Source of the DNA: Pristiophorus japonicus
Taxonomy: Eukaryota
NCBI RefSeq assembly: GCF_044704955.1
Contig: NC_091979.1
Span: 319,424,001-319,488,000, forward strand
DNA: 64,000 nucleotides
Direction of reading: 5' to 3'
Program-made: the position numbers and the translations under genes
Notes under the pieces: model-generated
Databases searched by the model: none
Told to the model about the DNA's origin: nothing
Seen by the model: the letters and a program-made list of their open reading frames with translations, nothing else
Part shown: positions 1 to 64,000 of the stretch, piece by piece
Position numbering within the stretch: the first letter of the stretch is position 1
How the letters are laid out: the number at the start of each line of letters is the position of its first letter

Positions 1-1406
1 ACCTGATTCTGACCGCAAGCGACCTACGTTTGTCTTCACTAATCTTTTTCCTCCTCACATATCTATAGAAGCTTTTGCAGTCATGTTTTATGTTTCCAGC
101 AAGCCTCCTCTCATACTCTATTTTCCCCACCCTGATTAAACACTTTGTCCTCCTCTGCTGAATTCTAAATTTCTCCCAGTCCTCAGGTTTGCTGCTTTTT
201 CTGGCCAATTGATATGCCAATTCCTTGGATTTAACACTATCCCTAATTTCCCTTGTTGAGCCACCTTCCCTGTTTTATTTTTACTCCTGTGATGTACAAT
301 TGTTGAAGTTCATCCATGTGATATTTAAATGTTTGCCATTGCCTATCCACCGTCAACCCTTTAAGTATCTTTCGCCAGTCTATTCTAGACAATTCACGTC
401 TTATACCATCGAAGTTACCTTTCCTTAAGTTCAGGACCCTCGTCTCTGAATTAACTGTGTCACTCTGCATCTTAATAAAGAATTCTATCATATTATGGTC
501 ACTCTTCCCCAAGAGGCCTCGCACAACAAGATTGCTAATTAGTCCTTTCTTGGTACACATCAGCCAATCTTGGATGGCCAGCCCTCTAGTTGGTTCCTCG
601 ACATATTGGTCTAGAAATCCATCCCTAATACACTCCAGGAAATCCTCCTCCATCGTACTGCAACCAGTTTGGTTAAACCAATTTATATGTAGATTAAAGT
701 CGCCCATGATAACTGCTGTACCTTTATTGCATGAATCCCTAATTTCTTGTTTGATGCTGTGTCCAACCTCACTACTACTGTTTGGTAGTCTGTACACAAC
801 TCCCACTCGTGTTTTCTGCCCTTTGGTATTCTGCAGCTCCACCCATACAGATTCCATATCCTCCAAACTAATGTCCTTCCTTACTATTTCTATTCTTCCT
901 ACCAGAGTGGACAATTTCACATTTCCCCACATTATACTCCATCTGCCACCTTCTTGCCCATTCACTAAACCTGTCTATAAACCTTCACAGTTTCTTTGAA
1001 TTGATCTTACAGCTTACTTTCCCACCTAGCTTTGTATTGTCAGCAAACTTGGATATACCACACCTAGTCCCCTCATCTAAGTAATTGATATAGAATGTAA
1101 ATAGCTGAAGTCCTTGCAGCAACCCTCTATTTACAAGTTGCCAAGCCGAAAATGACGCGTTTATTCCTACTTTCTGTTTTCTCTCCGTTAGTAGAATCCA
1201 AGCTAATATATTGTCCTATTCCCATGAGCCCTTATCTCATGTAACATCTTGTGTGGCACTTTATTGAATGCCTTTATAAAATACAAATATACTACATCCA
1301 CTGGTTTCCCCTTATCTACTCTGCTAATTGCACCCTCAAAAAATTCTAATAGATTTGTCCAACACAATTTCTCTTTCATAAAACTGTGTTGATTCTGCCA
1401 TATCAC
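1..1406 (-). mobile_element. Degenerate CR1-clade LINE ORF2 fragments (APE endonuclease and RT pieces)
   Basis: ORF 243-965 has APE motifs (GVVYRLPN, IMGDFN, SDHNMI). ORF 1203-1406 has an RT N-terminal piece (NQHSF..TNLLEFFE..VDVVYLYF.KAFNKVPH). Confidence 0.9.
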
Positions 1407-1410
1407 ATTA

Positions 1411-2865
1411 TGGGGTAAAATTCAGCACCTTAGCACCTCCCATTAGTTCAGTAATTGGCGTTAATGGGATGTGACAACATGAATGTGGGGCGAAGGGAAC
1501 CCCGCTCCACACATCAAATCCCCCCCACCGCAGTGTCGGTGCTAACAGTTATTGCTGGGAGCCTCAACACCAGATGGATCGTGATGTCAGTGAGTGTGCA
1601 ATGCTCACTGACCGCCCGATCTGCAAAACTGATTGTCGCCACTTACCTTAGTGCCAGAAGAAACAGCCAATGGTAGAGCTGGCATGGAGCACCAGGAAGT
1701 CTACTCCAGTGATGTTTATTTAAGGGATCATCAGCAGTGAGTTGCAGCCGTAGGTTCGTGGAGCTTCAGTGCTTTCTTCTCAGTTTCATATAATGCAACA
1801 GTCTCAATCCGTGATTTCAAGGTTATTGAGTATCAGGAGTGTTGTAGCAACTAAAAAGTGCTGCATTTATTCTTTAAAAAATCATACCACTACAATTGAC
1901 AACATTAATTGGGGCTGTGCTGGTAGTCGACCTCCCCCTCCAGGATCTACGGCAGAGGGAGCGGAGGCAGGGAGAAAGATTGGAACATGTGGCCAGAGGA
2001 AGGAGGAGGGCCATAAGTGCTCTCAACAAGAGGGGGTTGGGCGCCTCTTGCAAAATTGTGCTGGAGTTAGCCGAGGCGCTGCCACGATAGCCCCGTGCCC
2101 CACCAATAGCACCCCGGGCCGGGGCACAACCGCCGATGACCCCTTAGTGCCACACAATGACCCCGCGGCCATTTACATTGGCCAGTGCCCCGTAAGTATG
2201 CCATGAGCGGTGTCAGTGCCAGCCTCGTGGATCGCGAACCAGGCCGAACTCCGCTCACAAGGTGAAAGTTACAGGGGAGGTCGGGAGCGCCCTGTGCAGC
2301 CATATTACCTGTTTCACCGACTCACCGATCGGCTCGTTCTTTACTTCCCTGGCATGGCCCGAGCTGCCATTGTGCAGCTTGGCATTCTGTCTTGTGTGCC
2401 AGGCTGCAGCCTTGGCACCAGGCCGCCCTGGTGACCCAGTGGAGGCCATCAGAGGCCCAGCAAAGTGCGCCAGTGCTGCCAATCGTGTCCTAAGATGGGC
2501 AACAAATACTGGCCTTGTCAGCAATGCCCACATCCCAGGAACAAATAGAAAAAAGGTATCGCCCTGGTACCTGCCCCATCAGGAAGTGGAACTCGGCGAG
2601 ATTGCGCTCCACTTCCTGTGAGGGGCGGTAACCGCAATTCCGCGGCCGGGGCGGGACTTCTGTGCCGGGCGCAGGAAGTCCCGCCCCCAGCCGGTTAACA
2701 CCCCCAATCAGGGCACTGCGAAATTTCTTCCCCGAGGACTCCAATCATTTCTTTGAGCAGTGAGCACGTATTTTGCATGCAGTGTAAAACATTGGTGCAT
2801 ATTGCTCAATCTCCAACCTTTCTAATGACACCGCCCATTCCTGGGCGATAATGAAATTCTCGCCC
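1411..2865. mobile_element. GC-rich non-autonomous TIR element(s) (MITE-like, probably Harbinger-derived, possibly nested) abutting the IFIT copy 1 promoter
   Basis: Starts ggggtaaaattc at 1411 and ends gaaattctcgccc at about 2853-2865. A second terminus-like gaaatttcttcccc lies near 2720-2733. No credible ORF. Similarity to the copy 2 promoter starts right after 2865. Confidence 0.45.
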
Positions 2866-2875
2866 TTTGGTTCTT

Positions 2876-2954
2876 AGTTTCATTTTATAGGTTTAGCTTC
2901 GATTCACATTCAGGAAATGATTCATTGCGTACAATAACTGGACAGTATAAATAA
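2876..2954 (+). promoter_or_regulatory. IFIT copy 1 promoter: two ISRE-like sites, a GAS-like site and a TATA box
   Basis: AGTTTCATTTT (2876-2886), AGCTTCGATTC (2895-2905), TTCAGGAAA (about 2909-2917) and TATAAATA (2946-2953), about 110-185 nt upstream of the ATG. The block is homologous in all three gene copies. Confidence 0.75.
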
Positions 2955-3060
2955 GCTGGAAAACAACACACTAAACACTCTTCTCGATCAATTCACCATT
3001 GGAACGATTGTTGAAGCTGAAAAAGAAATTTTAACAACGCATTGTCCATCGATCAGCACG

Positions 3061-3065
3061 ATGAG
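3061..3065 (+). CDS. IFIT: IFIT copy 1 coding exon 1 (ATGAG, followed by donor GTAACG)
   Basis: cagcacgATGAG|gtaacg. IFIT genes typically have a tiny first coding exon. ATG AG joined to C at the acceptor ttgcag|C (5430) gives M-S-N-T-Q-K in frame. The intron spans 3066-5429. Confidence 0.85.
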
Positions 3066-3423
3066 GTAACGGTCATTGGAATTCCTCCTTTATTTAAATT
3101 TACGTGTAGACTATCGAACAAGCAACTAGTTTTCAGAAATAAAGTAGCTTACATTACAAAGCAGTTGAAATGCAGAGAGCTGGGATTAGTGGCTCACAGT
3201 GAGACACACAGATAAGGGAACACTGCTGCACCAAGACTGGTGATAGTCAGTAAACATGAGGCAAAAGGCAGACCTGTTCATAGGATTATAACTCAAACAA
3301 CAATTTAAATTATTTTGGACTTGGCTCTGTTGAAAGTACAAAGTTAAACTTGAATATTATACTGTCGTGGAAAGACGTATTCTGTAAGTGCCCTCAGGTC
3401 ATATCCAGAGTTTGAAGAAAGAA

Positions 3424-3435
3424 AGTTTCACTTTG
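3424..3435 (+). promoter_or_regulatory. Intronic ISRE/IRF-like site, conserved in all three copies
   Basis: AGTTTCACTTTG, one mismatch to AGTTTCNNTTTC. Also present at 27959-27970 and 49725-49736. Confidence 0.45.
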
Positions 3436-3879
3436 TGTTCCATGGGAATCTAGAAGGGATCTACTAATGTAAAATAGTGATTTCCAGCACTTTCATATAT
3501 CCAAACTAAAGCAACCTGAACTATAAAGCAAAGGGAGAGTACAGCATGGACTGGGATGGGGGGATGGACACAGCATGAAATGCAGGAGGAGAGTGCCAGC
3601 TTAAAGTGTGTAGGAGAAGGAAAAGTGCTGACTTACATTGAGAATGGGGGCGGGGGAGAAGAGTGCTGACATGAACTGGGGGAAAGGACAGGTGCAGCAG
3701 TTTGAACGGAGCAGCAAAGGGAGGAAAGCCACCATGAACTGGGGCAGGGGTAAGAATGACAGCTTGGATTGTGGGGGGAGGGAGACGAGAGCCAACAGGA
3801 ACAAGAGGCAGGCGGAGTAGAGTGCAAGGAGAAGCTGGGATGGCTGGGGGATGAAGTGTATCAACGTGAGTTTAACAGC

Positions 3880-4310
3880 AAGGAAGAAAGAATTTGTATT
3901 GATGTAACACCTTATCACACCTCTCAGAAATGTCCCAAAGTGCTTCACATTCAGTGAATTATGTTGCAGTGCAGTCACTGTTGTTTTGTCAGGAAATGTG
4001 ACAACTCAGTTTGCACAACAACAACAACTGGCATTTATATAGCACCTTTAACCTAGGAAAACATCCCAAGGTGCTTCACAGCAACGTAATCAGACAACAA
4101 TGGACACTGAGGCAAAGAAGGGGATGGTTAGAGGGATGACAAAAGCTTAGTCAAAGAGATAGGAGATTGTAAAGGAGGAGAGTGAGGTGGAGAGGTTCAG
4201 CGAGGGAATTCCAGAGTATCGGGCCTGTCTGGGCTGATGGCTCGGCCACCATCAGTGGGTGAAGTGGGAGAAGGACACGAGCCCGAGTTAGAGGAACACA
4301 GAATTCACGG
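3880..4310 (-). mobile_element. SINE/L2-type 3' end fragments in the IFIT intron
   Basis: caacaacaacaactggcatttatatagcacc is the reverse complement of an L2-like tail (GGTGCTATATAAATG..(GTT)n). Shared by all three introns. Confidence 0.5.
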
Positions 4311-4504
4311 ATAATGCCATAGAATCTATGAGGTCCACTTGATCCACTGGAATAGGCAGAGGCTGCCTTGGTTTAACATCACACCTGGAGGATGGCATGG
4401 TGGAAGATTTTCAGCAGGGTAAGAGTCAGTTCATGAAACATGGTCTTTCAGAATGCTGATATCTTTGTGTTGGGCCTTCTTTTCTGCTTTAAGGATGGGA
4501 TTAG

Positions 4505-4890
4505 AGAGGGTTACATAGGATACACAGCACAGAAACCGGCCATTCAGCCCAGCCAGTCCATGCTGGTTTATGCTCCACTCGAGCCTCCTCCTGTCTTTCC
4601 TCAGCTAATTCTATCTGCATAACCCTCTAATCCCTTCTCCCTCATATGCTTATCTAGTCTCCCCTGAAATGCATCTATACTATTTGCTTCAACCACTCCA
4701 TATGGTAGTGAGTTCCACATTCTCACCGCTCTCTGGGTAAAGAAGCTTCTTTTGAATTCCCTATTTGATTTCTTGGTGTCTGTCTTACACTGATGGCCTC
4801 TAGTTTTGCTCCTCCTCAGAGTGGAAACACTCTCTCTGTATCGACTCTATCATAACCTTTCATAATTTTAAAGACTTCTAGGTTCTCCTT
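4505..4890 (-). mobile_element. CR1 3' fragment in the intron, shared by copies 1 and 2 and absent from copy 3
   Basis: Reverse complement of CR1 C-terminal sequence (..agcttctttacccagagagcggtgagaatgtggaactc..). A homologue lies at about 29040-29420. Confidence 0.65.
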
Positions 4891-5429
4891 CCGCATGTTG
4901 GGGTGGAGAATGACCTGCTCACAGACAGCAGGGTCCCTGTGGAGGACCAGGTTGATGATCTGTTTAGTGGAGAGTTACCTGGACTGCCAATGTGAGAGGG
5001 AGAGTGTTTTAGAATTAGCTCTGACCTTTTTAGTGAGGAACTCCCATTTCAGAATGGAATGCATGAATGAGAAGGAGATGTAATGGGTGAACCAACAGGC
5101 AGACTGAGTACTTCAACCAATGTTCCTGTTCATATCATTGGGAGTGGAGGTGTTTGAGGTGATGCTGTACATTGCGTGAGAAGATTAAATGTCCATGAGC
5201 TGGTACATCAGCCAGCATGAAGGAGACCAGTGTAAGTACAGCTGAGATTTGCAGTCATCCCTTTTCCTTTTGCAGTGGTTTTTGCAGAGGTCACCTTTGT
5301 GTGACCAGAGATTTCATGGTCAGTGGGTCCAGGAGTCGGGAGAAGGCTTTAGTTAAAGAAACCGGAGAGAGGGGAGGGGGTGACACAGCCAGTCTGAGAT
5401 GGGTTTTGATGAATTTTGTTCTCTTGCAG

Positions 5430-6945
5430 CAACACACAGAAGGATTTGTTGAAAGTGAAGCTCGATTGGCTTCAATGTCACTTCACATGGGGCCCACAGA
5501 AGGAAAACATTGACTTGGACAACATGAAGTCTAGATTGCAAGATTCAATACAGGCTGGTGTGAAATATCAGGCCAGGTCTTACAACCACCTCGCTTTTGT
5601 AAACTGTCTGCAAGGCAACTGTGAAGAGGCAATTAAAAACTTAAAGGAAGCTGAAAAGATTCTGAGGGAGAACCATGAACATGAATTTGAAAGAAGAAGC
5701 ATCATCACCTATGGAAACTATGCCTGGGTATATTATCACATGGGCCAACTGACAGAGGCCCAGTCCTACCTCGACAAGCTGGAGATGATCTGTAAACAAT
5801 TTACTGATGGCTCTCGGTATACAGCACTGATACCTGAAGTATACGGGGAGAAGGGTTGGTCACTGTTGACTTCTGCTGATCAATACTATGAAGAGGCAAA
5901 GGAATGTTTTGAGAAGGCTCTGGAGGAAGATCCTGATGACACTGAATGGAACGTTGGCTATGCGACTGCTCTGTTCCGTCTGGAAGGGTTTTCTCGTACC
6001 CCAGAGAGTGGTGACCGCAGCCAATCAGTGAAGCAGTTGCGACGTGTGCTGGAACTTGATCCAGATGACTCTGTAGCCATGGTGCTGTTGGCTCTAAAAC
6101 TACAAGAGTTCAATCAAAAGGAGGAAGCACTGAAATTAGTTGAACAAGCATTGCAGAAGTCCCCTGATCTTCCATATGTAACTCGTTATGCAGCAAAATT
6201 TTACAGAGCAAAAGGAGATGTGGAAAAAGCTGTGGAGCTGTTGAAGAAAGCATTCGAAATTACCCCAAACTCTACCTTTTTACACCACCAAATAGGTCAG
6301 TGTTACAAAAAAAAACTATATCGACTGATCAAATATCCAGGCAGCAAAGACCCTTGCAATCCTGCTTTTCAACAGAAAGCTGACTTAATCAATAAATGCA
6401 AGTACCATTTTGAAAAGGCATTTGAGCCCCGCCCATTAACATCTATTAAGCCACAACTGGATTTTGCAAAAATCTGTTCATTAAATGAAGAATTTTTTGA
6501 AGCAGAGGCGATCTACAGCAATCTACTGAAATTAGAAAATATTCGCCAAGAAAATAAGCAGCAAATATGTTTAGCGGTCGGATTATTTGAACTGCACCAG
6601 AAAAGATCTGAATCAAATGCCGTCACCCATTTTCTGGAAGGAGTGAAAGTCAAATATGACTCAATAGAACGGAGAAGGTGTCACGAAAACTTGGAGAAGA
6701 TAGCAGACAGGCGACTTTGCATAAATTCAAGAGACAGCAAAGCCCTTGGTGTTCTTGGGTTACTGCACCAGCTGGATGGGAAGAATTGTAAAGCTATTGA
6801 ATGCTTTGAAAAGGCCCTGGAGTTTGATTGTCACAATGAAGAATATCTAAGTGCTCTCGCTGAATTACGCCTTTCTATCCAGACAACTCTCTCGTTCCCA
6901 GCTAAAACTAAACATATTTTTGAAAGATGCATTAATACTCCCTGA
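5430..6945 (+). CDS. IFIT: IFIT family protein copy 1, exon 2 (IFIT1/IFIT5-like, 506 aa spliced, C-terminally extended)
   Basis: Diagnostic IFIT motifs LQCHFTW, GNYAWVYYHMG, GWSLL..YYEEAKECFEKAL, YVTRYAAKFY and HHQIG, plus TPR repeats. Polypyrimidine tract and AG acceptor at 5428-5429. Confidence 0.96.
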
Positions 6946-7282
6946 TTTATGAGCAGGTTTGGTAGGGTACTTGCTTCACTTATTATATTCTGCTGGTACT
7001 TTCTTTTGAATTATTATTTTACTCGTGTGTCTAATTTTCAAACAATGATCTTTCTGCAGTTATTCAAAATTCCTGTGCTTCATTCAAGAATATTGACACC
7101 ACTGGTGAACTAACCAATAGGATTTGTTCCTGTATCCTTCGACCTTTTGCTATGTGTGAAACGATAAAAAATAACGTGGGTTTTGGGGGAATTAGAGTTA
7201 AATGAGCCAATGGGTCAGAGCCACAATAGTTGTATTTTATGAATTATAGGAACAGTTTTTTAGACAATAATACACATTACAT

Positions 7283-8207
7283 GGGCCCGATTTTAACTCC
7301 AGATGGGTTTTGGGTGGGTGAGCGGCGAGGGGAATGGGAAACTCACCTGTTGCTGCAGATATCGGGCCCGGGGTATTTTAAATCCCGAACTTCATTATCG
7401 TGCGGCCAGACCACTTCCCGGCCACAGGGCGTGCAGGCAGGTGCGGTGAAGGTGGTTCTGGGAGGGTCTCGGGGATGGAATGGGGGATGTGGGGAGTCCG
7501 GGGCAGGGGAGCCCCAAACTTTCATTTTGGGGCCTGGCGGGGCATTCCTGCACAAAGGAAAGTCAAACACTTACACCTTGACATCCTGATTCTCCTCAGA
7601 GCTGCTTCGGCCTGTTGGAAAAGCTGCACCGGCTTCCCCCGCCCAGACCAGAGTTAACGGCGTAGTCAGGGCCCGATGATGTCACCACACCCCGTGTGTG
7701 ATGTCACCACACCCCGGTCCGTGTATGATGTCACCACATCCCGGTCCGTGTGTGATGTCACCAGACCCCGGTCCGTGTGTGATGTCACCAGACCCGGTCC
7801 GTGTGTGATGTCACCACACCCCGGTCCGTGTGTGATGTCACCACACCCCGGTCCGTGTGTGATGTCACCACACCCCGGTGCGTGTGTGATGTCACCACAC
7901 CCCGGTCCGTGTGTGATGTCACCAGACCCCGGTCCGTGTGTGATGTCACCACACCCCGGTCCATGTGTGATGGCACCACACCCCGGTCCGTGTGTGATGT
8001 CACCAGACCCCGGTCCGTGTGTGATGTCACCACACCCCGGTCCATGTGTGATGTCACCACACCCCGGTCTGTGTGTGATGTCACCAGACCCAGGTCCATG
8101 TGCGATGTCACCACACCCCAGTCCATTATTGTCAATGATGATCCCACCACTTTTGACGAGTGGCTTAGTCCAATTTCTGCCAAGTGGGCAGGTTTAAAAT
8201 CGCCCCC
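7283..8207. mobile_element. MITE with 14-bp imperfect TIRs in the putative 3' UTR of copy 1
   Basis: Left gggcccgattttaa (7283-7296) matches the reverse complement of right ttaaaatcgccccc (8194-8207) at 12/14. Flanks are cat and aat. Confidence 0.65.
7675..8120. repeat. 27-bp minisatellite, about 16 units
   Basis: Unit GTGTGTGATGTCACCACACCCCGGTCC. The ORF track shows a matching 9-aa periodicity. Confidence 0.95.
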
Positions 8208-8947
8208 AATGAAGTTCTAAATAATCTAGAAAACTGGGTAGATAGAGGGACACTGATGTCCAAATAAACACGAAAAATTTGATTTATTATGATCATCATC
8301 TGTTTAGGTGTTTTAACAGCAATGCAGGTAAAGCATTATAGCTGGAGGTGCATAAGCTTCAGTGCACTCTGAGCATGTGACTTATACTCTTTTTATGGTA
8401 ATGATGGTGTAAATAAATATCCAATCCAGCCCAGAGAGGGTGCAATAAAACCACTCTGTCGACATATCTTTCACTTGCTGCCTCTTCACAATAAAGTCCC
8501 CCATCTGGTGAAAGGCTTTCCATGTGTACCAGTTGAGAAAGGACCAACGACCACTGCAGGCCCTTCAAATAAATCATCAGCTTGATTCTGTTGCTCTGAA
8601 GCTTTGCTGACAGACGATTGGACTCCCATCCAGAGCGTTCATTCAGATCTCAGCCTCTGTCACTGGGAGTCTCCCTGCCCTGTAACTGGTCAGCTGCACC
8701 TGCTCTTCATCAAACCTTCTGTGTCCCTCGTTGGCCAACACAGAGCAGCTTGGACAATACCCGGGAAAGTCCCTTTTCCAGAGACTGTCACCATCTCTGT
8801 GAAGAAACTCAGTCGAGGGAGGAAAGCTAAAGGATCTAGAAATAGGTTAAAATGGGATAAAATATCAAAACACAATGGCTGCAGACACTGATTTTCCCGA
8901 GATTTCAATTGTAATTGTAATATCAGAGATTGAACATTAAAATAACC

Positions 8948-8953
8948 AATAAA
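8948..8953 (+). terminator. Candidate poly(A) signal of copy 1
   Basis: AATAAA inside a block (tgtaatatcagagattga..ttaaaataaccAATAAA) that is conserved downstream of copy 2 (32623-32628) and copy 3 (58250-58255), although the intervening UTRs are unrelated. Confidence 0.6.
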
Positions 8954-9789
8954 ATTAAGCTGTGGCAAAGACTTAGTTTGTATTGTTGTTATGTATGCAA
9001 TAAAGGTTCAAACTGAGTACTGTTTAACTGAGCAAGGTACAACCTTGGCTATGTTTTATTTAGGCCCAAAATGCCTGACTCTCAAAATGGCTGGCCTTTT
9101 ATACCTGAGCAGCACCATGTGCATGCTGCTCAGTGGCCTCCAACAATGTCGCCATCTGGTGGCTACAAACAGAATGTGAAATTAATACATGACAATTGTT
9201 GGTCTGTGTGAATGCGGACAGTTAGTGTGGTACAGGACATGATGGGAAAAACTTGCACGATATTTTCTGGCAGTCGGTAATGTTTATGGCCACTTGTCAG
9301 CATTTGATAAAAATATTCAATTCCCAAACGGGAAATAGGGCATAATTTGCAATAAAATTGAGCAAATTTTCCTTCCTGTGTCAGGCTTTTTTGAAACTTG
9401 TGGTCAGCTCTCCACAGCAATAATGGGCCCCTGGGTGAGGTGCTGGAGGGTGTCCAGTGCCCATGGGACTGTGTCCCACGAAGGAGTCAACACCTTAAGG
9501 AGCGGAGGGAAGGGCAACAAATAGCAGAGAAAACGGGTAAGAAACAAAAACCTTTCTGGTTACTGGGTGTTCCCAGGCCCCAGGATGTATTTTCTGGCAC
9601 TGCACAGGCGTCCTCTCCACCTCTAACCCAGAGGTGACTGCTGGGATGTTCTGGGAAAACTTACACATTCACACAGAAGTGCAGAGCAACAGTTGCAGTG
9701 ACAGCCACAGCGAGATCGTGAGGAGCGGCGAACTACTAAAGTGTCAGCCCAACCAGCACCAACTGACCTGGGAGGGCAAGAAGTCAAAA

Positions 9790-10560
9790 GGATCAAAGGT
9801 GTGACATCACAGGAAAGCAGGGAAGTGATTGGTTGGTCAGTTTTTCTCTCTTTTCTTGGGCATTGGTTTATATTAAGAGCCAGAATTAAAAACTAAAACG
9901 TTCAAAACTTGAAAACGTAATTAATTAAATACATTAGAGATGGCAGGGCAGGCAACATGTTACTGCTGCAACATGTGGGAGCAGGTGGAGACCATTGAGG
10001 CCCATGGTGACCACATTGACAGTAAGTGTTGGCAGCTCGAGGAACTTCGGCTCCGTGTTGATCAGTCCAAGCTTCAAACACTGCAACACATCAGGGACAC
10101 ATCACGCTTACCTGGACACTGTGTTTCAGGAGGCAGTCACACCCCTTAGATTAATTAATTCAAACTTGGTCCGTGGTCAGGGACAGGAGGGTGTGACTAT
10201 CAGTGAGGCAGGTATGGGGACCTAGGATGTAGTGATGGAGGAGCCTCAGCCCTTGCTCTTGTCCAACAGGTTCGACGCTCTTACTCCCTGTGTGGACCAA
10301 AACAGGGACTGCAGGGAGGATGAGCAAACTGACCACAGCAATGTGATACAGGGGGCCATTTAAGTGGGGGGAGTAAAAAGAAATGCTGTAGTGGGAGGGG
10401 ACAGTATCAGTCGGGGGATAGATACTGTTCTCTGCAGCCGAGAGCGTGAGTCCCGAAGGTGGTGCTGCCTGCCCGGTGCCAAGGTTAAGGACATCTCCCC
10501 TGGGCTGCAGAGGAACTTGGAGTGGGAGGGGGCAGATCCAATTGTTGTGGTCCACGTACC
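9790..10560 (+). mobile_element. CR1 5' UTR and ORF1 remnant (Zn finger, coiled coil, SGNH esterase)
   Basis: CYCCNMWE..H..KCWQLEELRLRV, VVGGDSISRG..CLPGAKVKD and PIVVVHV. Confidence 0.85.
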
Positions 10561-10561
10561 C

Positions 10562-11705
10562 CTGGATTGCGGTTACTGGGATCACACACAGATGAGTTCC
10601 TCACGGGCAGCCTGGGCAGAAAGGGACTGTCTAGGTTGTCTCCTCCCTTTCTCTTCCTCCTTTTCCTCTTCCTCCTCCTCCTCCTCCTGCTCATGCTCCT
10701 GACCCTCAGCTGCTTGCTGTATAGCAGGTGGCAAGCGCTGTGCCCTCATGATGGCGAGGTTGTGCAACATGCAGCAGACCACCACGAATCTTGACACCCG
10801 CTCTGGTGAGTACTACAGGGCCCCTCCAGAATGGTCCAGGCAGCGGAACTATTATTTCAGCATCCCAGTGGCCTGCTCCAGCACATTTTGTGTGGTAGCA
10901 CGGCTTTCATTGGCTTGTGCACCAGAGTCATCAGCCATATGGTCAGCAGATGGACCTTGTCGCCCAGTAGCCACCCTTTGGCTTTCCATTTTGGCTCAAG
11001 TGCAGCTGGCACAGCAGACTGCTGTAGAATGAAGGTGTCATGACTGTTGCCAGGATACCGGGCATTGACCTGCATGTTGTGCTGCCTACAGTCATACACC
11101 AGCTGGACCTTGAGGGAGTGGAATCCCTTTTGGTTCTGGCATGGGGCCCACAAAGTAATGTACGTGCAGCCAATGGCACCCCACACCATGGGGAGGCCTG
11201 CAATCCTAGCGAAGCCTCGTGCTCGCTTCCCCTGCTTGTCTCTGGCGAGAGAGAATGAAATGTAGTCAGAGATCTTTGAATAGAGAGACTCCGTGACCTC
11301 CTTTAACCAACAATGGATGGACAACTGCGAGATGTTGCAAATATCTCCAGCTCCAGCCTGGAAGGAGCCAGACCCATAAATGTTCATCGCCATGGTCACC
11401 TTCCCAGCCACTGGTAATGTGGTCCGTGCCCTGCTCTGAGGTTACAGTTGTGGTTGCAGGAGGTGGCAGATTTCAGTGAGGTCGTCCTTACTGAAGCGAA
11501 GGCGTCTCACACATTGTTTCTCATTGAGGTTCATATGGAAGAATTGCTCCCTAAACACCCTGGATATGGCCTGCTGCTGAAAGCCCTTCTCCCCATCCTC
11601 CTCCCCCCTCTTCCAGTAGATTGTCCTGCTCTGTGTGCCCTCTGTTCATTCTCCAAGTCTTGCTGCATTCCAAGGGGAATGCCTACTAGTGCACGCATGT
11701 CTGGG
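10562..11705 (-). mobile_element. PIF/Harbinger transposase pseudogene
   Basis: YGSGSFQAGAGDICNISQ, GAIGCTYI (GAIDCTHI), NARYPGNSHD, WLLGD, CCMLHNLA and an acidic tail. Frameshifted. Confidence 0.88.
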
Positions 11706-13189
11706 AGCAACTGGTTTGTGTAGAAGCTTCGAAGGCAGTCCTTCAGCATCTGCCACACCGCTCTCTGTAGTCTTTTGCAACTTGAAACAACTGTAGAAAG
11801 TACCAAACACTTGTAGACTCGTAGCAACATCCAGAAGAAATCAAGTTTCTGACTCAGAGACGAGAGAGCTACCACTGAGCCAAAGCTGACACAGGCACTT
11901 GTTCAATTGACTGAGTTTGGTTTTCCCGATGGCTCATCTGGTTAAAGCTGTGAATAGCTCAGCCATATAAGCAGAAAGATCGCAGGATCCGAGTCTGGAT
12001 TCCTGCTAGCTGCAAGTTCTCCAGTATCAGCGGCTTGAGCCTTTGACGATCTTTGCTGTGCCCTTCTTGTGCCTGCTCCTCTCCTGCGATATTGGACTCC
12101 TGCTGGCTGCTGACTTTGCTCGAGGGACAATTGCACCGGCCTCAGATGTTCCCCGGCCTCCAAACTGCACAGCAACCATCAGCTGCACAGAGGAAAACAC
12201 TGAAACAAGGAATCCCCTCTGGGAACAGTCTCTCCGCACGGCACAAACAAACAGGTAACTCTATTCCACCTTGTTTACACATCATAGACAAAACCTTTAG
12301 GTTCCGTCAATCACCTATCTAACCTATCCTGTCCTCTGTGAAAAAAGTTTCTCCTGCTCCCTGTCCTAAATCTCTTACATTAAACATTGAGGTGGAGAAA
12401 TTCGGGAGTGGTGTTAATGTTTTTCAACTTTTTAACAATGTGTGTTTTGTGTTCCAGGAAGGAAGTTGAGCACCAAATCCGAGAGAGCAACAGGAGGCAG
12501 GCTGGGCGGTACTTGTGCAGTGCTGTACAATGGGCCATGCAGCAGTGCTGCGTTGGAAGGCTCCTTCCCTCCCAGGCTCTGCAAGGGGAATACTTACCTG
12601 GTCCCCGACGGCAGACACGACACGGCCCGATCAGCCCAATGCACTGCAGCTGAGTGCCAGGACGATTGATCATGACGGAAGGGGATTGAAAATAATCAAT
12701 TTGCAGCATTTCACAAATGTTTTAAATTATCTCGGCCACCTCGCCATTAAGCATCGCCTCCCGATGAACATGTCCTGCAACTGTCGGTGTCTTCGGCCGG
12801 CGAAGCTGCAGGGGACGGAATAGAAGTTCGGGTTCGGGGTGATGCACACGGCAATGATGTCATGGTCTCTGGGCGAATCGCGGTACAATGTGGGTGTCGA
12901 TCATCTCGCCACGCCCGGTCAGTAAGTGGTTAATGCATCCTGATCAGCCCCTGGAGGCAATAACAGGAGGCGCTAAGGAGCCAATTTCTAGGCCGAGGTC
13001 TATGTTCCCTTGTTCTAGATACCACAACTGCTAGACACAGTCAGTTTCAATCTACACTGTCCCATCCTTTCATAATGTTAAATACCTCTATCAAATCAGC
13101 CCATAATTCTCCAATTAATGAAAACAGACCTGAATTTTTTGGCTCCATCTGTAGTGATGACTATAGTTGAATAGTCTGCTCATTACCCG

Positions 13190-13700
13190 ATCCCCCATCC
13201 TCGACTCCCCCTCCCACCACTCCCTCCGCGACACCCTGGTCATTCCGCAATTACCCCCAGCAACCCCTCCCTTCCCACGGTACCTTCACATGCCAGCACA
13301 GGAGATGCAACACCTGTCCTTTTGCCTCCTCCCTTCCCACTATCCAGGGCCCCAAACACTCCTTCCCCGTGAAACAGCAATTTACTTGTAACTCTTTCAA
13401 TTTAGTATTCACCGTATTCGCTGCTCACGATGTGGTCCCCTCGACAACGGGCAGAGCAAATGCAGATGGGGTGACCACTTTGCAGAATCTCTTTGTTCAG
13501 TCCGTAAGCGTGACCCTGAGCTTCCGGTTGCCTCACTTTATTTCTCCACTTCATTCCGACTCTGACCTCCCCGACCTCGGCCTCCGACACTGTTTGAATG
13601 AAGCTCGACGCAAACTCAAGGAGCAGAAGCTCATCTTTCGTTTCGGCACTTTACAGCCTTCTCAACTCAACATCCAGTTCCACAATTTCAGACCAGAACC
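13190..13700 (+). mobile_element. Penelope-like element fragment (GIY-YIG endonuclease end)
   Basis: Across frameshifts it reads C..RRCNTCPF, IQGPKHSFPVKQQFTCNSFNLV, and RKLKEQKLIFRFGTLQP..LNI.F. Confidence 0.75.
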
Positions 13701-14756
13701 TCTGCCCGTCTTTTGTTCACTTTCCTCCCTTTTTATTACAATGCCCACCCCCTTTTTATTTATTTTTCTCTCTTTCCCACGGCAATCGGTGATGATTCCA
13801 CCATTCATACCCCATCTGACTCAACTTTTGTTTCCTAACTTGTACCATTACCATCTCATTTTTGTCTCTTAAATCCCTCCTGTCTTCCAGCCGATCACAG
13901 AACGTCCCTTTTGTTCTTCCTCCACTCCCCTGTTCAGTGTCCCTGCACTTCCTTAATAATCTGTTACAGTTCAAACTTTCCCAGTAAAAATACAAACAAA
14001 AAAATGCCTAAAAAGTTGCTGCCCCTTTAAGGCTCTGTCATGGAACCCTTAAAGGAACAGTGACTTTTAAAGGAAAGTTCCTTTCCTTAGGACCACTCCA
14101 AATAGGCTCACAAAGCAAATAACAGGATCATGGGGAGATCCAACTGAAAAGGCTGGGAAATTTCACCTTTGCCCTGTTTAAATATTTTAAAGTAACTTGT
14201 GGCTCACACACTTTGTTTAAGAGCAGCCTTAAGCAGGAAATTCTGAGAGCTGGTAAATCGCCTCATTGGCCTTGCTGTCTGGGACACTTCCCCTTAAACC
14301 CCTGTACCTTGCTCCTTCTCGCCCCACCAACAAAACCTGCTAAAAATCTACCTGTCTAACCTTTCACCTTTCCTTTACTATTGCTGGGTATCCATTCCCC
14401 CTCTATGGATCATCTTGGGACATTTACTGTAACATTAAAGGCACTAAATAAATGTAAGCTCTGATCCGTTATTGTGTGAAACTACCTCAATATGGTATCT
14501 GTGTGACTCGTTCAGTGAAAATATTGCTATAAATGTGCACAAATTAAGGGTTTTAATTTGCAGTTTAAGTAAAAAGTTGGGGAGCAGGATAGAATTGCAG
14601 ATGCACCATCAGAAAATTGAAACAAAATTCCAATGGATTTACTCTCCCAGAGAAACCCTTCGTGGAGCAACAAATGGGCTGGATTTTCAAACAAATCTGG
14701 AAATAAATATAAAAGTTCATTTTAAAATGTAAAATCTCGAAGGGCTATAAGAATAA

Positions 14757-15615
14757 ATGTGAAACACAGTATTCTGGCTGACTGGATATACCATGTGCTC
14801 TCATCGGTAAGTGGAAGATTAATATTATCAGATCACAGCTCAGTCTATAAAGCACAGGACACATTCAAACAAATCTGTGACCAGTACTGAACATAAATAA
14901 TAGATTTATAGTAAATGTAGACTTTATTCTTCCTCTGGGAATCAATACAAGATGGAAGCTTCTCCTGCGACCTTGACATTAAATTAGCCCTTGACACACA
15001 CTTGCTCTATTTCTCACATACCACAGGGTTCTCTCAATAGCCCTGTATTTCTACTGGTTTCAGACTGGGCAGACGGCCAAACACAAGCCTTCGCTCACAA
15101 ACCCTGCAGATTGCGACACGGGGCTTATACTTGGCCACCTGCACTCAGTTCAACAGTCAGCCTGAAGTCAGCAGAGATACAGAGCTGTCCATCAATGGTC
15201 TACAAAGATCCATGGCCGTGACCCTCTCACACACCTGGCTCAAGTCTTCCACACAAACCTGGCTGTCAATCGAGCCTATTACTTCAGAAATATCCTCCAG
15301 AATATCGATTACTCAGGATGTCTGAATTGAATGGAACGACTCACCTCATCGATCTGAGCCAAACAAGGGGAATAATGAATCCCTTTGTATTTTTAGCTCA
15401 AATAACATGCTTGATCTGTGTAATCTACTGGTTCAGATAGAATCAACAGCACGGTGCAAGCTTTTCTACTTCATTCCAACTTTTATCTATCATTGTATTA
15501 AAATCGTCGACTTTTGGGCCCTTTTCTGTGCTCATTGCAAGAGATCTGATTGGTCCATCAGAATCACATGAGCCACAACTCTGTTACCCTTACACGCATG
15601 GTGACATTCCCCCTT
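14757..15615 (-). mobile_element. Possible LTR remnant on the minus strand
   Basis: Minus-strand polypurine tract AAGGGGGAA (15607-15615) is followed directly by TGT. A minus-strand AATAAA lies near 14923. The left boundary is a guess. Confidence 0.3.
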
Positions 15616-16734
15616 GAAGTAGTAATTGCTGAGTGTTAGGTGATTGAAGTGCTTTGAGAAAACATATAAAGGTGAGACTACCTACGATGAGTGGAATATA
15701 GCTCCACCTAGTGGACTACTGCTCCACCTAGTGGACCACTGTGGTAATTTTGTGGTGGATTTCAAAATTGAATGCATTTTCTCATGATTGTGATTCAGAA
15801 TTACGTTCTCTTGGAAACTTCCTTAAATGGCCTCATTTTAAGATCACTCGGTTGGTTTTATATTCGTCAGCTAACATTTATTTGTGGGGCCACTAAGATC
15901 TGGGTTCCTAGGTTCCTCAGCCGAGAATGGCTGTTTCTCCATGTTCCCAGCATATCACTCACTCCAGTATTGGCCCTGAAATTCGGCCGGAGGTTTCTTC
16001 CGGACAAACGCCTTTGACCGGAGAATTTTAACGTAATTACCTGGTGGTTCCGGAGGAGCGTGGGATTCCGGTGGGGAGGCCTTCTCTTCCCGTGCTGCGA
16101 AGTGTGCTCCACTCCTCCGGGTTCCCACGGAGACGGTGCAATCACGTGTGACTGCTCAGCCAATCAGGTCCAGTATTAGCAATGGGAGCTCCGTATCGAC
16201 CAGTTCTATCGCTATTAATGAGGGAAACAAAACACACTAAACACCACAATAAAAAATAAAAAACACACCGAACATAATTAAAATTAATTGAAATTAAAGT
16301 TAATAAATGCCTTAGAAAAAATATATATTGTTCCCATTTTTTTTAAAGTTTTGTAATGAAGGTTAAAAATAAACTTACCTTTGTGGGCAGGGTTTTTAAC
16401 AATAAAATGTGCTTTTTTAATTTAATGTTATTATATTTTTGAGTATTTTAAAACTCTTACACCTGTAAAAGTCGGCTATGTGCCTGCTTTTATCAGGCGC
16501 AAGAGTTTTGAGGACATTTGCTGGGCAAGATTTGGGTAAATCCTGCAATCTTGCCCGTACAAATGTCCTCGCTCCTGAGATGTGTGCGATCTGTCGAGCT
16601 CCAGCTGGACAGATCGGAAAAGCTGCTTTTCAGCGCGTGCGCATTGTGCGCTGAAAACCGGCTTTTGCGATGCCTTCCCCGGTCCGTACACACTCCGTAC
16701 AGACCCGGGGAGGTCGGGATTTCCAGGCCAACAT

Positions 16735-17110
16735 CATCAAACCGGGGACCAACCCTGGTTCAATGAGAAGTGTGGAAGAGCTTGACACGAGCAGGTCTAA
16801 CAACACTCAATAAGCACGATGCCACCTTGACAGCCCGCTTGATTGGTATCCCATCCACCACCTTGAACATTGACTCTCTCCACCACCAGCGCATCGTGGC
16901 TGCCGTGTGTATCATCGATAAGATGGACTGCAGCAACTCGCCAAGGCTTCTTCGACAGCACCTCCCAAACCCGCGACCTCTACCACCTAGAAGGACATGG
17001 GCAGCAGGCGGATGGGAACGCCACCACCAACAAGTTCCCCTGCAAGTCACACACTAGCCTGACTTGGAAGCATATCGTCTTTCCTTCATCATTGCTGGGT
17101 CAAGCTCCTG
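16735..17110 (+). mobile_element. CR1/L2-clade LINE 3' fragment
   Basis: ARLIGIPSTTLNIDSLHHQRIVAAVC. A related copy lies on the minus strand at about 46050-46500. Confidence 0.6.
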
Positions 17111-17476
17111 TAAAATAAAAATTATAAAAAGGAGAGAGGGACAGGAGGGTGAAGAGGGTGAGGTAGCATCCTTCCTCCTGTGGGCACAGGACATCCATCT
17201 GTCTCTAGATCATCTCCACCAGGACCTCCATTGCTGCATCCAAGAACATGTGCATCCTCTCACTCAGTCCCTGAGTCATCCTGCAACGTGCCACTGCGTG
17301 CCAGCCAGAGCACTGCTCCAGTGGAAGTGAGCGCGAGGAGCCCACACATACTGCTGCAAGAAAAGCTAGCCTGCTCTACTTAAAGGTTGTCTGCACCTCT
17401 TAAAGGGAAGGTGCATTCTGCCTGCAGCAGATCATTCAACTGGCTGAGGAAGACAGTCCAAAAAAATCATATAATA

Positions 17477-17720
17477 ATGGCACAACAGGTGAGAGAGCAT
17501 GCACAAAGGTTCTCTGATGCAGCACTGGAGGCCTTTGTGCAGGAGGTCAACTCGAGGAGAGAGGTGCTGCTCCCACAGGGGGCCCAGGAGGTCCTCCAGG
17601 CAGCAGACCAAAGTGCAGTGGGAACAGCTAGACAATGTGATGAATACCAGCAGTGTAGCACCTAGGACATGGACACAGTGCAGGAAGAAGTTTAATGACC
17701 TCATATGAGTATTCAAGGTC
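17477..17720 (+). pseudogene. Harbinger Myb/SANT-like DNA-binding gene, exon 1 remnant
   Basis: RFSDAALEAFVQEVNSRREVL...W..L..V.....RTWTQCRKKFNDL followed by donor AAG|gtcagt. Frameshifted. Downstream exons resume at about 22452-22990. Confidence 0.75.
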
Positions 17721-17979
17721 AGTAAAATTATCTTCAAATTCTATATCCCACCAACTGGTCCAGTAGCCTTCAACATTATTAATTCACCAAAACCCCATCA
17801 ATCACCTACAAAGCATTTCTATCAATCACAACTCAGATCTCACATTCATAACTTTACATTACCCTCACACATTACCACTGCTGCATGTCTCAAACCCAAA
17901 TCTCACAACTTACACACACTGACAGCTATTCAACTATGACAGACATATCACCCAAACACATTGCACCTGACACCTTTCC

Positions 17980-20900
17980 TGTCATGTATCTCACACTACT
18001 GTACATAACTGTATCTTACCATGCTATACATGACTGTAACTAGATATGACCTGTAACCACAAGCATACCTTACCACCAGGGGTGCACTTGCAGGAGACAC
18101 TGCATACCTGTTCCACACAGGTATATAAAGGCAGGTCTCAGGCAAGTGTGGCACTCGAGAGCTGTGAAATAAAGGTGCAGGTCCAGAGTGACCTTGACTT
18201 CAGCATTGCCTTGTGTAAGTCTGTACTGCAGGGTCAGGACTTTACAGTGGCGACGAGTTACGGGATCACAGAATCCACAGAATGGCTACCAACGGCTCAG
18301 ATGAGAAATACAATGCCGGAGACAATTGGGAGGACTTTATAGAAAGACTCCAGCAAAGCTTTGTAACCAAAGACGATGAGGCAGACAAGAGAAGAGCCCA
18401 TCTCTTGACCAGCTGTGGCTCGAAAACATACGCCTTAATGAAGGACCTGCTGGCACCCGAGAAACCAGCAAGCAAGTCGTTTGAGGAGTTGAGCACACTG
18501 GTGAGAGACCACCTGAAGCCAGTGAGCAGCCTACACATGGCCAGACACAGGTTCTACAACTACAGACGCTGTGTACAGAGCATACCCGACTTTGTGGCGG
18601 AACTTCGGAGGCTGGCTAGTTTATGTGAGTTCTCCGATGAACTAAGGAGAGAAGTACCGAGAGACTTTTTTATTGAAGGAATAGGCCATGCAGGCATATT
18701 CCGAAAGCTTATAGAGACCAAGAACTTGACTTTAGAGGCAGCAGCACTGGTCGCACAGACATTCTTGGCAGGAGAAGAAGAAACGAGGTTGATCTATACT
18801 GCGGGTACGACAACTAACGAAACATCAGAACAAGGGGTTCAAAGTGTGAATCAAGCCACTACCCCCACACACAGACAAAGACAGGAGAGCAGGTCTTCAA
18901 CAGCAGGCAGTGGCGCCAGAAGCCATCAAGGTCCACATGAACGGCCGTTCACACCTCATCAACCCACAATGCGAGCAATCAACTACAGACTGAGAGAAGC
19001 TCAAGAGAGACCAGCCAGACGCAGCTTATCCTTCGGAAACAATGGAAGCGGTCTGTGCTGGAGATGTGGGGGAAGGCACTCAACAGGGGGTGTCGATTTC
19101 AGCATGCTGTTTGCAGAAACTGCAACTATACAGGGCATCTGGCTCGCATGTGCAGAAAAACAACAGCTCGGCTGATATACGAATCGGATGGGTCGGAAAG
19201 CGGACCAGAAGACGGTGGGGACAGTGCCCGGGATGCTGGGGTACAGCGGGTCAACACGATCAATGTCCACTGTTCTTACAACAAGGCGCCTCCAATAATG
19301 ATGAGGGTCCTTCTCAACGGGATACCCATCAACATGGAACTGGACACGGGAGCTAGTCAATCTCTCATGAGCGTCCAACAATTTGAACAGCTGTGGCCGC
19401 AAAAGCAACAGACCAAAACTCACAAGGATCGACACCAAACTAAGGACCTATACCAAAGAAATCGTCCCAATCCTTGGCAGCACCATGCTCTCAGTCACAC
19501 ACAAAGGGACGGTGAACCAACTTCCCCTGTGGATTGTGCCCGGAGATCTCCCAGCACTGTTGGGGAGAAGCTGGCTGGCAAAACTAAATTGAAAATGGGA
19601 TGATGTTTACGCCATGTCGTCAGAGGAACGGACCTCCTGCTCAACAGTTTTAAGTCGTTTTGAACATCTCTTTCAGCCAGTTGTGGGCACCTTCAAAGGG
19701 GCTAAAGTTAAAATCTACAACACACAGGATGCCAGACCGGTCCATCACAAGGCTAGAGCTGTGCCTTCTGTGATGAGGGAAAAGATTGAACACGAACTGG
19801 ACCGGCTTCTGCGGGAAGGCATTATCTAACCCGTGGAATTTAGCGACTGGGCAAGTCACATCATTCCCGTCATGAAGCCTGATGGATCCATACGAATCTG
19901 TGGGGATTACAAGTCTACCATAAACAGAGTCTCCCTACAGGACCAATACCCGCTGCCCAGAGTGGAGGACCTATTTGCCACATTGGCTGGAGGAAAACTT
20001 CTCTCGAAACTAGATCTCACATCTGCGTATATGACACAAGAACTGACCGAAGAGTCTAAGCTACTCACCACCATCAACACACATCGAGGCCTTTTTGTGT
20101 ACAATCAATGCCCATTCGGCATCAGGTTGGCAGCTGCTATATTCCAGCGCAACATGGAGAGTCTGCCCAAGTCCATCCCGGGGACGGTTGTGTTTCAAGA
20201 TGACATACTCATCACGGGCAGGGACACCGACTCCCATCTCTGCAATTTGGAGCAAGTACCAAGTCGATTGGACCGGGTAGGCCTAAGAGTTAAGAAATCC
20301 AAGTGTCTGTTTCTCGCGCCCGAGGTTGAATTTTTGGGCAGAAGGACTCCGCCCAACAGAATCCAAAACCGAAGCAATTCGTCTGGCACCCAGGCCCCGG
20401 AACTGCACGCCTTTCTCGGGCGACTCAATTACTTTGGGAGCTTTATGCAGAACTTGAGCTGGCTGCTGGAGCCTCTCCACGTGCTACTCAGAAAGGGGTG
20501 CGATTGGTTTTGGGGAAATGCCCAAGAATGTGCCTTCAATAAGGCATGCGTCAGCATATGGGGTCAGGTGCGTTTTACAGCATGTCAATGATGCAGGTAA
20601 ATTACAACCCATTGCTTATGCCTCCAGGTCACTTTCGCGGGCGGAGCGCGGGTATAGTATGGTTGAGAAGGAGGCGCTCGCGTGCGTGTATGGTGTCAAA
20701 AAGATGCACCAATATCTTTTCGGGGCCAAGTTCGCATTAGAAACTGACCACAAACCCCTCACATCCCTGCTATCCGAGTGCAAAGCAATAAATGCCAATG
20801 CCTCGGCGTGTATTCAGCGGTGGGCACTCATGCTGGCGTCCTACGACTATACCATAAGGCACAGACCAGGCACAGACACGCGCTTAGCAGGCTACTCCTG

Positions 20901-22441
20901 GTGACCACGGAAGGGTCTGACGAACAGGACTGTGAGATGGTCATGGCAATCAATGCCTTTGAATCCACAGGTTCGCCCATGACGGCTCGTCAAATCAGAG
21001 CCTGGATGACCAGCAACCCCACGTTATCCTTAGTCAAAAGATGTGTTTTAACTGGTGACTGGGCAGAGGCTCGTGATGCCTGCCCCGAGGAGATCAAACC
21101 TTTCCATAGGCGCATGCATGAACTATCACTCCAGGCAGACTGCCTGATGTGGGGCAGCCGAGTAGTTATGCCCTTGCGAGGCAGAGAGGTGTTTGTCCGG
21201 GAGCTCCACCGCGAGCACCCGGGGATCGTCCTTATGAAGGCCATAGCCAGATCCCACGTCTGGTGGCCTGGCATTGACGCGGACTTGGAGCTCTGCGTCC
21301 GGCGGTGCACCATTTGTGCCCAACTCAGTAATGCACCCAGGGAGGCCCCCCTAAGCCCCTGGCCCTGGCCCACCAAACCGTGGTCGCGGGTGCATGTAGA
21401 CTATGCGGGCCCATTCATGGGCAAAATGTTCCTCGTAGTCATCGATGCATTTTCAAAGTGGATCGAGTGCACCGTTTTAAACTCGAGCACCATCTCTACC
21501 ACTGTGGAGAGCCTTAGAACCATGTTTGCAATGCCCGTAATTCCTGACATATTGGTCAGTGATAATGGTCCGTGCTTCACCAGCGCAGAATTTCAAGATT
21601 TTATAGGTGACCACGGCATAAATCATGTTAAGATGGCATTGTTCAAGCTGGCCTCCAATGGCCAGGTGGAACAAGCAGTACAAATCGTTAAACAAGGCAT
21701 GCTAAAAATCCAAGGTCCCATGCTGCAGAGCTGCCTGTCACGACTGCTACTGGCATACAGATCTCGTCCGCATTCGTTGACTGGGGTTCCCCCCGCGCAA
21801 CTGTTGATGAACTGGACCTTAAAGACTAGGCTCTCGTTAATCCTCCCAGACATACATGAAATTGTTGAGGCAAAGTGCCGGAAGCTAACTGAGTACCATG
21901 AACGAAATTTGAGGGGGAGGTGGAATGAGATAGGGGACAAAGTGTTTGTGCTAATCTATGGCAGGGGTCCCAAATTGCTTGCAGGGACAGAAACAGGCAA
22001 GGAAGGAAACAGGCTACTAGTTGTACAAATGGACAATGGCCAAACCTGCTGGGGGCATGTCGACCAAGTAAAAAGTAGATTCACCAACAACACTGCAGAA
22101 CCAGAGGCAGACTACAATGTGGAACTCACACCACACCTGGTGGACAGACAGAGGGAACAACCTGAGAAAAGGGCAGTCTCAACAGACAGCCCAGGCGAGA
22201 TACCAGCAGTCACACCGAAAGAAAAACAGGCACCAAGGCAAACAACTGACCCACAACTAAGACGCTCCATGCGAGAGCGCAGACCACCTGAGAGACTAAA
22301 TCTATAAAGCCAATAAGACCTTGGGGGAGGGTGTGGCAAGTGTGGCACTCGAGAGCTGTGAAATAAAGGTGCAGGTCCAGAGTGACCTTGACTTCAGCAT
22401 GTGCCTTGTTTAAGTCTGTACTGCAGGGTCAGGACGTTACA
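17980..22441 (+). mobile_element. Ty3/Gypsy LTR retrotransposon, near full length and degenerate
   Basis: 5' LTR TG..CA at 17980-18246, PBS TGGCGACGAG at 18248-18257, gag with two CCHC knuckles, protease LDTGA, RT FQDD, RNase H ETDHKPL, integrase HHCC/HVDYAGP/SDNG, PPT at about 22323-22333 and a truncated 3' LTR at 22334-22441. Flanks tttcc/cttcc give a 5-bp TSD with one mismatch. Confidence 0.95.
18282..22307 (+). pseudogene. Gypsy gag-pol, broken by frameshifts and stops
   Basis: Consecutive ORF pieces 18282-19175, 19055-19603, 19614-19829, 19833-20591, 20518-20904 and 20778-22307 run in PR-RT-RH-IN order. Confidence 0.92.
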
Positions 22442-23004
22442 CTTCCTTGTAGGAAAAGGTGGCGCATAACCAGCGCCAACAGAACCTAACCAGTGGGATA
22501 CAGGCTTGCCTGCAGCACCTCACCCACTTGGAGGAGATGGTACAGGCTATTTTTTGGAGGGGCATGGCTGAGCCCGTGGATAGCGGAGGGGTGGAAAGAG
22601 CACATCACACTTGCCCCCTCATCCCACATCCCGAACTAACACTCCGCGGAGTTTAGAGGGTAGATTAGAGGCGGGATCTTCACATGGTGAGTCACCGGGC
22701 GTGAGTGGTCTGCAGCGAGGCAGAGGACAAGGTAGTGCAGGTGCCAGCTCCTTGGAGGGTGAGGGCACATATGAGTTCTGCTGCAGTGGACTCAGATGAG
22801 GCCTTCGATGGGCAGCCGACAGAGAAACATTGATGGGTGTCTGCATAACAAAAGGCTTGGTACATTGGCAGGCCTGCCAGAAAGTCTGAGTGCAATGTCG
22901 AGGAGCATGGAGGAGCACCAAACTTGCACAGGGCTTTGGGCAGAGCTTGGAGCCCATCCTTTCCAGCATGGAAGGTGTGACAGATCCATTATTCATTTGG
23001 GAGG

Positions 23005-23705
23005 CCCTGGGTTCCGAGAGTTCGGGAGGCCTGAGAGTTCGGGAGGTCTGAGAGTTCAGGAGGCCTGAGAATTCGGGAGGTCTGAGTGTTCAGGAGGTCT
23101 GAGAGTTCGGGAGGTCTGAGAGTTCAGGAGGCCTGAGTGTTCAGGAGGTCTGAGTGTTCGGGAGGTCTGAGTGTTCGGGAGGCCTGAGTGTTCAGGAGGT
23201 CTGAGAGTTCAGGAGGCCTGAGTGTTCAGGAGGTCTGAGAGTTCGGGAGGTCTGAGTGTTCAGGAGGTCTGAGAGTTCAGGAGGTCTGAGTGTTCGGGAG
23301 GCCTGAGTGTTCAGGAGGTCTGAGAGTTCAGGAGGTCTGAGTGTTCGGGAGGTCTGAGTGTTCAGGAGGTCTGAGTGTTCAGGAGGTCTGAGAGTTCAGG
23401 AGGCCTGAGTGTTCAGGAGGTCTGAGAGTTCGGGAGGTCTGAGTGTTCGGGAGGCCTGAGAATTCGGGAGGTCTGAGAGTTATGGAGGCCTGAGTGTTCA
23501 GGAGGTCTGAGAGTTCGGGAGGTCTGAGAGTTCGGGAGGTCTGAGAGTTCGGGAGGTCTGAGAGTTCGGGAGGTCTGAGAGTTCAGGAGGCCTGAGTGTT
23601 CGGGAGGTCTGAGAGATCCAGAGGTCCGAGAGTTCGGGAGGTCTGAGAGTTCTGGGGATCCAAGAGTTTGGGAGGTCCCGAGGTCCGAGAGTTTGGGAGG
23701 TCAGG
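23005..23705. repeat. 17-bp minisatellite, about 35-40 units, at the 5' end of a CR1
   Basis: Unit CTGAG(A/T)GTTC(A/G)GGAGG(T/C). It degenerates at the right end into the CR1 5' UTR. Confidence 0.95.
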
Positions 23706-23709
23706 AGTC

Positions 23710-24570
23710 CGAGGAGCAGAAAGCCCGGAGGTCGGCGAGGAGTTAACTTCTGGCGATGACCTCACAGTCCTCGTCCGGGCAGGTAAATGATTGGCTGTTT
23801 GATTGATAAGTATCTTTCTTTTTCTCTTTCTCTTTCTCTTTTATAATCAGATAAGTCTAATTAGAGGGATGACAGGGCAGCTCAGTCCCATGGACTTTAC
23901 ATCCTGCAGCATGTGGGAAGTCCTGGATGCTTTGTACGGCCTAGACGACCACGTGCGCAGGAGGTGTCTCCAGCTTCAACTACTCCAGCTCCGCGTTTCG
24001 AGCTTGAGTGGCGGCTGGAGTCAATACGGTGCATCCGCGAGGCTGAGAGCTACGTGGATAGCACGTTTCAGGAGGTGGTCACCCTGCAGCTTAAAAGTCT
24101 GCAGGTAACGGTGAAGTGGGTGAACACCAGACGGAGGAAGAATGCTAAACAGGTTGTACAGGATTCCCCCCGAGTCCACCTCGCTTTCCAACCGATATTC
24201 TCTTCTGAGCATCGGTGAGAGCGATGGTGCCTCTGGGGAGTGCAGCCAGAGCCAAGTCCAAGGCACCATGGGTGGTTCAGCTGCACAGCGGGGAGGGACA
24301 AAGAATAAAAGAGCTGTCGTGATAGGGGATTCAATAGTTAGGGGAATAGAGGCCTTTCTGTGGCCGTAGGCTTGACTCCAGGATAGTATGGTGCCTCCCT
24401 GGTGCCATGATCAAGGATGTCACAGAGCAGACGCAGGGCATTCTGGGGGGAGAGAGTCAATAGCTAGAGGTTGTGGTCCATATCGGGACCAATGACATAG
24501 GTAGAACGAGGGATGAGGTCCTGCAGGCAGAATTTAGGGCGCTAGGAGAAAAATTAAAGGGTAGGACCTC
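23710..24570 (+). mobile_element. CR1 5' UTR and ORF1 remnant
   Basis: MTGQLSP..SCSMWE..DDHV..C.QLQ, VVIGDSIVRG, CLPGA and VVVHIGTND. Confidence 0.85.
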
Positions 24571-24574
24571 AAAG

Positions 24575-25375
24575 GGAGTCATCAACATCAGCGGCAGTCC
24601 CTCGGAATCGAGGAGGACTTGCTTCCACTCTTAAAATGAGTTTGTGGGTGGTTGAACAGTCCAATATGAGAACCGCAGACTCTGTCATAGGTGGGGCAGA
24701 TCGTCGTTGAGAGAAGGGGTGGGAAGGACTGGTTTGCCGCACACTCTTTCTGCTGCCTGCGCTTGTTTTCTGCATGCTCTCGGCGATGAGACTTGAGGCA
24801 CTCAGTGCCCTCCCAGATGCACTTCCTCCACTTAGGGCAGTCTTTGGTCAGGGACTCCCAGGTGTCAGTGGGAATATTGCACTTTATCAGCGAGGCTTTG
24901 AGGGTGTCCTTCTAACGTTTCCTCTGCCCAGCTTTGGCTTGTTTGCTGAGTAGAGTGCTTGCTTTGGGAGTCTTGTGTCAGGCATGCGAACAATGTGGCC
25001 TGCCCAGCAGAGCTGATCAAGTGTGGTCAGTGCTTCAATGCTGGGGAGGTTGGCCTGGTCAAGGATGCTAATGTTGGTGCGTCTGTCCTCCCAGAGGATT
25101 TGTAGGATCTTGCAGAGACTTCGTTGGTGGTATCTCTCCAGCGACTTGAGGTGTCTGCTGCACATGGTCCATGTCTCTGAGCCATACAGGAGGACAAGTA
25201 TTACTACAGCCCTGCAGACCATGAGCTTGGTGGCAGTTTTGAGGGTCTGGTCTTCAAACACTCCTTTCCTCAGACGGCCGAAGGCTGCACTGGTGCACTG
25301 GAGGCGGTGTTGCACTTGTTCTCTGCATGCTCTCGACGATGAGACATGAGGTGCTCAGCGCCCTCCCGGATATAC
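24575..25375 (-). mobile_element. RTE-clade LINE 3' fragment
   Basis: AFGRLRKGVF..TKLMVCRAVV..LLYGSETW..WAGHIVRMPDTRLPKQ, with a GAT-like tail near 24578-24590. Confidence 0.88.
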
Positions 25376-25539
25376 TGGGGTAGCACTTTGTAGGAGCACA
25401 TGGAAGACAGGCACTAAGGTAATGCACAAGGGTGATTAGTTGACTTTGTTTGGTTATATCGGATGGATTGATGGATAAAGTTGGATTGGAATGTCTCCTT
25501 TGTGATGGCTTTTAGTTCCACATTGTGGCCAAGCGAATG

Positions 25540-26770
25540 CTGCAATGGTCAGTAACAGAGGAAAGGTAAGGTGTGGGATTATTGTTGAATCGGGAATCGG
25601 GGTTGTGTTCTCTCGTACCCTAGTCGGATTATTCGCTCACGGAAAGCCCGGGAAGGAAGGGCTGTCTGGATTGCCTCCTCCCTTCCACTTCCTCCTTTTC
25701 CACTTCCCCATCTTCCACTTCCTTCTCCTCTTCCTCCTCCTCCTCCTCTGATTCCTCCCCCTCCCTCTCCTCAGCTGGTCACTGTATTGCTGGTGGCAAC
25801 GGCTGTGCTCTCATGGTGGCAAGGTTCGGGAACCTGTAGCAGAGCACGACGGATCTTGAGACGTGATCTAGTGAGTACTGCAGGGCAGCAGAAGCCTTGT
25901 TTAAGGACACAAATGGTCTGCTTTATCAGATTCTGTATGGCAGCACGTCTCTAATTGTACACATGCTACCCATGTGTTGTTGGGTTGCGGAGCAGAGTCA
26001 TGAGCCAGATGTTCAGCGGATAGCCCTTGTCACCCAGCAGCCACCTCTGCTTTGTGTTGGTGGCTCAAAGACTGAGTGAACAGCGGACTGGCACAGACGA
26101 AAGCATCATAACTGCTGCAAGGAAACCGGGCATTCAGCATCATGATGTGCTGAGCATGGTCGCACACCAACTGCACATTCAGCGAGTGGTAACCTTTGCG
26201 GTTGTGGTACATCTCAGCACTTGGTGTGGCACCCACAAAGCTACATGCGTGCAGTCAATGGCACCCTGCACCATGGGGAATCCCGTTACCCTGGTAAAGC
26301 AGGTGCGCACTCTGCCTGGATCTCTCTGGTCAGAGAGAAAACAATGAAGTCACCTCTCCTGGCATAAAGAGCATCTGTCACATCTCTTATATAGTAATGG
26401 GCAGCGAATTGGGAGATATTACAGATGTTGCCTGCTCCAGCTGGAAAGGATCCAGATGCAAAAAAATTGGGACCACGGTGACCTTATCAGCCATTGCCCT
26501 AGAGTGAGGCTGCAGGTCATGTTGTGGGAGGTAGCAGAGTTTGTGAGCATCACCAAGTAAAGTGCACGCACCTCACTCACTGCTCCTGGCTCAGGCTGAG
26601 GTAAGAGAATTGCTCTCGGAAGACCCTAAGTGGTTAATGCCTCCTGCTGAGAGACCTTATTCCCCTCCTCCTCCTCCCTCTGTGAGCAGCTTGTTCTCTT
26701 CTTCGCTGCCTCTGCTCCATCTCCCTGTCATGCTGCAGGCCAAGGGGAAATACAACTAGAACACCCATGT
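25540..26770 (-). mobile_element. PIF/Harbinger transposase pseudogene (second copy)
   Basis: NRKGYHSLNVQLVCD..NARFPCSSYD, GAIDCTHV (gtgcagtcaatggcacc on the + strand) and an acidic tail. Homologous to 10562-11705. Confidence 0.85.
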
Positions 26771-27416
26771 CTGGGAGCAAGTGGGCTGACCAGAAAACTT
26801 GAAATCAGAAACAAGGCCCTCTCCATTTGCCGCACCACTCCGTCACCCACCAAATTTAAACAACTCGAAAAAGCTCCAAACGGTTCCACAAACTTACACG
26901 GAGCCAGTGGAAATTAATCAGCAACTGACCTGAGAGTGGTTGATGATCCCTTTAAATATCACTGGTCGGGCGTCCTTTCAGCTGCTGAACCCTGTTCAGC
27001 TGTGCGAGGGTAACACAGGGAGTTTCCTGCACCATTGAGGATGAAAATAGCAGTTCTGGTGTCAAACTATCATTGCACGCTGACTGAGGTCACGATGTTC
27101 CCAATCTATATAATCTGGCACACGCTCCAAGCGCCGACACTAACGTCCTCAGAAAGATGGTGTCCAGCACGGCCTGCACCAGAATTGTGCGAGCACGGCG
27201 CGGATGCTGTTTTGACCCAAAAAGGCGCCTGTAGCGCCCAAACAACAGGTATTACGCAATCAAATTTTTAGTCCCAGGTGTCTGTTTAGTACCTCCAGGC
27301 GTTCAAATTGTGGTAATCACCAATTAGGACTAAAATTGTATGCTAAATCCAGACTTTCAAACAGGCGGGTCTTATTAGCACTGCTCCATTTCGCACCTGT
27401 TTTCAACCATTTGGTT

Positions 27417-27495
27417 CTTTGTTACATTTTATAGGTTTAGTTTCTATTCACATTCAGACAATGATTTAAGCAATAACTGACTGAACAGGATAAAC
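27417..27495 (+). promoter_or_regulatory. IFIT copy 2 promoter: one ISRE-like site retained, the upstream ISRE and TATA degenerate
   Basis: AGTTTCTATTC at 27439-27449. The upstream site reads TGTTACATTTT and the TATA position reads GGATAAAC. Confidence 0.6.
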
Positions 27496-27598
27496 GAGCT
27501 GGAAAACAATACATCAACACACTTCTCGATCAACTCTCCATTGGAAGTACAGTTGGAGCTGAAAAGGGAATTCAACGCATTGTCCATCGATCAGCACT

Positions 27599-27603
27599 AT
27601 GAG
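27599..27603 (+). CDS. IFIT: IFIT copy 2 coding exon 1 (ATGAG|GTAACG)
   Basis: Homologous to 3061-3065. The intron spans 27604-29895. Confidence 0.85.
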
Positions 27604-29895
27604 GTAACGGTCATTGGAATTCCTCCTTTATTTAAATTTACGTGGAGACTATCGAAGGAGCTAGTTTTCAGAAATAAAGTAGCTTACATTACAAAGCAGT
27701 TGAAATGCAGAGAGCTGGGATTAGTGGCTCACAGTGAGACACACAGATAAGGGAACACTGCTGCACCAAGACTGGTGATAGTCAGTAAACATGAGGCAAA
27801 AGGCAGACCTGTTCTTAGGATTATAACTCAAACAACAATTTACATTATTTTTGACTCGGCTTTGTTGAAAGTACAAAGTTAAACTTGAATATTATACTGT
27901 GGTGGAAAGGCGTATTCTGTAAGTGCCCTCAGGTCATATCCAGAGTTTGAAGAAAGAAAGTTTCACTTTGTGTTCCATGGGAATCTAGAAGGGATCTACT
28001 AATGTAAAATAGTGATTTCCAGCACTTTCATATATCCATACTAAAGCAACCTGAACTATAAAGCAAAGGGAGAGTACAGCATGGACTGTGATGGGGGGAT
28101 GGACACAGCACGAAATGCAGGAGGAGAGTGCCAGCTTAAAGTGTGTAGGAGAAGGAAAAGTGCTGACTTACATTGAGAATGTGGGCGGGGGAGAAGAGTG
28201 CTGACATGAACTGGGGGAAAGGACAGGTGCAGCAGTTTGAACGGAGCAGCAAAGGGAGGAAAGCCACCATGAACTGGGGCAGGGGTAAGAATGACAGCTT
28301 GGATTGTGGGGGGAGGGAGACGAGTGCCAACAGGAACAAGAGGCCGACGGAGTAGAGTGCAAGGAGAAGCTGGGATGACTGGGGGATGAAGTGCATCGAC
28401 GTGAATTTAACAGCAAGGAAGAAAGAATTTGTATTGATGTAACACATTATCACACCTCTTAGAAATGCCCCAAAGTGCTTCACATTCAGTGAATTATTTT
28501 GCAGTGCAGTCACTGTTGTTTTGTCGGGAAATGCGACAATTCAGTTTGCAGAACAACAATAACTGGCAATTATATAGCACTTTTCACCGAGTAAAACATC
28601 CCACAGTGCTTCACAGCAACGTAATCAGACAACAATGGACACCGAGGCAAAGAAGGGGACGGTTAGAGGGATGACAAAAGCTTAGTCAAAGAGATAGGAG
28701 ATTGTAAAGGAGGAGAGTGAGGTGGAGAGGTTCAGCGAGGGAATTCCAGAGTATCGGGCCTGTCTGGTCTGATGGCTCGGCCACCATCAGTGGGTGAAGT
28801 GGGAGAAGGACACGAGCCCGAGTTAGAGTAACACAGAATTCACGGATAATGCCATAGAATCTATGAGGTCCACTTGATCCACTGGAATAGGCAGAGGCTG
28901 CCTTGGTTTAACATCACACCTGGAGGATGGCATGGTGGAAGATTTTCAGCAGGGTAAGAGTCAGTTCATGAAACATGGTCTTTCAGAATGCTGATATCTT
29001 TGTGTTGGGCCTTTTCTGCTTTAAGGATGAGATTGGAGAGTGTTACATAGGATAGACAGCACAGAAACCGGCCATTCAGCCCAACCAGTCCATGTTGGTT
29101 TATGCTCCACTCGAGCCTCCTCCTGTCTTTCCTCAGCTAATTCTATCTGCATAACCCTCTAATCCCTTCTCCCTCATTTGCTTATCTAGTCTCCCCTTAA
29201 ATGCATCGATACTATTTACTTCAACCACTCCCTATGGTCGCGAGTTCCACATTCTCACCGCTCTCTGGGTAAAGAAGTTTCTTTTGTATTCCCTATTTGA
29301 TTTCTTGGTGTCTATCTTACACCTGATGGCCTCTAGTTTTGCTCCTCCTCACAGTGGAAACACTCTCTCTGTGTCGACTCTATCATAAACTTTCATAATG
29401 TGAAAGACCTCTCGGTTCTCCTTCCGCATGTTGGGGTGGGGAATGACCTGCTCACAGACAGCAGGGTCCCTGTGGAGGACCAGGTTGATGATCTGTTTAG
29501 TGGAGAGTTACCTGGACTGCCAATGTGAGAGGGAGAGTGTTTTAGAATTAGCTCTGACCTTTTTAGTGAGGAACTCCCATTTCAGAATGGAATGCATGAA
29601 TGAAAAGGAGTGGAGGTGTTTGAGGCGATGCTGCACATTGAGCGAGAAGACTAAATGTCCAGGAGCTGGTACATCAGCGAGCATGAAGGAGACCAGTGTG
29701 AGTACAGCTGAGATTTGCAGTCATACCTTTTCCTTTTGCAGTCGTTTTTGCAGAGGTCACCTTTGTGTGACCAGAGATTTCATGGTTAGTGGATCCAGGA
29801 GTCGGGAGAAGGCTTTAGTTAAAGAAACCGGAGAGAGGGGAGGGGGTGACACAGCCAGTCTGAGACGGGTTTTGATGAATTTTGTTCTCTTGCAG

Positions 29896-31348
29896 CAACA
29901 CACAGAAGGATTTGTTGAAAGTGAAGCTCGATCAGCTTCAATGTCACTTCACGTGGGGCCCACAGAAAGAAAACATTGACTTGGACAACATGAAGTATAG
30001 ATTGCAAGATTCAATACAGGCTGGTGTGAAATATCAGGCCAGGTCTTACAACCACCTCACTTTTGTAAACTGTCTGCAAGGCAACTGTGAAGAGGCAATT
30101 AAAAACTTAAAGGAAGCTGAAAAGATTCTGAGGGAGAACCATGAACATGAATTTGAAAGAAGAAGCATCATCACCTATGGAAACTATGCCTGGGTATATT
30201 ATCACATGGGCCAACTGACAGAGGCCCAGTCCTACCTCGACAAGCTGGAGATGATCTGTAAACAATTTACTGATGGCTCTCGGTATACAGCACTGATACC
30301 TGAAGTATACGGGGAGAAGGGTTGGTCACTGTTGAATTCTCCTAGTCAATACTATGAAGAGGCAAAGGAATGTTTTGAGAAGGCTCTGGAGGAAGATCCT
30401 GATGACACTGAATGGAACGTTGGCTATGCGACTGCTCTGTTCCGTCTGGAAGGGATTTCTGGTACCCCAGAGAGTGGTGACCGCAGCCAATCAGTGAAGC
30501 AGTTGCGACGTGTGCTGGAACTTGATCCAGATGACTCTGTAACCATGGTGCTGTTGGCTCTAAAACTACAAGAGTTCAATCAAAAGGAGGAAGCACTGAA
30601 ATTAGTTGAACAAGCATTGCAGAAGTCCCCTGATCTTCCATATGTAACTCGTTATGCAGCAAAGTTTTACAGAAGAGAAGGAGATGTGGAAAAAGCTGTG
30701 GAGCTATTGAAGAAAGCATTAGAAATTAGCACAAACTCTACCTTCATACACCACCAAATAGGTCTGTGTTACAGAAAAAAACTATTTCAACTGATCAAAT
30801 ATCCAGGCAGCAAAGACCTTCGCAATGCTGCTTTTCAACAGAAAACTGAGTTGATCAAACTATGCAAGTACCATTTTGAAAAGGCATTTGAGCCCCGCCC
30901 ATTAACATTTATTTTTGCACAACTGGATTTTGCAGGAATCTGTTCATTAAATGGAGAATATCTCAAAGCAGAGGAGATTTACAGTAATCTACTGAAATTA
31001 GAGGATTTTCATCCTGATAATAAGCAGGCAGTATATGCGCAGTTTGGGTTATATGAACTGCATCACAAAAGATCTGAATCAAATGCCATCAGCTATTTTC
31101 TGGAAGGACTTAAAATCCAACGTGACACAGTGGAATGGCAATTGTGTCGCGAAAACTTGAGAAAGATTGCAACAAAACAAATTGACAGGAATCCCAGAGA
31201 CAGCAAGGCCTTTGGTGTTCTTGGGTTACTGCACCAGCTGGATGGGGAGAAGTGTGAAGCTATTGAGTGCTTTGAAAAGGCTTTGGAGTTTGATTGTGAC
31301 AATGAAGAATATCTAAGTGCTCTTTGTGAATTACGCCTTTCTATCTAA
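29896..31348 (+). CDS. IFIT: IFIT family protein copy 2, exon 2 (485 aa spliced)
   Basis: Intact ORF with all IFIT motifs, acceptor ttgcag|C and a TAA stop. Confidence 0.96.
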
Positions 31349-31385
31349 ATCAACGACGACTCTCCCAGCTAAAACTAAACACAGC

Positions 31386-31885
31386 GGGTAGAGTTTCTGC
31401 TTTGGGTGCAAATTGCACTTGAAGTTACGCTGGTTAGATTACAGTTTAAGTTTCCACTAAATGCATTTGCTTAATTACAAACGTAAAATCTTCCAAGAAC
31501 CAGTGCAGTCAGTCAGTGTAACAGAATGTAATCAGTTATTTTTTGCATTAAAAATATTCATTGATATATTTAAGAGTGGCAATTGGTGCAGCTTTATTGA
31601 TACAGCTGAAAATGGATGTAACCTGCAAAATTAAATATTTTTAGTCAGTCTTTCAGCTGTGCTTTACCTGATTTAAGATGATGAAAATGGCTTTAAAATC
31701 TATACTGAACCAGTTATAAGTTTTATTGTTGTACACTAGTCAGACTTTTAATAATTTAAATATTTTTAAGATGTAAAACCTATTAAATTGTGCCTACTAG
31801 TGCCTGGGCACCTCAGAAAACCAGCTCAATTTGAAAACGCTCCTCGAAAGGTTGCAAATGGACGCAATGGGCGGAAACTCACCAT
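31386..31885. mobile_element. AT-rich MITE-like element in the 3' UTR of copy 2 (also in copy 3 at about 57013-57512)
   Basis: gggtagagtttctgc (31386-31400) and gcggaaactcacc (31871-31883) form imperfect TIRs. Absent after the copy 1 stop region. Confidence 0.5.
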
Positions 31886-33103
31886 CCTTGTTATTTCTAT
31901 CTGGGGGTGTGGCCAGTTTTGTGGGCGGCGCCAGCTTCGGGCAGAAAGCTTTTTAAACCAGGGCTAAAGATCCCGGAAATCTCGGTTGATGCTTGACAGA
32001 ACTTATGCTCGAGTTTCTGCGATCTTTTGCACTGGTTCGGCCGATTTCACCCGGATTATGCAATTTCCCTGCTACACGGGATGGCCGGTATCATGCCTGA
32101 AGAAAGATTAATTTCTCTCTCTCTCTGTGTAACGAGCCGCCCGCAGCTCCCTGATTTGCAGCCTCTTCAATGGATGGGGAACAACAGCCTGTCGGGTGAA
32201 GCAACAACCGCGGGCCCTTTGCTCAATAAAACCTGGCGGGATAGCATCAGAGTCCTGAATAAGAGATGAATTATTGTTTGGTGGGGGACAGGATGAGTGC
32301 CAGTGCTCCTTCAGAATAATGTGGGCTTAATTTTATTCATCCCACTGCTGACAAGGAGCCTCAGTCACTGACATTGTTAAAACGGGATGGTCGGTATCAC
32401 GCCTGAAGAAAGATTATGTTCTCTCTCTCCCTGTAACGAGCCGCCCGCAGCTCCCTGATTTCCTGCCTCTTCAATGGAAGCGGTTAATTTCCACCACGGC
32501 TAAGGGATATAAAAATAAGTTAAAATGATGAAAAATAATAAAGCTTTATAGTTGCAGATACAGATTTCCCAATGAGAAATGTTAATTTGCTGTAATATCA
32601 GAGATTGAGTGTTAAAATAACCAATAAAAAGATACTACAACTACAATTTTATTTGTGTCATTGATCTGCGCTAATGCTGACAGTAAGTGTCACTCATAAT
32701 CCACACTTTGTGATGGTGAACTGTACCAGCTCTGTAAGGAACATTCAGACCAGCCTTTAACACAGGCAGTAAACTAAACAGCTGTTGATTGTGGAGTGAA
32801 ACATGGCCCTTACACTGCTAGCTGTAGCCATAATGCTATTAGAGAAAGGTGAGGGAGGAATGGTTGGGAAGATCCAGAGGAATGGGACAATGGAAGAATC
32901 TAACATTGGGAGAGGCTGCAGACGCCTCACATCATATTTAGACCTATTGGAAAAGCAGCCCCTGGAAGGGTTCAGCTTTTCTGTGGAGGTATTGTCCCAG
33001 GTCTGTGCAATGCTGGAAACTAGTTTTAAGGTATTGGAGGGGCTGCACAGACACCTGTGTGTGGGAGGGCGGAGGGGGGGGGCTAAATTGGACAGCCCCG
33101 AAG

Positions 33104-33490
33104 ACATAAGAACATTCAAAATCAGAGCAGGAGGAGGCCATTTGGCCCTTCGAGCCTGCTCCGCCATTCAATGAGATCATGACTGATGTACCTCAATTCC
33201 ACCTTCCCGCACTATCCCCATATCCTTTAATTCCCTTTGTTCCCAAAATTTTATCGGCCTCTGTCTTGAATATACTCAACGACTGAGCATCCACAGCTCT
33301 CTGGGGTAGAGAATTGCCAAGGTTCACACCCCTTTGAGTGAAGACATTTCTCCTCATCTCAGTCCTAAATTGCCTATCCCTTATTCTGTGACTGTGACTC
33401 TGTGTTCTAAATTCCCCAGACAGGGAAAACATTTACCCAGCATTAACCCCCCAGCATTAACCCTGTCAAGCGCCGTAAGAATTTTATATC
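33104..33490 (-). mobile_element. CR1 3' end fragment (duplicate at about 58733-59110)
   Basis: HSHRIRDRQFRTEMRRNVFTQRGVNLGNSLP plus a TTCTTATGT-like tail. Confidence 0.85.
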
Positions 33491-33589
33491 TTTCAATTTT
33501 TCAATTGTGTTAAAACAAATTATCTTTTTTTCACGGGGCACTCTTTTTGGAGCAAGGGAAGAACATTTCCGGTTAAAAGGACTGCTTCT

Positions 33590-34925
33590 CCCGCTACAAT
33601 CCCCGGCCGAAAGGACTGTTCCCCACTGGCTGGACCCAGTACAATCTCCCGAAAGGACTGTTCCTCACCGGCTGGACCCACTACAATCCCCCCGAAAGGA
33701 CTGTTCCCCACCGGCTGGACCCACTACAGTCCCCTGAAAGGACTGTTCCCCACCGGCTGGACCCAGTACAATCTCCCGAAAGGACTGTTCCTCACCGGCT
33801 GGACCCACTACAATCCCCGGAAAGGACTGTTCCTCACCGGCTGGACCCACTACAATCCCCGAAAAGACTGCTCCTCACCGGCTGGACCCACTACAATCCA
33901 CCCGAAAGGACTGTTCCCCACCGGCTGGACCCAATACAATCCACCCCGAAAGGACTGTTCCTCACTGGCTGGACCCACTACAATCCCCCCGAAAGGACTG
34001 TTCCACACCGGCTGGACCCAGTACAATCCCCCCGAAAGGACTGTTCCCCATCGGCTGGACCCACTACAATCTCCCGAAAGGACTGTTCCTCACCGGCTGG
34101 ACACACTACAATCCCCCGAAAGAACTGTTCCCCACCGGCTGGACCCAGTACAATCCCCCCGAAAGGACTGTTCCCCACCGGCTGGACCCACTACAATCCC
34201 CGGAAAGGATTGTTCCCCACCGGCTGGACCCAGTACAATCTCCCGAAAGGACAGTTCCTCACCGGCTGGACCCAGTACAATCCCCCCGAAAGGACTGTTC
34301 CCCACCGGCTGGACCCACTACAATCCCCGGAAAGGACTGTTCCCCACCGGCTGGACCCAGTACAATCCCCCCGAAAGGACTGTTCCCCACCGGCTGGACC
34401 CACTACAATCTCCCGAAAGGACAGTCCCTCACCGGCTGGACCCACTACAATCCCCTGAAAGGACTGTTCCCCACTGGCTGGACCCACTACAATCCCCCCG
34501 AAAGGACTGTTCCCCACCGGCTGGACCCACTACAATCCCCGGAAAGGACTGTTCCCCACTGGCTGGACCCACTACAATCTCCCGAAAGGACAGTCCCTCA
34601 CCGGCTGGACCCACTACAATCCCCTGAAAGGACTGTTCCCCACTGGCTGGACCCACTACAATCTCCCGAAAGGACAGTCCCTCACCGGCTGGACCCACTA
34701 CAATCCCCTGAAAGGACTGTTCCCCACTGGCTGGACCCACTACAATCCCCCCGAAAGGACTGTTCCCCACTGGCTGGACCCACTACAATCCCCCCGAAAG
34801 GACTGTTCCTCACCGGCTGGACCCACTACAATCCCCCCGAAAGGACTGTTCCCCACCGGCTGTGCCCACTACAATCCCCCCGAAAGGACTGTTCCCCACC
34901 GGCTGGACCCACTACAATCCCGGAC
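33590..34925. repeat. 42-43-bp minisatellite, about 31 units
   Basis: Unit CCGGCTGGACCCA(C/G)TACAATCCCCC(C)GAAAGGACTGTTCC(C/T)CA. The paralogous shorter array is at 59220-59705. Confidence 0.95.
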
Positions 34926-35259
34926 TGAATGGCCCCCCCCGGTCACCCTGCGAGTTGAAGTTCAGGAGCGGGAGGGCCATTCGGCTGGGGATTGAAGCTG
35001 GTGGGGAGCAGTCCTTTCAGGGGAGCGGGTTTTAGCTTGCATCAGCGTCTCTGGTTGTCCTGGCAACTTCAGCTTTTCGCGCATGCCCAGAGAGTTTTTA
35101 ACGTAGACTTGTAGCTCCGCCCCAAACTAACTTCGGAGGGCGTTGTGCCAAATTCAAATATTTCTTTGACGAAAGTCCCAATTTTATTTCTCTGCCGCAA
35201 ACGTACAGAAAAAAATCATACATTAACATGTATTGGCGCCAAAAATCCAGCAAGTAGAA

Positions 35260-35700
35260 AATAGGGGCATTTATCTCTCTGCAGCCTCTTTGTGTGCTCC
35301 TCTCAGCTTACTTTCCCACCTAACTTTGTATCATCAGCAAAGTTGGATACGTTTTACACCGTCCCTTCATCGAAGTCATTAATATAGATTGTAAATAGCT
35401 GAGGCCCAAGCACTGAACCTTGAGGTACCCCTCGAGTCACAGCCTGCCAAACTTAAACATTCTTGTTTATTCCTACTCTCTGTTTTCTGTCCATTAACCA
35501 GTTTCAATCCATGCTAATATATTACCCCCAATACCATGAGACGTAATTTTGTGTAATAACCTCTTGTGTGACACCTTATTGAATGTTTTTTGAAAATCCA
35601 AATACACTACACCCACTGGTTTTCCCCTTATCCATCCTGCAAGTTACATCTTCAAAAAACTCAAAACAGATTTGTCAAACACGATTTCCCATTCATAAAA
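35260..35700 (-). mobile_element. CR1 RT fragment (duplicate at about 60060-60490)
   Basis: Homologous to 1000-1406 (tttgtatcatcagcaaa = FADDTK on the minus strand; aaatccaaatacactac = VVYLDF). Confidence 0.75.
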
Positions 35701-35799
35701 GATGGGTGCAGGGATCATGAAGTGCGATTAACCTGTGGCTGTTAATTGCAATGCAGGCAGCAAGTCAACTTTGTGCTGCCTGCTCATTTGAATGATCTG

Positions 35800-38600
35800 T
35801 GTATCCAACTAGTGCTAACCACACAACAGGGGAGCTAGCGGGCACCAAGTTTGTCGGATGGAGAACTGGAGGTCTTGCTGGAGGAGGTGGAAAGGAGGCG
35901 AGATGTTCTGTATCCACAGTGGGGCCGGAGGCCCTCCAGACACACGGTCAAAAGGAAGTGGAAGCAGATAGTCGTGGTGGTCAGTGCCCGGAGTCAAGCC
36001 CCGAGGACCTGGATACAGTGCCGCAAGAAGTTCAATGACCTCACATGAGTGGCCAAGGTCAGTGAATGCATCTTCAAATGCCATGTCTTCCCAACTGCAA
36101 CACGAGCCACACCCACTGACCGCAGCCAATCAGTGAAGCGGTTACAACGTGTGCTGGAACTTGATCCAGATGACTCTGTAGCCATGGTGATGTTGACTCT
36201 AAAACTACAAGAGTTCAATCAAAAGGAGGAAGCACTGAAATTAGTTGAACAAGCATTGCAGAAGTCCCCTGATCTTCCATATGTAACTCGTTACGCAGCA
36301 AAATTTTACAGAAGAGAAGGAGATGTGGAAAAAGCTGTGGAGCTATTGAAGAAAGCATTAGAAATTAGCCCAAACTCAACCTTCATACACCACCAAATAG
36401 GTCTGTGTTACAGAAAAAAACTATTTCAACTGATCAAATATCCAGGCAGCAAAGACCCTCGCAATGCTGCTTTTCAACAGAAAGCTGAGTTGATCAAACT
36501 ATGCAAGTACCATTTTGAAAAGGCATTTGAGCCCCGCCCATTAACATTTATTTGTGCACAACTGGATTTTGCAGAAATCTGTTCATTAAATGGAGAATAT
36601 CTCAAAGCAGAGGAGATTTACAGTAATCTACTGAAATTAGATGATTTTCATCCTGATAATAAGCAGGCAGTATATGCGCAGTTTGGGTTATATGAACTGC
36701 ATCACAAAAGATCTGAATCAAATGCCATCAGCTATTTTCTGGAAGGACTTAAAATCCAACGTGACACAGTGGAATGGCAATTGTGTCGCGAAAACTTGAG
36801 AAAGATTGCAACAAAACAAATTGACAGGAATCCCAGAGACAGCAAGGCCTTTGGTGTTCTTGGGTTACTGCACCAGCTGGATGGGGAGAAGTGTGAAGCT
36901 ATTGAGTGCTTTGAAAAGGCCTTGGAGTTTGATTGTGACAATGAAGAATATCTAAGTGCTCTTTGTGAATTACGCCTTTTTATCTAAATCAACGACTCTC
37001 CCAGCTAAAACTAAACACAGCGGGTAGAGTTTCTGCTTTGGGTGCAAATTGCACTTGAAGTTACGCTGGTTAGCTTACAGTTTAAGTTTCCACTAAATGC
37101 ATTTGCTTAATTACAAACGTAAAATCTTCCAAGAACCAGTGCAGTCAGTCAGTGTAACAGAATATAATCAGTTATTTTTTGCATTAAAAATATTCATTGA
37201 TATATTTAAGAGTGGCAATTGGTGCAGCTTTATTGATACAGCTGAAAATGGATGTAACCTGCAAAATTAAATATTTTTAGTCAGTCTTTCAGCTGTGCTT
37301 TACCTGATTTCAGGTGATGTAAATGGCTTTAAAATCTATACTGAACCAGTTATAAGTTTTATTGTTGTACACTAGTCAGACTTTTAATAATTTAAATATT
37401 TTTAAGATGTAAAACCTATTAAATTGTGCCTACTAGTGCCTGGGCACCTCAGAAAACCAGCTCAATTTGAAAACACCCACTGCTCAATTCACCACATCCC
37501 CATCACTCACCTACCAACAATCTCTCCAACAACCAACAGGCCTCATACCTCACATCCGTAGCTTCACTTCGCCCTCACACACTGAACTCCGACATCTCAC
37601 AGCTTGCACACTCAGCCAGCTATTGAATCATGACAGCCACATCAGCCAAACAGTTTGCACGAAAGTCACTGACACGCTTCCCTCTCTCTCACTGGACAAG
37701 GTGGCATACAATCAAATGCAGCAGGTGCTAACTGGAGGGGACAGGCGCGTTTGCATGTCCTAACACCCGTGGAGGAGGTGGTGCCGGCCTTTATTGAGAT
37801 GCCCAAAGTTGAGCAAGTGGCCAGCGGCAGGGCTAAAACCATCCCATTTTCCTCTCATCCCACAATCTGATTTACAAGCTGCAGATGGTGTAAGCATGTA
37901 CCTCTTACTTTCCCCTCACTTCCTCGCACCACAACTTATTCTTGTGCCTTTTTCCTTTCAGATACACAAGTGTTGCAATCTGCCCAGGCAGTGGAGGAAC
38001 AGCAAGAAGAGAGTGACCGTCACTTGATTTCACACTCACAGCCACCGGCTCAGATACTGACACTGCTATGTTAGAGGATAGATTAGAGGCGGGATCTGCA
38101 CGTGGTGAGACACCGGGCACGTGTGGGTTGCAGCCAGGGCAGGTGGCAAGGATAGCACAGGTGCCAGCTCACCGGAGGGCGAGGGCACAGACAGGTTTCG
38201 TTGCCGAGGACTCAGATACGGAGTTCGATGGGGCAGCCGACAGAGGAACGCTGATGGGTTTGCACAATGAAGGCTTGGTGCATTGGCAGGCCTGCCAGAA
38301 AGCCTGTGGTCAATGTCACGGAGCATGGAGGAGTCTTCACCAGCTTGGCACAGGGCTTTGAGCAGAGTTTGGAGCCCATCCTTTCCGGCATGGAAGTGGT
38401 GGCAAACTCTGTTCGCACACTTGTGGATCCAACCATGATGCAGCATCTGATGGCCAGTGTCACCACTTCCATTGCAGCAGAAGCAGCCATCCATCCTCTG
38501 AACTCTGCAGCCAACTAACCCGCCTCTGATCGGGCCCACAAAGACCCCAGAACATCCTGACTATACTCCCCCCGCATCCCGTCTCAGGTGATAGCCTCCG
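35800..38600 (+). mobile_element. Harbinger Myb/SANT gene remnant interrupted by an IFIT insert
   Basis: SDGELEVLLEEVERRRDVL..W.QI..VVSA...RTWIQCRKKFNDL, with a donor at 36058. The uninterrupted paralogue is at about 60590-61990. Confidence 0.8.
36119..37472 (+). pseudogene. IFIT: 5'-truncated IFIT copy (C-terminal ~290 codons plus ~490 nt of 3' UTR) flanked by a 10-bp TSD
   Basis: Nearly identical to 56110-57463. ACACCCACTG at 36109-36118 and 37473-37482. No promoter or exon 1. The frame is open to TAA at 36987. Confidence 0.9.
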
Positions 38601-38774
38601 AAACGAATGTTAATTGGGATCCTATTATGTAGACTTTATTGTCTGACTTCCTCTTTCATAATTGTCAAGAATTAATTCAGTCACTCAATAGCTCATGCAG
38701 ATCCTCATTGGAGGTTGATAGTGTAAATGCTAATACATTCTGAACTGGTTAATGTTAGTTTTGTGAGTTAAATT

Positions 38775-39320
38775 CTAATCAGCAGCAGCATTGGAGGAGG
38801 TGGCAAGATTTAAACAGCAGAGGAGAGACCAGTGTAGACCTAATCAGCAGCAGCATTGGAGGAGAGGCAAGATTTAAACAGCAGAGGAGAGACCAGTGTA
38901 GACCTAATCAGCAGTAGCATTGGAGGAGGGGCAAGATTTAAACAGCAGAGGAGAGACCAGTGTAGACCTAATCAGCAGCAGCATTGGAGGAGGGGCAAGA
39001 TTTAAACAGCAGAGGAGAGACCAGTGTAGACCTAATCAGCAGCAGCATTGGAGGAGAGGCAAGATTTAAACAGCAGAGGAGAGACCAGTGTAGACCTAAT
39101 CAGCAGTAGCATTGGAGGAGGGGCAAGATTTAAACAGCAGAGGAGAGACCAGTGTAGACCTAATCAACAGCAGCATTGGAGGAGGGACAAGATTTAAACA
39201 GCAGAGGAGAGACCAGCGTAGACCTAATCAGCAGTAGCATTGGAGGAGGGGCAAGATTTAAACAGCAGAGGAGATACCAGTGTAGACCTAATCAGCAGCA
39301 GCATCGGAGGAGCAGAGAGG
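38775..39320. repeat. 64-bp minisatellite, about 8.5 units, at a CR1-like 5' end
   Basis: Unit CTAATCAGCAGCAGCATTGGAGGAGGGGCAAGATTTAAACAGCAGAGGAGAGACCAGTGTAGAC. Only about 2.5 units at 62283-62445. Confidence 0.93.
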
Positions 39321-39329
39321 AGAAAGATC

Positions 39330-42300
39330 CAGCAGTGACATCACAGGACAGCTGGTAAATGATTGGAGCTGAGGCGGACCAGAGCGAGAGCGAGAGCGAG
39401 AGCGAGTGCTGAGCAACTCAACACAGGCTGAATTTGAAATAGTGACGTCAGAGTAAAAAAGCCAAAATGACGTCGGCACAAAGGAAGCAGCTGATTGGTG
39501 AGTAGCTGGTGAGTGTTTTTTTTAATTTAAAGTTTATTTCTCCCAGGTTAGTTCATCGTCTATTAAATATGTCTGTACAAGATGGTTTTTTAGACCAGTA
39601 TGTTGAGCAGTCTATGAGGGAACAGGCTATCCTAGATTGAATATTCTGCAATGAGATGACATTAATTAATAGTCTTGTTGTGCGTGGTCCTTCAGGGAAG
39701 AGTGACCATAACATGATAGAATCCTTTATTAAGATAGAAAGTGAAGTAGTCCAATCCAAAACTAGTATCCTAAATCTAAACACAGGAAACCAAGAAGGTA
39801 TGAGGAATGAATTGGCTATGATAGATTGGGAAGATTCATTAAAAGGCATGATGGTGGATAGGCAATAGCTAACATTTAAGGAACGAATGCATGAAATGCA
39901 ACAGTTATACATTCCTTTCTGGTGCAAAAACACAAAAGGAAAAGTGGCCCGACCATGGCTAGCAAAAGAAATTAAGGATAGTAATAAGTGAGGTTATCCA
40001 CTTTGGTTGCAAAAACAGGAAGGCAGATTATTATCTGAATGGTGACAGATTAAGAAAAGGGTAGGTGCAACGAGACCTGGGTATCATGGTACATCAGTCA
40101 TTGAAGGTCGGCATGCAGGTACAGCAGGCAGTAAAGAAGGCAAATGGCATGCTGGCCTTCATAGCAAGGGGATTTGAGTATAGGAGCAGGGAAGTCTTAC
40201 TGCAGTTGTACAGGGCCTTGGTGAGACGACACCTTGAGTATTGTGTGCAGTTTTGGTCTCCTAATCTGAGGAAGGACATTCTTGCTATTGAGGGAGTGCA
40301 GCAAAGGTTCACCAGATTGATTCCCAGGATGGCAGAACTGACATATGAAGAAAGACTGTATCGACTAGGCTTATATTCACTGGAATTTACAAGTATGAGG
40401 GGGGATCTCATAGAAACATATAAAATTCTGACGGGATTGGACAGGTTAGATGCAGGAAGAATGTTCCCGATGTTGAGGAAGTCCAGAACCAGGGGTCACA
40501 GTCTAAGGATAAGGATTAAGCCATTTAGGACCGAGATGAGGAGAAACCTCTTCACCCAGAGAGTGGTGAACCTGTGGAATTTTCTACCACAGAAAGCTGT
40601 TGAGGCCAGTTTGTTAGATATATTCAAAAGAGAGTAAGATGTGGCCCTTATGGCTAAAGGGATCAAGGGGTATGGAGAGAAAGCAGGAATGGGGTACTGA
40701 AGTTGCATGATCAACCATGATCATATTGAATGGTGGTGCAGGCTCGAAGGGCCGAATGGCCTACTCCTGCATCTACTTTCTATGTTTCTATGTTTCTATT
40801 CACAGAGGGGTCATACAAAGTTGCCAGAAAAAGTAGCAAGCCTGAGGATTATTGGGAGCAGTTCAGAATTCAGCAAAAAAGGACCAAGGGATTGATTAAG
40901 AAAGGAAAAATAGAGTATGAGAGTAAACTTGCAAGGAACATAAAAACCGACTGCAAAAGTTTCTACAAGTATGTAAAAAGAAAAAGATTAGTGAAGACAA
41001 ATTTAGATCCTTTACAGTCAGAAACGGGAGAATTTATAATGGGGAACAAGAAAATGGCAGAACAATTAAATAAATACTTTGGTTCTGTCTTCACGCAAGA
41101 GGACACAAATAACATCCCAGAAATGCGAGGGAACCAAGGGTCTAGTGAGCAAGAGGAATTAAAGGAAATGATTATTGGTAAGAAAATAATGCTGGAGAAA
41201 CTAATGGGACTGAGGGCCGATAAATCCCCAGGGCCTGATAATCTGCATCCCAGAGAACTAAAAGAGGTAGCCATGGAAATAGTGGCTGCATTGGTTGTCA
41301 TTTTCCAAAATTCTATAGATTATGGAACAGTTCCTGCAGATTGGAGGGTGGCAAATGTAACCCCACTATTTAAAAAAGGAGGGAGAAAGAAACCAGGGAA
41401 CTACAGACCGGTTAGCCTAACATCAATAGTAGGAAAAATGCTAGAGTCTATTATGTAGGATGTGATAACGGCACACTTAGATACTATCAAAAGGATTAGA
41501 CAAAATCAACATGGATTTGTGAAAGGAAAATTGTGTTTGACAAACCTACTGGAGTTTTTTGAGGATGTAACTGATAGAATAGATAAGGGAGAACCAGTGG
41601 ATGTAGTGTATTTGGATTTTCAGAAGGCCTTTGATAAAATCCCACATAAGACATTAGTGTGCAAAATTAAAGCACATAGGATTGGGGGCAATATACTGGC
41701 ATGGGATTGAAAATTGGTTAACTGACAGGAAACAGAGAGTAGGAATAAACGGGTCTTTTTCGGGGTGGAGGGCAGTGACTAGTGGGGTACCATAAGGATC
41801 CGTGCTTAGGCCTCAGCTATTCAAAATATATACATAAATGATTTGGATGAGGGAACCTAATGTAATATTTCCAAGTTTGCTGACAACACAAAACTAGGTG
41901 GGATTGTGAGCTGTGAGGAGGATGCAAAGACTCTGCAAGGTGATTTAGATAGGTTGAGTGAGTGGGCAAACACATGGCAGATGCAGAATAACGTGGATAA
42001 ATGTGAAGTTATCCACTTTGGTAGAAAAAACATAAAGACAAAGTATTATTTAAATGGTGATAGCTTGGGAAATGTCGATGTACAAAGGGACCTGGGTGTC
42101 CTTGTACATCAGTCATTGAAAGCAAACATGCCGGTGCAGTCAGCAGTTAGTAAGGGAAATGGTATGTTGGCCTTCATTGCAAGAGGATTTGAGTACAGGA
42201 GCAAGGATGTCTTACTACAGTTATACAGAGCCTTGGTGAGACCATACCTGGAATATTGTGTGCAGTTTTGGTCTCCTTACCGAAGAAAGGATATACTTGC

Positions 42301-42675
42301 CATAGAGGGAGTGCAGCGAAGGTTCACCAGACTGATTCCTGGGATGGCAGGACTGTCGTATGAGGAGAGATTGGGTCAACTCGGCCTGTCTTCATTGAAA
42401 CGTATAAAATTCTGATGGGGTTGGGCAGACTGGATGCGGGGAGGATCTTTCCCCTGGCTGGGAAGTCTGGAACAAGAGGTCACAGTCTCAGGATACAGGG
42501 TAGGAAATTTCGGACTGAGATGTGGAGAAATTTCTTCACTTGACACAAAAGGCATCAAGGGGCATGGGGAGAAAGCGAGAATATGGTGTTGAGATAGAGG
42601 ATCAGCCATGATCATATTGAATGGTGGTGCAGGCTCGAAGGGCCGAATGGCCTACTATTGCTCCTATTTTCTCAA
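39330..42675 (+). mobile_element. Deleted CR1 LINE with a second CR1 3' fragment nested at about 39988-40800
   Basis: KSDHNMIE, KSPGPD..HPR..KE, NYRPVSLTS, VVYLDFQKAFD and LEYCVQFWSP. The nested copy ends in a (TTCTATGT)n tail at 40778-40800. Confidence 0.92.
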
Positions 42676-42682
42676 TAGAGGC

Positions 42683-43265
42683 ATGACAGGGCAGCTCAGT
42701 CCCGTGGTATGCACACTCTGCCATGTGGGAACTCCAGGACACTTCCCGTGTCCTGGACAAACACATGTGTAGGAAGTGTCGTCAGCTGGAGGAGCTCGAG
42801 CTCCGGGTTTTGGAGCTTGAGTAGCAACGGGCATCACTGCGGTGCATCCGTTAGGCTGAGAACTTCGGGAATAGCATGTTTCAGGAGATGGTCACTCAGC
42901 ACCCTAGGAGTGAGCAGCCAGGGAGGAAATGGGTGACTGCCAGACAGAAGAGGAGGACCAGGCATGTAGTACAGGACTCTCCTGTGTGCATCTCGCTTTC
43001 CAATCTGGGTTCTGTTCTGAGTACTGGTGAGGGCGATGGCTCCTCTGGGTTCCAGAGCAAAGTACACAGCATCACGGGTGGCTCAGCTGTATAGCGGGGA
43101 GAAAGGAGAGAGGGAGAGCAATACTAGTAGAGGATTCGATCATTACAGGAGCAGAGAGGCATTTCTGCGGCTGCAGGCGGGACTCCAGGATAAAGTGTTG
43201 CCTCCCTGTAGTCAGGGTTAAGGATGTCTCTGAGCGACTGCAGAACATTCTGAGGGGGGAGGGTG
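42683..43265 (+). mobile_element. CR1 ORF1 remnant
   Basis: Homologous to 23869-24450 (atgacagggcagctcagtccc...). Confidence 0.8.
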
Positions 43266-43724
43266 TAAGTATTTCTAAATCTAGTTCCCCATTATACACA
43301 GTTCTTTGACTTCAGGATTTATAAAGAACAAAATACACACGGCTCAGGGTTTTGGATCAACGAAGATTTGTTCATGTATTGAACATACACACAATTACTG
43401 CCCAGTATAAATCCCTACGATTTTTATTGGACGGATTAACCCCAAAATACAAACCCCTATGAAAGGGTCATTTGCATCAGCACAATATGACATGGTTAAA
43501 CCCGTCCGCGGTTTGACTGTTACCTGTAAACTTACCCAGATTAAATCACAAAACCCTTCTATGATTTGACTGGAAACGTACAATCACCAATTCCCCGGCT
43601 GTCTGCTGAGGTTGACTGTAGGCCCAGATCTTAGTTGCAGCTTGCGTCCCGAAGACACACTGCTGTCTGTTGCTGTTTCGATACTGTTCCTGTACTGGCT
43701 TTCCCCTCGGAAATGGCTCATATT

Positions 43725-45945
43725 GGTAAATGATAAACCCAGCAATTACAGGCCAGTGAGTTTAACCCCGGTAGTGTGAAGCTTTGAGAAACAGTGATCA
43801 GGGACAAAATGAACAGTCACTTGGATAAGTGTGGATTAATTAAAGATAGCCGGCATGGATTTGTTAAAGGCAAATAGTGTTTAATCAACTTGATTAAGTT
43901 TTTTGATGAGGTGACAGAGAGCGTTGATGAGGGTAATGCGATTTCCAAAAGGCGTTCGACAAACTGGCACAAAATAGACTTGCCAGGAACGTTGAAGCCC
44001 ATGGAATAAAAGGGGCAGTGGCAGCATGGTTACAAAATTCGCGAAGGGACAGGGAACAGATTCCACAAAATTGCCACTCGTCCTGATTGGGGGCGGTAAC
44101 CTTCTGGGGCTGGGACTCCTTGTGCCCGGCTCGGGAGTCCCACCCGGGGTGTGGAATTTGGCCCTTCCGCCCCTCAACAGAGGTGGAGCGCCATTGGAGA
44201 TTGTTCGTGTCCGTGGAGGGGCGCTCCCGGGGCAGTAGGATGGCCCTGACTTCGGAGCCCAGCGCCCTGCTGGCAGCATCAGCGTCTCGTGTCTGCTCCG
44301 TTAGCACTGATGTGGCAGAATGTCCCTCAGGTTCAATTAAAGGGGAGGGCTGCTGTGTGCTCTGCAGTCCCGTTGGTGGCTGCCACTGGGCCAACAGGGA
44401 CACCCTCGACTGGGCCAACAGTGCGGCTCTCATAACAGAGCGCCGGGCTGCAGGATTGCGGTTCTGTCGAGGCGAGGACCACCATTGTCGGGCTGACAGG
44501 GAGTCGGGTAACAGAAAAATAAAGCGGCCCACGGCGCAAACGGCCTCCCCATTCGGGTGTAGTGTCGGCGGTGGATGTCCGCGGGTTCGCGACTCGTGAA
44601 GCTGGCGGTGATATCGGCCGACGCCATCCTCGCCGCCCGCTGAGTATTTTCCTCCGCCGGGCGCAAAGGGGTCAGCGCGGGGTGGTGACGGGTCCGTGTG
44701 CACGCCGATGGTATCATCGTCGTGAATGCGCCAGCCCGGGGCACAAATCGTGGGCCGCGCCGTTAACGGTACAACACCCCCAAAACCTCCGGGGCAATTT
44801 CCACGGGGGCACTATCGTCCTCTTCCCCCGGGCGATAACCTCGTTGCGTCCCATTAGTGTCCATTAGCGCGAATGGAGCTATAAAAATGGTCAATTTGGC
44901 CCTCAGAGATTAGTGGTTAACGGTTGTTTTTAGGACTGGTGGAAGGTACACAGTGCTGTTCCCCGGGGATCACTTCTGCGACCACTGCTTTTCTTGATAT
45001 ATAATAATTACTTGGACATGAATGCACAGGGCACAATTTCAAAATTTGCAGATGAGACAAAATTTGGAAGTATAGTGAACAGTGAGCAGGAGAGTGATCG
45101 ATTTCAGCAAGTCATAGACGGGCTGGTGAAATGGGCGGACACGATGCAGATGAAATTTAATGCAGAAAAGTGTGAAGTGATACATTTTGGTCGCAAGAAT
45201 GAGGAAAGGACATATAAACTAAATGGTACAATCCGAAACAGGGTGAATGAATAGTGGGTATGTGTGCACAAATTGTTGAAGGTGGCAGGGCAGGATGAGA
45301 AAGCAGTTACAAAGGCTTACGGGATCCTGGGCTTCATAAATAAAGGTAGAGAGTACAAAAGTGTGTAAATTATGATGAACGTGTATAAAACACTGGTGTG
45401 GCCCCAACTGGGGCATTGTGTCCAATTTTGGGCACCACACATTACGAAGGATGTGAAGGCCTTAGAGAAGCTGCAGAAAAAATGAACAAGAATGATTCCA
45501 GGAATGAGGAACTTCAGTTATGTTGGTCAACTGGAGAAGCTGGGGCTTTCTCCTTGGAGCAGAGAAGATGGAGATGGAGCTTTGATAGAGGTGTTCAAAA
45601 TAATGAGGGGTCTGGACAAAGTAGCTAGAGAGAGAAACTGTTCCCATAGGCAGAAGAGTCAAGAACCAGAGGAATCAGATTCAACGTGATTGGCAAAAGA
45701 ACCAAAGGTGATGTAAGAAAAAATGTTTGTACACAGCGAGTGGTTGGGTTCTGAATGCACTGCCTGAAAGGGTGGTGGAGGCAGACTCAATCTTATCTTT
45801 CAAAAGGGAATTGGATAAGTATCTGAAGGAAAAACAAATTGACGGTTATACCGGGAAAGGGCAGGGGAGTGGGACTACCTGAGAGTCGCCACAGGCTCAA
45901 CGGGCTGAATGGCCTTCTTCCATGCTGTAACCATTCTATGGTTCA
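43725..45945 (+). mobile_element. CR1 ORF2 fragments interrupted by a GC-rich MITE-like insert (about 44030-44905)
   Basis: NYRPVSLT and KFADETK..KFNAEKCEVIHFGRKN. The CR1 tail ccattctatg lies near 45935. The insert resembles the 2030-2730 region in reverse orientation. Confidence 0.75.
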
Positions 45946-46519
45946 ATGAATTCAGGTATAGACTGGGTGGTAAATGACAGGAGTTAATGTGAAGAGTCGA
46001 GGATTTGTCTGGTGCCTTTGGTTCGTATCCCTGTCAGGGTATATATATATTTTTTTTATTCGTTCATGGGATGTGGGCGTTGATGGCAAGGCCAGCATTT
46101 ATTGCCCATCACTACTTGCTCTTGAGCAGGTTATTGTGAGCCGCCATTGTGAACCACCGCAGACCCTATGATGAAGGTGCTCCCACAGTGGTTAGGGCGT
46201 GAGTTCCAGGATTTTGACCCAGCAATGATGAAGGAACGGCGATATATTTCCAAGTCAGGATGGCGTGTAACTTGGAGGTGATGGTGTTCCCATGTACCTG
46301 CTGCCCTTGTCCTTCTAGATGGATGGGGGCGCGTGTTTGGGAGGTGCTGCCAAAGAAGCCTTGGCGAGTTGCTGCAGTGCATCTTGTAGATGGTACACAC
46401 TGCAGCCACGGTGAGCTAGTGGTGGAGGGAGTGAATGTTTAAGGTGATGGAAGGGCTGCCAATGAAGCAGGCTGCTTTGTCCTGGATGGTGTCAAGCTTC
46501 TTAAGTGTTTTTGCACAGA

Positions 46520-49040
46520 GTCCGCTCCGTCGAGCAGGATGAGACGTGTTCGCGTTTCTTCTTCCAAAAGGTACACAGCGGGAGCTCTGTGATCACCAGC
46601 GACGTCTTCACAGCCTGACATGCTGAGGATCAGCAAATCCTTCTCTGCCGGGCTGTACAACGTCAAGCCCACAGACCGCGTGGCCTCGCAGTCTTTCAAG
46701 TCGTCTATCTCAGAGGTCTTAGACCACAGCGAGCGGGAGAGACTAGATCACCCGCTAACTCTGGACGAGTTGACAAAGGCTGTCCCGTCCCTCATGATGA
46801 GTAAAACTCCCGGAAGCGACGGTTTACCGGTCTAGTTGTATTCGGCTCTGTGGGACTGGATAGGCCCAGGCCTGCTGGAAGTGTACGGGGGTATGCTTCT
46901 GGCTGGCAGCATGTCAGAATCAATGAGGAAAGGCATCATCACCTTCATCTACAAGCAGAAGGGGGAAAGGAAGGAAATCAAAAACTGGCGGCCATTTCGC
47001 TGCTCAATGTGGTCGACAAGATCCTGTCAAAGGTCATCGCAAACAGGGTCAAGTCTGCTCGGGAGCTGGTGATCCGGCAGGAAGATCTCTGATAGCCTCG
47101 CGCTACTCAGGGATACGATCGCCGACGTGCGGGACAGGAGGGTGGACACCTGTTTAATCAGCTTGCCTTTGACAGGATATCGCACACGTACCTGATGGAC
47201 GTGCTCTCCAAATGGGGTTTGGGGAGGGTATCCGCAATTGGATCCAACTGTTCTACACAGACATCAGTAGCACAGTTCTAATCAATGGGCGGGAAACTGG
47301 AAGCTTTCCGATCAGGTCTGGAGTCAGGCAAGGCTGTCCCCTCTCCTCTGTCTTGTTTGTGTGTTGTATCGAGCCCATTGCCGAGTCCATCAGGAAGAAT
47401 GCGGGCATTAGGGGGTGACAATCCCAGGCAGCGGAGGCGTTCAGATCAAGACCTCCCTGTACATGGACGACGTCACCATCTTTTGCTCGGATCCACAGTC
47501 AGTCCGCGGATTGCTCACAATCTGTGACCAGTTTGAACTGGCCTCGGGGGCGAAGGTCAATCGCAGCAAAAGCGAGGCCATGTTCTTTGGAAGCTGGTCT
47601 GACCGATCCTTTATTCCCTTCACCGTGAAGTCAGATTACCTGAAGATGTTGGGAATATGGTTCGGAGCGGACGGGGCGTGCGTGAAAAACTGGAAGGAGC
47701 GTATCGCTAAAGCCAAATATAAACTGGGATGGTGAAAGTTGTGCTCACTTTCCATTGCAGGAAAGAACCTGGTCACGAGGAGTGAGGAGCTCTCGGTGTT
47801 GTACGTGGTGCAGGTCTGGCCCATACCCCACTCCTGTGCCGTGGCAGTCACCCGAGTCATCTTCCATTTCATCTGGAGATCGAAAATGGACCGTGTCCGC
47901 AGAGACATGATGTACAAATCTCTGGACAAGGGGGGAAAGGACGTTCCAAACATGGCCCTCATCCTGATGGCCACCTTTGTGTGCGGCTGCATTAAGCTGT
48001 GCATTGACCCTTCGTACGCAAACACCAAGTGTCAGTACGTGCTGAGATTCTATCTGTCCCCGGTGTTGCGAAGGATGGGTCTGGCCAGGCTGCCACGGAA
48101 CGCTCCGACCAGTTGGACCATGCCTCAGCACCTGTCCTTCGTGGAAAGGTTTTCAAGAAAAACACCTTTGACCACAAGGCCATAAAGCAGTGGTCAGCAC
48201 GCAAGGTCCTGGACGCCCTACAAAAGAAGGAGATGATGGATCCTGTCGGACGGTTCCCCGAGCAGACTGTCGAACTCGTTTGGCAGAATGTCTCATCGCC
48301 AGAGCTTTCATACAAGCACCAAGACGTAGCTTGGTTGACGGTGAGATGGGCCCTACCCGTCAGGTCCTTCATACACAGCCGGGGTTTCAGAGACACGGCA
48401 CTCTAGCCCTGAGTCGGCTGTGGTGCGGACGAGACTGACATCCATCTCTTTCGGGATTGCCCCTTTGCAAGGCAGGTCTGGAAGGAGATGCAGTGGTAGC
48501 TGTCGAGGTTCATCGCAAGCAGCTCCGTAACACAGGACTCTGTGCTCTACGGACTGTTCCCCGGGACACACACCGAGACAGACATCATCTGCTGCTGGAG
48601 AGCCATTAACTCGGTGAAAGACGCACTTTGGTCTTCCCAAAACTTGCTGGTCTTCCAGAGCAAGGAGATGTCCACGGCCAAGTGTTACAGACTGGCCCAA
48701 TCCAAGATCCAGGAGTACGTACTGAGCGTCACACTAAAGATTGGTGCAGTTGCCGCAAAGACATGATGGAGAAGAGGCACAGTTTAAGGCCCTTCCGCCA
48801 CGGTAAACCCAGGGTATGAAATCAGCCCCCCCTCGGGCTGTACTTGTTAATCTGCTTGTATACATAGAGCACCATGTACTGAAAAACACCTGTGTTGTGC
48901 CATGTATAATGAAAGTCTCTGCACTCTTTAGTAACTTGTAAAAAAATGTAAATGTATCCCCATCTGTTCCATGTACTGTTTTTTCTGCATAGTGCTACAT
49001 GTAACGTGATTGGTGATCGGTATTGAAATGTATCCTGGAA
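46520..49040 (+). mobile_element. L1/Tx1-clade LINE ORF2 pseudogene (5'-truncated)
   Basis: KTPGSDGLP, KGIITFIYK..NWRP, GVRQGCPLS, LYMDDV, SGAKVNRSKS and FIWRSK. Many frameshifts. Confidence 0.88.
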
Positions 49041-49159
49041 TCAAACAGGTTCGACCTTTTGGGCCAAGTGGTCTTTTTCAGTTGCTGAACCGGCCTATGT
49101 TTATAATCGGCTCCATGGCGTTCTGTGTCAGCACACAATGTTACTGTGTGACACCAGAA

Positions 49160-49262
49160 TTTCCTGAACAGGAATGTTGCTTCTGAGTTTCCATTTCTCG
49201 GTTTAGTTTCTATTCACTTTCAGGAAATGATTCATAGCGATTAATGACTGAACGGTATAAAT
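49160..49262 (+). promoter_or_regulatory. IFIT copy 3 promoter: consensus ISRE, second ISRE/IRF tract, two GAS-like sites and a TATA box
   Basis: TTTCCTGAA (49160-49168), AGTTTCCATTTC (49186-49197, a perfect AGTTTCNNTTTC), AGTTTCTATTCACTTTC (49205-49221), TTTCAGGAA (49218-49226) and TATAAAT (49256-49262). Confidence 0.8.
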
Positions 49263-49361
49263 GAGCTGAAAAACAACACTCCAAACATTCGGTCAACTCA
49301 CCATTGGAAGGACAGTTGGAGCTGACGAAAAAATTCAACACATTGTCCATCGATCAGCATT

Positions 49362-49366
49362 ATGAG
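49362..49366 (+). CDS. IFIT: IFIT copy 3 coding exon 1 (ATGAG|GTAAAG)
   Basis: Homologous to the other first exons. The intron spans 49367-55525. Confidence 0.83.
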
Positions 49367-51446
49367 GTAAAGATCATTATAATAACTTCTGTATTTAATT
49401 TTACATGTAGACTATCGATCAAGGAACTAGTTTTCAGAAATAAAGTAGCTTACATTACAAAGCAGTTGAAATGCAGAGAGCTGGGATTAGTGGCTCACAG
49501 TGAGACACACAGATAAGGGAACACTGCTGCACCAAGACTGGTGATAGTCAGTAAACATGAGGCAAAAGGCAGACCTGTTCATAGGATTATAACTCAAACA
49601 AAAATTTACATTATTTTGGACTGGGCTCTGTTGAAAGTACAAAGTTAAACTTGAATATTATACTGTCGTGGAAAGGCGCATTCTGTAAGTGCCCTCAGGT
49701 CATATGCAGAGTTTGAAGAAAGAAAGTTTCACTTTGTGTTCCATGGGAATCTAGAAGGGATCTACTAATGTAAAATAGTGATTTCCAGCACTTTCATATA
49801 TCCAAACTAAAGCAACCTGAACTATAAAGCAAAGGGAGAGTACAGCATGGACTGGGATGGGGGGATGGACACAGCATGAAATGCAGGAGGAGAGTGCCAG
49901 CTTAAAGTGTGTAGGAGAAGGAAAAGTGCTGACTTACATTGAGAATGGGAGCAGGGGGAGAAGAGTGCTGACATGAACTGGGGGAAAGGACAGGTGCAGC
50001 AGTTTGAACGGAGCAGCAAAGGGAGGAAAGCCACCATGAACTGGGGCAGGGGTAAGAATGACAGCTTGGATTGTGGGGGGAGGGAGACGAGAGCCAACAG
50101 GAACAAGAGGCAGGCGGAGTAGAGTGCAAGGAGAAGCTGGAATGGCTGGGGGATGAAATGTATCGACGTGAGTTTAACAGCAAGGAAGAAAGAATTTGTG
50201 TTGATGTAACACCTTATCACACCTCTCAGAAATGTCCCAAAGTAGTTCACATTCAGTGAATTATTTTGCAGTGTAGTCAGTTGTTTTGTCGGGAAATGTG
50301 ACAGCTCAGTTTGCACAATAACAACAACTGGCATTTATATAGCGCCTTTAACCTCGGAAAACATTCCAAGGCGCTTCACAGCAACGTAATCAGACAACAA
50401 TGGACACCGAGGTAAAGAAGGAGATACTTAGAGGGTGGGGTAGATTTTAAGGAGATCTTAAAGGAGGAGAATGAGGTGGAGAGGTTCAGCGAGGGAATTC
50501 CAGAGTACCGGGCCTGTCTGGGCTGATGGCTCAGCCACCATCGGTGGGTGCAGTGGGGGATGGACACGAGCCCGAGTTAGAGGAACACAGAATTCACAGA
50601 GGATTATAGAACTGAAGGAGGTTACGGGGATACGGAGGGGTGAGGCTGTGAAGGGATTTGAACACCAGGATGAGAATTTTAAATGTGAGACATTGGTGGA
50701 TCAGGACCCAATGTAGGTCAGCGAACACATGGATGGGTGAGCGGGACTGGTGCAGCTAGCAGAGTTTTAGATGGGCTGACATTTATGAAGGGTGGAAGTT
50801 GGGAATCCGGCCAGGAAAACATTGGAGTATCCGAGTCAGGTGGTGAAATTAAATGGATGAGCCAGGGGTGGATCAGGTGATTGGGTGGATGTAGACGGTC
50901 TTTGCGATGGAGAGGTTTTGGGCTCGGAAGCTCAGCACACAGCATGTTCCCAAAAATAGCAACAAGATGAAAGACCACCCAATCTGTTTCTGGTGGTGTT
51001 GCTCCAGGGAAGAATATTGGAAAATACAACTCCCTGCCTTTCTTCAAATAGTGCCATAGAATCCTTAATGTCCCCCTGAACCACTGGGACAGGCAGATGC
51101 TGCCTTGGTTTAACATCTTGCCTGGACGATGGTGTAGTGGAAGATTTGCAGCAGGGTAAGAGTCAATGCTGAAAATACCATTGTAATGGGCCTGCTTTTC
51201 AGTTTCTGCATGTTGGAGTGAGGAATGATCTAGGTCAGAGACAGCAGGGTCCCTGTGGAGGACCAGGTTAGAGATCCTATTTAGTAGTGAATTATTGGAC
51301 TGCCAATGTGAGAGGGAGAGCGTTTTAGAATTAGCACTGACCTTTTTAGTGAGGTGAGTCCAATTGTGGAATGGAATACTAGAATGAGAAGGAGATGTAA
51401 TTGGTGAACCAAGAGGCAGACCGAGTAGTTCAACCAATCCTACTGT

Positions 51447-54400
51447 TTGTTGCAGTAATTAATTCAAATTCGATCCGTGGTCAGGTACAGGAGGATGTGA
51501 CTACGAGTGAGGAAGGTATGAGGACTCAGGATGGAGTGATGGAGGAGCATCAGCCCATGCTCTTTTCCAACAGGTTCGAGGCTCTTACTCCCTGTATGGA
51601 CATGAGCAGGGACTGCAGGAAGAATGAGCAAACTGACTACAGCACCGTGGTACAGGGGGAGTAAAAGAAATGTTGTAGTGGTGGGGACAGTATCATTAGG
51701 GGGACAGATAAGGTTCACTGCAGCCAAGAGCGTGAGTCCCGAAGGCTGTGTTGCCGGCCCGGTGTCAGGGTTAATGACATCTCCTCAGGGCTGGAGAGGA
51801 ATTTGGAGTGGGAGGGGGAAGATCCAGTTGTCATGGTCCACTTGGGTACCAACGACATAGATAGGACCAAGACAGAGGTTCTGCTGAGAGAGTATGAGCA
51901 GCTAGGGGCCAAATTAAAAAGCAGAACCACAAAGGTAATAATCTCTGGATTAGGAAAAGGGGAGGTGCAACGAGACCTGGGTGTCATGGTACGTCAGTCA
52001 TTGAAAGTTGGCATGCAGGTACAGCAGGCGGTGGTATGTTGGCCTTCATAGCGAGGGGATTTGAGTACAGGGGCAGGGAGGTCTTACTGCAGTTGTACAG
52101 GGCCTTGGTGAGGCCTCACCTGGAATATTGTGTTCAGTTTTGGTCTCCTAATCTGAGGAAGGACGTTCTTGCTATTGAGGGAGTGCAACAAAGGTTCACC
52201 AGACTGATTCCAGGGATGGCAGGACTGACATATGAGGAGAGACTGGATCAACTGGGCCTGTATTCACTGGCATTTAGAAGATTGAGAGGGGATCTCATAG
52301 AAACATATAAAATTCTGACGGGATTGGACAGGTTAGATGCAGGAAGAATGTCCCCGATGTTGGGGAAGTCCAGAACCAGGGGTCACAGTCTAAGGATAAG
52401 GGGTAAGCCATTTAGGACTGAGATGAGGAGAAACTTCTTTACTCAGAGAGTTGTTAACCTGTAGAATTCCCTACCGCAGAGAGTTGTTGAGGCCAGTTCA
52501 TTGGATATATTCAAGAGGGAGTTAGATATAGCCCTTACAATTAAAGGGATCAAGGGGTATGGAGAGAAAGCAGGAAAGGGGTACTGAGGTGAATGATCAG
52601 CCATGATCTTATTGAATGGTGGTGCAGGTTCGAAGGGCTGAATGGCCTACTCCTGCACTTATTTTCTATGTTTCTATGTTTCTATTCCTACCCGAGCCAT
52701 GAGCAAATTTATATAGGGTAAATAAGATCAGCGAGTTAAACACGTGGCTCAAAGACTGGTATGGGAGAAATGGGTTTTGGTTCATGGGACACTGGCACCA
52801 GTACAGTGGTCAGAGGGAGCTGTTCCATTGGGACGGGCTCCACACTTAGACTGTGCTGGGACTAGGGTCCTGGCAAATCAAATAACTAGGGCTGTAGAGA
52901 GGGCTTGAAGCTGATTCGGGTGAGCGAAAATTTAAAAAGTCAAAGAATAAGGAAAAGGCAATAGATCAAAGTTGCACTGGGGGAAATGAAAACCAGAGAG
53001 TGCCAGGAAGGGACAGAATGCATAAACATAAAGGTGTATCAGAAAGTGGGGTCAAAGTTGGAAAAAATGGTAATTTAACAAAAGAGATGGGGTGATGGCA
53101 TAAATAGATACAAATGCATATGATATGATAGCCATTTCAAAACCGTGGTTGCAAGGTGACCAAGACTGGGAACTAGATATTCAGGGGTATTTGACAATTC
53201 GGAAGGATAGACAGAAAGGAAAAAGCCGTAGAGTGGCTCTATTAATAAAGGCTGAGATCAGTGCATTAGTGAGAAACGATATTGGCACAGAAGATCAAGG
53301 TATTGAATCAGTTTGGGTGGAGAGAAGGAATAATAAGGAGAAAAAGTCGCTGGTGGGTGTAGTCTATAGGCCCCCTAACAGTAGCTACACTGTTGGATGC
53401 AGCATAAATCAAGAAATAATGGAGGCTTGTAATAAAGGAACGGCAATAATCATGGGTGATTTTAAAGTTCATATTGATTGGACAAAGCAAAATAGCCAGG
53501 GTAGCCTAGAGATAGAGTTCATAGAGTGTATCCAGGATGGTTTCCTTGAACAGTACATTGCGGAACCAACCAGGGAGCAGGCTATCTTAGTTCTGGTACT
53601 GTGTAATGAGACATGATTAATAAATGATCTCATAGTAAAGGATCCTCTAGGAATGAGTGACCATCAATCAATTGAATTTCAAATTCAGTTGGAGGGTGAG
53701 AAAGTTGGTTCTCAAACCAGAGTCCTTAGCATAAATAAAGGAGACTACAAAGGTATGAAGGCAGAGTTGGCTAAAGTGGACTGGGAAAATAGATTAAAGT
53801 ATGGGACAGTTGATGAGCAGTGGCAGACATTTAAGGAGATATTTCATAACATGCAACAAAAATATATCCCAATGAGAAGGAAAGACTGTAAGAGAAGGGG
53901 TAACATCCGTGGCTAACTAAGGAAATAAGGAATGGTATCAAATTGAAAAGAAGGGCATACAATGTGGCCAAGATTAGTGGGAGGCCAGAGGACTGGGAAA
54001 CTTTTAAAATCCAGCAAAGAAGGTCTAAAAAAATGATAAAGAGAGGGAAGATAGATTATGAAAGTAAAATAGCACGAAACATAAAAACAGATGGTAAGAG
54101 TTTCTACAGGACCATAAAAAGGAAAAGAATGGCTAAAGTAAATGTTGGTCCCCTAGAAGATGAGACGGGGGAATTAATAATGGAGAACAGGGAAATGGCA
54201 GAGACGTTGAACAAATATTTTGTATTGGTATTCAAGGTAGAAGACACTAAAAACATCCCAATATTGGATAATCAAGGGGCTATAGGGAGGGAGGAACTTA
54301 ATACAATCACTATCACTAATGAAGTAGTACTTGGTAAAATAATGGGACTAAAGGCAGACAAGTCCCCTGGACCTGATAGCTTACAGCCTAGGGTCTTAAA

Positions 54401-55249
54401 AGAAGTGGGCAAAAATTTTGCAGATCGAGTATAATGTGGAAAAATGTGAGGTTATCCACTTTGGCAGAAAAAATGGAAAAGCAAATTATAATTTAAATGG
54501 AGAACAATTGCAAAGTGCTGCAGAACAGGGGGATCTGGGGGTCCTTGTGCATGAAACACAAAAAGTTAGTATGCAGATACAGCAAGTAATCAGGAAGGCA
54601 AATGGAATGTTGGCCTTTATTGCAGGGGGGATAGAGTATAAAAGCAGAGAAGTCCTGCTATGGATGTACAGGTATTGGTAAGGCCATACTTGGAGTACTG
54701 GAGTGCAATTTTGGTCTCCGTATTTAAGGAAGGATATACTTGCATTGGAGGTTGTTCAGAGAAGGTTCACTCGGTTGATTCTGGAGATGAGGGGGCTGAC
54801 TTATGAAGAAAGGTTGAATAGGTCGGGCCTATACACATTGGAGTTCAGAAGAATGAGAGGTGATCATATCGAAACATGTAAGATCATGAGGGGGCTCGAC
54901 AAGATGGATGCAGAGAGGATATTTTCACTCTTCGGGGAAACTAAAACTAGGGGACATAGTCTCAGAATAAGGGGCCGCCCATTTAAAACAGAGATGAGGA
55001 GGAATTTCTTCTCAGAGGGTTGGAAATCTATGGAATTCTCTACACCAGAGAGCTGTAGAGGCTGGGTCATTGAATATATTTAAGATGGAGATAGACAGAT
55101 TTTTGAGCGATAAGAGAATAAAGGTTTATGGGCAGTTGGCAGGGAAGTGGAACTGAGTCCATGATCAGATCAGCCATGATCTTATTAAATGTTGGAGCAG
55201 GCTCAAGGGGACAGGTGGCCTACTACTGCTCCTATTTGTTATGTTCTTG
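51447..55249 (+). mobile_element. CR1 (ORF1 plus internally deleted ORF2) in the copy 3 intron, with a nested CR1 3' fragment at about 51951-52686
   Basis: VMVHLGTND, GVVYRPPN, IMGDF, SDHQ, KSPGPD and QFWSPY. Flanks match contiguous sequence of the copy 1 intron (about 5110-5145). Confidence 0.9.
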
Positions 55250-55525
55250 TATCATTGGGAGTGGAGGTGTTTGAGGTGATGCTGCACATTGGGTGAGAAG
55301 TCTAAATGGCCACGAGCTGGTACATCAGCCAGCATGAAGGAGACCAGTGTAAGTACAGCTGAGATTTGCAGTCATCCCTTTACCGTTAGCAGTGGTTTTT
55401 GCAGAGATTTCATGGTCAGTGGGTCCAGGAGTCGGGAGAAGGCTTTAGTTAAAGAAACCGGAGAGAGGGGAGGGGGTGACACAGCCAGTCTGAGACGGGT
55501 TTTGATGAATTTTGTTCTCTTGCAG

Positions 55526-56978
55526 CAACACACAGAAGGATTTGTTGAAAGTGAGTCTCGATTGGCTTCAATGTCACTTCACATGGGGCCCACAGAAAGA
55601 AAACATTGACTTGGACGACATGAAGTATAGATTGCAAGATTCAATACAGGCTGGTGTGAAATATCAGGCCAGGTCTTACAACCACCTCGCTTTTGTAAAC
55701 TGTCTGCAAGGCAACTGTGAAGAGGCAATTCAAAACTTAAAGGAAGCTGAAAAGATTCTGAGGGAGAACCATGAACATGAATTTGAAAGAAGAAGCATCA
55801 TCACCTATGGAAACTATGCCTGGGTATATTATCACATGGGCCAACTGACAGAGGCCCAGTCCTACCTCGACAAGCTGGAGATGATCTGTAAACAATTTAC
55901 TGATGGCTCTCGGTATACAGCACTGATACCTGAAGTATACGGGGAGAAGGGTTGGTCACTGTTGAAATCTTCCAGGAAATATTATGAAGAGGCAAAGGAA
56001 TGTTTTGAGAAGGCTCTGGAGGAAGATCCTGATGACACTGAATGGAACGTTGGCTATGCGACTGTTCTGTTCCGTCTGGAAGGGTTTTCTAGTACCCCAG
56101 AGAGTGGTGACCGCAGCCAATCAGTGAAGCGGTTACAACGTGTGCTGGAACTTGATCCAGATGACTCTGTAGCCATGGTAATGTTGGCTCTAAAACTACA
56201 AGAGTTCAATCAAAAGGAGGAAGCACTGAAATTAGTTGAACAAGCATTGCAGAAGTCCCCTGATCTTCCATATGTAACTCGTTACGCAGCAAAATTTTAC
56301 AGAAGAGAAGGAAATGTGGAAAAAGCTGTGGAGCTATTGAAGAAAGCATTAGAAATTAGCCCAAACTCAACCTTCATACACCACCAAATAGGTCTGTGTT
56401 ACAGAAAAAAACTATTTCAACTGATCAAATATCCAGGCAGCAAAGACCCTCGCAATGCTGCTTTTCAACAGAAAGCTGAGTTGATCAAACTATGCAAGTA
56501 CCATTTTGAAAAGGCATTTGAGCCCCGCCCATTAACATTTATTTGTGCACAACTGGATTTTGCAGAAATCTGTTCATTAAATGGAGAATATCTCAAAGCA
56601 GAGGAGATTTACAGTAATCTACTGAAATTAGATGATTTTCATCCTGATAATAAGCAGGCAGTATATGCGCAGTTTGGGTTATATGAAATGCATCACAAAA
56701 GATCTGAATCAAATGCCATCAGCTATTTTCTGGAAGGACTTAAAATCCAACGTGATACAGTGGAATGGCAATTGTGTCGCGAAAACTTGAGAAAGATTGC
56801 AACAAAACAAATTGACAGGAATCCCAGAGACAGCAAGGCCTTTGGTGTTCTTGGGTTACTGCACCAGCTGGATGGGGAGAAGTGTGAAGCTATTGAGTGC
56901 TTTGAAAAGGCCTTGGAGTTTGATTGTGACAATGAAGAATATCTAAGTGCTCTTTGTGAATTACGCCTTTCTATCTAA
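55526..56978 (+). CDS. IFIT: IFIT family protein copy 3, exon 2 (485 aa spliced)
   Basis: Intact ORF with IFIT motifs, acceptor ttgcag|C and a TAA stop. Confidence 0.96.
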
Positions 56979-59219
56979 ATCAACGACTCTCCCAGCTAAA
57001 ACTAAACACAGCGGGTAGAGTTTCTGCTTTGGGTGCAAATTGCACTTGAAGTTACGCTGGTTAGCTTACAGTTTAAGTTTCCACTAAATGCATTTGCTTA
57101 ATTACAAACGTAAAATCTTCCAAGAACCAGTGCAGTCAGTCAGTGTAACAGAATATAATCAGTTATTTTTTGCATTAAAAATATTCATTGATATATTTAA
57201 GAGTGGCAATTGGTGCAGCTTTATTGATACAGCTGAAAATGGATGTAACCTGCAAAATTAAATATTTTTAGTCAGTCTTTCAGCTGTGCTTTACCTGATT
57301 TAAGGTGATGTAAATGGCTTTAAAATCTATACTGAACCAGTTATAAGTTTTATTGTTGTACACTAGTCAGACTTTTAATAATTTAAATATTTTTAAGATG
57401 TAAAACCTATTAAATTGTGCCTACTAGTGCCTGGGCACCTCAGAAAACCAGCTCAATTTGAAAACGCTCCTCGAAAGGTTGCAAATGGACGCAATGGGCG
57501 GAAACTCACCATCCTCGTTATTTCTATCTGGGGGTGTGACCAGTTTTGTGGGCGGCGCCAGCTTCGGACAGAAAGCTTTTTAAACCAGGGTTAAAGATCC
57601 CGGAAATCTCGGTTGATGCTTGACAGAACTTATGCTCGAGTTTCTGCGATCTTTTACACTGGTTCGGCCGATTTCACCCGGATTGTGCAATTTCCCTGCT
57701 ACACGGGATGGCCGGTATCATGCCTGAAGAAAGATTAATTTCTCTCTCTCTCTGTGTAACGAGCCGCCCGCAGCTCCCTGATTTGCAGCCTCTTCAATGG
57801 ATGGGGAACAACAGCCTGTCGGGTGAAGCAACAACCGCGGGCCCTTTGCTCAATAAAACCTGGCGGGACAGCATCAGAGTCCTGAATAAGAGATGAATTA
57901 TTGTTTGGTGGGGGACAGGATGAGTGCCAGTGCTCCTTCAGAATAATGTGGGCTTAATTTTATTCATCCCACTGCTGACAAGGAGCCTCAGTCATTGACA
58001 TTGTTAAAACGGGATGGTCGGTATCACGCCTGAAGAAAGATTATGTTCTCTCTCTCCCTGTAACGAGCCGCCCGCAGCTCCCTGATTTCCTGCCTCTTCA
58101 ATGGAAGCGGTTAATTTCCACCACGGCTAAGGGATATAAAAATAAGTTAAAATGATGAAAAATAATAAAGCTTTATAGTTGCAGATACAGATTTCTCAAT
58201 GAGAAATGTTAATTTGCTGTAATATCAGAGATTGAGTGTTAAAATAACCAATAAAAAGATACTACAACTACAATTTTATTTGTGTCATTGATCTGTGCTA
58301 ATGCTGACAGTAAGTGTCACTCATAATCCACACTTTGTGATGGTGAACTGTACCAGCTCTGTAAGGAACATTCAGACCAGCCTTTAACACAGGCAGTAAA
58401 CTGAACAGCTGTTGATTGTGGAGTGACACATGGCCCTTACACTGCTAGCTGTAGCCACAGTGCTATTAGAGAAAGGTGAGGGAGGAATAGTTGGGAAGAT
58501 CCAGAGGAATGGGACAATGGAAGAATCTAACATTGGGAGAGGCTGCAGACGCCTCACATCATATTTAGACCTATTGGAAAAGCAGCCCCTGGAAGGGTTC
58601 AGCTTTTCTGTGGAGGTATTGTCCCAGGTCTGTGCAATGCTGGAAACTAGTTTTAAGGTATTGGAGGGGCTGCACAGACACCTGTGTGTGGGAGGGCGGA
58701 GGTGGGGGGGGGTAAATTGGACAGCCCCGAAGACATAAGAACATTCAAAATCAGAGCAGGAGGAGGCCATTTGGCCCTTCGAGCCTGCTCCGCCATTCAA
58801 TGAGATCATGACTGATGTACCTCAATTCCACCTTCCCGCACTATCCCCATATCCTTTAATTCCCTTTATTCCCAAAATTTTATCGGCCTCTGTCTTGAAT
58901 ATACTCAACGACTGAGCATCCACAGCTCTCTGGGGTAGAGAATTGCCAAGGTTCACACCCCTTTGAGTGAAGACATTTCTCCTCATCTCAGTCCTAAATT
59001 GCCTATCCCTTATTCTGTGACTGTGACCCTGTGTTCGAAATTCCCCAGACAGGGAAAACATTTACCCAGCATTAACCCCCCAGCATTAACCCTGTCAAGC
59101 CCCGTAAGAATTTTATATCTTTCAATTTTTCAATTGTGTGAAAACAAATTATCTTTTTTTCACGGGGAACTCTTTTTGGAGCAAGGGAAGAACATTTCCG
59201 GTCAAAAGGACTGCTTCTC

Positions 59220-59705
59220 CCGCTACAATCCCCGGCCGAAAGGACTGTTCCCCACTGGCTGGACCCACTACAATCTCCCGAAAGGACTGTTCCCCACCGG
59301 CTGGACCCACTACAATCCCCCCGAAAGGACACTTCCCCCACCGGCTGGACCCAGTACAATCCCCTGAAAGGACTGTTCCCCACCGGCTGGACCCAGTACA
59401 ATCCCCTGAAAGGACTGTTCCCCACCGGCTGGACCCAGTACAATCCCCTGAAAGGACTGTTCCCCACTGGCTGGACCCACTACAATCCCCCCGAAAGGAC
59501 TGTTCCCCACCGGCTGGACCCACTACAATCCCCTGAAAGGACTGTTCCTCACCGGCTGGACCCACTACAATCCCCTGAAAGGACTGTTCCTCACCGGCTG
59601 GACCCACTACAATCCCCCCGAAAGAACTGTTCCCCACCGGCTGGACCCACTACAATCCCCCCGAAAGGACTGTTCCTCACCGGCTGGACCCACTACAATC
59701 CCGGA
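59220..59705. repeat. 42-43-bp minisatellite, about 11 units
   Basis: Same unit as 33590-34925. Confidence 0.93.
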
Positions 59706-60589
59706 CTGAATGGCCCCCCCGGTCACCCTGCGAGTTGAAGTTCAGGAGCCGGAGGGCCATTCGGCCGGAGATTGCACCGGGTCCCGCCGGTGGGGAGCAG
59801 TCCTTTCAGGGGAGTGGGTTTCAGCTTGCATCAGCGTCTCTGGTTGTCCTGGCAACTTCAGCTTTTTGCGCATGCCCAGAGAGTTTTTACCGTAGACTTG
59901 TAGCTCCGCCCCAAACTAACTTCGGAGAGCGTTGCACCAAATTCAAATATTTCTTTGACGAAAGTCCCAATTTTTTTTCTCTGCCGCAAACGCACAGAAA
60001 AAAATCATACATTAACATGTGTGGGCATCAAAAATCCAGCAAATAGAAAATAGGGGCCTTTATCTCTCTGCAGCCTCTTTGTGTGCTCCTCTCAGCTTGC
60101 TTTCCCACCTAACTTTGTATCATCAGCAAAGTTGGATACGTTTTACACTGTCCCTTCATCGAAATCATTAATATAGATTGTAAATAGCTGAGGCCCAAGC
60201 ACTGAACCTTGTGGTACCCCTCTAGTCACAGCCTGCCAAACTTAAACATTCTTGGTTATTCCTACTCTCTGTTTTCTGTCCATTAACCAGTTTCAATCCA
60301 TGCTAATATATTACCCCCAATACCATGAGACGTAATTTTGTGTAATAACCTCTGGTGTGACACCTTATCGAATGTTTTTTGAAAATCCAAATACACTACA
60401 CCCACTGGTTTCCCCCTTATCCATCCTGCAAGTTACATCTTCAAAAAACTCAAAACAGATTTGTCAAACACGATTTCCCATTCATAAAAGATGGATGCAG
60501 GGATCATGAAGTGCGATTAACCTGTGGCTGTTGATTGCAATGCAGGCAGCAAGTCAACTTTGTGCTGCCTGCTCATTTGAATGATCTGT

Positions 60590-61990
60590 GTATCCAACTA
60601 GTGCTAACCACACAACAGGGGAGCTAGCGGGCACCAAGTTTGTCGGATGGAGAACTGGAGGTCTTGTTGGAGGAGGTGGAAAGGAGGCGAGATGTTCTGT
60701 ATCCACAGTGGGGCCGGAGGCCCTCCAGACACACGGTCAAAAGGAAGTGGAAGCAGATAGTCGTGGCAGTCAGTGCCCGGAGTCAAGCCCCGAGGACCTG
60801 GATACAGTGCTGCAAGAAGTTCAATGACCTCACATGAGTGGTCAAGGTCAGTGAATGCATCTTCAAATGCCATGTCTTCCCAACTGCAACACGAGCCACA
60901 CCCACTGCTCAATTCACCACATCCCCATCACTCACCTACCAACAATCTCTCCAACAACCAACAGGCCTCATACCTCACATCCGTAGCTTCACTTCGCCCT
61001 CACACACTGAACTCCGACATCTCACAGCTTGCACACTCAGCCAGCTATTCAACCATGACAGCCACATCAGCCAAACAGTTTGCACGAAAGTCACTGACAC
61101 GCTTCCCTCTCTCTCACTGGACAAGGTGGCATACAACCAAATGCAGCAGGTGCTAACTGGAGGGGACAGGCGCGTCTACATGTCCTCACACCCGTGGAGG
61201 AGATGGTGCTGGCCTTTATTGAGATGCCCAAAGTTGAACAAGTGGCCAGCGACAGGGCTAAAACCATCCCATTTTCCTCTCATCCCACAAGCTGATTTAC
61301 AAGCTGCAGATGGTGTAAGCACGTACCTCTTACTTTCCCCTCACTTCCTTGCACCACAACTTATTCTTGTGCCTTTTTCCTTTCAGATACACAAGAGTTG
61401 CAATCTGCCCAGGCAGTGGAGGAACAGCAAGAAGAGAGTGACCGTCACTTGATTTCACACTCACAGCCACCGGCTCAGACACTGACACTGCTATGTTAGA
61501 GGATAGATTAGAGGCGGGATCTGCACGTGGTGAGACACCGGGCACGTGTGGGTTGCAGCCAGGGCAGGTGGCAAGGATAGCACAGGTGCCAGCTCACCGG
61601 AGGGCGAGGGCACAGACAGGTTTCGTTGCCGAGGACTCAGATACGGAGTTCGATGGGGCAGCCTACAGAGGAACGCTGATGGGTTTGCACAATGAAGGCT
61701 TGGTGCATTGGCAGGCCTGCCAGAAAGCCTGCAGTCAATGTCACGGAGCATGGAGGGGTCTTCACCAGCTTGGCACAGGGCATGGAAGTGGTGGCAAACT
61801 CTGTTCGCACACTTGTGGACCCAACCATGATGCAGCATCTGATGGCCAGTGTCACCACTTCCATTGCAGCAGAAGCAGCTATCCATCCTCTGAACTGTGC
61901 AGCCAACTAACCCGCCTCTGCTCGGGCCCACAAAGACCCCAGAACATCCTGACTATACTCCTCCCGCACCCTGTCTCAGGTGATAGCCTC
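60590..61990 (+). mobile_element. Harbinger Myb/SANT gene remnant (empty-site paralogue)
   Basis: ORF 60640-60837 carries the Myb/SANT motif. ACACCCACTG occurs once, at 60898-60907. Confidence 0.8.
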
Positions 61991-62037
61991 CTAAATGAAT
62001 GTTAATTGGGATCCTATTATGTAGACTTTATTGTCTG

Positions 62038-62147
62038 GAATGGGGTACTGAAGTTGCATGTTCAGCCATGAACTCATTGAATGGCGGTGCAGGCTAGAAG
62101 GGCCGAATGGCCTACTCCTGCACCTATTTTCTATGTTTCTATGTCTA
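62038..62147 (+). mobile_element. Short 5'-truncated CR1 insertion with a TGTCTG TSD
   Basis: CR1 3' terminus with a TTCTATGT tail. TGTCTG at 62032-62037 and 62148-62153. Absent from the paralogue (38640-38645). Confidence 0.9.
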
Positions 62148-62449
62148 TGTCTGACTTCCTCTTTCATAATTGTCAAGAATTAATTCATTCACTCAATAGC
62201 TCATGCAGATCCTCATTGGAGGTTGATAGTGTAAATGCTAATACATTCTGAACTGGTTAATGTTAGTTTTGTGAGTTAAATTCTAATCAGCAGCAGCATT
62301 GGAGGAGGGACAAGATTTAAACAGCAGAGGAGAGACCAGTGTGGACCTAATCAGCAGCAGCATCTGAGGAGGGGCAAGATTTGATCAGCAGAGGAGAGAC
62401 CAGCGTAAACCTAATCAGCAGCAGCATTGGAGGAGCAGAGAGGAGAAAA

Positions 62450-64000
62450 ATCCAGCAGTGACATCACAGGACAGCTGGTAAATGATTGGGGCTGAGGCGG
62501 ACCAGAGCGAGAGCGAGAGCGAGTGCTGAGCAACTCAACACAGGCTGAATTTGAAATAGTGACGTCAGAGTAAAAAAGCCAAAATGACATCGGCACAAAG
62601 GTGAGTAGCTGGTGAGTGTTTTTTTTAAATTTAAAGTTTATTTCTCCCAGGTTAGTTCATAGTCTATTAAATATGTCTGTACAAGATGGTTTTTTAGACC
62701 AGTATGTTGAGCAGTCTATGAGGGAACAGGCTATCCTAGATTGAATATTCTGCAATGAGATGACATTAATTAATAGTCTTGTTGCGCGCGGTCCTTCAGG
62801 GAAGAGTGACCATAACATGATAGAATTCTTTATTAAGATAGAAAGTGAAGTAGTCCAATCCAAAACAAGTATCCTAAATCTAAACACAGGAAACTACGAA
62901 GGTATGAGGAATGAATTGGCTATGATAGATTGAGAAGATTCATTAAAAGACATGATGGTGGATAGGCAATAGCTAACATTTAAGGAACGAATGCATGAAA
63001 TGCAACAGTTATACATTCCTTTCTGGTGCAAAAACACAAAAGGAAAAGTGGCCCGACCATGGCTAGCAAAAAAAATTAAGGATAGTAATAAGTGAGGTTA
63101 TCCACTTTGGTTGCAAAAACAGGAAGGCAGAATATTATCTGAATGGTGACAGATTAAGAAAAGGGTAGGTGCAACGAGACCTGGGTATCATGGTACATCA
63201 GTCACTGAAGGTCGGCATGCAGGTACAGCAGGCAGTAAAGAAGGCAAATGGCATGCTGGCCTTCATAGCAAGGGGATTTGAGTATAGGAGCAGGGAGGTC
63301 TTACTACAGTTGTACAGGGCCTTGGTGAAACCACACCTTGAGTATTGTGTGCAGTTTTGGTCTCCTAATCTGAGGAAGAACATTCTTGCTATTGAGGGAG
63401 TGCAGTGAAGGTTCACCAGCTTGATTCCCGGGATGGCAGAACTGACATATGAAGAAAGACTGTATCGACTAGGCTTATATTCACTGGAATTTAGAAGTAT
63501 GAGGGGGGATCTCATAGAAACATATAAAATTCTGACGGGATTGAACAGGTTAGATGCAGGAAGAATGTTCCCGATGTTGAGGAAGTCCAGAACCAGGGGT
63601 CACAGTCTAAGGATAAGGATTAAGCCATTTAGGACCGAGATGAGGAGAAACCTCTTCACCCAGAGAGTGGTGAACCTGTGGAATTCTCTACCACAGAAAG
63701 TTGTTGAGGCCAGTTTGTTAGATATATTCAAAAGAGAGTTAGATGTGGCCCTTATGGCTAAAGGGATCAAGGGGTATGGAGAGAAAGCAGGAATGGGGTA
63801 CTGAAGTTGCATGATCAACCATGATCATATTGAATGGTGGTGCAGGCTCGAAGGGCCGAATGGCCTACTCCTGCACCTACTTTCTATGTTTCTATGTTTC
63901 TATTCACAGAGGGGTCATACAAAGTTGCCAGAAAAAGTAGGAAGCCTGAGGATTATTGGGAGCAGTTCAGAATTCAGCAAAAAAGGACCAAGAGATTGAT
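62450..64000 (+). mobile_element. CR1 with nested CR1 3' fragment (duplicate of 39330-40895)
   Basis: LEYCVQFWSP and RTRGHSLRI..FTQRVVNLWNSLP, with a tail at 63881-63903. Confidence 0.9.

Follow-up and report, generated by a model that had tools for sequence, protein, structure and literature searches.

In the mammalian genes IFIT1 and IFIT1B, the 5' part of the coding sequence is kept alike by repeated gene conversion, and the C-terminal third is subfamily-specific (Daugherty et al. 2016, PMC4887208; this paper and the others are cited for their available text). Short divergence peaks under conversion are an established signature, described for the human red/green opsins and for RHD/RHCE (reviewed in PMC3924837). 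Lineage-specific expansion of IFIT genes is already known, and 8-10 IFIT genes have been listed for the elephant shark (8) and bony fish (PMC3688568). In human IFIT5, K150 hydrogen-bonds the RNA triphosphate and the K150M mutation raises the KD from 13 to 204 nM; Y156F is listed as neutral (PMC9677429). The IFIT1 counterpart of K150 is K151, and the IFIT1 mutation W147L abolishes cap0 binding (PMC3950709). IFIT1 residues Y157 and R187 hinder 2'-O-methylated RNA (PMC7762956), and positively selected sites of mammalian IFIT1 have been placed at V170, L193 (TPR4 loop) and L366 (PMC12543323).

The window analysed here is a stretch of 64,000 nucleotides from the sawshark Pristiophorus japonicus (NC_091979.1, positions 319,424,001 to 319,488,000 of the forward strand). 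IFIT genes have a tiny first exon and one long coding exon, and the window copies fit this layout, with splicing deduced from the splice sites. The long coding exon (exon 2) occupies 5430..6945 in copy 1, where it is open to a stop and encodes a C-terminus 21 codons longer than in copies 2 and 3, 29896..31348 in copy 2 and 55526..56978 in copy 3, all on the plus strand. The likely coding end of exon 1 of copy 1 lies at 3061..3065 (plus strand; ATG AG, then a GT donor), its counterparts with the same ATG AG|GT lie at 27599 and 49362, and acceptors fall at 5430, 29896 and 55526; the splicing so predicted yields 485 amino acids for copy 3, which is the length of the database protein. Codons are numbered below from the stop-to-stop reading frame, and numbers in the spliced protein are 4 lower. 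A fourth IFIT copy, 5'-truncated, covers about codons 203-489 (36117..36987, plus strand), is 99.5% identical to copy 3 and is without the patch described below; within 36117-37474, this truncated copy abuts at its 5' end a sequence that recurs at about 60870-60907.

The window genes are members of the IFIT family, IFIT5/IFIT1-like, with no claim of one-to-one orthology to either protein. Over its whole length copy 3 matched human IFIT5 at E 8e-117 and IFIT1 at 2e-109, the best non-IFIT natural TPR protein reaching 1e-11; its AlphaFold model (pLDDT 89) had as top Foldseek matches IFIT5 (4HOR, TM 0.88) and IFIT1 (5UDI, TM 0.86), and the closest database protein, 98% identical, carries the label Pristiophorus. 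The identity given in an earlier note on the window is thus supported by full-length similarity and by fold. Duplicated promoter/exon-1 blocks were seen at 2863-5077, 27407-29610 and 49177-50597. Their ISRE-like text is most distinct at 49188-49197, and position 2946 has a TATA-like motif; the number of ISRE motifs was not above chance (7 against 3.6 expected, with 10 of 100 shuffles reaching 7). Broken gag/pol-like reading frames at 18219-22307 were recognised by eye as a putative LTR retroelement in intergenic DNA, and elsewhere in the window there are LINE-like fragments and minisatellites (7676-8126, 23013-23716, 33590-34924 and 59219-59705).

The earlier note had singled out six codons at which the three genes differ, and its codon strings and coordinates were exact for all three. 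Codons 153-158 read TSADQY in copy 1 (5869..5886, plus strand), NSPSQY in copy 2 (30335..30352, plus strand) and KSSRKY in copy 3 (55965..55982, plus strand). The first two belong to a lysine-less class, termed AQ, and the third, which has the K150/K151 equivalent, to a class termed RK; copy 2 carries its AQ patch on a copy-3-type C-terminal half and is a natural chimera. The near-identity claimed for the surroundings is complete over 231 nt to the left (codons 76-152, 5638..5868 in copy 1, plus strand, containing the invariant W147 and L150 equivalents) and 81 nt to the right (codons 159-185, 5887..5967, plus strand, beginning with the invariant Y157 equivalent), both identical in the three copies. 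Five of the six patch codons differ among the copies, four with an amino-acid change and codon 158 silently. The 18-nt patch holds 9 of the 28 bases of codons 6-250 that vary among the window copies, and no cluster comparable to it arose in any 18-nt window in 200,000 random placements of the variable bases, so the variation is denser than chance, a check that had been named beforehand. Copies 2 and 3 differ at 6 of 18 patch bases and at 6 of 432 bases in codons 346-489.

The gapless match of this segment to human IFIT1 was confirmed, and extends to IFIT5. In the ungapped alignment K153 of copy 3 corresponds to IFIT5 K150 and IFIT1 K151, W149 to W147 and Y159 to Y157; the alignment agrees that the first patch residue occupies the position of the triphosphate-binding lysine, kept among the three window copies in copy 3 only. 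The patch had been described as a helix, and the model of copy 3 places it instead at a turn between two helices, the first running to codon 152 and the second starting from codon 156, with the turn at 153-155. Equivalents of W147, L150, Y157 and R187 are the same in the three copies, as are the IFIT5 contacts K48, Y250, R253, Y254, K257, R260, H287 and Q288; at the positions of IFIT5 T37/IFIT1 R38, IFIT5 Q41 and IFIT1 Y218 all three copies have Arg, Ser and Val, respectively. By the contacts published in the available text, the lysine at residue 153 is the sole documented RNA contact that varies in the patch. Of the cap- and triphosphate-binding residues that the earlier note had listed for the segment, the K150/K151 position does vary, but the residues equivalent to W147 and Y157 do not change among the copies and fall beyond the variable codons, so nothing points to the patch altering cap stacking or 2'-O-methyl sensing. 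The patch is real, statistically strong and functionally well placed.

The three genes of the window had been taken for a small repertoire, and the repertoire proved to be large. A search of the sawshark's own genome gave 97 matches, which resolved into 90 IFIT loci (all fetched), 61 of them with an unbroken frame. On contig C3 the loci are arrayed over about 3.2 Mb (316.35-319.54 Mb) in both orientations; 11 further loci are on C5 (24.70-25.14 Mb) and one is on a small contig. The 61 intact loci comprise 53 of the main family and 8 (L072-L079) of a subfamily about 70% identical to it. Many loci are nearly identical to one another, and the 53 intact copies of the main family comprise just 45 distinct sequences, so the assembly may overcount copies. 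In sequencing run X6, from another study under the same organism label, there are contigs with the NSPSQY letters and with the KCG letters; an assembly artefact was rejected for the patch types since they recur in those contigs, a check that does not cover copy number. If the assembly is right, the sawshark array, with 61 open loci, far exceeds the 8-10 genes listed for the elephant shark and bony fish (PMC3688568, available text). Four short isolated fragments (L087-L090) cover about codons 103-174, are centred on the patch region and are 86% identical to copy 3. In-frame indels occur in the patch of L048/L049 (minus one codon) and L079 (plus two), and L043 also has an indel; a subfamily of rays (P0058, P0060, P0067, P0070, P0072, P0077 and P0086) has gained one residue in the patch.

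Among the 53 intact main-family copies the patch types were KSSRKY (17), SSAAQY (13), TSAAQY (6), TSADQY (5), NSPSQY (4), KCGRKY (3), TSPSQY (2), a form with a one-codon deletion (2) and TSASQY (1), and codons 153, 155 and 156 each have four amino acids. On C3, divergence between the 17 KSSRKY copies and the 20 intact AQ copies reached 45.9% within the patch, against 0.2% for codons 130-152 and 0.3% for codons 159-185. It was about 3% over more distant parts of the N-terminal half and 14% over codons 346-489; the classes are defined by the patch itself, and the informative part of this comparison is the flanks. Six differences in the exon are fixed between the two C3 classes, all inside the patch, and no RK/AQ hybrid patch was found among the 37 C3 copies. 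Diversity of the patch within classes was 0.65% for RK (17 copies) and 11.7% for AQ, the AQ flanks having about 0.5%. All four combinations of patch and C-terminal type are present in intact sawshark genes: copy 2 and L022 combine an AQ patch with a copy-3-type C-terminus, and L027/L028 combine KCGRKY with another type. A strict matching of patch and C-terminus is contradicted in the sawshark by these four combinations, and a linkage of the patch with D/N37 (IFIT5 E33/IFIT1 D34), seen in the three window copies, is lost in the array.

By tree-free minimal counts the patch has 4 silent and 12 replacement changes (pS 0.85, pN 0.90, pN/pS 1.06), and codons 76-152 on C3 have pS 0.05 and pN 0.07. 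Positive selection was sought as an excess of replacements and none was found in the patch by these counts; because silent and replacement divergence are both raised there, positive selection is not shown, and the high silent divergence is the mark of an old haplotype. On C3 no six-codon window has more replacements than the patch, which shares the first place. Changes within the AQ class are all replacements with no silent one, a proportion indistinguishable from the gene-wide 56 to 20 (codons 6-258). Other variable spots of the exon lie at codons 231-236, 266, 346 and 417-436, with five and four amino acids among the intact copies at codons 266 and 346, respectively.

The divergent sawshark subfamily L072-L079 has orthologues in other sharks, in which G is present at residue 155 in 8 of 9 readable rows (K/R-F-G-W-K/R-Y); none of 8 RK proteins that other sharks have in the main family carries G at 155. 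Between the subfamily and the main-family locus L015 there were no differences in 84 nt (codons 136-162), with silent differences at 0 of 26 sites in the tract and at 18 of 47, 19 of 50 and 33 of 74 outside it (about 40% outside codons 96-180). KCGRKY is present in eight main-family loci, three intact and five broken, and the simplest reading is that the CG patch was imported into the main family by a short conversion tract from the subfamily, which is about 30% divergent, this direction being the probable one. The converted tract shared by L072-L079 with the main family spans about codons 96-180, and the subfamily differs at several tunnel positions. Neutral conversion was simulated with 37 copies and tracts of 30-400 nt, without mismatch barrier or mutation; an intact island with clean flanks was obtained in 0 of 1,065 runs, of which few were for short tracts (27 and 65). 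Of the earlier proposal that selection preserves the patch against gene conversion and diversifies it, the first part held to the extent that the patch resists homogenisation beyond this simple neutral model, and recent diversification was not upheld.

The patch was compared across sharks and rays in the best 120 of 985 homologues. In this sample residue 153 was S in 50, K in 21, R in 19, T in 17, G in 6 and N in 5, the flanking helices were nearly invariant, and the patch ranked 75 of 484 windows by entropy. The KSSRKY patch of copy 3 is identical at 6 of 6 residues to Heterodontus P0005 and at 5 of 6 to Heptranchias P0006, against 2 of 6 to copy 1, with which copy 3 is identical at 79 of 79 residues over codons 96-152 and 159-180; the copy 1 patch matches Heptranchias P0014 at 5 of 6. 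The same island is present between Heptranchias paralogues (39/40, 16/17, 2/6 in the patch and 19/22) and between Heterodontus paralogues (33/40, 16/17, 0/6 and 20/22). Flanks were closer between paralogues than between orthologues, but not in every species, and the patch was closer between orthologues than between paralogues, the other species having been compared at the protein level only.

Trees were built from a set of 52 proteins chosen by hand, with the patch removed for the N-terminal tree. On the N-terminal tree paralogues clustered by species (SH-aLRT 96 for Heptranchias, 92 for Heterodontus and 86 for sawshark C3), except that the catshark and white shark RK genes formed a clade of their own, and on the C-terminal tree proteins clustered by patch class. 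In AU tests, whose groups were named after the trees had been seen, an RK clade was rejected on N-terminal columns (p 0.004) and was not rejected on C-terminal columns when two chimeras were included (p 0.175); species clades were rejected on C-terminal columns (p 0.003, 0.003 and 0.02). The homogenised N-terminal halves of the earlier note are thus borne out by the N-terminal tree and by AU tests. For 47 proteins from 12 species of sharks other than the sawshark, chosen after removal of rays, of database entries for the sawshark and of one protein lacking a name, the state of residue 153 (basic or small) required 10 changes on the N-terminal tree and 3 on the C-terminal tree; this column test is biased toward the N-terminal tree, and a leave-window-out version was used instead, in which the patch fitted the C-terminal tree best of 40 windows (+9; the other 39 had mean -1.7, sd 3.6 and maximum +5). 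Window 231-236 also fitted the C-terminal tree better (+5/+6).

Among distant IFITs, 72 of 146 representatives aligned over the site, with K or R in 49 of the 72 and several reading KxSRKY, so that RK is likely ancestral and AQ derived. The Heptranchias patch KFSRKY had been considered as a chimera, which was dropped because KFSRKY is common in distant IFITs. A third galeomorph subfamily has KSAAQY, a lysine with AQ; together with serine being the commonest residue at 153 (50 of the best 120), this makes the two classes a simplification. The shark superorders split over 200 million years ago, and since patch forms are common to species by subfamily, both forms would predate that split. The term hypervariable, in the sense of recent diversifying change, does not survive a lysine/non-lysine difference common to shark orders, a pN/pS of 1.06 and an RK form that varies by 0.65%; the patch is best read, from comparison of sequences, as an old divergence island rather than a recent hypervariable site.

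The analysis favours an account in which selection probably keeps lysine and lysine-less forms against conversion, the two being predicted to differ in how they bind RNA 5' ends. The N-terminal part would be homogenised by gene conversion and by unequal exchange, and tracts that overwrite the patch would fail to persist, being removed by selection, so that silent sites nearby would stay diverged too; recombination would shuffle the patch types with C-terminal halves. Judging from human mutants, RK copies (K..RK, net +3) would bind the 5' triphosphate or the triphosphate bridge in the manner of IFIT5 and IFIT1, and AQ copies (T/S/N..xQ, net 0 or -1) would lose the lysine contact, keep the other tunnel residues, and have weaker binding to triphosphate ends or a preference for a different end. 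Counting against the RNA-end reading, the patch is a turn that tolerates in-frame indels and is variable among all IFITs, it ranks only 75 of 484 by entropy and shows no surplus of replacements, and mammalian IFIT specificity has been mapped to the C-terminal third (PMC4887208, available text). The AQ class has a second, younger layer of amino-acid change, which may be adaptive or no more than tolerated.

The island could also perpetuate itself by a mismatch barrier without selection, if 9 mismatches in 18 nt stopped heteroduplex extension and tracts ended at the edges. That homogenisation reaches right to codons 152 and 159, that silent sites of the patch are diverged as much as replacement sites and that the C3 copies lack hybrid patches are all as such a barrier would have it, and the neutral simulation ran without one. 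Conversion has nevertheless crossed larger divergence, in the identical tract between L015 and the subfamily about 70% identical to it, in which the KCG patch moved along, and a barrier alone does not explain an RK motif conserved between shark orders and resembling distant IFITs, which makes this account unlikely. That selection keeps both forms for a role other than RNA-end choice (closing against the C-terminal subdomain, pairing with other IFITs or escape from a viral antagonist) is quite unlikely: the class of residue 153 tracks the C-terminal genealogy in other sharks, and positions 154-157 are absent from the RNA contacts named in the available literature, but the four patch and C-terminal combinations in intact sawshark genes mean that strict matching is not required, and the position of the first patch residue is, in IFIT5, a phosphate contact that has been tested (PMC9677429, available text). 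It is very unlikely that recent arms-race diversifying selection in this lineage was the main cause of the patch variants. The AQ diversity in the patch relative to its flanks, the four amino acids at each of three codons, the tie for top replacement window and the replacement differences among intact AQ copies would suit such selection; set against these, the principal RK/AQ difference predates the species, pN/pS is about 1, RK copies are nearly invariant and the within-AQ changes do not depart from the gene-wide proportion.

Returning to selection for different RNA-end binding, a far-reaching version, which is doubtful as a whole, would make the array a modular RNA-end sensor, in which a six-codon cassette switches the triphosphate contact on and off, has two ancient forms older than the split of the major shark orders, moves by short conversion even between subfamilies 30% divergent and is joined to different C-terminal halves. 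The outcome would be some 60 IFITs with separate specificities, among them a lysine-less class reading an RNA end that is not known for mammalian IFITs. Six codons in otherwise identical proteins are a candidate switch of RNA-end recognition, for which natural controls are at hand: copies 2 and 3 have the same flanks and almost all of the C-terminal half in common, and two patch residues separate L015 from copy 3. A lysine regarded as essential in human IFIT5 is missing from most sampled shark and ray IFITs, which raises the question of what these proteins bind.

The ingredients of this system are known, namely the homogenisation of IFIT1/IFIT1B and divergence peaks of the opsin type; their combination was not found in print, and no report of the shark IFIT patch or array was found in the main-text literature searched, which is incomplete. 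The shark proteins are predicted to share the fold of IFIT5 (4HOR, 4HOT) and IFIT1 (5UDI) (TM 0.86-0.88, structure-alignment identity 41% and 38%) and keep K48, W146/147, Y156/157, R186/187, Y250, R253, Y254, K257, R260, H287 and Q288 of IFIT5/IFIT1; unlike IFIT5 and IFIT1, most shark copies are without the K150/K151 lysine. As at the selected sites of mammalian IFIT1, rapid change adjoins the RNA tunnel, but there the selected sites are V170, L193 and L366 and not the K151 turn, and the shark patch has a pN/pS of 1.06 by tree-free counts. As in IFIT1/IFIT1B, the N-terminal part of the shark genes is homogenised, with divergence rising from about codon 259 onward; unlike that pair of genes, with specificity in the C-terminus, the sawshark has 61 loci with an open frame and, at the K150/K151 position, an island of six codons, which recombines with C-terminal types, and no island within the homogenised part is reported for IFIT1/IFIT1B in the available text of PMC4887208. 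As in the opsins and RHD/RHCE, a short, functionally placed region is closer between orthologues than between paralogues and its flanks are homogenised; the shark peak differs from these in being 18 nt long, in lying within one coding exon of genes of a large antiviral array and in having a function that is predicted.

Follow-up and report, generated by a model that had tools for sequence, protein, structure and literature searches.

A single piece of IFIT exon 2 in a Harbinger remnant of the Pristiophorus japonicus IFIT array, probably placed by local templated repair

Part of an IFIT gene is inserted once into a dead PIF/Harbinger-type remnant in the window, the 64,000-nucleotide stretch of Pristiophorus japonicus contig NC_091979.1 that was analysed (positions 319,424,001 to 319,488,000 of the forward strand). 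The insert is best explained, with a probability of about 0.6, by a one-off local repair at a staggered break that was templated by DNA and copied part of a neighbouring IFIT gene. This value, like the words used to grade the alternatives below, is a judgement and not a computed value. The anatomy of the junctions, the single copy, the ancestral empty site, a template from the young clade of the array and the position of both ends inside the transcript are all seen directly. The event is a real insertion of a known kind and not a new gene-mobilising system. The features at the insert and at its paralogous positions, numbered as in the window, are as follows.

36109..36118, + strand: left copy of the duplicated target, ACACCCACTG, with its last 2 nt (TG) matching the donor
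36119..37472, + strand: IFIT exon-2 piece, 1,354 nt, comprising the C-terminal ~290 codons, the stop and the proximal 3′ UTR
36184..36987, + strand: residual 267-codon ORF from an internal Met, predicted by reading the sequence
37021..37472, + strand: left part (~450 nt) of a MITE-like repeat of ~690 bp that is native to the IFIT 3′ UTR
37473..37482, + strand: right copy of the duplicated target, ACACCCACTG, with its first 2 nt (AC) matching the donor
56110..57463, + strand: part of IFIT copy 3 that matches the insert; copy 3 is a candidate donor among the 13 genes in the clade of the insert
60898..60907, + strand: empty paralogous site, one of 26

The inserted 1,354 nt align to copy 3 without gaps and with seven substitutions, and are bounded on each side by ACACCCACTG, which is single at the empty paralogous site. 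The 10-bp duplication and the empty site of the original prediction were thus recovered where it had placed them. The final two nucleotides of the left copy, TG, are the donor bases that precede the 5′ junction, and the initial two of the right copy, AC, are those that follow the 3′ junction. As both overlaps might be donor-derived, the duplication measures 10 bp as read but could be as short as 6 bp. Overlaps of at least 2 nt at both junctions, which had also been predicted, arose with p=0.025 in simulations on the local sequence. The 3′ end of the insert is the templated GAAA(AC), and the absence of an untemplated A tail was likewise borne out. The sequence GCTCAATT, claimed to be common to donor end and target, is indeed present at 37460/57451 and at 37482/60907, but an 8-mer common to both within 25 nt of either end is at chance level in the same kind of simulation (p=0.063), and GCTCAATT lacks collinearity with the junction; it was rejected as a guide for the insertion and is at most a possible docking aid. 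An excised circle reinserting at AC was also rejected by inspection, as it predicts a duplication of 2 bp and not of 10 bp. The product of the insertion is likely to be a pseudogene fragment. The piece lies wholly inside exon 2, as a random local window of 1.35 kb does about 5% of the time, and because it crosses no intron, the only one being upstream, DNA and RNA templates are not directly distinguishable.

The window sits in an IFIT array of ~3.2 Mb on NC_091979.1 (hereafter C3), at 316.3–319.6 Mb, with units of 22–26 kb in both orientations and with mosaic haplotypes. Membership of the IFIT family is supported by a TPR protein homologous to IFIT1/5 and by two exons, the first with the ATG and 2 nt before the splice donor (ATGAG/GT); the parent gene matches IFIT5 over residues 6–489 (E 8e-117). 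The insert matches 23 other copies at 97.7–99.6%, all with an open 489-codon exon 2 frame, and 16 more at 87–89% (40 scored matches, all on C3). With seven further IFIT-like places the array reaches 46 or more such loci on a single contig, although locus counts may include duplicated haplotypes, as some array blocks are identical over kilobases. Two-exon genes with the ATG and 2 nt in exon 1, arranged in tandem and duplicated in a lineage-specific manner, are described for IFIT clusters elsewhere (PMC3688568), and the two-exon layout, tandem cluster and lineage-specific duplication are shared by the array here. The same account reports eight IFIT loci in the elephant shark, compared with the at least 46 on one contig here, and, in its treatment of IFIT clusters and IFIT1P pseudogenes, the known intronless copies sit away from the cluster, whereas the insert is inside its own array (PMC3688568). 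A second IFIT cluster was seen on C5 at 24.72–25.14 Mb, with eight matches, two of which (L077 and L078) were checked and have open IFIT frames at 88% nucleotide identity.

Two copies in the window bear most closely on the choice of donor, copy 3 and the filled unit's own gene:

27599..31348, + strand: IFIT copy 2, the filled unit's own gene, with exon 1 ending at 27603 and exon 2 starting at 29897; other clade

A tree of 24 segments groups the insert with copy 3 and L002 in a clade of 14 rows (99/98) that leaves out copy 2, and the insert is 99.0–99.6% identical to its closest copies. L002, 3.1 Mb away on the opposite strand, has three differences and a 3-nt indel relative to the insert, compared with the seven substitutions of copy 3. 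The 3-nt deletion in the insert is common to copy 3 and five other copies, and other alleles are common to L002. The residues offered in the original prediction as diagnostic of copy 3 separate it from copy 2 but are common to other genes of the array. Its choice of copy 3, ~20 kb away, as the likely donor therefore retains the ungapped match but is unproven, as L002 at 3.1 Mb is closer in sequence. An earlier form of copy 3 would be a fair candidate on sequence comparison; copy 3 as the proven donor was rejected, with 13 near-equal genes in the clade, as was copy 2 in its present form, which belongs to the other clade.

The target is empty in 17 units at 97–100% identity and in nine at ~85%, and these 26 empty array paralogues against one filled site indicate an ancestral empty state and a single insertion. 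Of the 40 scored matches in the assembly, only 1 spans the 5′ junction. Relative to the 23 array copies the insert has just two private substitutions in 1,354 nt, and the flanks of the filled unit differ by 1.7–3.5% from all 17 other close units, so the event is young relative to the unit duplications. Misassembly, or a chimeric read in a repetitive array, is highly improbable as the source of this arrangement. Among the contigs listed for two DNA runs of one sample the empty and donor forms are present with no junction contig, as such a source would have it, though contigs drop rare forms and this counts as evidence neither way; the two private alleles are not among the contigs listed for the same two runs, with the same proviso. 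Array blocks identical over kilobases, and the possibility of duplicated haplotypes, point the same way. Against these stand an insert equal to none of the 23 copies, two clean junctions staggered by 10 bp and the 1.7–3.5% by which both flanks depart from every one of the other 17 units. Two rearrangements, a tandem duplication and then a deletion, might also mimic an insertion in a mosaic array, and the 3′ junction alone can be read as a deletion of 3.0–3.8 kb that joined the IFIT UTR to the Harbinger site across a 2-bp overlap. Both events would however need a break at the same Harbinger site to within 10 bp, the single-junction intermediate is absent among the 40 scored matches, and the clade of the insert differs from that of its own unit's gene, which makes this sequence of events very unlikely.

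The host element is represented by its Myb/SANT part:

35711..38497, + strand: host PIF/Harbinger-type remnant, Myb/SANT part only; ends approximate, projected from the empty unit 60500–61889
35839..36057, + strand: Myb/SANT-like exon remnant (PF13873, E 3.5e-11, over the cut-off), with TGA at 36046 and without an in-frame ATG

Thirteen dispersed relatives at 69–83% share the Myb region, six of them with a match to transposase inside the same 10 kb, and together these support a PIF/Harbinger origin. In the array remnant neither a transposase nor a pair of terminal repeats was found, and its homology to the 13 dispersed copies stops internally; the host flanks of the insert are collinear with the empty Harbinger copies. 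The insert lies ~50 nt behind the probable splice donor (GT at 36058) of the Myb/SANT exon, and the IFIT piece is in frame with this exon by way of a putative intron. The frame would be expected of a mobile Pack-Harbinger carrying IFIT or of a functional Myb–IFIT fusion gene, but with one copy, a remnant devoid of terminal repeats and transposase, and a TGA at 36046 with no in-frame ATG upstream, either is scarcely credible, and a Myb–IFIT fusion protein was rejected on the last two grounds. The TGA is common to 14 of the 17 close empty units; the other three (L041, L044 and L046) keep CGA, and the stop is thus a variable CpG change. Capture by Harbinger, in the words of the original prediction, is not supported in the sense of a mobile Pack element, given the single copy and the lack of terminal repeats and transposase in the remnant, and the Harbinger-borne IFIT piece that it suggested looking for elsewhere in the genome did not appear, the junction being unique among the 40 scored matches. 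Under repair at a staggered break the transposon would be a passive landing site. Elsewhere in the window there are a DDE_Tnp_4 transposase fragment (10857–11441, minus) and, at 18219–22307, broken LTR-retrotransposon-like frames (gag, protease, RT and integrase-like by eye) inside another Harbinger-like stretch. A LINE end at 24887–25354 (minus), which gave no Pfam match, is presumably RTE-like.

The 3′ junction was compared with transcript sequence. Runs X6 and X7, classed as RNA by their spliced joint and not by the run record, contain a joint at about 27601–29894 (GT..AG) in copy 2, where the intron is 27604–29896. Contigs of 889 nt (X5, X6) and 839 nt (X7) bridge 31836, the homologue of the 3′ junction, by at least 300 nt, and as the RNA contigs continue past this position the 3′ junction is internal to the 3′ UTR. 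A transcript end near 57463, for which the original prediction had suggested a test, is disfavoured by the same extension of the spliced-run contigs. Assembled contigs cannot map RNA ends, and a minor shorter isoform ending near the ATTAAA at 57409 is possible. The main signal may lie further downstream:

58164..58169, + strand: candidate main poly(A) signal, an AATAAA located 701 nt past the 3′ junction

Near 32525 the contigs of X5, X6 and X7 give out while those of the DNA run continue, but these three runs belong to one study and this does not place the transcript end; X5 and X6 also have no cover of the left Harbinger flank, which, coming from runs of one study, was not used as evidence. 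In the young IFIT copies the 3′ UTR holds an old MITE-like repeat of ~690 bp (57012 to ~57700, and also at 31.4–32.1 kb) that has terminal inverted repeats in its dispersed copies and is crossed by the RNA contigs. A transposon terminus at the 3′ breakpoint of the donor was rejected, as the breakpoint falls in the middle of this MITE.

The alternative with most to commend it, possible though a good deal less probable than repair, is a tail-less 5′-truncated retrocopy: an L1/Tx1-like LINE would have nicked the target, IFIT RNA would have been primed internally at GAAAAC, and the 5′ end would have been joined by 2-nt microhomology. The RNA could have been nascent, near its locus, or mature and landing by chance, and about half of the weight given to this alternative is on the copy being made in cis. 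The original prediction had also offered a retrocopy, and it survives in this internally primed, tail-less form; priming at the transcript end does not, as RNA contigs bridge the homologue of the junction. The confinement of the piece to exon 2 is as expected of a retrocopy, and precedents are provided by L1: tail-less, 3′- and 5′-truncated copies flanked by target-site duplications (TSDs) are known (PMC5322556), and truncation at the 5′ end goes with shorter TSDs and with microhomology of 2 nt (PMC11702581). On the other hand, the prior for landing in its own array is ~5e-4 with no young copy elsewhere among the 40 scored matches, exact pairing of the primer is only 2 nt in a GC-rich target, and retrocopies of highly expressed genes are rare here.

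To calibrate these readings, paralogous units covering 1.06 Mb, roughly one third of the array, were compared, giving 27 strict and 98 relaxed clusters of filled and empty sites; 10 of the 27 strict events were followed back to their sources, and many of the 98 relaxed clusters are deletions or repeat-to-repeat artefacts. Five of the 98 have an overlap of at least 6 bp, namely a tandem-like short duplication (21 bp), a 110-bp microsatellite-tailed LINE end (6 bp), a LINE-to-LINE pair (6 bp), a U2-headed SINE (16 bp) and the IFIT insert (10 bp), and no other recognised insertion like the IFIT insert was found among the 27 strict and 98 relaxed clusters in this 1.06 Mb. The clearest insertions of microsatellite-tailed LINEs, which we take to be CR1-like, have overlaps of 4, 5 and 6 bp and none of 7 bp or more, in few events. 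The SINE is of a different kind, and one of its copies is the following:

C3 318169656–318170009, minus strand: U2-headed SINE copy; 30 copies read (L179–L208)

It is ~355 bp long, young, dispersed and A-tailed, with copies 97–98% identical and 2,263 first-look candidates; a second U2-like start lies inside it, and the U2 match is below the Rfam gathering score. By eye, duplications of 7–18 bp are clear in 16 of the 30 copies, ambiguous in two, replaced by a tandem pair in one and lacking in 11; they mostly begin with A, with no strict TT/AAAA site. The 7–18 bp of the SINE against the 4–6 bp of the LINEs suggests that an enzyme making duplications of such a size on A-tailed RNA is active and is likely not CR1. 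The young SINE thereby gives the retrocopy alternative an active trans-acting enzyme suited to the role. Priming in the style of CR1, as put forward in the original prediction, fits poorly, since the 4–6-bp overlaps are those of the microsatellite-tailed insertions and the longer duplications belong to the SINE, making CR1 the less likely enzyme for a retrocopy. Crocodilian SINEs of the U2-headed type have been ascribed to Tx1 LINEs, and within that study SINEU was not detected outside crocodilians (PMC4494074); a literature search found no description of SINEU in sharks, which is no proof of its absence from them. If the LINE enzyme that moves the U2-headed SINE had reverse-transcribed nascent RNA of a neighbouring IFIT gene back into the cluster, the insert would be a case of tail-less retroposition in cis, a doubtful proposition on present evidence.

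Retrocopies of mRNA are scarce in this genome. For three ribosomal-protein genes the intronless copies number one (RPL21), one (RPS3A) and none (RPL15); the RPL21 retrocopy (L209:1433–2030) is without an evident A tail, and that of RPS3A (L212) is 5′-truncated with a tail of seven A. A 243-nt part of the RPL21 retrocopy is found again within a MITE that lies 1.1 kb upstream of the retrocopy (L209:327–569, C3 66.927 Mb), with overlaps of CC and GCAT, ~25 bp of target lost and an internal gap of 31 nt. Judged by its sequence this capture is a textbook single-copy Pack-TIR, and it indicates that local templated capture occurs in the genome, there with a deletion.

Repair at a staggered break would have proceeded as follows. 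A break in the dead Harbinger remnant would leave 3′ overhangs, the top end probably finishing in ...CTG and the bottom end probably able to pair with AC. One broken end would then use 2 nt to prime on a neighbouring IFIT copy, 1.35 kb would be copied, presumably from a DNA template and with template switching, and the other end would be rejoined through 2 nt, after which fill-in would duplicate the 6–10-bp overhang. Synthesis of the SDSA or Pol-theta type may be responsible, and paired nicks or a LINE endonuclease might have made the break. The overlaps at both tips of the insert are located where a 10-nt 3′ stagger would expose them, a geometry that fits repair synthesis and target-primed reverse transcription equally. 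It is the location that favours repair, as all 24 matches of at least 97% to the proximal UTR are in the C3 array and none is elsewhere among the 40 scored, while a randomly landing retrocopy would rarely fall in an array that is 0.054% of the genome. In the work summarised in PMC8355091, small duplications arise at breaks with 3′ overhangs, and Pol theta works through microhomology at the ends; the insert resembles these products of NHEJ fill-in and Pol-theta end joining in its overhang duplication and tip microhomology, and differs in its kilobase filler, the duplications there being short and in cultured cells (PMC8355091). Several observations count against repair. A duplication of 6–10 bp is what target-primed reverse transcription classically leaves, and its length and A start fit the active SINE machinery. 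Pack-TIR gap filling is typically accompanied by a small loss of target, with a median of 4.6% of the TE (PMC8277862), and the RPL21 case lost ~25 bp, whereas the IFIT insert has duplicated target. The wholly exonic piece would arise by chance in only ~5% of cases, though readers notice gene pieces preferentially; the A4 run at the end of the insert is of the kind that internally primed copies tend to have; and the insert is the sole recognised event of its kind in the 1.06 Mb of array.

Of the systems compared, Pack-TIRs (Tan et al. 2021, PMC8277862) are closest. The insert shares with them a non-TE piece in an old TIR transposon, a single copy, a source on the same chromosome, 2-bp microhomologies and empty homologous sites, and their list includes PIF-Harbinger hosts (PMC8277862). 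Non-TE filler of 100–5,000 bp is present between two parts of one TIR element at no less than 90% identity and of like length, and the marks of gap filling, TG/AC overlaps and close sources that are all on C3 within 3.1 Mb, are present also. Single-copy Pack-TIRs have a median overlap of 2 bp, which the 2 nt at each junction of the insert equal, and 57% are no more than 15 kb from the source (PMC8277862). The insert differs in duplicating 6–10 bp of target where theirs is slightly deleted, in a host without recognisable termini, in a source that is not unique and in a length of 1.35 kb that exceeds most fillers among 97 of the 370 rows of Supplementary Data 1 (PMC8277862). Since the flanks do not reach TIR termini, and since there are 13 near-equal genes and a 3′ breakpoint in a MITE in place of a unique parent with TE-free 100-bp flanks, it is not filed as a Pack-TIR. 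It nevertheless works like a single-copy one and is a new instance of templated insertion, an ordinary kind of mutation; of the two options in the original prediction, the local repair-templated insertion of Pack-TIR type is the better supported. With one filled site, and a junction found once among the 40 scored matches, it is not a multicopy Pack element, and with no added tail and RNA contigs that continue past the junction it is not a classical processed pseudogene. The combination of a TSD of 8–35 nt and no tail that defines tailless retropseudogenes is present (10 bp as read, 6 bp at the minimum). The likeness to those described by Noll et al. (2015, PMC5322556) covers the missing A tail, a TSD inside their 8–35-nt screen if it is 10 bp, an RNA-internal 3′ end in an A run and the 5′ truncation. 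Theirs are due to therian L1 at A-rich targets, in contrast to a GC-rich target with 2 nt of exact priming here, and the insert lies in its own gene array, with no dispersed sisters found (PMC5322556). The target, GAGCC/ACACCC, is not TT/AAAA and gives exact pairing of 2 nt, and the local SINE machinery is also without a strict site.

The insert can serve to mark one unit of a fast-changing immune-gene array, and it cautions against taking a target-site duplication by itself as proof of retroposition. Retroposition in cis, if true, would seed gene pieces beside their parents, where they would be misread as DNA duplication. The expansion of IFIT to at least 46 loci plus a second cluster, and the young U2-headed SINE, may merit more attention than the insert itself. 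Length also varies between paralogous units at minisatellites, which lie in the window at 7677–8126, 23013–23716, 33590–34921, 38775–39312 and 59219–59702. A unique insertion of 2,680 bp, of composite repeat content and with a 3-bp overlap, is present in one unit of the array (C3 316359971–316362650) against 13 empty sites.
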